Part shown: positions 1-40,301 of the stretch, in pieces
Position numbering within the stretch: position 1 is the first letter of the stretch
Layout of the letters: the number at the start of each line of letters is the position of its first letter
Assembly (NCBI GenBank): GCA_035576265.1
Contig: DATLWP010000292.1
Location: 1-40,301 of the forward strand
DNA: 40,301 bases
Direction of reading: 5' to 3'
Source of the DNA: Candidatus Polarisedimenticolia bacterium
GTDB taxonomy: Bacteria > Acidobacteriota > Terriglobia > Acidiferrales > UBA7541
Notes under the pieces: model-generated
What the model was told of the DNA's origin: nothing
Database searches by the model: none
What the model saw: the letters and a program-made list of their open reading frames with translations, nothing else
Program-made: the position numbers and the translations under genes

Positions 1-1389
1 GTTCCAGCCGAAAACCGGAAGACCTCGCCGGTGATCAATCCGGCGACCGAGCAGACCATCGGACAGTTTCCGCATGCGACGACCGCCGACCTCGATCGGG
101 CGCTCGAAGCGGCGCAAAAGGGCTTTCAGACGTGGCGGGCCGTCTTCCCCGATCAGCGTGGCAAAATACTGAAGAAGGCGGCGGAACTAATGCGTTCTCG
201 CGCCGAGGAAATCGCGCGGATCGCCACGATCGAATCGGGAAAGCGGATCGCGGAGACGCGTGTCGAGCTGGCGGCATCGGCGAACATTTTCGAGTGGTTC
301 GCGGAGGAAGGGCGGCGCGCCTATGGGCGCGTGCTGCCGCAGCGCACTCCGGGAACGCGGCTCGCGGTGGTCAAAGAACCCGTGGGACCGGTGGCGGCGT
401 TTGCGCCGTGGAATTTTCCGCTGGGCAATCCAGCGCGCAAGATTGGCGCGGCGCTCGGCGCCGGCTGCTCCTGCATCCTCAAGCCCGCCGAGGAAACGCC
501 CGCTTCGGCCCTGGCCGTGGCGCGGTGCCTGTTCGAGGCGGGACTGCCGAAGGAAGTGCTCTCCATCGTATTCGGCGTGCCGTCGGAGATTTCCACGCAT
601 TTGCTGGCGTCGCCTATTATCCGCAAGGTTTCCTTTACTGGATCCATACCGGTGGGCAAGCACCTGATGAAGCTGGCCGCCGAAGGCATGAAGCGAACCA
701 CGATGGAGCTGGGCGGGCACGCTCCCGTGCTGGTGTTCGATGATGTGGACGTCGAAAAGGTCCTCGATATGTGCGTGGGCGCGAAATACCGCAACGCCGG
801 ACAGGTTTGCGTCTCGCCGACGCGCTTCTACTCACACGAGAAGATCTACAACCGCTTCGTCGAAGGTTTTGCAGCGCGCGCGAAAGCACTCCCGGTCGGC
901 GACGGCTTGGACGAAAGGAATCAGATGGGACCGCTGATTCACGCTCGGCGACTGGCGGCGATCGAAGGCTTCGTCGCCGATGCAAAACAGCATGGCGCGA
1001 AAGTGCGGGCCGGAGGCGCGCGACTGCGCAGCCCAGGCTATTTCTACGCGCCCACGGTACTTTCCGACGTGCCCAAGACCGCGCGCATTATGAACGAGGA
1101 GCCCTTCGGGCCGGTGGCGCTGATCAATCCGTTCTCGGATTTCGACAGCGTGATCAAGGAAGCCAATCGCCTGCCCTACGGCCTCGCTGCCTTCGCCTTC
1201 ACGGACTCGGCGCACCGGGCCAAGCTCGTGGGCGAGCAGCTTGAAGCGGGCATGGTGGGCGTCAACACGTTCGCCATTTCCGTCCCAGAATCGCCCTTCG
1301 GCGGGGTGAAGGAAAGCGGCCACGGTTCCGAGGAAGGCGTAGAAGGCCTCGAAGCCTGCCTGGTGACGAAGTTCATCAGTGAAGCATAA
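1..1389 (+). CDS. NAD(P)+-dependent aldehyde dehydrogenase (succinate-semialdehyde/aryl-aldehyde dehydrogenase-like), 5' end truncated by window edge
   Basis: Frame 1 is open from base 1. ALDH motifs seen: PWNFPL, KPAEETP, ELGGHAP, RNAGQVCVSPTRF (catalytic Cys), EEPFGPV. The GVN..FGG.KESG.G.E tail is also present. Confidence 0.9.
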   Translation, partial: VPAENRKTSPVINPATEQTIGQFPHATTADLDRALEAAQKGFQTWRAVFPDQRGKILKKAAELMRSRAEEIARIATIESGKRIAETRVELAASANIFEWFAEEGRRAYGRVLPQRTPGTRLAVVKEPVGPVAAFAPWNFPLGNPARKIGAALGAGCSCILKPAEETPASALAVARCLFEAGLPKEVLSIVFGVPSEISTHLLASPIIRKVSFTGSIPVGKHLMKLAAEGMKRTTMELGGHAPVLVFDDVDVEKVLDMCVGAKYRNAGQVCVSPTRFYSHEKIYNRFVEGFAARAKALPVGDGLDERNQMGPLIHARRLAAIEGFVADAKQHGAKVRAGGARLRSPGYFYAPTVLSDVPKTARIMNEEPFGPVALINPFSDFDSVIKEANRLPYGLAAFAFTDSAHRAKLVGEQLEAGMVGVNTFAISVPESPFGGVKESGHGSEEGVEGLEACLVTKFISEA

Positions 1390-1452
1390 GCCGTTGGGCC
1401 GCGTGCGAGCGTCGGCGCGCGATCCGAAAGAGACTGAGTGCAAGGAGTCGCG

Positions 1453-2139
1453 ATGACCGCGGACGAACGCATCCAGGCGCTCGAGAAGCGCGTCGAGCAG
1501 CTTTCTCACCGACTCGGAATCGCGGAAGATACCCTCGCCATTCGGAAACTGCAGCATGCCTACGGGTATTTCATCGACAAGTGCTTGTACGAAGAAGCCG
1601 TCGACCTTTTCTCGGATCGCAGCGAGACCTATTTCCTCGGCGGAGTCTTCAAGGGAAAGGCAGGCATTCGCCGGCTCTACTGCGGCAGGCTGGGCCGAAA
1701 ATTCGCGGGCGGGAGGAACGGTCCGACGCGCGGATTGCTGCTCGAACATCTGACGATGCAGGATGTGATCGACGTTGCGCCGGACCGTCTGAGCGCCCTG
1801 GGGCGCTTTCGCTGCTTCATGCAGGGCGGAAGCCATGAGAGCGTGCCGCAAATCGAGGAGCCTTTCTGGGAGGGCGGCGTGTATGAAAACACGTACCTCA
1901 AGGAAGACGGCGTCTGGAAGATCGGCGTCTTGAATTACAACGTTCTCTTCTATGCGCCTTACGACAAAGGCTGGGGACGCGCGAAGGCCGGATACACGGT
2001 CCCGGCGTTTTCGAAGACGTACCCGGAAGATCCTCTCGGGCCGGACGAACTCAATTCGAGACGCGCGAGTTTTTGGCCGGAAACCGATATCGTCCCTTTT
2101 CACTACGCTCACCCCGTGACGGGAAAACCAATCAAGTGA
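1453..2139 (+). CDS. NTF2-like (SnoaL_4-type) protein with N-terminal helical segment, paralog A
   Basis: ATG 1453 sits 5 nt after AAGGAG (1442-1447). The sequence RKLQHAYGYFIDKCLYEE...DVIDVAPDR...RFRC...WEGGVYENTY.KEDGVWKI is typical of SnoaL-like/NTF2 folds. Roughly half or more of positions are identical by eye to ORF 3074-3754. Confidence 0.75.
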   Translation: MTADERIQALEKRVEQLSHRLGIAEDTLAIRKLQHAYGYFIDKCLYEEAVDLFSDRSETYFLGGVFKGKAGIRRLYCGRLGRKFAGGRNGPTRGLLLEHLTMQDVIDVAPDRLSALGRFRCFMQGGSHESVPQIEEPFWEGGVYENTYLKEDGVWKIGVLNYNVLFYAPYDKGWGRAKAGYTVPAFSKTYPEDPLGPDELNSRRASFWPETDIVPFHYAHPVTGKPIK

Positions 2140-2156
2140 GCCCATCGACGCCAGGA

Positions 2157-2993
2157 ATGCTCGCCGGAGAACGCGCCATTGTGACCGGTGGCGGCCGGGG
2201 CTTCGGCAAAGCAATCGCGCTCGGTCTTGCGGCGGCGGGCGCGGCGGTGACCGTGACCGCGCGATCGAAGGACCAGCTCGATTCCACGGTTGCAGAAATC
2301 GAATCGGCGGGCGGAACAGGGTTCGCGATTGTGGGAGATGTGGCAAACCGGCAAGACGTGGCGCGAGTCGTCGCGACCGCGGAAAAAAGGTTCGGGCCGA
2401 CGACGGCGCTGGTGAATAACGCGGGGGTAACCGGACCATTCGGGCCTGTCTGGACCTCGGATCCCGACGAATGGTGGGGCGCGCAGGCGGTGGTGGTTCG
2501 CGGCACGCTGCTCTTCATGCACGCCGTGATGCCGGGGATGGTGGCGCGCCGAAAGGGCTGCGTGATCAACGTCGCGGCGCTCGGCGGGCAATGGTTCGCG
2601 CCGAAGCTGACGGCGTACGCGGTGGCGAAGTCGAGTCAGATTCGGTTGTCCGAGCACGCGGCAGCCGAAGCCAAAGAGCACGGCGTGAGCGTTTTTGCGA
2701 TCGAGCCGGGCACGGTGTACACCGACATGACCGAGCATACGATCACATCGCCCGATGCGCAGCGCTGGGTGCCGCAGATGGTTGAATATCTGAAGCATTT
2801 GAAGGCGACCACCGATCCGGCGCCGGGCCTGGCCCGGTGCGCGGAAATGTGCGTGCAACTCGCTTCCGGGCGCTACTTTGGACTTTCGGGGCGCTTCCTA
2901 ATTCCGCAGGATGATTTCGACCAGCTACTTCTCGAGCCGCCGCCCGCTCCGGGATCGTCGCTCGTGCCGCGCGAGCCGCAGCGAACTCGTTGA
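2157..2993 (+). CDS. Short-chain dehydrogenase/reductase (SDR), paralog A
   Basis: TGGGRGFG Rossmann motif, NNAG, and a Y..AK catalytic motif (YAVAK). I chose ATG 2157. An in-frame GTG at 2136 overlapping the upstream stop (GTGA) is an alternative start. Confidence 0.85.
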   Translation: MLAGERAIVTGGGRGFGKAIALGLAAAGAAVTVTARSKDQLDSTVAEIESAGGTGFAIVGDVANRQDVARVVATAEKRFGPTTALVNNAGVTGPFGPVWTSDPDEWWGAQAVVVRGTLLFMHAVMPGMVARRKGCVINVAALGGQWFAPKLTAYAVAKSSQIRLSEHAAAEAKEHGVSVFAIEPGTVYTDMTEHTITSPDAQRWVPQMVEYLKHLKATTDPAPGLARCAEMCVQLASGRYFGLSGRFLIPQDDFDQLLLEPPPAPGSSLVPREPQRTR

Positions 2994-3073
2994 CGCGCTG
3001 CGCGGCGAAGTGGTACGACCTTACTGCAAGTTTGGGTTAAGCCGAACGGCCATGTAAGCACGGGAGCTTTGAG

Positions 3074-3754
3074 ATGCCTAAATATTCGGTCGACGAGTTG
3101 GAGAAAAGAATCGAGGAATTATCGAATCAGGTCGGCATTCTCCAGGATGTGCACGCCATCCGGCGACTTCAGCACGCCTACGGGTATTACATCGACAAAT
3201 GCCTCTACGACGAAACCGTGGACCTCTTCGCCGACAACGGCGAAGTGCACTTCATGGGCGGAATTTTTCGCGGCAAAGCCGGCGCGCGCCGTCTTTATAT
3301 CGACCGCTTCCGAAGGAATTTCACCAACGGAAAGAATGGCCCGATTTACGGATTCCTCCTCGATCACCCGCAGCTGCAGGACGTGATCGACGTGGCGCCC
3401 GATCGCAAAACCGCGAAGGCACGCTTTCGCTGCACGATGCAGGCGGGGCTTCACGAAAGCGCCGGGGGACGCACGCGCCAGTGGTGGGAAGGCGGGCTGT
3501 ACGAGAATTCCTACGTGCGCGAAAACGGCGTCTGGAAGATTCAAATTCTGAATTATCGTCCCGTATGGCACGCGGACTACGAAACGGGCTGGGCGCACAC
3601 GCGGCCGCAGTACGTCGCGTTCTTTTCCGAAACCTATCCGAAAGATCCGGTCGGTCCGGATGAACTCGAAGATCCAAAGCCCGTGCTTTGGCCGGATACG
3701 GACGTGCTGCCCTTTCATTATCCGCACCCAGTGACAGGCCGCCGGCTAGAGTGA
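3074..3754 (+). CDS. NTF2-like (SnoaL_4-type) protein, paralog B
   Basis: ATG 3074 follows GGGAG. Same conserved blocks as 1453-2139 (RRLQHAYGYYIDKCLYDE, DVIDVAPDR, WEGGLYENSY, PFHYPHPVTG). Confidence 0.75.
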   Translation: MPKYSVDELEKRIEELSNQVGILQDVHAIRRLQHAYGYYIDKCLYDETVDLFADNGEVHFMGGIFRGKAGARRLYIDRFRRNFTNGKNGPIYGFLLDHPQLQDVIDVAPDRKTAKARFRCTMQAGLHESAGGRTRQWWEGGLYENSYVRENGVWKIQILNYRPVWHADYETGWAHTRPQYVAFFSETYPKDPVGPDELEDPKPVLWPDTDVLPFHYPHPVTGRRLE

Positions 3755-3823
3755 GTTTGCGATCATCCCGATTCGCGCGACGCGCCCTTTTGCGGTCGCG
3801 CATCAACGAAAGGCGAAGCCCGC

Positions 3824-5269
3824 ATGACAACGAACTTTCCCGAAACTTTTGATTACGCCGGAATGAACGCGCCGATGCGCGTGGAATGCGACATCTACGA
3901 TCTGGTCGTCGAGGGAAGCGTGCCGAAAGAAATCCACGGCGCGTGGTACCGCTCTGTGCCGGACCCGCAATATCCGCCGATGCTCGGCCACGATACCTAC
4001 CTCAGTGGCGATGGCATGGTCAGTTCGTTCAAGTTCGAGGACGGCCACGTAGATTTCAAAATGCGCTACGTGATGACCGACCGCCTGAAGGCCGACCGCG
4101 AAGCGCGCCGCGGACTCTTCGGGCTCTATCGGAATCCCTACACGGACGATCCGAGCGTCCGCGGCATCAATCGCTGCGTCAACAACACGACGCCGGTCTT
4201 CCATGGCGGCCGCCTGCTTGCGCTCAAAGAGGACGGCCTCGCGGTCGAGCTGCACCCCGAGACGCTCGAGACGCTGGGCGTCTGGAATTACCGCGGAAAA
4301 CTGAAGAGCCAGACCATGACGGCGCACACGCGCCTCGACCCGGAAACAGCTCAGCTCTATTTCTTCGGCTACGAAGCGAGCGGCCTGGCGACTCGCGACG
4401 TCTCCTATTGCGTCGCAAACAAAGACGGGGAGCTCGTGAAAGAGGAGTGGTTCCAGGTTCCGTATGTTTCGCTGATGCACGACTTCGCCGTATCCAAGGA
4501 GCACGCCATCTTCCCGGTTTTCCCGACGACGGCTGATCTCGATCGTATCAAGGCGGGCGGCGTTCACTGGATTTGCGAGCCGAACAAGGACACCTACATC
4601 GGGATCATGCCGCGCGACGGCAGCGTCAAAGACATGCGCTGGTTCCGCAGGCCCGCGTGTTCCGCGTTTCACTTCATGAACGCATACACCGAAGGCAAAT
4701 TCGTGCACCTGGATTTCGGCGTCAGCAAGTATGCTCCGTTCCCGTTCATCCAGGAAGCATCGCACATCCATCCGACACCGAAGGAACTGGCGGGCGGCAA
4801 CGTCGTGCGATGGACCTTCGACATGTCCAAGCCGGGCGAGAAATTCGAAGAGTACGTACTTGCTCCCGCGGGCGATTTTCCGCGCGTGGCCATGAAGGAC
4901 CACATGGTCGATTACTCCGTGGGCTACTACGAGCGATTCGATCCCGAGCTTGGCCCGCCGCAGACGGCAGGACCTGTCGGCGCGGGATTCAACACGGTCA
5001 GCCGCCTCGAAGTGAAAAGCGGGAAGATCAAGTCGTGGCACCCGAAGCAGCCTGCGACGGTTCAGGAAGAAGTTCACATTCCCTCGAAGAAGCCGGGGCA
5101 CGAGGGTTATCTGGCCCTCGTCGTGGACCTGCACGATTCGATGCTCTCCGACGTGGTGATTCTTGAAGCAGCTAACCCCGAAAAAGGCCCGCTCGCAACG
5201 ATCAAGATGCCATTGCGCCTGCGCAACCAGGTACACGGTAACTGGGTGGACGCAGAAGAATTGCGGTAA
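3824..5269 (+). CDS. Carotenoid oxygenase family protein (carotenoid/lignostilbene-alpha,beta-dioxygenase-like, RPE65 superfamily)
   Basis: 481 aa. Four spaced His-containing blocks typical of the Fe(II) site (TAHTRLD, LMHDFAVS, AFHFMNAY, QVHGNW). The FKFEDGHVDFKMRYV and HGGRLLALKEDG blocks are characteristic of this family. Confidence 0.88.
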   Translation: MTTNFPETFDYAGMNAPMRVECDIYDLVVEGSVPKEIHGAWYRSVPDPQYPPMLGHDTYLSGDGMVSSFKFEDGHVDFKMRYVMTDRLKADREARRGLFGLYRNPYTDDPSVRGINRCVNNTTPVFHGGRLLALKEDGLAVELHPETLETLGVWNYRGKLKSQTMTAHTRLDPETAQLYFFGYEASGLATRDVSYCVANKDGELVKEEWFQVPYVSLMHDFAVSKEHAIFPVFPTTADLDRIKAGGVHWICEPNKDTYIGIMPRDGSVKDMRWFRRPACSAFHFMNAYTEGKFVHLDFGVSKYAPFPFIQEASHIHPTPKELAGGNVVRWTFDMSKPGEKFEEYVLAPAGDFPRVAMKDHMVDYSVGYYERFDPELGPPQTAGPVGAGFNTVSRLEVKSGKIKSWHPKQPATVQEEVHIPSKKPGHEGYLALVVDLHDSMLSDVVILEAANPEKGPLATIKMPLRLRNQVHGNWVDAEELR

Positions 5270-5316
5270 GCCTTACGCGCAGGCGGCGGGGACTCAATTC
5301 AGCAACGGAGAGCCAG

Positions 5317-6615
5317 ATGACGCGCCAGACGAAGTTCTACGGCTGGAAATTGCTCGGCATACTCTGGCTGATCCTGTTCGCCAATTTTGCGTTTCCGATG
5401 TATGGCGCAAGCGTGGTGAACACATACATGGCTGCGGACCTGCATCTCGACCGCAGCCAGCTGGGCCTAGCGTTCGGGCTGTTCCAATGGATGGCGGGCC
5501 TGCCGGCGCCACTCATCGCCATCTGCATCAGCAAGAGGGGCGTGCGGTTTACGATGGCGCTCGGGTGCCTGACGGTGACGGCGGGGGCGCTGATGATGGC
5601 GTTCGTCGTCCGGACGGGCTGGCAGGCGGACGTGGTGTACGGGGTCATCATAGCCGTGGGTGCGTTGTCCGCTGGAGTGCTCCCGGCGCAGACCGGCATC
5701 AGCCGATGGTTTATGAAAGCCCGGGGTCGCGCCATCACGCTGATTCACACGTCGATCGCCTTCGGCGGCTTCGTGGCCGTGCCTACGTTGGACTTCGCAA
5801 TTGCGCGCGTTCACGGAAACTGGCGCGTGGGCTGGTGGCTGATGGCCTCACTGAGCGCAGTCGCAGCCATGCTGGTTCTATTGTTCGTGAAGGAGCGGCC
5901 TGCTGATCTCGGCCAGTTGCCCGACGGCCGTGCGGCCGATGATCTCGACGCCTCCGCCGGCGCACATTCAGAAACGGCGCGGGGAGTCTATAAGACCGCG
6001 GCGGAATGGACGTTCGGCGAGGCGTTCCGAACGCCGGCGATGTGGATGCTACTTCTTGCCACGATTGGATTCAGCGCGGGGTATCCATTGTTTATCGCTC
6101 ACGGCGTGGTGCACTTGCGTGATTTGGGGCACACGGCCGCAGCCGCGGCGTTTTCGATTTCGATTATGGTGGGCTCCTCGCTGGGCGGCACGCTCCTGTT
6201 CGCCGCCGTAGCCGACCGCATCGAGCCGCGGCAAATCATGGCGGCCGCCTCACTGGTTTTCGGCGTCGGCATGCTGCTTGCAATCAAGGCCAGCGGGCCG
6301 GTCGGCCTGTACGCATACGCAGTGTGCCTCGGCAGCGGATTCGGCGCCGCGTTTTCGGCTACCATGGCGCTGCCGGCAAACTATTTTGGCACGCGGGCGT
6401 ACGCCCCGGTCGTGGGAGTTCTCATGGCCGTGGGAACTACGGCTGGAGCGGCTGGGCCGATTGCTGCGGGGTACACCTTCGATCATTATGGCAGTTACAC
6501 GCCAGCTTTCTATGTTATCTCCGGGCTGTCTTTCGCTGCTGCTGTCCTGCTGCTGTTCATGAGGCCGCCGGCCGAGAGGGCGGGGCGTGCGTTCGCCTCG
6601 GGCGAGATCGCTTAA
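5317..6615 (+). CDS. MFS transporter
   Basis: 432 aa and highly hydrophobic, with about 12 predicted TM segments and a central hydrophilic loop (KERPADLGQLPDG...). GGAGAG RBS lies upstream of the ATG. Confidence 0.85.
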   Translation: MTRQTKFYGWKLLGILWLILFANFAFPMYGASVVNTYMAADLHLDRSQLGLAFGLFQWMAGLPAPLIAICISKRGVRFTMALGCLTVTAGALMMAFVVRTGWQADVVYGVIIAVGALSAGVLPAQTGISRWFMKARGRAITLIHTSIAFGGFVAVPTLDFAIARVHGNWRVGWWLMASLSAVAAMLVLLFVKERPADLGQLPDGRAADDLDASAGAHSETARGVYKTAAEWTFGEAFRTPAMWMLLLATIGFSAGYPLFIAHGVVHLRDLGHTAAAAAFSISIMVGSSLGGTLLFAAVADRIEPRQIMAAASLVFGVGMLLAIKASGPVGLYAYAVCLGSGFGAAFSATMALPANYFGTRAYAPVVGVLMAVGTTAGAAGPIAAGYTFDHYGSYTPAFYVISGLSFAAAVLLLFMRPPAERAGRAFASGEIA

Positions 6616-6693
6616 CTAGACGAACGAAGTCGTCTAACAGGTGTTCGGAAACCCACGGCGAAAGGGTTTCGTCTGTAGGAGAGCGCACCCAGA

Positions 6694-7479
6694 ATGACAA
6701 AAGAGCTCGCAGGACAAGTCGCGATCATCACCGGCGGAGGAGGAGGTTTCGGCCGAGCGATCGCTACGCGATTCGCCGCCGAAGGCGCTAGCGTGACCGT
6801 CACTTCGCGCACGAAATCTCAACTCGACGAAACCGTAGCGCACATCGAATCTCGCGGTGGACGAGCCCTGGCCGTCGCCGGTGACGCTACCAATCGCGCC
6901 GACGTCGCCCGGGTGGTGACGGAAACGCAACGGCGCCTTGGCCCGATCACCGTCATGATCAACAATGCCGGAGTGCCGGGCCCATTCGGCCCCATCGGCG
7001 TCGTGGATCCGGAGGAATGGTGGGCCGCACAGGCGGTCCATTTGCGCGCGCCGTTTCTATTCATCAGCGCGGTGCTGCCGGAAATGAAAGAACGCCGCGC
7101 CGGCTGCATCATCACGATTGCCTCGCCCAGGACCAAGATGGTGACGCCGAACTTATCCGCCTATTGCATGGGGAAAACGGCCCAAGCGAGGCTCACCGAG
7201 CTTCTCGCTGCCGAAGTAAGGGACTACGGAATCACGGCCTTCGCAGTCGATCCTGGCACCACCGTCACACAAATGGCCGAGCAAACCATCAATTCGCCGG
7301 ACGCACAGCGCTGGATGCCGGGAATGGTCACCATGTTGCGGTCGATGCTCGGACGGCCCGGCGGCGAAGCGATTCTGGAGCGGTGCGCGCAGCGCTGCGT
7401 CGAACTCGCGGCTGGGCGTCACAACGAATGGAACGGCACCTACATCGGACGAAATGACGTATCGGAGGAGTGGAAATAG
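6694..7479 (+). CDS. Short-chain dehydrogenase/reductase (SDR), paralog B
   Basis: TGGGGGFG, NNAG and Y..GK motifs. Roughly 50 percent identical by eye to SDR 2157-2993, including the SPDAQRW block. Confidence 0.85.
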   Translation: MTKELAGQVAIITGGGGGFGRAIATRFAAEGASVTVTSRTKSQLDETVAHIESRGGRALAVAGDATNRADVARVVTETQRRLGPITVMINNAGVPGPFGPIGVVDPEEWWAAQAVHLRAPFLFISAVLPEMKERRAGCIITIASPRTKMVTPNLSAYCMGKTAQARLTELLAAEVRDYGITAFAVDPGTTVTQMAEQTINSPDAQRWMPGMVTMLRSMLGRPGGEAILERCAQRCVELAAGRHNEWNGTYIGRNDVSEEWK

Positions 7480-7481
7480 AT

Positions 7482-8492
7482 ATGAGAAAAATCGACATCT
7501 TCACGCACATCTGGCCAAAGGCCTTTCACGAAGCTCTTCTGAAGACCACCCGACAGATGAAGGACATGCATCGCCGCAGCGAAGCCGTTCCCATGATGAC
7601 CAATCTCGACAAGCGCTTCGCCGTAATGGATATGTTCGATGAGTATCAGCAAGTTCTCTCGCTGGCTTCTCCGCCGCCCGATGCAGCAGGCACCCGCGAG
7701 AACTGGCGCGAGCTTGCGCGCATCGGAAGCGACGGCATGGCCGAGTTGTGCCAAAGGTATCCCGAGCGCTTTCCCAGTTTCATCGCCTCGGTCCCCATGC
7801 GCGATCCGGAAGGAGCCGTCGAGGAGGCCCGCCGCGCCGTCAAACAACTCGGCGCCTGTGGAATCCAAATCTATACGAACGTCGGCGGCAAGCCTCTCGA
7901 CGCGCCTGAATTCCGCCCTGTGTTTCGGGAAATGGAGAAGCTGGGTAAACCTATCTGGATTCATCCCGCACGCACTGTGGATTTCCCGGACTATCTCGGT
8001 GAACAACGCTCGCTCTACGAGATCTGGTGGACGTTTGGCTGGCCCTATGAGTCGAGCGCTGCGCAGGCGCGCATCGTCTTCTCGAAAATGCTCGACGAGA
8101 TGCCCAATCTCAAAATCATCATCCATCATGCCGGCGGAATGATTCCCTTCTTCGAAGGACGCGTAGGCGCCGGCTGGGATCAGCTCGGCTCGCGCACGTC
8201 GCACACCGACTACCGCGCGCTGCTCAAGGAACTCAAGCACCGCCCGCTCGACTATTTCAAGATGTTCTATGCCGATACCGCGACGTTCGGTTCGAAAGCG
8301 GCCCTGGAGTGTGCTCTGAATTTCTACGGTGTCGGCCACGTGCTCTTCGCTTCCGACTCTCCCTTCGATCCCGAAGGCGGGCCGATGTATATCCGCGAAA
8401 CCATCCGCGTCATCGACTCGCTCAATGTTTCGAAGGAAGACCGCGAAAATCTCTACTACAAGAATGCCTGCAAGCTACTCGGCATCAAGTAG
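7482..8492 (+). CDS. Amidohydrolase-2 (ACMSD/LigW-like) family protein, probable non-oxidative aromatic-acid decarboxylase or hydrolase
   Basis: IDIFTHIWP N-terminus, HHAGGMIPFFEGR and FASDSPFD C-terminal metal-ligand block. ATG 7482 lies 11 nt after GGAGGAG. The track start at 7470 is a GTG overlapping the SDR stop. Confidence 0.8.
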   Translation: MRKIDIFTHIWPKAFHEALLKTTRQMKDMHRRSEAVPMMTNLDKRFAVMDMFDEYQQVLSLASPPPDAAGTRENWRELARIGSDGMAELCQRYPERFPSFIASVPMRDPEGAVEEARRAVKQLGACGIQIYTNVGGKPLDAPEFRPVFREMEKLGKPIWIHPARTVDFPDYLGEQRSLYEIWWTFGWPYESSAAQARIVFSKMLDEMPNLKIIIHHAGGMIPFFEGRVGAGWDQLGSRTSHTDYRALLKELKHRPLDYFKMFYADTATFGSKAALECALNFYGVGHVLFASDSPFDPEGGPMYIRETIRVIDSLNVSKEDRENLYYKNACKLLGIK

Positions 8493-8497
8493 GCGGC

Positions 8498-8522
8498 GGG
8501 GAGGCGGCCGACCCGCCTCCCC
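8498..8522. terminator. GC-rich hairpin between convergent genes (possible bidirectional terminator)
   Basis: GGGGAGGCGG (8498-8507), loop CCGAC, CCGCCTCCCC (8513-8522): a perfect 10-bp stem. Only a short TT follows on the + strand, so it is not a canonical U-tailed terminator. Confidence 0.4.
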
Positions 8523-8534
8523 TTGCCGAGGCTG

Positions 8535-10349
8535 CTACGGCAAAACGTAGCGGAACGAAGTGAAGAACATGTTCTCGGTGCCCGACGGCTGCCCGCTCGG
8601 ATGCGCCACCGATCCCACGCCCGACCACGTGCTGCGAGCGATGTAAGAGTACTGCGGCCCCCACTGTACGGTGCCCTTCGGTCCCTTGTAGAAGCGATAC
8701 CAGAACCCCGCCGTCCCTTCGATCACGTTCCGCGTATCCCCCGTGCAGCCCGAGAGCGAACCCGGTGTGAAGCCGTTCGTCCCTGGAGTCGGCTCGGTCC
8801 AGCAACCGGAGTTATTGAACAGCGGCGAGCCGTAGCCTACCGCGGTGGTCGGCCCGCTTGCGAATGCTCTGCGCCCCGCGAATTCGCCTCCCGCGTTCAG
8901 ATACACATCGAACTTCGGATAGTGGAATTCGATCGTCCCCAGCGACTGGTAGCTGCGGATCAGCGCCAGCGTACCGTCCGGACGCACCGTCGCATCCGGC
9001 AGGCCCGCCGTTCCGTAACGCCCCACGCCGTTTCCCGCCAGGAAGTGAATCCCCAGGTCCACGTGCTTGTCGAGTACTGCGATGCGCGCGTTCACGCCGA
9101 TACCGCCGCCCACTTGCTTATCGTTGAACGGATTCCCGATCGTGGGAAATACCCGGTCTCGGAAGGTGCTCAGGATGCCGAAGATTTCATAGTGTCCGAA
9201 GCCAGGCTCAAACGCAGCCTTGAAGATGAAATCCGGGGCCGCGTTGAAGGAGTAGTTCGCCGTCGAGTTGTAAAGTCCGCCGCCGTTGCCGCTGGCGCCC
9301 AGCAGGAAATTACCGGACTGCCCGTGGGCGGCAAGCGTGGTCTGGGGGTTTTCCACTGACATCGCCAGCCATACTTTGTTGTTGAAGCTCTTCGCCACGC
9401 GGAAGCCGTATTGCCGCGCCCAGCTGAAGCCGACGGTGTACTGCGCGTCGATTGTCAGCGGCGCCGCTTCCGTGCGATTCTCCGCGCCCTTCTTGGTCTC
9501 GGTCACCAGGCTCCACATCTGCCCGCCCGTAAACGTCCAGCCGCTGTCGAATGCCGCCTGCGCCCAGAACTGCCGCTGGCGGAACGTGTAGCTGTTGCTC
9601 TCGTTGCTGTTCGACGTGACTCCAGCGGAGAGGAAATCACCCTCGTAGAAACCGCCGATCTTCACGCTGCTGAGCTTCCCTTCGGCCAACATCGTGATGC
9701 GGGACTGGCGGCCGCTGGCATTGAATTCCGAAATGTGATTCTGCGAACTGCCCGGCAGGGGTACTCCGTTGAACGGCGTATTGACGTCCGCGCTGAGCGC
9801 GCGCTGCCGCCATACGGTTTCTGCCGCCATGTAACCACCCGGCGTGAGCGTGATGCCTTTCACGTGAATCGAGGTCGGTTCTCCAACGCCTTCCTGACTC
9901 GGTTCAGCACGGACAACCTTTGCCTCCGACGTAGGGGCGGGGGCCACTGGGGCGCTGAAAGATGCGTTTGCCGCGATCCCGGCGGCGTTTCCACTCGCAG
10001 TGTTCACCGCACTCAGTTTCCTCTCCAGCGCTTCCGTTTTCTCTTGCTGCCGCCTCAGCTCCTCGCTCTGCGCTTGTAGCTGCTTGGTTTGTTCTTCAAT
10101 CAGGTTTCGGAGCACGTTCAGTTCGCCTTCCAGGCGCGCTTCAGCAGGACTCGCGGGTTCGGGTTTGGATGCAGCGGTTGCCGCTGCCCCCGCCGCACTT
10201 GACGATGCTGCCACACTCGCATTGGCCGGCTCCGCCGGAGCCGGTGCATTTTCTGTACTTGTCGCACGATTAGTACCCCTAGCTCCGGCCGCCGTCGTGG
10301 GCAACACGACGAGGCCGAAAGCTATCCAGCAAGTAGCCAAGACTCTCAT
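8535..10349 (-). CDS. Outer-membrane beta-barrel porin with N-terminal coiled coil (DcaP-like architecture)
   Basis: Signal peptide MRVLATCWIAFGLVVLPTTAAGA. An Ala/Glu/Gln-rich heptad segment follows (LEGELNVLRNLIEEQTKQLQAQSEELRRQQEKTEALERKL). The remaining ~450 aa show alternating aromatic/Gly/Ser/Asn beta-strand composition and an aromatic-rich C-terminus (FFTSFRYVLP). GGAG RBS is present. Confidence 0.7.
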   Translation of the reverse strand: MRVLATCWIAFGLVVLPTTAAGARGTNRATSTENAPAPAEPANASVAASSSAAGAAATAASKPEPASPAEARLEGELNVLRNLIEEQTKQLQAQSEELRRQQEKTEALERKLSAVNTASGNAAGIAANASFSAPVAPAPTSEAKVVRAEPSQEGVGEPTSIHVKGITLTPGGYMAAETVWRQRALSADVNTPFNGVPLPGSSQNHISEFNASGRQSRITMLAEGKLSSVKIGGFYEGDFLSAGVTSNSNESNSYTFRQRQFWAQAAFDSGWTFTGGQMWSLVTETKKGAENRTEAAPLTIDAQYTVGFSWARQYGFRVAKSFNNKVWLAMSVENPQTTLAAHGQSGNFLLGASGNGGGLYNSTANYSFNAAPDFIFKAAFEPGFGHYEIFGILSTFRDRVFPTIGNPFNDKQVGGGIGVNARIAVLDKHVDLGIHFLAGNGVGRYGTAGLPDATVRPDGTLALIRSYQSLGTIEFHYPKFDVYLNAGGEFAGRRAFASGPTTAVGYGSPLFNNSGCWTEPTPGTNGFTPGSLSGCTGDTRNVIEGTAGFWYRFYKGPKGTVQWGPQYSYIARSTWSGVGSVAHPSGQPSGTENMFFTSFRYVLP

Positions 10350-10792
10350 TTTTCTTCTCCTTGAATGCTCTTGTGCTCGTACGAATCAGAAAGGCGGCTC
10401 GAACGCACGAGAAACAGTGCCGACGAACCAGTTAGAGCTTCGTCCGCCATCCGTTATCGCGCGTACCGACTCCGGAGGGCGGAGGCTGCGTTGAGCTAGA
10501 TAGAAATGAAAAACGGCCGCCGGTCGCTCAAAGGGAGGAGACTCAAGTGAAGCCTGAGGCCGAGCAACGCCGATGGGTGGAAGCGATCACAATGGGGCGT
10601 ATTCATGCACGAAATCGGGCATGTTCGCAAGCGTTATTTCCGGCGGGCTCGAATCTTTGCTTCGGGGGTCTGCTGCCTTCTTTCGAGGCGAACTGGGAAC
10701 GCAAGTTTCTCTCCTCGCCTTTCGTGCTTTCACGCTCCGTGACAAAGCTTCGAAGGGTGCCCGCTGTTCCAATGCGCTAGAATGGCCATACG

Positions 10793-13135
10793 ATGAATGA
10801 ACGGTTCTACCGCGCAACCATGAAGATCGGGGGCGGGACGCTGCTGGGACGCTTGGCCTTCTCCTTCCTCGTGCTCTGCTCGATTGGCCTAGGCGCGGCG
10901 GTAGGGCTGCTTTTCGTCTACGCGAGCGACCTGCCGGAGATCCATGCGCTCGAGGATTACCGGCCAATGGTCGAAACCGAGATCTACGCGGACGACGGTC
11001 AGTCCATCGGCACGTTCGCCCTGCAGCGCAGGGTTCTCGTCACTTACAACCAGATTCCCAAGATCCTGCGGGAGGCCATCCTGACCACCGAGGACCAGCA
11101 TTTTGAGGAGCACTGGGGCGTGGATTTTCCGCGTGTCCTCGAGGCGGCCTGGCACGACGTCGTTCAACATCGCGTCGTCGAGGGTGCCAGCACGTTGACG
11201 ATGCAATTGGCCGGCGGACTCTTCCTCAACCGCTCCGACCGCAGTTTCCGCCGGAAGCTTCAGGAAACGATCCTTGCTCTGCAGATCGAACGCCATTACA
11301 CAAAAGAACAGATCTTCACGATGTACTGCAACCAAATCTATCTCGGCTCGGGAAATTACGGCGTCGAAGCTGCGGCTGAATACTATTTCAGCAAGCCGGT
11401 CAGCCAGGTGACGCTTCCCGAAGCCGCTCTGCTGGCTGCCATAATCCGCGGGCCCGTCTACTCTCCAGTTCTCCATCCGGACCGCGCGCTCGCGCGGCGA
11501 AACCTCGTGCTGTCGCTCATGGCGCATGACCACAAGATCACGCGAGCGCAAGCCGTGGCCGGGAGTAAGGAGCCGCTTGGACTGCTCATCCAATCGCAGC
11601 GTGACGATCTGGCGCCCTATTTCGTCGAAGAGATTCGCCAATACCTTGAGCACAGCTACGGCACGGCCGCCGTCCACGAACAGGGCTTGCGCGTGTACAC
11701 CACGCTGAACGTAGCGATGCAGAAGGCGGCGGATCGCGCGGTTCAGGACGGCCTGCACGATTACGACCGGCGTCACGGCTGGCGCGGCCATCTTCCCAAC
11801 ATCTTGAGAGACCATCTCGGCGAACTCGACAAGTACGAGAGCGACGATTGGAAAGGAACCATTGGGACGGGCGACTACGTCACGGCACTCGTGACGGCAG
11901 TCCATCCTGCATACGCACGGCTCAAGATCGGCGACCACCGCGCCATGCTTACGCCCTCCGATTTCTCATGGACAGGCCACCGCTCGGCGGCGGAAATTCT
12001 GAAGCCCGGTGATCTCGCTGTCGTGCGGATTGAGAAACTCACGGGAGACACGGCGACCGTGCAGCTCGAGCAACAACCGACCGCGCAGGCGGCGTTGCTG
12101 GCCATCGACAATGCCACGGGCGAGATCAAGGCCATGGTCGGCGGTTACGACTTCCGGCAATCGAAATTCAACCGCACGGTACAGGCCATGCGTCAAACCG
12201 GCAGCTCGTTCAAGGTATACGTCTACGCGGACGCGCTCGAGCAAGGGGCAAACCCCTTCGACACCGTCTTGGACGAGCCCGTGACGTTTCAGAGCGGCGG
12301 CGAGGACTACACGCCGCACAATTACGACGAGAAATTCGAAGGGCGCATCACACTGCGCCGCGCCCTCGCCGATTCGCGCAATATCCCAGCAGTGCGCCTG
12401 CTGCAACAGGACGGAATCGAGAATGTGATCGATCTGGCGCGGAAGTTCGGCATCACCAGTCCGTTGCCGCCTTATCCGTCGCTGGCCCTCGGCGCTGCCG
12501 ATTTGACCCTATGGGAGCACACCTCCGCATTCACCGTATTCCCCGACGACGGCATCCACATCGCGCCGCATTACATCCGGCGCGTAACCTCCTACGACGG
12601 AGCCTTGCTCGAAGAGGCACGCCCGAATGTCACCGACGTAATTCCGCCCGCCGTTGCGCGCACGATGGTCGCCATGCTCGAGGATGTCGTGCAATTCGGC
12701 ACCGGTGTTCGCGCCAAAGAGCTCGGCCGCCCCTCGGCCGGCAAAACGGGGACGACCAACGATTTTACGGACGCCTGGTACATGGGCTTCACTCCCGAGA
12801 TCACTGCCGGCGTCTGGGTCGGCAACGACGACATGCGCGTTTCGCTAGGCAAGAAGGAAACCGGCGCGCGCGCCGCGCTTCCTATCTGGCTCGAATTCAT
12901 GCAGCAGGCTACGCAGGGGATGCCGGTCGAGAACTTCCCCAACGTCGTGCCCCTCGAGAAACTTGCAAAGATCAAACTAGTGCAAGTGGATACACCCGAT
13001 ACGGCTCCTCCCGCCGATGCCGCCGAACAAGGATTCACCGATAGCTCCCAGCCGGAGGCCCCGCCATCGAAATCTCAGGAACAACCTCGCCCGCCAGTAC
13101 ACGCGGGCACTTCCGCGATTCCGTCAACACAGTAG
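10793..13135 (+). CDS. mrcA: Penicillin-binding protein 1A (bifunctional glycosyltransferase/transpeptidase)
   Basis: GT51 motifs EDQHFEEHWGVD, GASTLTMQLA and RKLQE. Transpeptidase motifs SSFK and KTGTT. N-terminal TM anchor and a Pro/Ser-rich disordered tail. Confidence 0.92.
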   Translation: MNERFYRATMKIGGGTLLGRLAFSFLVLCSIGLGAAVGLLFVYASDLPEIHALEDYRPMVETEIYADDGQSIGTFALQRRVLVTYNQIPKILREAILTTEDQHFEEHWGVDFPRVLEAAWHDVVQHRVVEGASTLTMQLAGGLFLNRSDRSFRRKLQETILALQIERHYTKEQIFTMYCNQIYLGSGNYGVEAAAEYYFSKPVSQVTLPEAALLAAIIRGPVYSPVLHPDRALARRNLVLSLMAHDHKITRAQAVAGSKEPLGLLIQSQRDDLAPYFVEEIRQYLEHSYGTAAVHEQGLRVYTTLNVAMQKAADRAVQDGLHDYDRRHGWRGHLPNILRDHLGELDKYESDDWKGTIGTGDYVTALVTAVHPAYARLKIGDHRAMLTPSDFSWTGHRSAAEILKPGDLAVVRIEKLTGDTATVQLEQQPTAQAALLAIDNATGEIKAMVGGYDFRQSKFNRTVQAMRQTGSSFKVYVYADALEQGANPFDTVLDEPVTFQSGGEDYTPHNYDEKFEGRITLRRALADSRNIPAVRLLQQDGIENVIDLARKFGITSPLPPYPSLALGAADLTLWEHTSAFTVFPDDGIHIAPHYIRRVTSYDGALLEEARPNVTDVIPPAVARTMVAMLEDVVQFGTGVRAKELGRPSAGKTGTTNDFTDAWYMGFTPEITAGVWVGNDDMRVSLGKKETGARAALPIWLEFMQQATQGMPVENFPNVVPLEKLAKIKLVQVDTPDTAPPADAAEQGFTDSSQPEAPPSKSQEQPRPPVHAGTSAIPSTQ

Positions 13136-13152
13136 GCAGTCTTATTGGTCGG

Positions 13153-14187
13153 CTATCGCTTGCGGAACGGGTCCCAGCCTCCCGGAGTCAGGCCCTCGGC
13201 CTGTCCGTCGGCACGCACCAAGAAAACTCCCTTCTCCCGCGTGATCTCGCCGATGGCCGTCATTTCTGCAAATCCCGGTGCTCTCCGCAACCGCTTCGCG
13301 TGTCTCGGCGCAACGGTAAAGAGAAGCTCGTAATCCTCGCCCCCATGTAAAGCCATTCGCAGCGGAGCGAGGCGGGGCCTCCCCAGCCTGCGTGCAGCGG
13401 CGGCAGAGATCTCCACGCACGGGATGCGCTCGGCCCAGACGCGAGCACCCACTCCGCTTTCGGTGCACACGTGGCCCAAGTCCGTCGATAAGCCATCGGA
13501 GATGTCGATCATGGCCGACGCGACGTCATGCCGGGCGAGCCATGCTCCTAATTCGAGCCGTATTTTCGGGTAGAGATGCGGCTGCAAGAGCCGTCGAAGC
13601 TGGTGGTCGGCGCTCTTCCATCTGACCCCACCTCTGCGGATCAGTTCCAGTCCTAATTGCGCTCGGCCCAGCCTTCCGCTGACATAAATCAGATCGCCCG
13701 GCCGCGCTCCCGAGCGCGGTATCGCGAGGCCGGAGGCAATGTCGCCCAACACTGCGACGCTGATGAAAACCAGCGCTGCCCGGGTCGTGTCTCCACCCGC
13801 GAGGCGCACACGAAGTGAACGCGCCGCGCGTCCCATGCCGGTTAGGAACTGGTCGAGCCAGAGCCCCGTGCGCTTCGCGGGAAGCGCCAGAGTTAGAAGG
13901 AAGAGCCGCGGAACGCCGCCCATAGCGGCGATGTCGCTCGTGGCCCGCACCAGAGACTTGAAGCCGACGGAGTCTGGTGGGTGCGTATTCCCGAGAAAAT
14001 GGATGCCTTCCAGGAAGGCGTCGCAGGTCCAGATCAGGTCTCTGCGTGGATCCGGAGCAACCACAGCGGCGTCGTCCCCAATGCCCAAGCGCAAGCTAGC
14101 GCCGCCTTTCCCAGGCCTCGTGAACGGGTCCGTACGTGAGGGCACCGCCCGTGTGATTCGTTCGATCAGTTGAGCTTCTGTATCCAT
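13153..14187 (-). CDS. thiL: Thiamine-monophosphate kinase
   Basis: AIR-synthase-related fold motifs LGIGDDAAVV, DAFLEGIHF, ATSDIAAMGG, ISVAVLG, DISDGL and GGEDYELLF. The start is set at the internal ATG (14187, MDTEAQLIERI). The 41-codon upstream extension in the track is Arg-rich and unlikely to be coding. Confidence 0.85.
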   Translation of the reverse strand: MDTEAQLIERITRAVPSRTDPFTRPGKGGASLRLGIGDDAAVVAPDPRRDLIWTCDAFLEGIHFLGNTHPPDSVGFKSLVRATSDIAAMGGVPRLFLLTLALPAKRTGLWLDQFLTGMGRAARSLRVRLAGGDTTRAALVFISVAVLGDIASGLAIPRSGARPGDLIYVSGRLGRAQLGLELIRRGGVRWKSADHQLRRLLQPHLYPKIRLELGAWLARHDVASAMIDISDGLSTDLGHVCTESGVGARVWAERIPCVEISAAAARRLGRPRLAPLRMALHGGEDYELLFTVAPRHAKRLRRAPGFAEMTAIGEITREKGVFLVRADGQAEGLTPGGWDPFRKR

Positions 14188-14322
14188 CCTGTCCCTTGGT
14201 ACAGTTGTGGGGCGCCTCTCGATTAAGATACAGTTTTGCTTGGCAGGCGAACGCCTGGGATTATAGAGTGGCTCCGGCCCAGAAGCGAGTCGGGACCGCC
14301 TACGCCGCAACGTAGATTGGGG

Positions 14323-14351
14323 TTGACGCCTGCGGGGCCGATTATTAGAAT
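14323..14351 (+). promoter_or_regulatory. Sigma70-type promoter candidate upstream of the M23 peptidase gene
   Basis: TTGACG (14323-14328), 17-nt spacer, TAGAAT (14346-14351). This would give a leader of about 125 nt before ATG 14482. Confidence 0.45.
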
Positions 14352-14481
14352 CTCCCGGTCTCGAACCAGGGCTCTCGGTTCAGGCTTCTGATTAGATAGT
14401 TCTTATTGATGCGGCAGACCGCGGCAGGGGCGCGCGGTTCTACACCGACCGTCGCCAATTCGTTCGCACGAAGTCAAAGCC

Positions 14482-15399
14482 ATGAGGGCAAAGTCCTACA
14501 CATTCTTTATTGCTTCGAGCGCCTCGGGCGGCATGAAGCGCGTGCGCGTGCCCTTCTACGTCCTCCATCTGCTGGTGATTCTTGCGGTCGTCGGCAGCAT
14601 CACGGTCGCTGTGGCCATGGGCTCCTATTCCCGCATGCTCTGGAAGGCGGCGAACTACAATTCGCTGCGCCGCGAGCAGGATAGCCTCAAGCAGCAGTAC
14701 GTCCAGCTTCAGACTCAGGTGAAAGATACCAACCAGCGCTTGAATTCCCTGCAATCGCTCGCAAGCGAAGTGGCCATGGCTTACGGCATTACGCGCTTCA
14801 GCCAAACCCCGTTCGGATTGACCGACGGCGGTGTCGAGCCGGAACAGGAGTTCCAACAGTCCGTCGATGCGTTCAGCTACCTCGAGAAGAATGCCGCGGC
14901 CGTGGCGATGTCGTCCCGTGGCGTGAGGTTGTTACCGGCCGCCCAGCTGACCAGTCTGGGCATCGTTCCATCCCTCTGGCCGGTGGTCGGAGAGATCACC
15001 GGGCATTTTGGCGAGCGGCTCGACCCATTCAGCGGTGAAGGTGCCTTCCACGCTGGATTGGACATTGCGTCGCATTACGGAGACGAAGTTCGCGCCACCG
15101 CGGACGGCGTCGTCGCGGAAGTCGGACGCCGAGCGGGTTACGGACGGTTGGTTGTCATTGACCACGGCTTCGGCGTCACGACCTGGTACGGCCACCTTTC
15201 AGGCTTTAATGTGCAGCCTGGCATGCACGTAAGATGCGGAGACGTGATCGGTTACGAAGGAAACAGCGGCCGTTCCACCGGACCCCATCTTCATTACGAG
15301 GTACGCATTTACAATACGCCCGTGAATCCCTGGCGTTATCTCCGCTCCATAGATCGAAGCGCGTCGGTTCCCTCATCCCACTCGCCCGCCGCCGACTGA
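14482..15399 (+). CDS. M23 family metallopeptidase (peptidoglycan DD-endopeptidase, EnvC/NlpD-like)
   Basis: N-terminal TM segment, then a coiled-coil region. LytM motifs HAGLDIA, VVIDHGFGVTTWYGHLS and GNSGRSTGPHLHYEVR. Alternative start at ATG 14533 (MKRVRV). Confidence 0.85.
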   Translation: MRAKSYTFFIASSASGGMKRVRVPFYVLHLLVILAVVGSITVAVAMGSYSRMLWKAANYNSLRREQDSLKQQYVQLQTQVKDTNQRLNSLQSLASEVAMAYGITRFSQTPFGLTDGGVEPEQEFQQSVDAFSYLEKNAAAVAMSSRGVRLLPAAQLTSLGIVPSLWPVVGEITGHFGERLDPFSGEGAFHAGLDIASHYGDEVRATADGVVAEVGRRAGYGRLVVIDHGFGVTTWYGHLSGFNVQPGMHVRCGDVIGYEGNSGRSTGPHLHYEVRIYNTPVNPWRYLRSIDRSASVPSSHSPAAD

Positions 15400-15512
15400 G
15401 TCTTCCGCCACATAGTTAACTCCGCCTCCGGTTTCGATGCGGGCCGAAATCTCATCCGACACAACGGGGGTTCGGTGGTCCTGATCGTTGTCGCTTGCTG
15501 CGAGACCCTGAA

Positions 15513-16046
15513 CTACTCGGCGGACTGAACCGTTGCAGCGGTTGCGGGAACAGCTGGCTCACCCGGCTTTCGACGGACTAGAAACGCGCCAACCGTCACC
15601 GCGAGGGATAAAGGGAGAAACAGCAAACCGTCGCGAATGAAAGTTTTCGGCCCGATCTGCTCGCCGGGACCAAAACATCCGCAACTGATCGTCAGGCCGC
15701 GTCGGTAGGCTGAAACCATGGCGATGATAAACCCACAGACCGCTAGCGTCGAAAGGACCGAGGAAAAACGCAGCCCGAATCCGCTCAAAAGCCACAATCC
15801 CAGAATCAGTTCAACGGGAGGAAGCAGATGCGCGAAAGGGCTGACGGCCCAGGTTGGCAGCATCTGGTACGAGTCCACTCCCATCGCAAACATCGAGAGC
15901 GAAGTGTTCACCGAAGCAATCGACCATGGCATGCCCACCTGCGGTTTCAGCTTTGCGTACGCGGCATACAAGAAAATCACCGCGAGCGCGAGCCTACCTG
16001 CCATGAGAAGATATCGGCCGAACCTACCCCGCGCGTCTTTGCTCAT
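15513..16046 (-). CDS. MauE/DoxX family integral membrane protein
   Basis: Four hydrophobic segments and the characteristic SCGCFG motif (TISCGCFGPGE). Confidence 0.7.
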   Translation of the reverse strand: MSKDARGRFGRYLLMAGRLALAVIFLYAAYAKLKPQVGMPWSIASVNTSLSMFAMGVDSYQMLPTWAVSPFAHLLPPVELILGLWLLSGFGLRFSSVLSTLAVCGFIIAMVSAYRRGLTISCGCFGPGEQIGPKTFIRDGLLFLPLSLAVTVGAFLVRRKPGEPAVPATAATVQSAE

Positions 16047-16088
16047 TTCACCAGGCCTATGGGCTGCTCTCGCTAAGCCCTTGTTACG

Positions 16089-16970
16089 CTATTGGCGCAG
16101 GAGTGAATCGAAGAATTGCTTCAGGATAGGCCAGGACACCACCCCCGAGCCAGCCGGTAGGCGCTGGCCTTTATACGTGATCACATACGTTGGTGTCGCC
16201 TGCACCGGAATCCGCGTGCCGAGGGCACGATCTTCGTTAATATAAGGGTCCAAGGAGCACCCGCGGGCAGTCTGCGCCACGTTCAACATTCGCCCCCCGT
16301 CCGTCGATGCGGTAGCCGCTCCGGTGCAGCCCTCCATGAGTTTCTGCACGCGCTTGAAGTCTGCCGCAGGCATGGCCGCCGCGATGAATTTTTCGATGTT
16401 GCCGTCGACCGACCACGCCGGCTGATTATCGTAGAGCGCGGCTTCCACGTTCTGGAATTGTCCGACCCGCGCCGCCGCATTCGCCCAGCGCGCGGCCTCA
16501 TATCCGTACTTGTGCATGGGAAGAGGGAAATCGCGATGAACCAAGTACACTTTTCCAGCGGACACGTAATCGGCAATCATGGGCCGCAGCGTTTGCTCGT
16601 AGAGGCTCCGGCACGACGGGCACTCATAGTCGCTGAAAACTTCCATCTTGATCGGAGCGGCGCTCGACCCGTACGTCTTGACGGGAGCGCTTGCGGACTC
16701 TGCCGCCTTCGCACGCGCGCGCGCTGCTCCCGGCGCGCCATATGCCACGGTCCCCAGCACGAGAATTGAACACACCGCCACGACGCGCACGGCACGCGTC
16801 AGCGACGTAACTCCCCCAGCCTGGGCTTCACGCGTTGAATCGACTCGATAATCCAACTCCCCCTCCTCACAACCGCTGATTGTGCTCCCACCGGCGACCC
16901 ATTGTAGCGCGAATCGCTCTGGATGCGCCCCGATGTTGCTTCGAATCAATCGAACTGACAATATCCTCAT
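16089..16970 (-). CDS. DsbA-family thiol:disulfide oxidoreductase (membrane-anchored, thioredoxin fold)
   Basis: FSDYECPSC (CPSC active site) in a DsbA-like context, with an upstream TM anchor VRVVAVCSILVLGTVAYGA. The exact start is uncertain. It lies 42 nt upstream of the MauE/DoxX gene on the same strand. Confidence 0.72.
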   Translation of the reverse strand: MRILSVRLIRSNIGAHPERFALQWVAGGSTISGCEEGELDYRVDSTREAQAGGVTSLTRAVRVVAVCSILVLGTVAYGAPGAARARAKAAESASAPVKTYGSSAAPIKMEVFSDYECPSCRSLYEQTLRPMIADYVSAGKVYLVHRDFPLPMHKYGYEAARWANAAARVGQFQNVEAALYDNQPAWSVDGNIEKFIAAAMPAADFKRVQKLMEGCTGAATASTDGGRMLNVAQTARGCSLDPYINEDRALGTRIPVQATPTYVITYKGQRLPAGSGVVSWPILKQFFDSLLRQ

Positions 16971-17118
16971 AATCCGATGCGATTACGCCGCTACTGGTTC
17001 GCTCGGCTTGTGTGGCCGAAGCGAAGGCATGCCTTAGGCATGGCCGTACAGTGAAACATATCGAAAGTGGCTACCCGTAACTTGCACATAATAGGAGTTA
17101 TACAGGGGTTATAGAAAA

Positions 17119-17148
17119 CTTGACAATGGAACACTCAATGTGTATTAT
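17119..17148 (+). promoter_or_regulatory. dnaK promoter (near-consensus sigma70) overlapping a HAIR-like HspR operator
   Basis: TTGACA (17120-17125), 17-nt spacer, TATTAT (17143-17148). The overlapping sequence CTTGACA-ATGGAAC-ACTCAAT (17119-17139) matches the HAIR consensus CTTGAGT-N7-ACTCAAG at 11 of 14 positions. Confidence 0.55.
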
Positions 17149-17211
17149 AGCCCTGTTTTCAGCGGAATACGCGTACATTGACCCTACAGAGTTTAGCGAG
17201 GAGCGCATCCC

Positions 17212-19152
17212 ATGAGTAAGATCATTGGCATTGACCTGGGCACGACCAACTCCGTCGTGGCCGTGATGCAGGGAGGCGAGCCAGTCGTCATCCCCAACCA
17301 GGAAGGGGCTCGGACCACGCCATCGGTCGTGGGCATCACCAAATCCGGCGAGCGCCTGGTGGGCCAGGTGGCGAAGCGGCAAGCGATTACCAACCCCGAA
17401 AACACCGTCTATTCCATCAAGCGCTTTATGGGCCGCCACTACAACGAGGTCCAGGAAGAGGCCAAGCGCGTGCCCTACAAGACCGTCAAGGGGCCCCATG
17501 ACGACGCCCGCGTCGAAATCTCCGGCAAGACCTACAGCCCTCCCGAAATTTCGGCCATGATTCTCCAAAAGTTGAAGGCCGCTGCAGAAGATTTCCTCGG
17601 TGAGAAGGTGACCAAGGCAGTCATCACGGTCCCGGCATATTTCAACGACAGTCAGCGTCAAGCCACCAAACAGGCTGGCGAAATTGCGGGCCTCGAGGTC
17701 CTGCGCATCATCAATGAGCCAACGGCAGCCGCGCTTGCCTACGGCCTGGACAAGAAAAAGGACGAGACCATCGCCGTCTACGATCTCGGCGGAGGCACCT
17801 TCGATATTTCCATCCTGGAAGTGGGCGAAGGCGTCGTCGAGGTAAAGTCCACCAATGGCGACACGCACCTCGGCGGCGACGACATTGACCAGCGCGTCGT
17901 CGACTGGATGGTGGCCGAATTCAAGCGCGACCAGGGCATCGACGTAAGCAAGGACCGCATGGCGATTCAGCGGCTCAAGGAGGCGGCCGAGAAGTCCAAG
18001 ATCGAACTTTCCCAGCTGCAGGAGACGGAGATCAACCTTCCGTTTTTGACGGCCGATGCGTCGGGACCGAAACACCTGCAGTTGAAACTGTCCCGCGCCA
18101 AGCTCGAACAATTGATGGAAGAACTGCTGCAGCGGACCGTGGGCCCCGTCAAGCAGGCCCTGAGCGATGCGGGGCTGGCGCCGGACAAAATTGACGAAGT
18201 CGTTCTGGTCGGCGGCTCGACCCGAATTCCGCGCGTCGTGGACATCGTGAAGAAGCTCTTCAACGGGAAGGAGCCCCACAAGGGCGTCAATCCGGATGAA
18301 GTGGTTGCGGTCGGCGCGGCGATTCAAGGTGGTGTGCTCGGCGGCGAAGTGAAAGACATCTTGTTGCTCGACGTGACGCCGCTTTCGCTCGGCGTTGAGA
18401 CGCTCGGCGGGGTGATGACCGTGCTGATCCCGCGCAATACCACGATCCCCACGCGCAAGTCCGAGGTTTTCTCGACCGCCGCGGACAATCAGACATCGGT
18501 TGAAATCCACGTGCTCCAAGGGGAGCGGCCGGTCGCTACCGGCAATCGATCGCTCGGGAAATTCCATCTGATTGGGATTCCTCCAGCTCCGCGAGGCATG
18601 CCGCAAATCGAGGTGACGTTCGATATCGATGCGAACGGCATTCTCAACGTCTCGGCCAAGGACTCCGCGACGAACAAGGAGCAGAAGATCACCATCACTG
18701 CCTCCACCGGCCTGAGCAAGGACGAGGCCGAGCGTATGAAGAAAGAGGCCGATTCGCACGCCGAAGAGGATAAGGCGCACCTATCGGAAGTCGAAGCTCG
18801 CAATCGGCTCGACAGCCTCGTGTATCAGACCGAGAAGCTGATCAAGGAAAACCGCGAGAAGCTCGCGGAAGCGGACGTCAAGGCAGTCGAGGAAGCCATC
18901 GAAGAATCTCGCCGCGCTCTGACTGAAGGCGGTCTCGACAGGTTGAACGCGGCTGCGGATGCTCTGACCAAGGCTTCGCACCGCGTCGCCGAATCGCTCT
19001 ACAAGGCCCAGCAGGCCGCTGGAGCGGCCGGCGGAGCAGCGGGAGCCCCAGGCGCGGGCGATGGCGGAGCCGGTGGTGCCGCTCCTTCCGGACAGGGCGA
19101 AGTGGTGGACGCTGAATTCGTGGACGTGGACGAGTCGAAGAAACCCAATTGA
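17212..19152 (+). CDS. dnaK: Molecular chaperone DnaK (Hsp70)
   Basis: [29 protein letters not shown] and [11 protein letters not shown]. Gly/Ala-rich C-terminal tail ending in EFVDVDE. Confidence 0.98.
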
Positions 19153-19168
19153 ACGCTCCTTTATCTGG

Positions 19169-19209
19169 CGCTTGCCGGAGGTGGCTTCGATTGCTGCCCC
19201 CGGCAAGCG
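19169..19209 (+). other. Stem-loop between dnaK and the next ORF
   Basis: CGCTTGCCGG (19169-19178) pairs perfectly with CCGGCAAGCG (19200-19209), with a 21-nt loop. No U-tract follows, so it is more likely a processing, stability or attenuation element than a terminator. Confidence 0.35.
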
Positions 19210-19259
19210 GCGTCTGCTAGGACAAGAGAGCCTTACAACAGCTTTCCAGGGAGAACGCG

Positions 19260-19637
19260 TTGACGACCAGCGGCATCCGGCGGGTCGGCCCGCCTCAAGC
19301 AGTGCAGAAGGTGCGCGACAATCTCTATCTCGTCCAGGTCTCGATCACGGAATCGCCCTCCGGCGACTGGCGGCGTCTGTTTTACGATGCGCAGCGGGAT
19401 GTCCCCCCGGATTTTGCGCCGCGATCGGTTGAGATCACGGGAACATTTCTGAGGTTTAAGTCCGATCCGGCGAGCGTCGAGCAAAAGATCGCGCTGCTCG
19501 ACCGATGGATGGAAAGGGCCAGCCAAAAGGAAGCTGCCGTCGGCGGGCGCTCGGAGGGCCAGCGGCAGAAGAAAGAAGAGCTTGCGCGCGAGGCGCAAGA
19601 AATCGCCGAATGGAACGCGCGCTGGGCCAAGCTCTAA
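19260..19637 (+). CDS. Hypothetical protein (125 aa) in the position normally held by grpE
   Basis: TTG start 5 nt after GGGAGA. The composition looks protein-like (beta-rich N-terminal half, charged helical C-terminal half EAAVGGRSEGQRQKKEELAREAQEIAEWNARWAKL). I recognise no family, and it is not GrpE-like. Confidence 0.5.
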   Translation: MTTSGIRRVGPPQAVQKVRDNLYLVQVSITESPSGDWRRLFYDAQRDVPPDFAPRSVEITGTFLRFKSDPASVEQKIALLDRWMERASQKEAAVGGRSEGQRQKKEELAREAQEIAEWNARWAKL

Positions 19638-19742
19638 CGCGCCCGAGATGTTCTTGCTGCGGCGGCCTTCAGGCCGGCGGATTTCGATTCGTTTCAAGCA
19701 AGCGCCCGCCTGAATACGGCCGTCACGCAATATACGGCTGAC

Positions 19743-20906
19743 ATGCCAACGACAACCAAGCAGGACTATTACGAGCTGCTGGGAGTTCCGCGAAAGGCCT
19801 CCGTAAAGGATATCCGCGCGGCCTATCGCAAACTTGCGCGCAAATACCACCCAGACTTGAATCCCGGCGACAAATCCGCTGAGGAAAAATTCAAACAGAT
19901 CCAGGAAGCCTACGAAGTTCTTTCCGACTCAAAAAAGCGCCAGATGTATGACCAATTCGGGTTCAACGTGCCGGGACCCGCTGGCGGGCCTCCTCCGGGA
20001 GCGGGCTACCCCGGCGCGGCACCGGGCGACATCCATTTCGACTTCGGCGGATTCGATTTCGGCGGAGCTGCCGGAGGCGGTGCTACCAGTTTTCGCGATC
20101 TGTTCAGCCAATTCTTCCGCGGCGCCACTGCGGCACGGGCCGGACAGGAGCGCGAGCCGGGCACCGACCTCGAATATCAGATCGACATCACCTTTGCCGA
20201 GGCAATGCGCGGCACGGTGAAAAAGCTGAGCTTCACGCGGCTCGATGTATGCCAGGTTTGCCGCGGCGCGGGCGCAGCGCCAGGGGATGAAAAAGTCTGT
20301 CCCGCCTGCGGCGGTTCCGGCCAGGTGACGCAGCTCAGCGGCAAGATGCGCTTTCAGATCACCTGCTCGCGGTGCGGTGGCCGCGGCAGAATGCATACGC
20401 TCTGTCGGAATTGCGGCGGCGAGGGACGCGTGCGGCGCGTCGACACGCTCGACGTGCGCATTCCGCCGGGCGCCCAGACCGGATCGCGCGTGCGCGTTGC
20501 CGGTCGCGGCAACGCCGGCATGCACGGGGGACCTCCCGGCGATCTTTACATCGTCATGCAGGTTCAGCCGCACCCGTTCTTCGACCGCCGCGGCGACGAT
20601 CTCTACACCGTCGTGCCCGTGACCATCACCGAAGCCTCGCTCGGCGCGAAGGTCGACGTTCCGACCATCGACGGTCGCGCTCAGGTGCGCATTCCGCCCG
20701 GCACGAACAGCGGGAAAAGGCTCCGCCTGCGCGAGAAGGGTGCGCCCTCGGCGCGCCACCCCGGTAGGCGCGGCGACCAAATCGTCGAGGTTCAAGTGGT
20801 CGTGCCCAAGCCGGAGGACGAACGGGTGCGCAACCTCCTGCGCGAACTCGGCAAACTCGACCATGAAGACCCGCGCGCGGAGATCTTCTCCCGCGCGGTC
20901 ATGTAA
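19743..20906 (+). CDS. dnaJ: Molecular chaperone DnaJ (Hsp40)
   Basis: J-domain DYYELLGV...HPD. G/F-rich linker. Four CxxCxGxG zinc-finger repeats ([32 protein letters not shown]). Confidence 0.96.
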
Positions 20907-20916
20907 GGAGATGCCG

Positions 20917-21315
20917 ATGGCAGCGCGGCCCAGGAAAAAAGCGAAAGCCGGCTACATGATCAGCTCCGTCGCCGAGCTCTATCAGCTTCATCCCCAGACG
21001 TTGCGCCTTTACGAGCGGGTCGGCCTGCTGAAGCCGTCGCGCTCGCAGGGCAATACGCGCCTTTACACGGATGCGGATCTCGAACGCCTCGAAGTGATCC
21101 TCAATCTCACCCGCGAACTGGGCGTCAATCTCGCCGGCATTGAAATCATCCTCAACATGCGCGACAAGATGGCCGAAATGCAGTCGGAGATGGAAGCGTT
21201 CATCAAGTTCGTTCGCAACGAAGTGGCGCGTAATCTCACCGCCGAAGACGAGCGCCGCGTCCGCAACGCCATCGTCCGCGCCGCCCCGCGGCATGCCATC
21301 CGTGTGGAGAAATAA
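20917..21315 (+). CDS. hspR: MerR-family heat-shock repressor HspR
   Basis: The sequence YMISSVAELYQLHPQTLRLYERVGLLKPSRSQGNTRLYTDADLERLEVILNLTRELGVNLAGIEIIL is a MerR HTH of the HspR type. The gene lies directly after dnaJ. AAGGAG is at 20905-20910. ATG 20917 gives 6-nt spacing, and ATG 20911 is an alternative. Confidence 0.8.
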   Translation: MAARPRKKAKAGYMISSVAELYQLHPQTLRLYERVGLLKPSRSQGNTRLYTDADLERLEVILNLTRELGVNLAGIEIILNMRDKMAEMQSEMEAFIKFVRNEVARNLTAEDERRVRNAIVRAAPRHAIRVEK

Positions 21316-21402
21316 CGCGGGGCGCGGAAGTTCTCCCCCAGTGGGGTGCGCGTCACCTGAAGAAAGGGAGCTGCCTTCGAGGCCGGTGGAGGTCCCTTGG
21401 GG

Positions 21403-21681
21403 TTAGTCGGTTTCCGCTGTGGTGGGATCGATCATGGTCTTGATCTCTGAAATGCGATTGGCGGGAAACCCGCCTAGGCGTGCGTGCTCGCGCACACTTT
21501 CTTCGTCTGGGGCTATGTAAACGCAGTAGATTTTGTCGCCGGTAACGTAGCTCTCGACCCACTGCACCAAAGGGCCCATATTGCGCAGAACGGAACAGGA
21601 TTTCTGCGACATCGCCCGGAGTTGCTGCGGATGCAACGAGCCGGCGCCGGGGACTTCTCTTTCAATCAGGAACTTGGGCAT
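21403..21681 (-). CDS. DUF4242-like small protein
   Basis: MPKFLIEREVPGAG...DKIYCVYIAPDEESVREHARLGGFPANRISEI matches my memory of the DUF4242 family. The start is set at the internal ATG 21681. Confidence 0.6.
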   Translation of the reverse strand: MPKFLIEREVPGAGSLHPQQLRAMSQKSCSVLRNMGPLVQWVESYVTGDKIYCVYIAPDEESVREHARLGGFPANRISEIKTMIDPTTAETD

Positions 21682-21834
21682 GATGCCCTCCGCGTCGAAA
21701 TTATGGCGAGTATATACCGCGTCCCCGCGTCTCGCAACGGGGTGGCGGAAGCAGCGCCAGTTTTCACAAGCCGCAAGGATTTGCACAGACCGAGTCCGCT
21801 TGCGCTCGCCCGGCGCCGCGCTTATGCTTCCAAC

Positions 21835-22704
21835 ATGGCGCAAACGGACTGTCCCATCTGCCAGGGCAGCGGCTGGAAGGTTGTCGAGCGCACCACCGCA
21901 GGCGCGCAAGCTCTTTCTACAGACCGGCCCGGCACCGGCGCATCGGGCGAACCCAAGTTAGTTTGGGCTGTGCCGTGCGATTGCACGGCGGGCGATCGTA
22001 CCGACAAGCTGCTTGCGAAGGCCCGCGTACCGGAACGCTATCGTCATTGCGATTTCGACAATTTCGAGACGGACAACGAAATCGAAAACGCTTCTCGCGA
22101 CCAGCTTCAGACCTGGAATCGCAGCCTCGCCCAGGCCAAGCTGCTGGTCGAGCGCTTCGCCGAGGAATTCCCCGTCGGCAGCGAGCACGGCCTGCTGCTG
22201 ATGGGTCCTTGCGGCGTGGGCAAGACGCACCTCGCCGTGGCGGCGCTCAAGAAGATCGTCCTGCGCGGCCACGCCGGGCTTTTTTACGATTACCGCGAAT
22301 TGCTTAAGGAAATCCAGGGCAGCTACAACGCCGAAAGCCAGTCCACCGAGATGGGTGTGCTCGACCCAGTGCTCAAGGCCGAAATCCTAGTGCTCGACGA
22401 TGTCGGCTCGAGCAAGCCGTCCCTCTGGGCGCTCGAAACTGTCGGCCACATCTTGAACACGCGCTACAACGAAAGGCGCGTCACCCTCCTGACCACCAAT
22501 TTCCTGGATGCCGAAGCGAATCCTGCCTCTCCTTCCGCGCCGCCGCGCGTGGCCGGTCAGCGCGTCCCCGCCATCGAGGATTCCCTCACGGACCGCGTCG
22601 GCAAGCGCATCCGCTCGCGGCTCTACGAGATGTGCCGCACCGTGGAAGTTTTTGCGTCCGATTACCGCAAGGAGATCCGCAACATCAGCCGTTTCCGCGC
22701 CTAA
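21835..22704 (+). CDS. DnaC/IstB-like AAA+ ATPase with N-terminal Cys-rich (zinc-ribbon-like) segment
   Basis: Walker A GPCGVGKTHLA and Walker B ILVLDDVG. TTNF sensor region and the RYRHCDFDNFE helper motif typical of DnaC/DnaI-like loaders. N-terminus carries CPICQGSGW...CDC. The start is set at ATG 21835. Confidence 0.8.
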   Translation: MAQTDCPICQGSGWKVVERTTAGAQALSTDRPGTGASGEPKLVWAVPCDCTAGDRTDKLLAKARVPERYRHCDFDNFETDNEIENASRDQLQTWNRSLAQAKLLVERFAEEFPVGSEHGLLLMGPCGVGKTHLAVAALKKIVLRGHAGLFYDYRELLKEIQGSYNAESQSTEMGVLDPVLKAEILVLDDVGSSKPSLWALETVGHILNTRYNERRVTLLTTNFLDAEANPASPSAPPRVAGQRVPAIEDSLTDRVGKRIRSRLYEMCRTVEVFASDYRKEIRNISRFRA

Positions 22705-22802
22705 TACCCCGCGTTTTTCCTGGTGCTGCTTCCGCGTCCGGCGCCGCTGTGACTTTTGTCATTTGCCACAACCGCGTCCCGAGGCGTACAATGGCCGCGA
22801 AG

Positions 22803-22943
22803 TCTCCGACCTCCGGGTCCTAAAGGAGAGAAATCCCACGGACCCGAGGCGATGCCCGCATGAACTTGCGCGATATGGCGCGAGGCCATGTGGGCTGAGG
22901 GTTCGGGTGGAAACGCCCGCTCCTCCCATGCTTGGAAAGGAGA
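22803..22943 (+). promoter_or_regulatory. Candidate molybdenum-cofactor (Moco) riboswitch aptamer
   Basis: 5' TCTCCGAC (22803-22810) and 3' GGAAAGGAGA (22934-22943) resemble the conserved CUCCGAG / GGAAAGGAG ends of the Moco motif and can pair (TCTCC/GGAGA) as P1. Internal hairpins: CCTCCGGGTCC/GGACCCGAGG (22810-22849), GCCCGCATG/CATGTGGGC (22853-22895) and CGGGT/GCCCG around a GGAAAC loop. The element lies upstream of moaA, the classic context. Confidence 0.5.
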
Positions 22944-22976
22944 ATGTCCGGTATGCGGAAGCGCGCCGGATGCGTC

Positions 22977-23016
22977 GCCCAAGTCCAAGCATGGATTTGG
23001 GCGTTTTCGTTTTCGG
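22977..23016 (+). terminator. Intrinsic terminator/attenuator in the moaA leader
   Basis: GCCCAAGTCCA (22977-22987), loop AGCA, TGGATTTGGGC (22992-23002): an 11-bp stem including one G-U pair. It is followed by GTTTTCGTTTTCGG. The element lies 16-55 nt upstream of the moaA ATG. Confidence 0.6.
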
Positions 23017-23031
23017 AGTCAAACGAAGCGC

Positions 23032-24012
23032 ATGCTGCTCGCTGACAAATTCGGCCGCCAGATCACCGACCTGCGCGTTTCGGTCACCGACCGCTGCAAT
23101 TTCCGCTGCGTCTATTGCCGCTCGGCCAACCCGGAAAACCACATGCCCTCCCGCGAGATGCTCGAGTGGGAGGAATACGAGCGGCTCGTGCGGATTCTAG
23201 TCGGCATGGGCATCCGTAAGGTGCGAGTCACCGGCGGCGAACCGCTCGTTCGCCCCGGCGTCGAGGATTTCATCGCCCATCTGAAGGCGCTCGGCGTCCA
23301 GGATGTCTCGATGACCACCAACTCCTATCTCCTCGCGGAGCACTGCGATCGCCTCGTCGCCGCCGGCATGAACCGCATCAATATCAGCCTGGATTCGCTC
23401 GACCGCAGGAAGTTCGAGCGCATCACCCGCACTCGCACCTTCGATCAAGTCATCGCCGGCATCGACGCGGCCCAGGCTTCGCCGCTGCGCCCGGTGAAGG
23501 TCAACGCCGTGCTTGTCCGCGGCCTCAACGACGATGAGGTCGAGGCCTTCGCCGCCTTCGCGCGCGACCGCGATCTCATCATGCGCTTCATCGAATTCAT
23601 GCCCCTCGACGCCGACCGCACCTGGACACGCGACATGGTCGTCACCGGTGCGGAAGTCTATGCGCGGATTTCGGCACGCTGGCCCCTCGTGCCCGTCGCG
23701 CACGAACGCAGCGAAACCGCCCGCAAATACCGCTTCGCCGACGGCCGTGGCGAAATCGGACTGATCTCTCCCGTCTCGCAGCCCTTCTGTGGATTCTGCT
23801 CGCGCATCCGGCTCACCGCCGATGGGAAGCTCCGCACCTGTCTTTTCAGCAAGGAGGACCACGATCTGAAGCCGTTCCTGCGCGGCGGCGCGACCGACCG
23901 GGAAATCGGCGACGAGGTTCTTTCTATCGTCGAGGGAAAGGAGAAAGGGCATCGCATCAACGAGCCGGACTTTGTGCCGCCATCGCGCACGATGGTTTCG
24001 ATCGGCGGCTGA
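23032..24012 (+). CDS. moaA: GTP 3',8-cyclase MoaA (radical SAM, Moco biosynthesis)
   Basis: DLRVSVTDRCNFRCVYC (CX3CX2C), GGEPLVR, and the C-terminal cluster FCGFCSRIRLTADGKLRTCLF. The start is set at ATG 23032 (MLLADKFGRQITDLR). Confidence 0.92.
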   Translation: MLLADKFGRQITDLRVSVTDRCNFRCVYCRSANPENHMPSREMLEWEEYERLVRILVGMGIRKVRVTGGEPLVRPGVEDFIAHLKALGVQDVSMTTNSYLLAEHCDRLVAAGMNRINISLDSLDRRKFERITRTRTFDQVIAGIDAAQASPLRPVKVNAVLVRGLNDDEVEAFAAFARDRDLIMRFIEFMPLDADRTWTRDMVVTGAEVYARISARWPLVPVAHERSETARKYRFADGRGEIGLISPVSQPFCGFCSRIRLTADGKLRTCLFSKEDHDLKPFLRGGATDREIGDEVLSIVEGKEKGHRINEPDFVPPSRTMVSIGG

Positions 24013-24179
24013 CGTGGGGGGGCTGGCTGCAGCCGGGCGCCCCAACGGCGGCACCCTCGGCTAAAATCGAATTGTCGGACGGGCGTGGTTTTCTAGATCC
24101 CGCGCACCGTAGCGGGCGGTCTGGCAAGGGCCGGTCCGCCTTGTGTGAACCGGCCGGCGCTGCTTGGGAGTCAGTTGAA

Positions 24180-24626
24180 ATGCCGCAAGAGGAATCCAAA
24201 TTTTTCTCGCTGCAGGAGGCGGAACGCCTGCGCGCGCAGGTCGAGCCGATTCTGATCGACGCGATCGAGTCGCGCCGCAAATTCGCTGAATTGGACGAAC
24301 AGCTCGACACGCTCGCCGAACGCATTCAGCGCTCCGGGGGCCTTCTCGTCTCCTACGAAAACGCTGCGCGGACCCGCCTCGAGCGCAATCGCCTCGAAGC
24401 AGCCATCCGGGCGGCCCTCGAAGAGATCCATTCGACCGGCTGCATCGTCAAGGATCTCGAGGTCGGCTTGCTCGATTTTCCTTCGCGCATCCAAGGCGAA
24501 GAGGTTTATCTTTGCTGGCGGCTCGGCGAGGACCGCATTCGCTTCTACCACCGCCAGGACGAGGGCTTCGCCGGACGCAAGCCGATCGATCCCCGCGACG
24601 CCGGCTACAGCAATCCCATCCAGTAG
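24180..24626 (+). CDS. DUF2203-like protein
   Basis: FSLQEAERLRAQVEPIL..., GCIVKDLEVGLLDFPS and GEEVYLCWRLGEDRIRFYHRQDEGFAGRKPI match my memory of DUF2203. The start is set at ATG 24180. Confidence 0.62.
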   Translation: MPQEESKFFSLQEAERLRAQVEPILIDAIESRRKFAELDEQLDTLAERIQRSGGLLVSYENAARTRLERNRLEAAIRAALEEIHSTGCIVKDLEVGLLDFPSRIQGEEVYLCWRLGEDRIRFYHRQDEGFAGRKPIDPRDAGYSNPIQ

Positions 24627-24651
24627 CGTTCCCCCGGCACGCGAAACGTCA

Positions 24652-24679
24652 TTGACTTCCGCGCAAGGAGATGTACTAT
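24652..24679 (+). promoter_or_regulatory. Sigma70-type promoter candidate
   Basis: TTGACT (24652-24657), 16-nt spacer, TACTAT (24674-24679). It lies about 22 nt upstream of ATG 24702, giving a very short leader with no obvious SD. Confidence 0.45.
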
Positions 24680-24701
24680 CCCGGCCCAGAGATTTCTTCA
24701 C

Positions 24702-25187
24702 ATGCTTCTGCATCTGGGCGAGTGGCTCGAGCACAACTCGTGGATCGTCGCGATCAATAGCTCGGTCGTGCTCTCGGCCATTCTCGAGGTAGCTCATTAC
24801 GCCGGCTTTTTCCTGCTGGTCGGGAGTATTGCAATCGTGGACTTGCGCGTTCTAGGTGTTGCCGCGCGCCGTCAAACGGCCACCTCAGTGGCCGAGCAGC
24901 TTTTCCCGTGGATGTGGACGGGGTTCGCCTCGGCGTTTCTGTCCGGTTTCATCATGTTCGCGGGCGACGCCACGGATTTTTCCGGCGCCTGGATCTTTTG
25001 CGTGAAGATGCTCGTGGTCTTGCTGGCGCTCGCGGCAGGCATTGTCGTGCAACGCAGCGTGCCTAAATGGGATCGCGCACCGTCGATGCCCATCAGTGCC
25101 AGACTGATGGCCTTCGTTTCGCTGGCTTTGTGGATCGGCGCAATCCTGATCGCTGTGGAAGTTCCGGCTATTTCAGGTGTCGGGTAG
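24702..25187 (+). CDS. Small integral membrane protein, unknown function (paralog 1)
   Basis: 161 aa with about 4 TM segments. Conserved block VDLRVLGV..R.Q is shared with the next ORF. Confidence 0.6.
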   Translation: MLLHLGEWLEHNSWIVAINSSVVLSAILEVAHYAGFFLLVGSIAIVDLRVLGVAARRQTATSVAEQLFPWMWTGFASAFLSGFIMFAGDATDFSGAWIFCVKMLVVLLALAAGIVVQRSVPKWDRAPSMPISARLMAFVSLALWIGAILIAVEVPAISGVG

Positions 25188-25244
25188 CTGTCTGGTGTCG
25201 AGCTCACCAGAGCACTGCCACATAAACGTAAAAGGTCGGCAAGC

Positions 25245-25748
25245 GTGAACGATCTCGTGATGGCTTTCGCCAAATGGCTCCAGGGCACGCACTGGGCCGT
25301 GTCGATCAGCGGCTCCGATTGGGCCTATCCTTATGTGCAGTGGACCCACTTTTCCGGCCTGTCGTTGTGGCTGGGAACGAATCTGGCTGTTGATTTGCGC
25401 CTCCTGGGCGTGGGCCGGAAACGCCAATCCGCCGCGCAACTGTCGGACGCGCTGTTTGCCTGGAACTGGATCGGATTTGCCGTCGCCGTCTGCGGGGGAT
25501 TCATGCTGTTCGCGTGCTCGGCCACAAACTATGTCCCTAATCCCGCATTCCAACTCAAGCTCGGCATCCTGATTCCGCTGGCGCTGATTCTGCATATCGT
25601 AGTCCAGCGAAAGACGCGCGCGTGGAGCGAGACGACAAACACGCCGACGATCGCCAGACTCGCAGGCCTGATCGAGCTGCTGCTGTGGCTCTGCGTCGTC
25701 ACAGCTGCTGTGTCGATCCCGAACTACGACGTGCGTTTGCCAAGATGA
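25245..25748 (+). CDS. Small integral membrane protein, unknown function (paralog 2)
   Basis: 167 aa with the same topology and the shared block AVDLRLLGVGRKRQ. GTG start at 25245 (alternative ATG 25260). Its stop overlaps the next gene's ATG (ATGA at 25745-25748). Confidence 0.6.
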   Translation: MNDLVMAFAKWLQGTHWAVSISGSDWAYPYVQWTHFSGLSLWLGTNLAVDLRLLGVGRKRQSAAQLSDALFAWNWIGFAVAVCGGFMLFACSATNYVPNPAFQLKLGILIPLALILHIVVQRKTRAWSETTNTPTIARLAGLIELLLWLCVVTAAVSIPNYDVRLPR

Positions 25749-26515
25749 CGGCGCGGCACTTACACCTTGCATTCGCAGTGCTAATGAGTGTCTGCATGGC
25801 CGCCTGCGGCAAACAGCAAGGCGCCCAATCTTCCGTCCCAGCTGCCGCCGTCGACTCCGCCACAGCCGCCTCGATCACGGGCACGGTCACGCTCGATGGC
25901 GCGCCGCCTGCGCTCCGCCCCATCGACATGAGCGCCGCACCCGCCTGCGTGCAGGCGAATCCCTCGCCCGTTCTTCCGCCCGTGGTTGTCACCGGTGAAA
26001 ACGGCGCCCTCGCCAACGTCGTCATTTACGTGAAGAACGGCCTGGGCAACTATCGCTTCGACGCGCATGCCACCCCGGTGATCCTCGACCAGAAGAACTG
26101 CATGTATGCGCCGCACGTCGTAGCGCTGATGACGAACCAACCCTTCGAAATCCGCAACGATGATCCCACCATGCACAACGTCCATCCCATGCCTCTCCAC
26201 AATCGCCAGTGGAACACGTCGCAGCCCCCCGGATCCGCCCCGCTCAAGGCATCCCTCGCGCGCCCCGAACTCGCCATCCCGGTCGTGTGCAGCGTCCATC
26301 CCTGGATGCGCGCGTTCGTCTTCGTTTTCGATCATCCCTACTTCGCCGTCACTTCGAAGTCCGGAGAATTCGAGCTGAAGAATCTTCCGCCGGGCACCTA
26401 CACCATCGAAGCCTGGCACGAGCAATACAAAACACTCGACCAGACCGTTACCCTCGCACCCCGCGAATCCAAATCCGTTTCCTTCACCTTTCATTCTGCC
26501 GCCCCTCCCCTCTAG
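25745..26515 (+). CDS. Lipoprotein with amicyanin-like type-1 copper (cupredoxin) signature
   Basis: Lipobox VLMSVCMAAC|G. The pattern HNVH ... CSVHPWM (C-x2-H-x2-M, as in the amicyanin sequence CTPHPFM) sits in a beta-rich protein. The C-terminal block GEFELKNLPPGTYTIEAWHE is common in this uncharacterised family. Confidence 0.62.
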   Translation: MTARHLHLAFAVLMSVCMAACGKQQGAQSSVPAAAVDSATAASITGTVTLDGAPPALRPIDMSAAPACVQANPSPVLPPVVVTGENGALANVVIYVKNGLGNYRFDAHATPVILDQKNCMYAPHVVALMTNQPFEIRNDDPTMHNVHPMPLHNRQWNTSQPPGSAPLKASLARPELAIPVVCSVHPWMRAFVFVFDHPYFAVTSKSGEFELKNLPPGTYTIEAWHEQYKTLDQTVTLAPRESKSVSFTFHSAAPPL

Positions 26516-26621
26516 CCTCGAAAAGCGCAATTTGTTACCGTCGGCAATGCAAGACGTAGGCAACGTGGCACCGTGACGAGCGCGCTTCGCTGTCAGCTCG
26601 GCCCGAGGAGCACACAGTTCC

Positions 26622-27338
26622 ATGGCGCACCCTGTACTCTCGGTGAGAAACCTGACGATCGCCTTTGGGCGCCACGTTATCATCCAGAACCTGAGCTTCG
26701 ATGTGCCTGCTGGGAATTGCCTCGCGGTTATCGGGCCGAACGGCTCAGGAAAAACCGTACTGCTGAAGGCGTTGTTGAAACTCATCCCTTACGAGGGAGA
26801 AATTCAGTGGAGCCGTGATGCTCGGCTCGGGTACGTTCCGCAGAAGATCGCCGCGGACCGGCAGCTTCCTCTCAGCTTGCGGGATATGTTGGCGGCCAAA
26901 GCCTCGTTTTTGAAGTTGCCGAGCCGCGAGATCGATCAAATTTGCGCCGAAATCGGTCTGACACAAGACCTTTTGAGCACAAGCATCGGACATTTGTCCG
27001 GAGGCCAGTTTCAAAAGGCGCTGATTGCCTTCGCATTGCTGGGGCAGCCGAACGTGCTCCTCTTCGACGAGCCGACCGCAAGCCTCGACGAGCTGACCGA
27101 AGAACGCGTCTACGAATTGCTCCACTCGCTGCAAAGGAGTCGAGGCATGACGGTCATTCTTGTGTCCCACGACGTCAGCGTCGTCTATCGCTACGCCGAC
27201 ATGGTCTTGTGTCTCAGCAAGGGGAAACCTTGCATGGGTCCTCCAAAAGAAATTCTCACGCCCGCGATGCTGGAAGATCTCTACTCGGCGCCGCCCAAGT
27301 ATTACCGCCACGTGGAAGACCGGCAGAAGGGCTCGTAG
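26622..27338 (+). CDS. Metal (Zn/Mn-type) ABC transporter ATP-binding protein, ZnuC-like
   Basis: Walker A GPNGSGKT, signature LSGGQFQ and Walker B LLLFDEPT, plus a GYVPQK block typical of ZnuC/MntB-type ATPases. Confidence 0.88.
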   Translation: MAHPVLSVRNLTIAFGRHVIIQNLSFDVPAGNCLAVIGPNGSGKTVLLKALLKLIPYEGEIQWSRDARLGYVPQKIAADRQLPLSLRDMLAAKASFLKLPSREIDQICAEIGLTQDLLSTSIGHLSGGQFQKALIAFALLGQPNVLLFDEPTASLDELTEERVYELLHSLQRSRGMTVILVSHDVSVVYRYADMVLCLSKGKPCMGPPKEILTPAMLEDLYSAPPKYYRHVEDRQKGS

Positions 27339-27370
27339 AAGAGCCAGGAATTCCATGGGAGGCTTGTGAC

Positions 27371-28144
27371 ATGGCAGGAGGCCAAGCCCTTCTCGTACTG
27401 CTAGCGCTGCTCTTTGCGCTGGCGGCCGGTCTCGTCGGTTGTTTTGCTTTGATGAAGCGAATGGTTCTGGCCAGCGATGTGATTTCTCACTTGGCTCTTC
27501 CCGGACTAGGAATCGCGTATCTACTGAAGTTCAACCCGTTGATCGGCGGCGCTGCCACACTGTTTCTCGGCACGCTTCTGGTCTGGCAACTCCAGAAGAA
27601 AACCGGCTTGGCTGCCGATGCCTCGATCGGCGTGGTCTTTGCCTCAGCCCTGGCAATTGGCGCGGCAGTGACTCCGCGAGAGGATCTCATAGAGGCTCTT
27701 TTCGGCGAGTTGCGAAGCATATCGCTCCTCGGATTCTTTCTCGGCCTGGTCGCCACGCTGCTGGTGGTTCTTTCCGTCATTCTCCTAAAGGACCGCCTCG
27801 CGCTCAGCGTCTTTTCCCCGGACTTGGCGGAAGCCACCGGCGTCAACGTAGCTCGCGTGAATCTCATCTATTTCTTGGTTTTCAGCCTGACGGTCTTGGT
27901 GGGCCTTCGGTTTATGGGCACGCTCCTGGCCAGCGCGTTGATCATCTTGCCTGCTGCGACCGCTCGGCACTTGACGGAAAAGCTCTCACACTTCCTTCTC
28001 GTTTCCTCGGCGATTAGCCTCGTCTCGGTCCTCGCCGGGTTCGTGCTCAACGCGCTTGTGCTTAGGCTTTCCACTGTGGGGCCGACCATCATCATCTTCT
28101 CGGCCCTCCTGTTTGCCCTTAGCTTTCTCAAAAGAACCACGTAA
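27371..28144 (+). CDS. Metal ABC transporter permease (ABC-3 family, ZnuB-like)
   Basis: About 8 TM segments. Blocks such as MKRMVLASDVISHLALPG and LIILPAATARHLT are typical of the ABC-3 family. The start is set at ATG 27371. The 400-aa track ORF is an out-of-context 5' extension across the ATPase gene. Confidence 0.88.
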   Translation: MAGGQALLVLLALLFALAAGLVGCFALMKRMVLASDVISHLALPGLGIAYLLKFNPLIGGAATLFLGTLLVWQLQKKTGLAADASIGVVFASALAIGAAVTPREDLIEALFGELRSISLLGFFLGLVATLLVVLSVILLKDRLALSVFSPDLAEATGVNVARVNLIYFLVFSLTVLVGLRFMGTLLASALIILPAATARHLTEKLSHFLLVSSAISLVSVLAGFVLNALVLRLSTVGPTIIIFSALLFALSFLKRTT

Positions 28145-28213
28145 GCTCTGCGTCCGACCGCCGCGCCGGCGCACGCTGCCCTCCCAAATGGTGCCCCGAC
28201 CGTCCCCAGCCAA

Positions 28214-28234
28214 AATCGCATCCCCACTGCGATT
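28214..28234 (+). other. Small hairpin downstream of the permease gene
   Basis: AATCGCA (28214-28220), loop TCCCCAC, TGCGATT (28228-28234), followed by CTTTGC. This is a weak terminator candidate. Its left arm also resembles the TAATCGCTACAC repeat core. Confidence 0.3.
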
Positions 28235-28271
28235 CTTTGCGCCTGCAAGTCGAGTCGGCTCAGCGGACTGC

Positions 28272-28610
28272 AGTAATCGCTACACGTGTACCGGCTTGCG
28301 TCGTGTGATAGCGTGGAAGTGTGGTTATGCAGCTCGAATGCAAACTCGGCCCAAGGCAAGCCCCGCACCGGGCGAAGCTTTCCGCCAGCGGGCATCGAGC
28401 GACTCTAATCGCTACACAAGTGGAAACCGCCGATCCGACAAGGATCGGCGTCCCGAGCGACCAACGGGAGCCGAGGGACCTTTCCCATCGCTCGTACGGT
28501 CTCCCTTTTCAAGCTTCGACCGTGCGGAATCTAATCGCTACACAAGTGGAAACCGGAGCCGCGCTATCTCGCTGGAAACAAACGCCTCGGCCCATTTCTA
28601 ATCGCTACAC
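28272..28610 (+). repeat. Four direct copies of a TAATCGCTACAC-core repeat (two of them identical 26-mers) in a non-coding gap
   Basis: TAATCGCTACAC occurs exactly at 28274, 28406, 28532 and 28599. Copies 2 and 3 are the identical 26-mer TCTAATCGCTACACAAGTGGAAACCG (28404-28429 and 28530-28555). Copy 1 continues as the diverged GTGTACCGG. Copy 4 shares only TCTAATCGCTACAC. A second shared box, GCT[C/G]GAA..CAAAC..CTCGGCCCA, occurs at 28332-28353 and 28571-28594. Confidence 0.8.
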
Positions 28611-28628
28611 TTGCGCGAGGGTCAGGCT

Positions 28629-30758
28629 GTGACTCACTCTGCCGAAAATCGCCTGAAGGATTCCGCGAGCCCCTATCTCCGCTCCGCCGCCCATCAGCCC
28701 ATCGACTGGCACGAGTGGGGCGACGAAGCCTTTCAAAAAGCGCACGCCGAAGGAAAGCCCGTGCTGCTCGACATTGGCGCCGTCTGGTGCCACTGGTGCC
28801 ACGTCATCGACCGCGAAAGCTACGAAAATCCCGAAATCGCGAGCCTGATCAACGATCTCTACATTCCCGTGAAAGTGGACCGCGACGAGCGGCCCGACGT
28901 GGACGCGCGCTACCAGTCCGCCGTCAGTGCGATTTCCGGCCAGGGCGGTTGGCCGCTCACGGCCTTCCTCACGCCGGACGGCAAACCGTTTTTCGGCGGC
29001 ACCTACTTCCCGCCCGACGACGCCCACGGCCGCCCCGGATTCAAGCGCATCCTGGTCGCGATTTCCGAAGCTTTCAAAACGCGCCGCGCGGAAGTGGAGA
29101 CGTCCGCGCAGGCGCTCGAACAAGCCGTCGCCAAGGCCGAAGTTTTTCACGGCGCCCGCGGCACTTTCGACGCTCGAAGTGTCACTGCAGTCGTCCAATC
29201 GGCGATCCGCCAATTCGACCAGCAGCATGGCGGTTTCGGCCACGCTCCGAAATTTCCGCAAGCGAGCACCGTTGATCTGCTGCTCGAGCGTTACCAGGCC
29301 ACGCGCGACGACGAATTGTTGCATGTCGCCGAGCACACGCTCGAAGCGATGGCGCGCGGCGGCGTCTACGATCAGATTGGCGGCGGGTTTCATCGCTACT
29401 CCGTGGACGCGCGCTGGTGCGTTCCGCACTTCGAAAAGATGTCTTACGACAATTCCGAGCTTCTGAAAAATTTTCTTCACGGCTATCAGGTGACCGCGAA
29501 GCCGCTCTATCGCGACATCGTCGAGGGAATCATCGCCTGGGTCACTGAGGTTCTTTCGGATCAGCAGCGCGGCGGATTCTACGCCAGTCAGGATGCCGAC
29601 CAGACTCTCGACGACGACGGCGATTACTTTACTTGGACGCTCGCTGAGGTGCGCGCCGTGCTGTCTCCCGAAGAAGCGCGCGCCATCGAGGTCTACTACG
29701 ATGTCGAGGCGCACGGCGAGATGCACCACAATCCCGAGAAAAATGTCCTGTGGGTTGCCTCCAGCATCGTCGCTCTCGCCAACAAGCTGGAATTGGACGA
29801 AGCCAGCGCTCGCGTCCTCCTCGCCCGCGCTCGCGGAAAACTGCTCGCGGCGCGGCGTAATCGCCGTCCCACCCCCGCCGTGGACGAAACGCATTACGTC
29901 GGCTGGAACGCGATGTTTGCCTCCGCCTATCTAGAAGCCGCGCGCGTGCTCGACCGCACCGATTGCCGCGCGTTTGCGCTGAAGACGCTCGATCGCATCC
30001 TCGCCGAAGGGTGGGAGTCTACGAAGGGTTTTCTGCACCGCGTCGGTGGCCCGCGCCTCGAAGGAACGCTCGACGACCAGATTTTCATGATCGCGGCACT
30101 CCTCGACGCCTGGGAAACCACGTTCGACCGCCGCTACTTTGAAGTTGCCGAGCGCGCCGCAAGACTCGCCATCGAGCGCTTCGGCGATTCCGAAGGCGGC
30201 GGCTTCTTCGACCGCGCGAAAGACGCCGCGCCGATGGGCGGCCTCGAGATCCGCCGCAAGCCGCTGCAAGATTCGCCCACGCCGGGAGCGAATTCTGTCG
30301 CTGCCATCGTCCTCGACCGGCTTTACGCGTACACCGGCGAGCGTCTCTACCGCGAATGGGCGGAGAAAACGCTCGAAGCGTTCGTCGGCCCGATCCCGCA
30401 GTACGGCCTCTTTGCCGCGACCTACGGACTCGCGGCTTTGCTGCATGCGCGCCATGCGGTGCAGGTGGTCGTGACGGGCACCGCGGGAGATTCACGAGCC
30501 TCCGAACTGGAAAGAACCGCCCATGAAACCTATCGCTTCGGAAAATCGGTCCTGCGCGTCACGCCCGAGCGCCTGGTATCCGGAGCGCTGCCCGCCACAC
30601 TCCGTGAAACGCTGCCTCACCTCGACGCCAGGAAGCCGGAAGCTCTCGTCTGCGTCGAGAGCACTTGTCATCCTTCGGTCACCACTCCGCAGAGACTTGC
30701 GTCGCTGCTCGTGGAAGTGGCGGCAGATGCGGCGGGAGCCACGGGCGGCGGAAAGTGA
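28629..30758 (+). CDS. Thioredoxin-domain protein of the DUF255/YyaL family (thioredoxin-like N-domain plus six-hairpin glycosidase-like domain)
   Basis: SPYLRSAAHQPIDWHEWGDEAFQKA, GAVWCHWCHVIDRESYENPEIA, VKVDRDERPDVD, GGWPLTAFLTPDGKPFFGGTYFP, PKFPQ and YDQIGGGFHRYSVD. GTG 28629 lies 8 nt after GAGGG, and TTG 28611 is an alternative. Confidence 0.85.
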   Translation: MTHSAENRLKDSASPYLRSAAHQPIDWHEWGDEAFQKAHAEGKPVLLDIGAVWCHWCHVIDRESYENPEIASLINDLYIPVKVDRDERPDVDARYQSAVSAISGQGGWPLTAFLTPDGKPFFGGTYFPPDDAHGRPGFKRILVAISEAFKTRRAEVETSAQALEQAVAKAEVFHGARGTFDARSVTAVVQSAIRQFDQQHGGFGHAPKFPQASTVDLLLERYQATRDDELLHVAEHTLEAMARGGVYDQIGGGFHRYSVDARWCVPHFEKMSYDNSELLKNFLHGYQVTAKPLYRDIVEGIIAWVTEVLSDQQRGGFYASQDADQTLDDDGDYFTWTLAEVRAVLSPEEARAIEVYYDVEAHGEMHHNPEKNVLWVASSIVALANKLELDEASARVLLARARGKLLAARRNRRPTPAVDETHYVGWNAMFASAYLEAARVLDRTDCRAFALKTLDRILAEGWESTKGFLHRVGGPRLEGTLDDQIFMIAALLDAWETTFDRRYFEVAERAARLAIERFGDSEGGGFFDRAKDAAPMGGLEIRRKPLQDSPTPGANSVAAIVLDRLYAYTGERLYREWAEKTLEAFVGPIPQYGLFAATYGLAALLHARHAVQVVVTGTAGDSRASELERTAHETYRFGKSVLRVTPERLVSGALPATLRETLPHLDARKPEALVCVESTCHPSVTTPQRLASLLVEVAADAAGATGGGK

Positions 30759-30844
30759 GCGCAGAATTTTCCGGGCTATCATACGGTTTACCGGCGTATC
30801 CCCTTCGGGATGGAAGGCGGTTCGGCTTCAAAGCAGCAAAATGA

Positions 30845-30874
30845 TTGACGCATGGCGAGGCCCGATGCGATAAT
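30845..30874 (+). promoter_or_regulatory. Sigma70-type promoter candidate for the atp operon
   Basis: TTGACG (30845-30850), 18-nt spacer, GATAAT (30869-30874). It lies about 100 nt upstream of ATG 30974. Confidence 0.5.
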
Positions 30875-30973
30875 CATGGGCTTTATTTGTCGTTGGCGCG
30901 CGTGCCAGTGGGGCATGCCGCACACTGGAAACCATCTAAATCAGGAGCGCAGTCGCAACAGCTTTCCCCCTCG

Positions 30974-31441
30974 ATGGAAATTATCCACCAGCTCGGCGAG
31001 TTGTTTCTCGAAGCTGTGCCTACGATCGTCATCGTCCTCCTATTCTATGTGTTTCTGCGCTGGGCCTTCTTCCAGCCGATTCAAAAGGCGATGGCGGAGC
31101 GGGCGGCCCGAATCGAAGGTGCCCGCGCGGATGCTGCGGCCGTGGAGGCTTCCGCGCGGCAGGAGCTCGATTCCTACCACGAAGCCCTGCGCCAAGCCCG
31201 CGCCGAAATCTACGCGGAGGCGGAAGCCGCGCGCCAGGCCGCCCTGGACAGTCGTTCCAAGCTCCTCAAGGCCATGCATGCCCGCGCGCAAGAAGAAGTT
31301 TCCTCGGCGAAGAAACGGATTGCGACGGAGCTCGAGTCCGCCCGGGCAGAGATCGAGCGTCAGGCTCCCGCCCTCGCAAGCGAAATCGCTCGCGCGATTC
31401 TCGAAAGACCAGCTCCTTTGCGCGGAGGGCCGGCCAGATGA
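30974..31441 (+). CDS. atpF: F-type ATP synthase subunit b' (second b-type stalk subunit)
   Basis: A single N-terminal TM helix (VPTIVIVLLFYVFLRWAFF) is followed by a long Ala/Glu/Arg-rich helix. The stop overlaps the next start (ATGA at 31438-31441). Confidence 0.78.
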   Translation: MEIIHQLGELFLEAVPTIVIVLLFYVFLRWAFFQPIQKAMAERAARIEGARADAAAVEASARQELDSYHEALRQARAEIYAEAEAARQAALDSRSKLLKAMHARAQEEVSSAKKRIATELESARAEIERQAPALASEIARAILERPAPLRGGPAR

Positions 31442-32025
31442 TGCGGCTCATCCGGCTCGTTGCCCCCCGCATGGGGTCTCTCGTCCTTTCCTTCTTTCTC
31501 GTCGCCGCGCCCGCCCTGGCGCAGGAAGGCGAATCCTCGCCCGCCGATTCGCCCACGGGCCAGATCTTCCGCTGGCTGAATTTCGCGATCATCTTCGGAT
31601 TGATTGTTTACGCGCTGCGGAAAGCGGGCCCTTATTTTCGCAGCCGGTCGGAAGAGATTTCCCGGAAGATCGCCGACGGCACCCGAGCGCGGGAGGCGGC
31701 AGAACAACAGCGCCGCGAAGCGCAAGCGAAGCTCGCTGGCATTCCAGAAGTGGTCGCCAAATTACGGGCGGAGGCGAAGCGCGCGGCCGAGGCCGAGGCC
31801 GAACGTCTTCGCGCGCTGGCCAAGGCCGAGGCGGAGACCATTGAACGAGCCGCGCGGGCGGAGATCGCCGCAGCGGAACGAGCCGGGCGCCTTAAGCTGA
31901 AGGCGCTCGCCGCGCGAATGGCCGTCGAGCGCGCGGAAGCCGTATTGCGACAGGAGTTGACGCCGAACGCGGAGGCGAGTCTCTTCCGCACGTTCGTCGC
32001 CGAGCTCGAAGGGAGTGCGAATTGA
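31438..32025 (+). CDS. atpF: F-type ATP synthase subunit b
   Basis: An N-terminal hydrophobic, signal-like stretch plus a TM helix (WLNFAIIFGLIVYAL) is followed by an extended AEAR-rich helix. The gene is translationally coupled on both sides. Confidence 0.78.
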   Translation: MMRLIRLVAPRMGSLVLSFFLVAAPALAQEGESSPADSPTGQIFRWLNFAIIFGLIVYALRKAGPYFRSRSEEISRKIADGTRAREAAEQQRREAQAKLAGIPEVVAKLRAEAKRAAEAEAERLRALAKAEAETIERAARAEIAAAERAGRLKLKALAARMAVERAEAVLRQELTPNAEASLFRTFVAELEGSAN

Positions 32026-32561
32026 GCGGAGCAGTCGCATCGCGGTACGCGGCCGCACTCGCCGATGTGGCGCTTGAGCACAAGACCGCGGACCGCGTGA
32101 AGCGCGACCTTACCGCGTTCGTCGATGCGTTCTATTCCGCAGCCGATCTGCGGATTTTCCTCGATAGTCCCGCGGTCGCCCGCGATGCGAAGCAGAAAGT
32201 GATCGAAAAGATCGCGGCAAAAATGGATCTGACGTCGGCGGTCCGAAATTTTGTCTACGTTTTGGTGGACCGCCGCCGCACGGATATGCTGCGCGAGATT
32301 CAGCAGGCGTTCGATGCGGAATTGAACGCCCGGCTCGGCATTGCCGAGGCCGAAGTAACCTCGGCGCGGGAGCTGAGCGCCGCGGAGCGTAAAGAGTTGA
32401 CCACCGCGCTGGAGAGGCGCACGGGCAAGAAGATCGAAGCGCACTTCCGCCGGGATCCGTCTCTCGTGGGCGGCGCCGTCGTGCGCGTCGGCTCAACCGT
32501 CTATGACGGTTCCGTGCGCGAACAGTTGATCCGGCTGCGCGAGCAGCTCGAAGCGGAATAG
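32022..32561 (+). CDS. atpH: F-type ATP synthase subunit delta (OSCP)
   Basis: ASRYAAALADVA N-terminus and the C-terminal DPSLVGGAVVRVGSTVYDGSVREQL block. The TTG start overlaps the upstream stop (TTGA). Confidence 0.85.
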   Translation: MSGAVASRYAAALADVALEHKTADRVKRDLTAFVDAFYSAADLRIFLDSPAVARDAKQKVIEKIAAKMDLTSAVRNFVYVLVDRRRTDMLREIQQAFDAELNARLGIAEAEVTSARELSAAERKELTTALERRTGKKIEAHFRRDPSLVGGAVVRVGSTVYDGSVREQLIRLREQLEAE

Positions 32562-32570
32562 GAGCCAGGA

Positions 32571-34112
32571 ATGGCGAACATTAAAGCGGACGAAATCACG
32601 AAGATACTGCGCGAGCAGATCGAAAATTATCAGCAGGCGGTCTCGGTTGAAGAGGTCGGCTCGGTCATTTCGGTCGGCGACGGCATTGCGCGCATTCACG
32701 GCCTGGATCGCTGCATGGCCGGCGAGATGCTCGCGTTCCCGCACGATGTGTCGGGCATCGCGCTCAACCTCGAAGAAGATCAGGTAGGCGCCGTGCTGCT
32801 CGGCGACTACACCGAGATCCGAGAAGGCGATACCGTCAAGCGCACGAACAAAATTATGTCTGTGCCGGTCGGAGAGGCTCTCATCGGGCGCGTCGTGAAC
32901 CCTCTGGGCGAACCGCTCGACGGCAAAGGCCCCGTCCTGACCCAGCATTACAACCCGCTCGAACGCCTGGCGCCGGGCGTGGTCGATCGCCAGCCCGTGC
33001 GCGAACCGGTGCAGACCGGCGTCAAAGCGATCGATTCGATGATCCCGATCGGACGCGGGCAGCGCGAATTGATCATTGGCGACCGCCAGACAGGCAAGAC
33101 CGCGATCATTCTCGACACCATCCTGAACCAGAAGGGCGGAGATCTGATCTGCATCTACTGCGCAATCGGGCAGAAGCGCTCGACGATCGCTCAGGTGGTG
33201 AAAGCGCTCTCCGACTATGGCGCGCTCGACTACAGCATCGTCGTGGCAGCTTCGGCCACCGAGCCGGCCACGATGCAATTCATCGCGCCCTTCGCCGCCG
33301 CCGCCATGGGCGAATATTTTCGCGACACAAAGCGACACGCGATCTGCTTCTACGACGACCTTTCGAAGCATGCGCAGTCCTACCGCGAAATTTCGCTGTT
33401 GCTGCGCCGTCCGCCGGGGCGCGAAGCATTCCCCGGGGACGTCTTCTTTTTGCATTCGCGCCTCCTCGAACGCGCGGCGAAATTGAACGATCAGTTGGGC
33501 GCGGGCTCGCTGACAGCACTGCCCGTGATCGAGACGCAGGCGGGCGACGTTTCGGCCTACATTCCGACGAACGTGATTTCGATCACCGACGGCCAGATTT
33601 ATCTGGAAGCGGATCTTTTCAACGCGGGCATCCGGCCCGCCATTAACGCCGGCATTTCCGTGAGCCGCGTCGGCGGCAACGCGCAGATCAAGGCCATGCG
33701 CCAGGTGGCCGGCACGCTCCGCCTGGACATGGCCCAGTATCGCGAGCTGGCTGCCTTCGCGCAGTTCGGCTCCGAGCAGCTCGACAAGGCCACGCAGGCG
33801 CAGCTTGCTCGCGGCCAGCGTCTGGTGGAAATCCTCAAGCAGGATCAGTACCAGCCGTTGGCGGTGGAGAAGCAGGTTTTGATCATATTTGCCGGCGGCA
33901 ATCGCTATCTCGACGACCTCGAAGTCTCGGAAGTTCGCCGGTTTGAGCGAGAGCTCTATCCGTTCGTTGAAACCAACTACGGCGGAATTTTCAAGACTCT
34001 GCGAGAGAAAAAGACCATTGATGACGAGCTGAAGGCGGAGATGATCAAGGCGCTCGATGCCTTTAAGGAAAGTTTCCTGGCAAGCCGGGGGGCCGCCGCG
34101 GCCGCAGACTGA
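32571..34112 (+). CDS. atpA: F-type ATP synthase subunit alpha
   Basis: GDRQTGKT Walker A, and the [22 protein letters not shown] and [22 protein letters not shown]-type blocks. Confidence 0.98.
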
Positions 34113-34169
34113 CGCCGTCGGGCGATTGCCCAGGGAACGATGCGCGTTTGACGGACCACTAAATTTCCA

Positions 34170-35114
34170 ATGCCCACACTTCTTGATTATCGGCGGCGCA
34201 TTCGCTCGGTGAAGAGCACGCAGCAAATCACCCGGGCCATGAAGTTTGTCGCGGCTGCGAAACTGCGCCGGGCCCAGGAGGGCGTGTTCGCGGCGCGGCC
34301 CTATGCCCGCGAAATCCTGCGCGTGCTGCGCTCGGCTGCGGCGCGGATGGAGCTGGCGGTGCATCCGCTGCTCGAGCGTCGGCCGGAGGAGCGGGTCCTG
34401 GTCGTGGTCCTCACGGGAGATCGCAGCCTCTGCGGAGCGTTCAACGCGAATGTGATTCGCCGCGCGACCGCCTTTCTCCATGAAAACGCCTCGAAAAATC
34501 CGCAAGTCGTTGCGATCGGCAAGAAGGGCCGCGACACGCTGCGCAAGCGCGGCTGGAAGCTCGCCGCCGAGTATCTCAATGTGTCGGCCAAGGTGGATTT
34601 CCTCGCCGCCAAAGACATCGCCGCGAAGATCGCGGAATTGTACGCCGCGCACGAAGTGGATGCCGTATACACCGTGTATAACGAATTTAAAAACGTCCTG
34701 GTACAAAAGCTGCGCACGGAAAAGCTGCTTCCCATCGATCCGGGCGTGTTGGTGTCGGAATTTTCGCAGTCAGGAGAAAGGCCGTCCGCCAGCGGAACCG
34801 GGCGCGGGGAAACGCTGCCGAAAGACCTCTCGCCCGCCGGAGATACCTTGCTCGTGGATTACATCTACGAGGAACCCATCCGCGAGATTTTCGACGCGCT
34901 GGTGCCGCGCTACCTTGAGTCCGAGGTCTTTCGCGTTCTGCTCGAATCGGCTGCGGCCGAGCACGCCGCCCGGATGACCGCGATGGATTCCGCCACGCGC
35001 AACGCGTCCGAACTGATTGATAAATTGACGCTCGAAATGAACAAGATTCGCCAGGCGGGCATCACCAAAGAGTTGATCGAAATTGTCAGCGGCGCGGCCT
35101 CAGCAACGTCCTAG
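34170..35114 (+). CDS. atpG: F-type ATP synthase subunit gamma (with an extra Ser/Gly/Pro-rich loop)
   Basis: RRRIRSVKSTQQITRAMKFVAAAKLRRAQ N-terminus and AAEHAARMTAMDSATRNA...ITKELIEIVSGA C-terminus. About 41 residues lie between LLPI and YIYEEP. Confidence 0.95.
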   Translation: MPTLLDYRRRIRSVKSTQQITRAMKFVAAAKLRRAQEGVFAARPYAREILRVLRSAAARMELAVHPLLERRPEERVLVVVLTGDRSLCGAFNANVIRRATAFLHENASKNPQVVAIGKKGRDTLRKRGWKLAAEYLNVSAKVDFLAAKDIAAKIAELYAAHEVDAVYTVYNEFKNVLVQKLRTEKLLPIDPGVLVSEFSQSGERPSASGTGRGETLPKDLSPAGDTLLVDYIYEEPIREIFDALVPRYLESEVFRVLLESAAAEHAARMTAMDSATRNASELIDKLTLEMNKIRQAGITKELIEIVSGAASATS

Positions 35115-35132
35115 CGCGCCCGGTAAAGATGA

Positions 35133-36596
<1,464 letters not shown>

Positions 36597-36625
36597 TCCG
36601 GGCGCGCCCGACCAGGATCGAACGA

Positions 36626-37060
36626 ATGCTACCCGAGACGATGGAGCTTCAAGTCGTGACCCCCGAGCGGCACGTGCTGCAGGAAAGCGTGCACGCGCTC
36701 GAGGTGCCTGGGAAGGAAGGCTATCTCGGCATTCTGCCGGGCCACGCACCGCTGATTACGGAGCTCGGCATCGGAATTCTGGCGTACCGCAAAGGCTCCG
36801 ACACTCGCTACCTCACGATCATTCACGGCTACGCCGAAGTTCTGCCCGACCGCGTCATCATCCTCGCCGAACTTTCCGAGCGCGCCGAGGAGATCGATAT
36901 CGACCGCACCCGCGCCGCCCGCGAACGGGCCCAGGCCGAACTTGCAAAGGCTGTCTCTGGGGACGCCGACTGGCAGCGCGCAAGCTTTGCGCTCGCGCGC
37001 GCCATGGTCCGCCTCCAAGTGGCTTCCCGGGGCGGCGCTGCGGCGGGAACACTTGAATAG
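36626..37060 (+). CDS. atpC: F-type ATP synthase subunit epsilon
   Basis: LQVVTPER...GILPGHAPLIT beta-sandwich signature plus a C-terminal helical hairpin. Alternative start at ATG 36641. Confidence 0.92.
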   Translation: MLPETMELQVVTPERHVLQESVHALEVPGKEGYLGILPGHAPLITELGIGILAYRKGSDTRYLTIIHGYAEVLPDRVIILAELSERAEEIDIDRTRAARERAQAELAKAVSGDADWQRASFALARAMVRLQVASRGGAAAGTLE

Positions 37061-37140
37061 CCTCGTCTCGCGAGGTTTGCAGCCCTTCCGCGCGCGACAA
37101 AATAGGTAGAATCCCCGCGCGGCGCAGGACATCAAATTCC

Positions 37141-37431
37141 ATGGCAGCTGTCTTATTCTCGAACGAAAAGGCGGAGATGGCGGGAGTTACGATTTACAGC
37201 ACGAACTGGTGCGGCGACTGCAACCGTGTGAAACAGTTCCTGAGCGAGCGCGGAGTAGCGTTCCGCGAAGTGAACATCGACGAAGTTCCGAATGCCGAAC
37301 AGCTTGTCCTGCGCGTGAACAACGGCCGGCGCAAGGTCCCCACCGTCGCGGTCGAAGGCCGTTATTTCGCCTGCAGCCCCTTTGATCCCTATCGTCTGGC
37401 CGAAGAGCTGAAGATCCCGCTCAACGTGTGA
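37141..37431 (+). CDS. Glutaredoxin-like/mycoredoxin-like small thioredoxin-fold protein
   Basis: VTIYSTNWCGDCNRVKQFL (CxxC) and the RRKVPTV block. 96 aa, with an alternative start at ATG 37177. Confidence 0.75.
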   Translation: MAAVLFSNEKAEMAGVTIYSTNWCGDCNRVKQFLSERGVAFREVNIDEVPNAEQLVLRVNNGRRKVPTVAVEGRYFACSPFDPYRLAEELKIPLNV

Positions 37432-37468
37432 AACACAAGAAGCGGCCCCGGGACCTGCCTTCTATCGT

Positions 37469-38797
37469 TCACTGCTGATATCTCTTCTTGTAGAAATCGA
37501 TCTGCTGCTGGATCTGCTCTTTCGTCAGTCCCTTGATCCATTTGTGATAGTCGGAGTTCATCACTTCGGCGGTGACGCCGGGCATCAACTGCTCCGCCTC
37601 GGGAACGAACTCGGTGTAGAAGTTCTTGGCAACCTCGTAGAATCCATGCCATTGGGTGTAGTCCGGTCCCATCATGGCCGTGCCCATCCGCGCGCGGCGG
37701 CCGGCGTGGTGCCAGAGTTCGAAATAGGTCCATTCGATTTTCTCGTCGAAAGGAGTCCTCGTGAGCTTATTGGCGGCGTAAAGGCTGTCCATGATGGCCT
37801 TGGCAGGCTTGGCGAATTTCTCGTTGTAGAGAGAGATGGTGCCTTCATACTGCTGGTAGAAATTCTCCACCCAGCCCGTGGCGTGGCAGTTCGAGCAGAC
37901 GTCCTTCATCGCAGCGCGTCGCTGTTCCCAGTTTTCGAGCCGGATGCTGATCACCGGGCGCAGCGTGTAGCTGATGCGGTCGCCGACATCGTGGGTGACC
38001 GCCTGATGAGAGGTCGCGCTCATGTGGCAGGTGGCGCACGTGGGCGCAGCCGAGTAATCCTTGCCGACGATCCAGGACTTCGAATCCAGGTTCATTCTCG
38101 CAATGTTCGCGCGGTATTGGATGCCGTGCTTGGACTCATTATAGATTTCGATCTGCGGATGGTCGGGACCCATGTGGCACTTCCCGCAATTCTCCGGTTC
38201 GCGCGCCTGCGCGGAGCTGAAGCTGTGGCGACCGTGGCACGCCGCACAGGTTCCCTTGCTGCCGTCCGGATTGACGCGGCCGATTCCGCTATTGGGCCAC
38301 GTGTCCGGATCGAATTTCCCATCGCTCACGTACTTCACCTCGCTGCCGTGGCACTGGCGGCAGCCACTCACAGCTGCGGGCCCGCCTTCCACAACCTCAC
38401 CGAGCATGTTGTCGAGCGAACCGATAAACTGCGCAGCGGCCGCATGATGGCTCTTCTCGAACTGAGCAACTTCCTTGGCGTGGCAGCGTCCGCAATAATT
38501 TGGCGTGACGATCACGGCGATCTTTCGCCCGTAGTGGTCAAATGTCGCGGGATCTTCGTCATTCGCCTGATGACACGAATAGCAATCCGTCCCGGCCTTC
38601 GCATGCGCGCTGGAACGCCATTGCTCCACGATGCCGGGCGTCGTAGTGCTGTGGCAGGCAACGCACGCCTGGCCCTCCGGCGATACCTTTGGAGCTTGGG
38701 AACCGGCGCGGGGCTTGGCCGGAGATAGCGATTGGGCTGAAGTTAAGACGCACAAGAGGAGTGCTGCAAGTAAACTTATGAAAAATGCCGGACGCAT
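37469..38797 (-). CDS. Octaheme c-type cytochrome of the hydroxylamine-oxidoreductase (HAO/eHao) family
   Basis: Signal peptide. Eight CxxCH motifs with the first Cys at residues 45, 72, 102, 146, 184, 204, 254 and 301. HAO-like blocks CHMGPDHPQIEIYNESKHG and WHHAGRRARMGTAMMGPDYTQWHGFYE. GGAGG RBS lies 6 nt upstream. Confidence 0.85.
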   Translation of the reverse strand: MRPAFFISLLAALLLCVLTSAQSLSPAKPRAGSQAPKVSPEGQACVACHSTTTPGIVEQWRSSAHAKAGTDCYSCHQANDEDPATFDHYGRKIAVIVTPNYCGRCHAKEVAQFEKSHHAAAAQFIGSLDNMLGEVVEGGPAAVSGCRQCHGSEVKYVSDGKFDPDTWPNSGIGRVNPDGSKGTCAACHGRHSFSSAQAREPENCGKCHMGPDHPQIEIYNESKHGIQYRANIARMNLDSKSWIVGKDYSAAPTCATCHMSATSHQAVTHDVGDRISYTLRPVISIRLENWEQRRAAMKDVCSNCHATGWVENFYQQYEGTISLYNEKFAKPAKAIMDSLYAANKLTRTPFDEKIEWTYFELWHHAGRRARMGTAMMGPDYTQWHGFYEVAKNFYTEFVPEAEQLMPGVTAEVMNSDYHKWIKGLTKEQIQQQIDFYKKRYQQ

Positions 38798-38917
38798 CGG
38801 TGACCTCCGCGGAATCCGAACGTTTGGACCACGCAGGCGGCACAGTTCGCCACCGGGCGATGGCCTTGGTTAAGGAAGGGCGTTGAGGGTTGCAGCGTGA
38901 CAACGGCTGCCAGATAA

Positions 38918-38946
38918 ACGATACTCTCGCTCCCGATTTGTTTCAA
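38918..38946 (-). promoter_or_regulatory. Sigma70-type promoter candidate for the octaheme cytochrome gene
   Basis: Read on the minus strand: TTGAAA (38946-38941), 17-nt spacer, TATCGT (38923-38918). It lies about 120 nt upstream of the start codon. Confidence 0.4.
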
Positions 38947-39001
38947 CCGGGTGGTCCGCTCTAGCGACTGCGCCGTTGGGGCTGGGACGACCGCTGGGGC
39001 T

Positions 39002-40192
39002 TCACGTGAGGCCGGCGCCGCGGGTCATGACACCTGCGACACGCAAGTCCGGTGTCAGCGCCACGAGATCCGCATCGGCCCCCACGGCGATGATGCCCTT
39101 CTTTCCGGCCAGGCCAAGGCGTCGCGCTGGCAGGATGGTGGCCATACGTATGGCCTCCCGGAGCGGCACTCCCAGCGCGACGACGTTGCGCAGCGCTCGA
39201 TCGAGCGTCAGCGTGCTTCCGGCAAGCTTTCCCTCGGAGTTGCGAGCGACGCCGTCTTTCACGGTCACCTCGCGGTTGCCGAGCCGGTAATTGCCATCTG
39301 GCATGCCGGTGGCAGCGATTGCGTCGCTCGCAAGAAGCACCGCGTCGAATCCCTTGCACCCGATAAGGACCTGGATTGCGGCTCCAGCCACGTGGACGCC
39401 GTCGGCGATGACTTCGGCGGTCACTTCCGGATCGGTCAGAATTGCGCCAACGACGCCGGGATCGCGGTGCGCAAACGGCCGCATGGCGTTGTAGAAATGC
39501 ACGGCGTGGCTCGCCCCGTCATGAATCGCTGCGCGCGCTTGATCGTAATCGGCATCGGTATGCCCGAGGGCTGCCACGATCTTGGCCGCCATGGCCGACT
39601 CGATCAATGGAATCGCACCGGGCAGTTCAGGCGCGAGCGTCAAAATCTTCACCAGCCCGTCCGAAGCCTTGAGAAATTTCTCTAGAACTTCCACCGAAGG
39701 TTTCGCAATGGCGTCCGGAGGATGCACCCCGCGGCGGGCCTTACTAATGAACGGCCCTTCGAGATGGATGCCGAGAATCTCGGCGGCGAGCCGACTATTT
39801 TCCGCAGTGTCGCCGGACTCTTCCTGCGCGCGAATGTAGCGCGCGATTCCTTCCAGGCTATGGCAGGTCTCTTCGACAGGTGCGGTGACGGTCGTGGCGA
39901 TAAAGGAAGTGGTCCCGTGGCGCGCGACGGCGGATGCGATACGGTCAAGCGCACGCGCGTTCCCTTCCATCACATCGTGGCCACCCGCGCCGTGGATGTG
40001 CACATCCACAAATCCGGGAACGACCGTCAGACCGGTGGCCACGTAATCGGCCGCGCCCGCAGGAACCCTAATTTCATCGCGATGTCCGAGAGCGGTAATG
40101 CGGCTCCCTTCCACGACGACGATGCCGTCGCTGATCTCTTCCTCCGGCGTCAGGATCCGGCTGGCATGTATGACGGTCGCGGACATAGTCAT
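39002..40192 (-). CDS. nagA: N-acetylglucosamine-6-phosphate deacetylase
   Basis: PGFVDVHIHGAGGHD and HLEGPFIS. The ALGHTDA and HFYNAM blocks are typical NagA amidohydrolase motifs. Confidence 0.9.
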   Translation of the reverse strand: MTMSATVIHASRILTPEEEISDGIVVVEGSRITALGHRDEIRVPAGAADYVATGLTVVPGFVDVHIHGAGGHDVMEGNARALDRIASAVARHGTTSFIATTVTAPVEETCHSLEGIARYIRAQEESGDTAENSRLAAEILGIHLEGPFISKARRGVHPPDAIAKPSVEVLEKFLKASDGLVKILTLAPELPGAIPLIESAMAAKIVAALGHTDADYDQARAAIHDGASHAVHFYNAMRPFAHRDPGVVGAILTDPEVTAEVIADGVHVAGAAIQVLIGCKGFDAVLLASDAIAATGMPDGNYRLGNREVTVKDGVARNSEGKLAGSTLTLDRALRNVVALGVPLREAIRMATILPARRLGLAGKKGIIAVGADADLVALTPDLRVAGVMTRGAGLT

Positions 40193-40232
40193 CCGATGCT
40201 ACCTGAACACGGGCGCGAAATCACAGCCGAGC

Positions 40233-40260
40233 TTGCATCCTGTTGCTACTTCGCTACAAT
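40233..40260 (+). promoter_or_regulatory. Sigma70-type promoter candidate facing the right window edge
   Basis: TTGCAT (40233-40238), 16-nt spacer, TACAAT (40255-40260). A GGAGG and then ATG at 40290 follow just before the window ends. Confidence 0.4.
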
Positions 40261-40301
40261 CGATTGTCGTTCGATTCGGAGGAAACTGGATGGCACACGA
40301 G

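Follow-up and report, generated by a model that had tools for sequence, protein, structure and literature searches.

Four repeated 12-mers upstream of an acidobacterial DUF255 gene belong to a dispersed family of modular, strand-specific non-coding elements

The gap at positions 28145–28628 of the 40,301-nt stretch of DNA analysed here (the window) separates an ABC-3 permease gene from a DUF255/Thioredox_DsbH gene, and the short direct repeats within it raise the question of whether they form an array of independent units or belong to something larger. The sequence TAATCGCTACAC occurs exactly four times, always on the plus strand, at 28274, 28406, 28532 and 28599 (spacing 132, 126 and 67 nt). 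The first-pass annotation of this DNA had argued that four copies cannot be chance, and the positions and shuffles confirm it, with four exact copies matched by 0 of 100 shuffles; when up to two mismatches were allowed across the 40-kb window, two extra, chance-like matches appeared (shuffle mean 1.4), and six was reached in 0 of 100. Its other readings of the layout were likewise borne out: the 26-mer TCTAATCGCTACACAAGTGGAAACCG is identical at 28404–28429 and 28530–28555, a second box is common to the first and third units (GCTCGAATGCAAACTCGGCCCA at 28332–28353 versus GCTGGAAACAAACGCCTCGGCCCA at 28571–28594), and 18 nt separate the end of the last copy, at 28610, from the GTG at 28629. Tandem Repeats Finder reported no tandem array among the window repeats. 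The four 12-mers are parts of one modular, strand-specific family of non-coding elements, not an array of independent units, and they derive from one module copy together with additional partial copies.

The third and fourth copies are the terminal direct repeats of a single ~81-nt module at 28530–28609. A profile HMM of the family gave 147 matches, 99 of them distinct full-length copies, and the module alignment comprises these 99 distinct copies, that of the window included. The window copy has what full-length membership of the profile entails, namely both terminal repeats, a GTAAC-like box and the AAACAAAC box. Its parts, the last five placed by alignment with the 98 other distinct copies, are:

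28530–28609, plus strand: complete ~81-nt module copy (nhmmer match to family profile positions 3–81 of 81, 36.2 bits, E 5e-9)
28530–28543, plus strand: module 5′ repeat TCTAATCGCTACAC, which is repeat copy 3
28546–28560, plus strand: variant internal segment GTGGAAACCGGAGCC
28564–28570, plus strand: CTATCTC, the equivalent of the GTAAC box, with TATC replacing TAAC
28574–28584, plus strand: box GGAAACAAACG
28595–28610, plus strand: module 3′ repeat TTTCTAATCGCTACAC, which is repeat copy 4

In order, a module consists of the repeat X (TTTCTAATCG(NN)ACAC), a partial complement of it (X′), GTAAC, AAAACAAAC and X again, ~66 nt after the first. The terminal direct repeats are 13–17 nt long with a common core of 12–16 nt, and they are the best-conserved parts of the module; a variable stretch lies just inside the 5′ repeat. 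In most copies, X, loop and X′ form a 9–10-bp inverted repeat with a spacer of 8–10 bp, and the linker carries an A-tract. One subfamily, that of the window copy, has GGAAACCGGAWTC where X′ would be and retains the remaining parts of the module; X′ has there shrunk to GGAAACCGG, and the GGAAAC ending of the 26-mer is part of this internal-segment variant. The two repeats of a module differ persistently (CTATTCG in the 5′ repeat versus CTAATCG in the 3′ repeat), right beside a dinucleotide, NN, that follows TCG, varies between copies and is the same in both repeats of a copy. Among modules with near-identical interiors, NN was concordant at both ends by 30:2; the window module has CT/CT and is one of six CT/CT copies. 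A coding origin of the module is ruled out by contiguous conserved blocks and by indels that are not multiples of 3.

The search for copies beyond the window revealed, in metagenomes and Acidobacteriota MAGs, a family dispersed among soil Acidobacteria. A conserved-core pattern scan of metagenomes found 97 stretches, only 2 of which lacked other module features; further copies lie in ‘Ca. Acidiferrales’/Acidobacteriota MAGs, and the density of modules came to ~4 unselected matches in 0.74 Mb of Acidobacteriota loci. Every module copy lies between genes, the gaps having a median length of 940 nt, and the neighbours are unrelated genes, the 44 downstream genes representing 70 Pfam families, none of them in more than 2 genes. 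Viral contigs gave 0 module matches, and a phage or viral origin was rejected on that ground.

The statement that the repeat fits no known RNA family held up. With Rfam 15 covariance models, a scan of the window found nothing on the repeats, and the region 28000–28750 gave no relevant match at E ≤ 10, its sole match being to Yar_3 (a fly lncRNA region) with 12 bits and E 2.3, against a gathering score of 50; the modules of four orthologous loci (L013, L080, L019 and L004) gave nothing at E ≤ 5, and 12 more module-bearing loci nothing at the gathering score. Acido-1, Acido-Lenti-1, riboswitches and ribozymes, considered as candidates, were set aside when none of their Rfam 15 covariance models matched. 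A literature search on the motif sequence and on acidobacterial interspersed repeats found nothing relevant. The proviso of the first-pass annotation, that a known REP/MITE-like element would not be novel, applies in part: the repeat is one of a family scattered between genes. This family is, however, absent from Rfam, and no description of it was found in the literature; apparently, it is undescribed.

At the orthologous DUF255 loci, the exact 12-mer is missing from all 80 GTDB loci, and the link between orthologues was detected only with mismatches and k-mer repeat analysis. So compared, the window clade, L013 and L080 each carry a module 5′ of DUF255, L019 and L004 carry diverged versions of it, and solo X-like sites adjoin the ribosome-binding site (RBS) in L025 and L011. 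The window module is 72% identical to the orthologous modules of L013 and L080, exceeding 200 of 200 shuffles; between species, modules at DUF255 are 72–75% identical, above all shuffles, and identity in the leader stretch from promoter to module is no better than random. The repeat is also kept at orthologous loci.

The rest of the gap contains the following features, from the 5′ end to the start codon:

28212–28238, plus strand: hairpin AAAATCGCA-N7-TGCGATT, then CTTT (from the sequence; kept in L081 and L082, degenerate in L083)
28274–28285, plus strand: repeat copy 1, a solitary GTAATCGCTACAC in the palindrome TACACGTGTA, 23 nt upstream of the -10 hexamer (repeat analysis)
28295–28314, plus strand: predicted DUF255 leader promoter, CTTGCGT, 4 nt, extended -10 TGATAGCGT (conservation)
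28332–28353, plus strand: degenerate copy of the 3′ part of the linker, GCTCGAATGCAAACTCGGCCCA (likeness to 28571–28594; kept in L081–L083)
28404–28429, plus strand: repeat copy 2, the first 26-mer TCTAATCGCTACACAAGTGGAAACCG, left direct repeat of a 126-nt insertion/duplication (lineage-specific presence)
28430–28529, plus strand: 100 nt within the insertion, including a 9-bp hairpin at 28428–28450 (88% identical to L083–L086)
28617–28631, plus strand: RBS GAGGG (28617–28621) and GTG (28629) of the DUF255/Thioredox_DsbH gene at 28629–30758 (the Pfam match begins ~5 codons after the GTG, and orthologue starts align)

The hairpin at 28212–28238 looks like a terminator of upstream transcription. 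The repeat core (AATCGC) is echoed in its 5′ arm, and the hairpin marks the start of a block that travels with the DUF255 gene, the genes upstream differing among relatives. Within this block, 28270–28330 is nearly invariant in L081–L083. The extended -10 at 28306–28314 contains the -10 hexamer TAGCGT (28309–28314) and places the predicted transcription start near 28321. The promoter motif GTGTGATAGCGTGGA is kept in L013 and L081–L083, and a similar motif occurs in L011, L018, L022 and L026, all of which are without repeats. A sigma-70 consensus scan of 27900–28800 found no promoter-like site, so the promoter prediction rests on conservation; reading the copy-1 region as a sigma-54 or ECF promoter was rejected by inspection, on spacing. 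The degenerate linker at 28332–28353 suggests that unit 1 is a decayed module. Copy 2 has a different history: it arrived with 126 nt, inserted or duplicated, that have the 26-mer at their borders and are present in the window and L083–L086 but missing from L081 (92% amino acid identity) and L082 (88%). Inside this stretch, 28432–28474 is a short interspersed repeat, 88% identical to L114:1177–1219, which sits ~70 nt upstream of another module. The 9-bp hairpin at 28428–28450 folds as first claimed. Of the long-distance pairing claimed with it, the complementarity of GCCGAGG (28470–28476) and CCTCGGC (28585–28591) is real, but the pairing is lost in L083, the nearest relative with both segments. 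A separate observation at the start codon is that a 16-codon upstream ORF overlaps it in L013; with this ORF limited to L013, a conserved upstream ORF at DUF255 was rejected.

Several strand-specific signals suggest that modules are transcribed. Within 400 nt upstream of modules, extended -10 patterns of the TGnTAnnnT class, to which the DUF255 promoter belongs too, number 50 on the strand of the module and 12 on the opposite one, and -35/-10 patterns 21 and 1; both peak 100–175 nt upstream. One subfamily shows clear promoters heading a ~700-nt conserved non-coding unit. The module has an excess of C over G (skew -0.28) that extends over the 400 nt upstream (-0.14 to -0.21), and in tandem-gene gaps 25 modules are co-directional with the genes versus 7 antisense.

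The earlier proposal of a multi-module structured leader was the closest of the four explanations then offered: the repeats do lie between promoter and start codon, but no conserved secondary structure was found. When we looked for covariation in aligned relatives, RNAalifold predicted 0 pairs on the 99 module copies and 0 pairs on 7 DUF255 leaders. X′ can pair with the 5′ X in 74.6% of alignment cells and with the 3′ X in 78.2%, with few compensatory (double) changes; a linker helix, CCG:CGG, was unsupported beyond 1–2 pairs, and single-sequence folds were not unusual in stability. Considered as a structured cis-regulatory RNA, the family showed no covariation-backed fold and no single downstream functional class. 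One local fold deserves description:

28584–28627, plus strand: predicted hairpin in which 28584–28593 (GCCTCGGCCC) pairs with 28619–28627 (GGGTCAGGC) (MFE -17.1 kcal/mol, z = -1.64)

This hairpin covers part of the RBS and holds repeat copy 4 in its loop, and the duplex between its arms scored -16.5, permuted sequences averaging -10.4. This topology recurs, with other sequences, in L013 and L080–L083, and the RBS region is complementary to the stretch 5′ of the last repeat at 6 of 6 DUF255 loci. Compared with shuffles, the RBS-sequestering hairpin was not significant in 4 of the 6 loci, and a family-wide helix looping out the 3′ repeat was unsupported (p = 0.53). As modelled, the hairpin at 28584–28627 is a weakly supported candidate for a translation-control helix. 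Across the family, SD-like G-runs follow just after the 3′ repeat in 25 of 99 copies, versus ~8–10 of 99 in background windows. A likeness of CCCCTTTCTAA to the 3′ end of 16S rRNA, which may exist, was given no weight.

The function that we infer for the module, which we would put at an even chance of being right, is that of a modular cis-acting non-coding element with a role at the RNA level in the DUF255 leader. On this proposal, and judging from the motifs, ~28321–28628 would be transcribed whole as the 5′ leader of DUF255, and the module would work in cis, at the RNA level. The leader would display several mostly unstructured, C/A-rich copies of X, the last of which abuts the RBS. A trans-acting factor, either protein or RNA, might bind the X copies, and/or X might pair alternately with X′ and with the RBS region, and such binding or alternative pairing would tune the translation or stability of the downstream mRNA. 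A small-RNA partner of X would carry GUGU(N′N′)CGAUUAGAAA. In the window, factor binding is likelier than a hairpin switch, because X′ is reduced to GGAAACCGG. Against an RNA-level role stand the lack of an RNAalifold consensus structure for the family or the DUF255 leaders and the fact that the RBS hairpin, non-significant at most of the six loci, is no family property. About one quarter of modules are antisense or face a convergent gene. Strand-specific transposition of single-stranded DNA could also give the orientation bias and the skew, and the conservation of primary sequence with a 10-bp inverted repeat and 8–10-bp spacer would also fit a DNA-binding protein.

A possible, though unlikely, alternative is that the module is a selfish or neutral interspersed DNA repeat, non-autonomous and REP/BIME- or MITE-like, which spread by transposition or recombination followed by local duplication, its position at DUF255 being incidental. 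The many unrelated intergenic contexts and frequent same-strand clusters are what such a repeat would produce, as are intergenic regions that are mosaics of several short repeats, the patchy distribution across the DUF255 tree and the polymorphism, among close relatives, of the 126-nt insertion with its 26-nt direct repeats. The NN concordance resembles a target duplication, but the persistent difference of CTATTCG and CTAATCG beside it argues against a simple one. Nor do the termini look like those of a transposon: they are direct, not inverted, and the repeats are the most conserved part with a variable interior next to the 5′ repeat. No empty-site allele was found in 1.4 Mb. Among 114 genes flanking module copies, no transposase (Y1_Tnp included) or recombinase was found and neither mobility nor regulator genes were enriched; viral contigs likewise gave no hits. 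The identity at the orthologous locus despite a randomised flanking leader, and the enrichment of promoters on the module strand, also weigh against a purely selfish repeat.

Rather improbable is that the module consists of protein sites at the DNA level. Here TTTCTAATCG, the 8–10-bp spacer and CGATTAGAAA would together make an operator or a core site of the tyrosine-recombinase type, with the third repeat as a half-site that shares the same spacer half, and through copy 1 (~-36 to -47) an activator or repressor would act on the DUF255 promoter. Primary-sequence conservation without RNA covariation, the 10-bp inverted arms about their spacer and the A-tract in the linker are all consistent with such sites, as is the position of copy 1, which in the window as in L013 starts 35 nt from the -10, in an invariant block. 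Recombinase sites such as lox and FRT require matched spacers, and the variable dinucleotide is matched between the direct repeats. The inverted arm X′ is, however, largely lost in the whole subfamily that includes the window, with the module otherwise kept, and modules with differing X variants on one contig (L158 and L162) are hard to fit to a single DNA-binding specificity. The strong strand asymmetry in composition and orientation would be unexpected for double-stranded DNA sites, and among the 114 flanking genes neither a regulator nor a recombinase gene is linked to the modules. TANNNT showed no positional enrichment after the 3′ repeat family-wide, and a promoter at a constant distance from that repeat was rejected in the lack of any fixed-distance -10.

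More speculatively, the identity of NN at the two ends may point to a programmable or self-matching element, that is, to a mechanism requiring matched ends, an idea we hold to be improbable. Such matching could reflect site-specific recombination or excision with matched overlaps, the ~66-bp unit being a reversible promoter-proximal insertion, or else a class-specific trans RNA that recognises both repeats.

Tandem small-RNA genes, each repeat unit being an independent gene, are very unlikely: same-strand module clusters at L158, L162 and L098 and promoters upstream of the first module would suit them, but in the window a single promoter-like element and not one terminator turned up, its units are non-homologous to each other beyond the repeat, and just 6 of the 99 modules are followed, within 150 nt, by a hairpin resembling a terminator. 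An array of CRISPR-like or guide-RNA type, decayed or atypical, as suggested by the last interval of 67 nt and by GGAAAC after two copies, has next to no probability, given that what would be its “spacer”, from copy 3 to copy 4, recurs in conserved form at ~100 other loci, that the spacing is irregular, the repeat core just 12–16 nt and the 26-mer present only twice, where a CRISPR array would have at least three near-identical repeats of about 23–50 nt at regular intervals, and that no cas, TnpB/IscB, reverse-transcriptase or nuclease genes were found in the window or among the 114 genes flanking other copies. As the first-pass annotation had noted, the window has no cas genes, here by a Pfam scan of its called genes, in which a small call at 19302–19637 and three larger ORFs had no Pfam match.

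Acidobacteriota rank among the most abundant bacteria in soil and, to our knowledge, almost nothing is known of their non-coding DNA and gene regulation. What looked like an odd local repeat is now a defined family with a consensus, a profile, ~100 aligned copies and a strand, present in many long, promoter-bearing intergenic regions, and the module accounts for unusually long intergenic gaps in Acidobacteriota MAGs. If the module is the cis-acting RNA element that we favour, it points to a global post-transcriptional regulator in Acidobacteriota. If it is mobile or recombining DNA, its direct-repeat architecture and matched variable dinucleotide imply an unusual mechanism, and if the self-matching reading were true, there would be a previously unknown regulatory or mobile system, common in soil Acidobacteria.

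Among known systems, CRISPR arrays share direct repeats, a ~66-nt period and a non-coding nature with the module, which differs in having two short repeats per unit, conserved intervening sequence and no cas genes; such repeats should not be taken for CRISPR-like arrays. The REP/BIME elements of enterobacteria are, like the module, short, non-coding, strictly intergenic and present in many copies per genome; they too form mosaics with other short repeats, set a palindrome (X, loop and X′ in most module copies) beside a conserved linker, and are transcribed with neighbouring genes, as the module appears to be. The module differs from them in its direct termini, in a palindrome that is dispensable in one subfamily and in its unrelated sequence; REP/BIME elements lie at gene 3′ ends, whereas modules lie mostly downstream of promoters in long 5′ regions, and the RAYT/Y1 transposase of REP/BIME was not seen among module-flanking genes. 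BOX elements of Streptococcus pneumoniae and Correia/MITE-type repeats are likewise modular, ~80–150 nt long and dispersed between genes, and may sit between promoter and start codon and so enter the mRNA leader; the module does not follow the boxA-boxB(n)-boxC plan of BOX, and MITEs end in inverted repeats and carry short target duplications, whereas the module has direct termini of 13–17 nt with a period of ~66 nt and none inverted. Attenuators resemble it in alternative pairing, X′ pairing with either X and the 3′-copy region at DUF255 with the RBS, but the module has neither terminator, leader peptide nor energetic signal, covaries little and, in the window, has a degenerate X′. With the leader operators of the CsrA type, where GGA sites are repeated and one lies over the SD, the module shares several copies of a motif, the last of them beside the RBS, ahead of many unrelated genes; its own motif is 12–16 nt long and set inside a conserved 81-nt unit, and the likeness is one of layout alone.

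The gap upstream of the DUF255 gene and the elements discussed here are as follows.

28145-28628: gap between the ABC-3 permease and DUF255/Thioredox_DsbH genes
28144: end of the ABC-3 (Zn/Mn-type) permease gene, the left border of the gap
28274, 28406, 28532 and 28599, + strand: four exact copies of TAATCGCTACAC (copies 1-4)
28629: GTG, the most likely start of the DUF255/Thioredox_DsbH gene, with the RBS GAGGG at 28617-28621

The first-pass annotation had described these four copies, and they hold; with up to two mismatches the 12-mer matches six times in the whole window (1.4 expected), a number reached in 0 of 100 shuffles. The repeated 26-mer, the second box, the 9-bp hairpin and the 18 nt between the last copy and the GTG were likewise recovered when checked in the window. 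Tandem Repeats Finder reported no tandem array in the gap, and an Rfam scan agreed with the earlier failure to assign it to an RNA family, its sole match there being Yar_3 at 12 bits against a gathering score of 50. Across the whole window only one match attains gathering score, a Moco/tungsten riboswitch aptamer (RF01055, 59.5 bits; 22792-22958, + strand), directly preceding a radical-SAM MoaA-like gene (~23032-24012; Mob_synth_C and Radical_SAM domains). The window also holds a dnaK-dnaJ-MerR-family (HspR-like) gene cluster (17212-21315), and the DUF255 gene is immediately followed by an F-type ATP synthase operon (b, b', delta, alpha, gamma, beta, epsilon; 30974-37060), a neighbourhood kept in the closer relative L081 and not in L082 or L083. 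A Pfam scan of the genes called in the window gave no transposase, recombinase, reverse transcriptase or Cas genes.

Metagenome contigs were scanned with the pattern AAACAAAYR, 8-12 nt, TTTCTAMTCG, 0-2 nt, ACAC, taken from the conserved part beside the last repeat; it retrieved 97 stretches, including the window's own contig (OBLQ010000049.1), and matched no viral contigs. Other module features were missing from only two matches (L097 and L181), so few matches are due to chance, an estimate that comes from these two obviously unrelated matches and not from a known database size. Common to the matches is a module of ~81 nt, whose majority consensus in an alignment of 99 distinct full-length copies is ATTTCTAATCGnCACAnnnnGnnATTAGAAnTCCCCGTAACTCnnnGAAAACAAACGnCnGnnnCCnTTTCTAATCGACAC. 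It comprises, in order, a 5' repeat X, a loop, a partial complement X' (commonly CGATTAGAA), a linker that holds two invariant boxes, and a second X, the direct repeat being 13-17 nt long with a period of 64-69 nt (mode 66). Because some positions of the linker and 3' repeat are set by the pattern, their conservation is partly by construction; the 5' repeat, X' and a GTAAC box lie outside the pattern. A profile HMM built from the scan matches gave 147 matches in 1.4 Mb of sequence, among them window 28530-28609 (36 bits, E 5e-9) and sites away from the DUF255 start in Acidobacteriota MAG loci (L023, L032 and, twice, L038); ~4 unselected matches in 0.74 Mb give no more than a rough idea of copy number per genome. 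Sequence-string and keyword searches of the literature did not find the family. It is a genuine one, common across Acidobacteriota-type contigs and missing from Rfam.

The best matches to the DUF255 protein (64-79% identity) come from MAGs named 'Candidatus Acidiferrales', Acidobacteriota or Terriglobia. The exact 12-mer occurs in 0 of 80 orthologous loci; a mismatch-tolerant search combined with repeated k-mers upstream of the gene identified four with the window's layout and different repeat sequences.

L013: TTTTCTAATCG[G/A]CACAC twice, spacing 65 nt, plus a third copy; last copy ~20 nt before the start codon
L080: TTTCTACTCGACAC twice, spacing 67 nt; last copy ~20 nt before the start codon
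L019: TTACTCGACAATG twice, spacing 67 nt; last copy ~20 nt before the start codon
L004: AAGTGTCACAC twice, spacing 67 nt; pair ~115 nt upstream of the DUF255 start

At L004 (3880-3950) an intrinsic-terminator-like hairpin, CGCCAATCtcccGATTGGCG, and TATTTT come after the pair, pointing to attenuation or to a distinct short transcript at that locus. L013 has a 16-codon upstream ORF (3957-4007; ATGACGGCC...CAATGA) that crosses the 3' repeat and ends in a stop codon overlapping the ATG of DUF255 (ATGA); the window, L080 and L081-L083 show no conservation of this ORF. A solitary X-like sequence lies beside the RBS in L025 and L011, and on the DUF255 protein tree module-bearing loci are patchy within one clade. 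Closer relatives, obtained by exact-protein look-up, carry three repeat copies (L081, 92% amino acid identity; L082, 88%) or four, like the window (L083-L086, 88%). Alignment with them identifies unit 2 of the window (28404-28529) as a 126-nt insertion or duplication with the 26-mer at its borders, and places copy 1 and the subsequent GTGTGATAGCGTGGA within a nearly invariant block that begins at a terminator-like hairpin (28212-28238) despite different upstream genes among the loci. The four 12-mers are thus the two terminal repeats of one module (copies 3 and 4), a repeat duplicated with the 126-nt insertion, and a solitary promoter-side repeat. Among the window, L013 and L080, module identity is 72-75%, exceeding all 200 shuffles, whereas the promoter-to-module leader is at the random level; the module has therefore been maintained at the DUF255 locus, through selection or conversion from other copies.

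Promoter motifs upstream of modules favor the module strand: an extended -10 (TGnTAnnnT) occurs within 400 nt upstream in 50 cases on that strand versus 12 on the other, and a -35/-10 pattern in 21 versus 1, with a peak 100-175 nt upstream. In the window, TGATAGCGT (28306-28314) belongs to the TGnTAnnnT class and is conserved in L013, L081-L083 and orthologues without repeats; a sigma-70 consensus scan of 27900-28800 gave no promoter-like site, so the window promoter is called from its conservation. The sequence of the module strand is rich in C and poor in G (GC skew -0.28 in the module, -0.14 to -0.21 across 400 nt upstream). Upstream of many modules lie low-complexity C/T-rich or CA-rich tracts (cctctgcctcctttgcttcc..., cactcgccactagccactcg..., cacgagtcacgaattacgagtcac...; e.g. 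L092:640-690, L100, L103, L164, L124, L126), which add to this strong, rut-like C>G skew. From these sequence patterns, we judge the chances about even that modules work at the RNA level, as cis elements within long leaders. The window leader would then present three transcribed motif copies, the last abutting the RBS, as possible targets of a trans factor and/or of alternative pairing.

X' can pair with the 5' X in 74.6% of cells and with the 3' X in 78.2%, with few compensatory changes and values only slightly above shuffled controls. Neither the 99 copies nor seven DUF255 leaders yielded consensus pairs in RNAalifold, and a linker helix in the module was not supported when tested; conservation of the module is mainly of primary sequence. 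In all six DUF255 loci compared, the bases immediately 5' of the last repeat complement the RBS/start region (-10.2 to -16.5 kcal/mol, versus permuted means of -6.8 to -10.4), and the six minimum-free-energy folds share this topology with the repeat in a loop; four of the six z-scores lack significance, and four of the six loci are close relatives. No such complementarity was found family-wide (p = 0.53). In the 22 nt past the 3' repeat, SD-like G-runs show ~2.5-fold enrichment (25 of 99). No -10-like motif recurs at a fixed distance past this repeat.

A neutral, mobile REP/MITE-like DNA repeat would be a possible, less than likely, account of the family. Genes around modules were called with a simple gene finder based on codon usage, for which the window served for training and checking. 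By these calls all modules are intergenic except one overlapped by a weak ORF call (L134), in long gaps (median 940 nt). Of the downstream genes, 54 share the module's strand and 18 have the opposite one; in tandem-gene gaps, 25 modules are co-directional and 7 antisense. Neighbours are functionally unrelated (70 Pfam families in 44 downstream genes, 118 in 70 others), and their most frequent listed families include no transposase, recombinase, reverse transcriptase or Cas. At L125:1861-1959 (-), a bacterial small SRP RNA gene lies on the same strand ~130 nt downstream of a module. Same-strand clusters of two or three modules, 140-570 nt apart, are frequent, and in one subfamily two modules lie within a conserved non-coding unit of ~700 nt.

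L095, L096, L107, L125, L154, L165, L182 (e.g. L154:3300-3960): ~700-nt unit

This unit begins with a clear, strong sigma-70-type promoter (cTTGAC, 17-18 nt, TGnTAAcGT/TATAAT), contains several other conserved GC-rich hairpins (e.g. GGCACAGGCTGGAGTTGGCCTGTGTGCC and GGCCCGTTCACGGGCC) and occurs in varied gene contexts. No Rfam family matches the unit, a candidate for a long ncRNA or a composite repeat. Within the inserted 100 nt of the window, a ~43-nt, hairpin-containing segment (28432-28474; CCGATCCGACAAGGATCGGCGTCCCGAGCGACCAACGGGAGCC) recurs at 88% identity upstream of a module in the unrelated contig L114 (1177-1219) and is a second short interspersed repeat family. Together with the ~700-nt unit, this shared segment indicates that the intergenic regions are mosaics of several short repeats.

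Where covariation in the family is strongest, it takes the form of identity, not complementarity. NN, the two variable bases after TCG, is the same in the 5' and 3' repeats in 82-83% of copies (mutual information 1.12 and 0.84 bits), with concordant classes AC, CA, TC, CT (the window's), GG, CC and GT; among module pairs with interiors at least 80% identical, changes at both ends were concordant in 30 cases and discordant in 2. In the TC/CA group the 5' repeat is always CTATTCG and the 3' repeat CTAATCG, a persistent difference that plain target-site duplication or whole-repeat regeneration fits poorly. X' does not covary with NN, and no cis partner for NN was found. Local conversion, matched central regions for site-specific recombination or class-specific trans RNAs are conceivable sources of the concordance. 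That modules serve as DNA-level operator or recombination sites seems to us improbable.

On the module strand, a terminator-like hairpin follows just 6 of the 99 modules; on either side of modules, such sites are more numerous on the reverse strand (14) than on the forward strand (6 downstream, 4 upstream). In one subfamily (L088, L138, L158, L162, L171) the 3' repeat is followed by AAAAAG and a GC-rich hairpin (GCCACCCCCCGGGGGAGTGGC), which in the reverse orientation reads as a canonical intrinsic terminator with its end at the module, as after each module of L162. Tandem sRNA genes are a very remote prospect. The family evidence refutes a purely local slippage relic.

The window's subfamily, with modules 1 and 2 of L158 and of L162 and module 1 of L138, has GGAAACCGGAWTC in place of X', which explains the 'GGAAAC' earlier likened to a CRISPR handle; we give a CRISPR-like array virtually no credence. 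A promoter-like layout, with TTGACA/TTGCNT only 4-5 nt before the TG of an extended -10 (e.g. gaTTTGACAgcgaTGTTATAAT), is found in L144, L148, L177, L089, L013 and the window (28295-28314); it differs from the usual 17-nt spacing and may represent a class of promoter particular to the lineage or an extra binding site.
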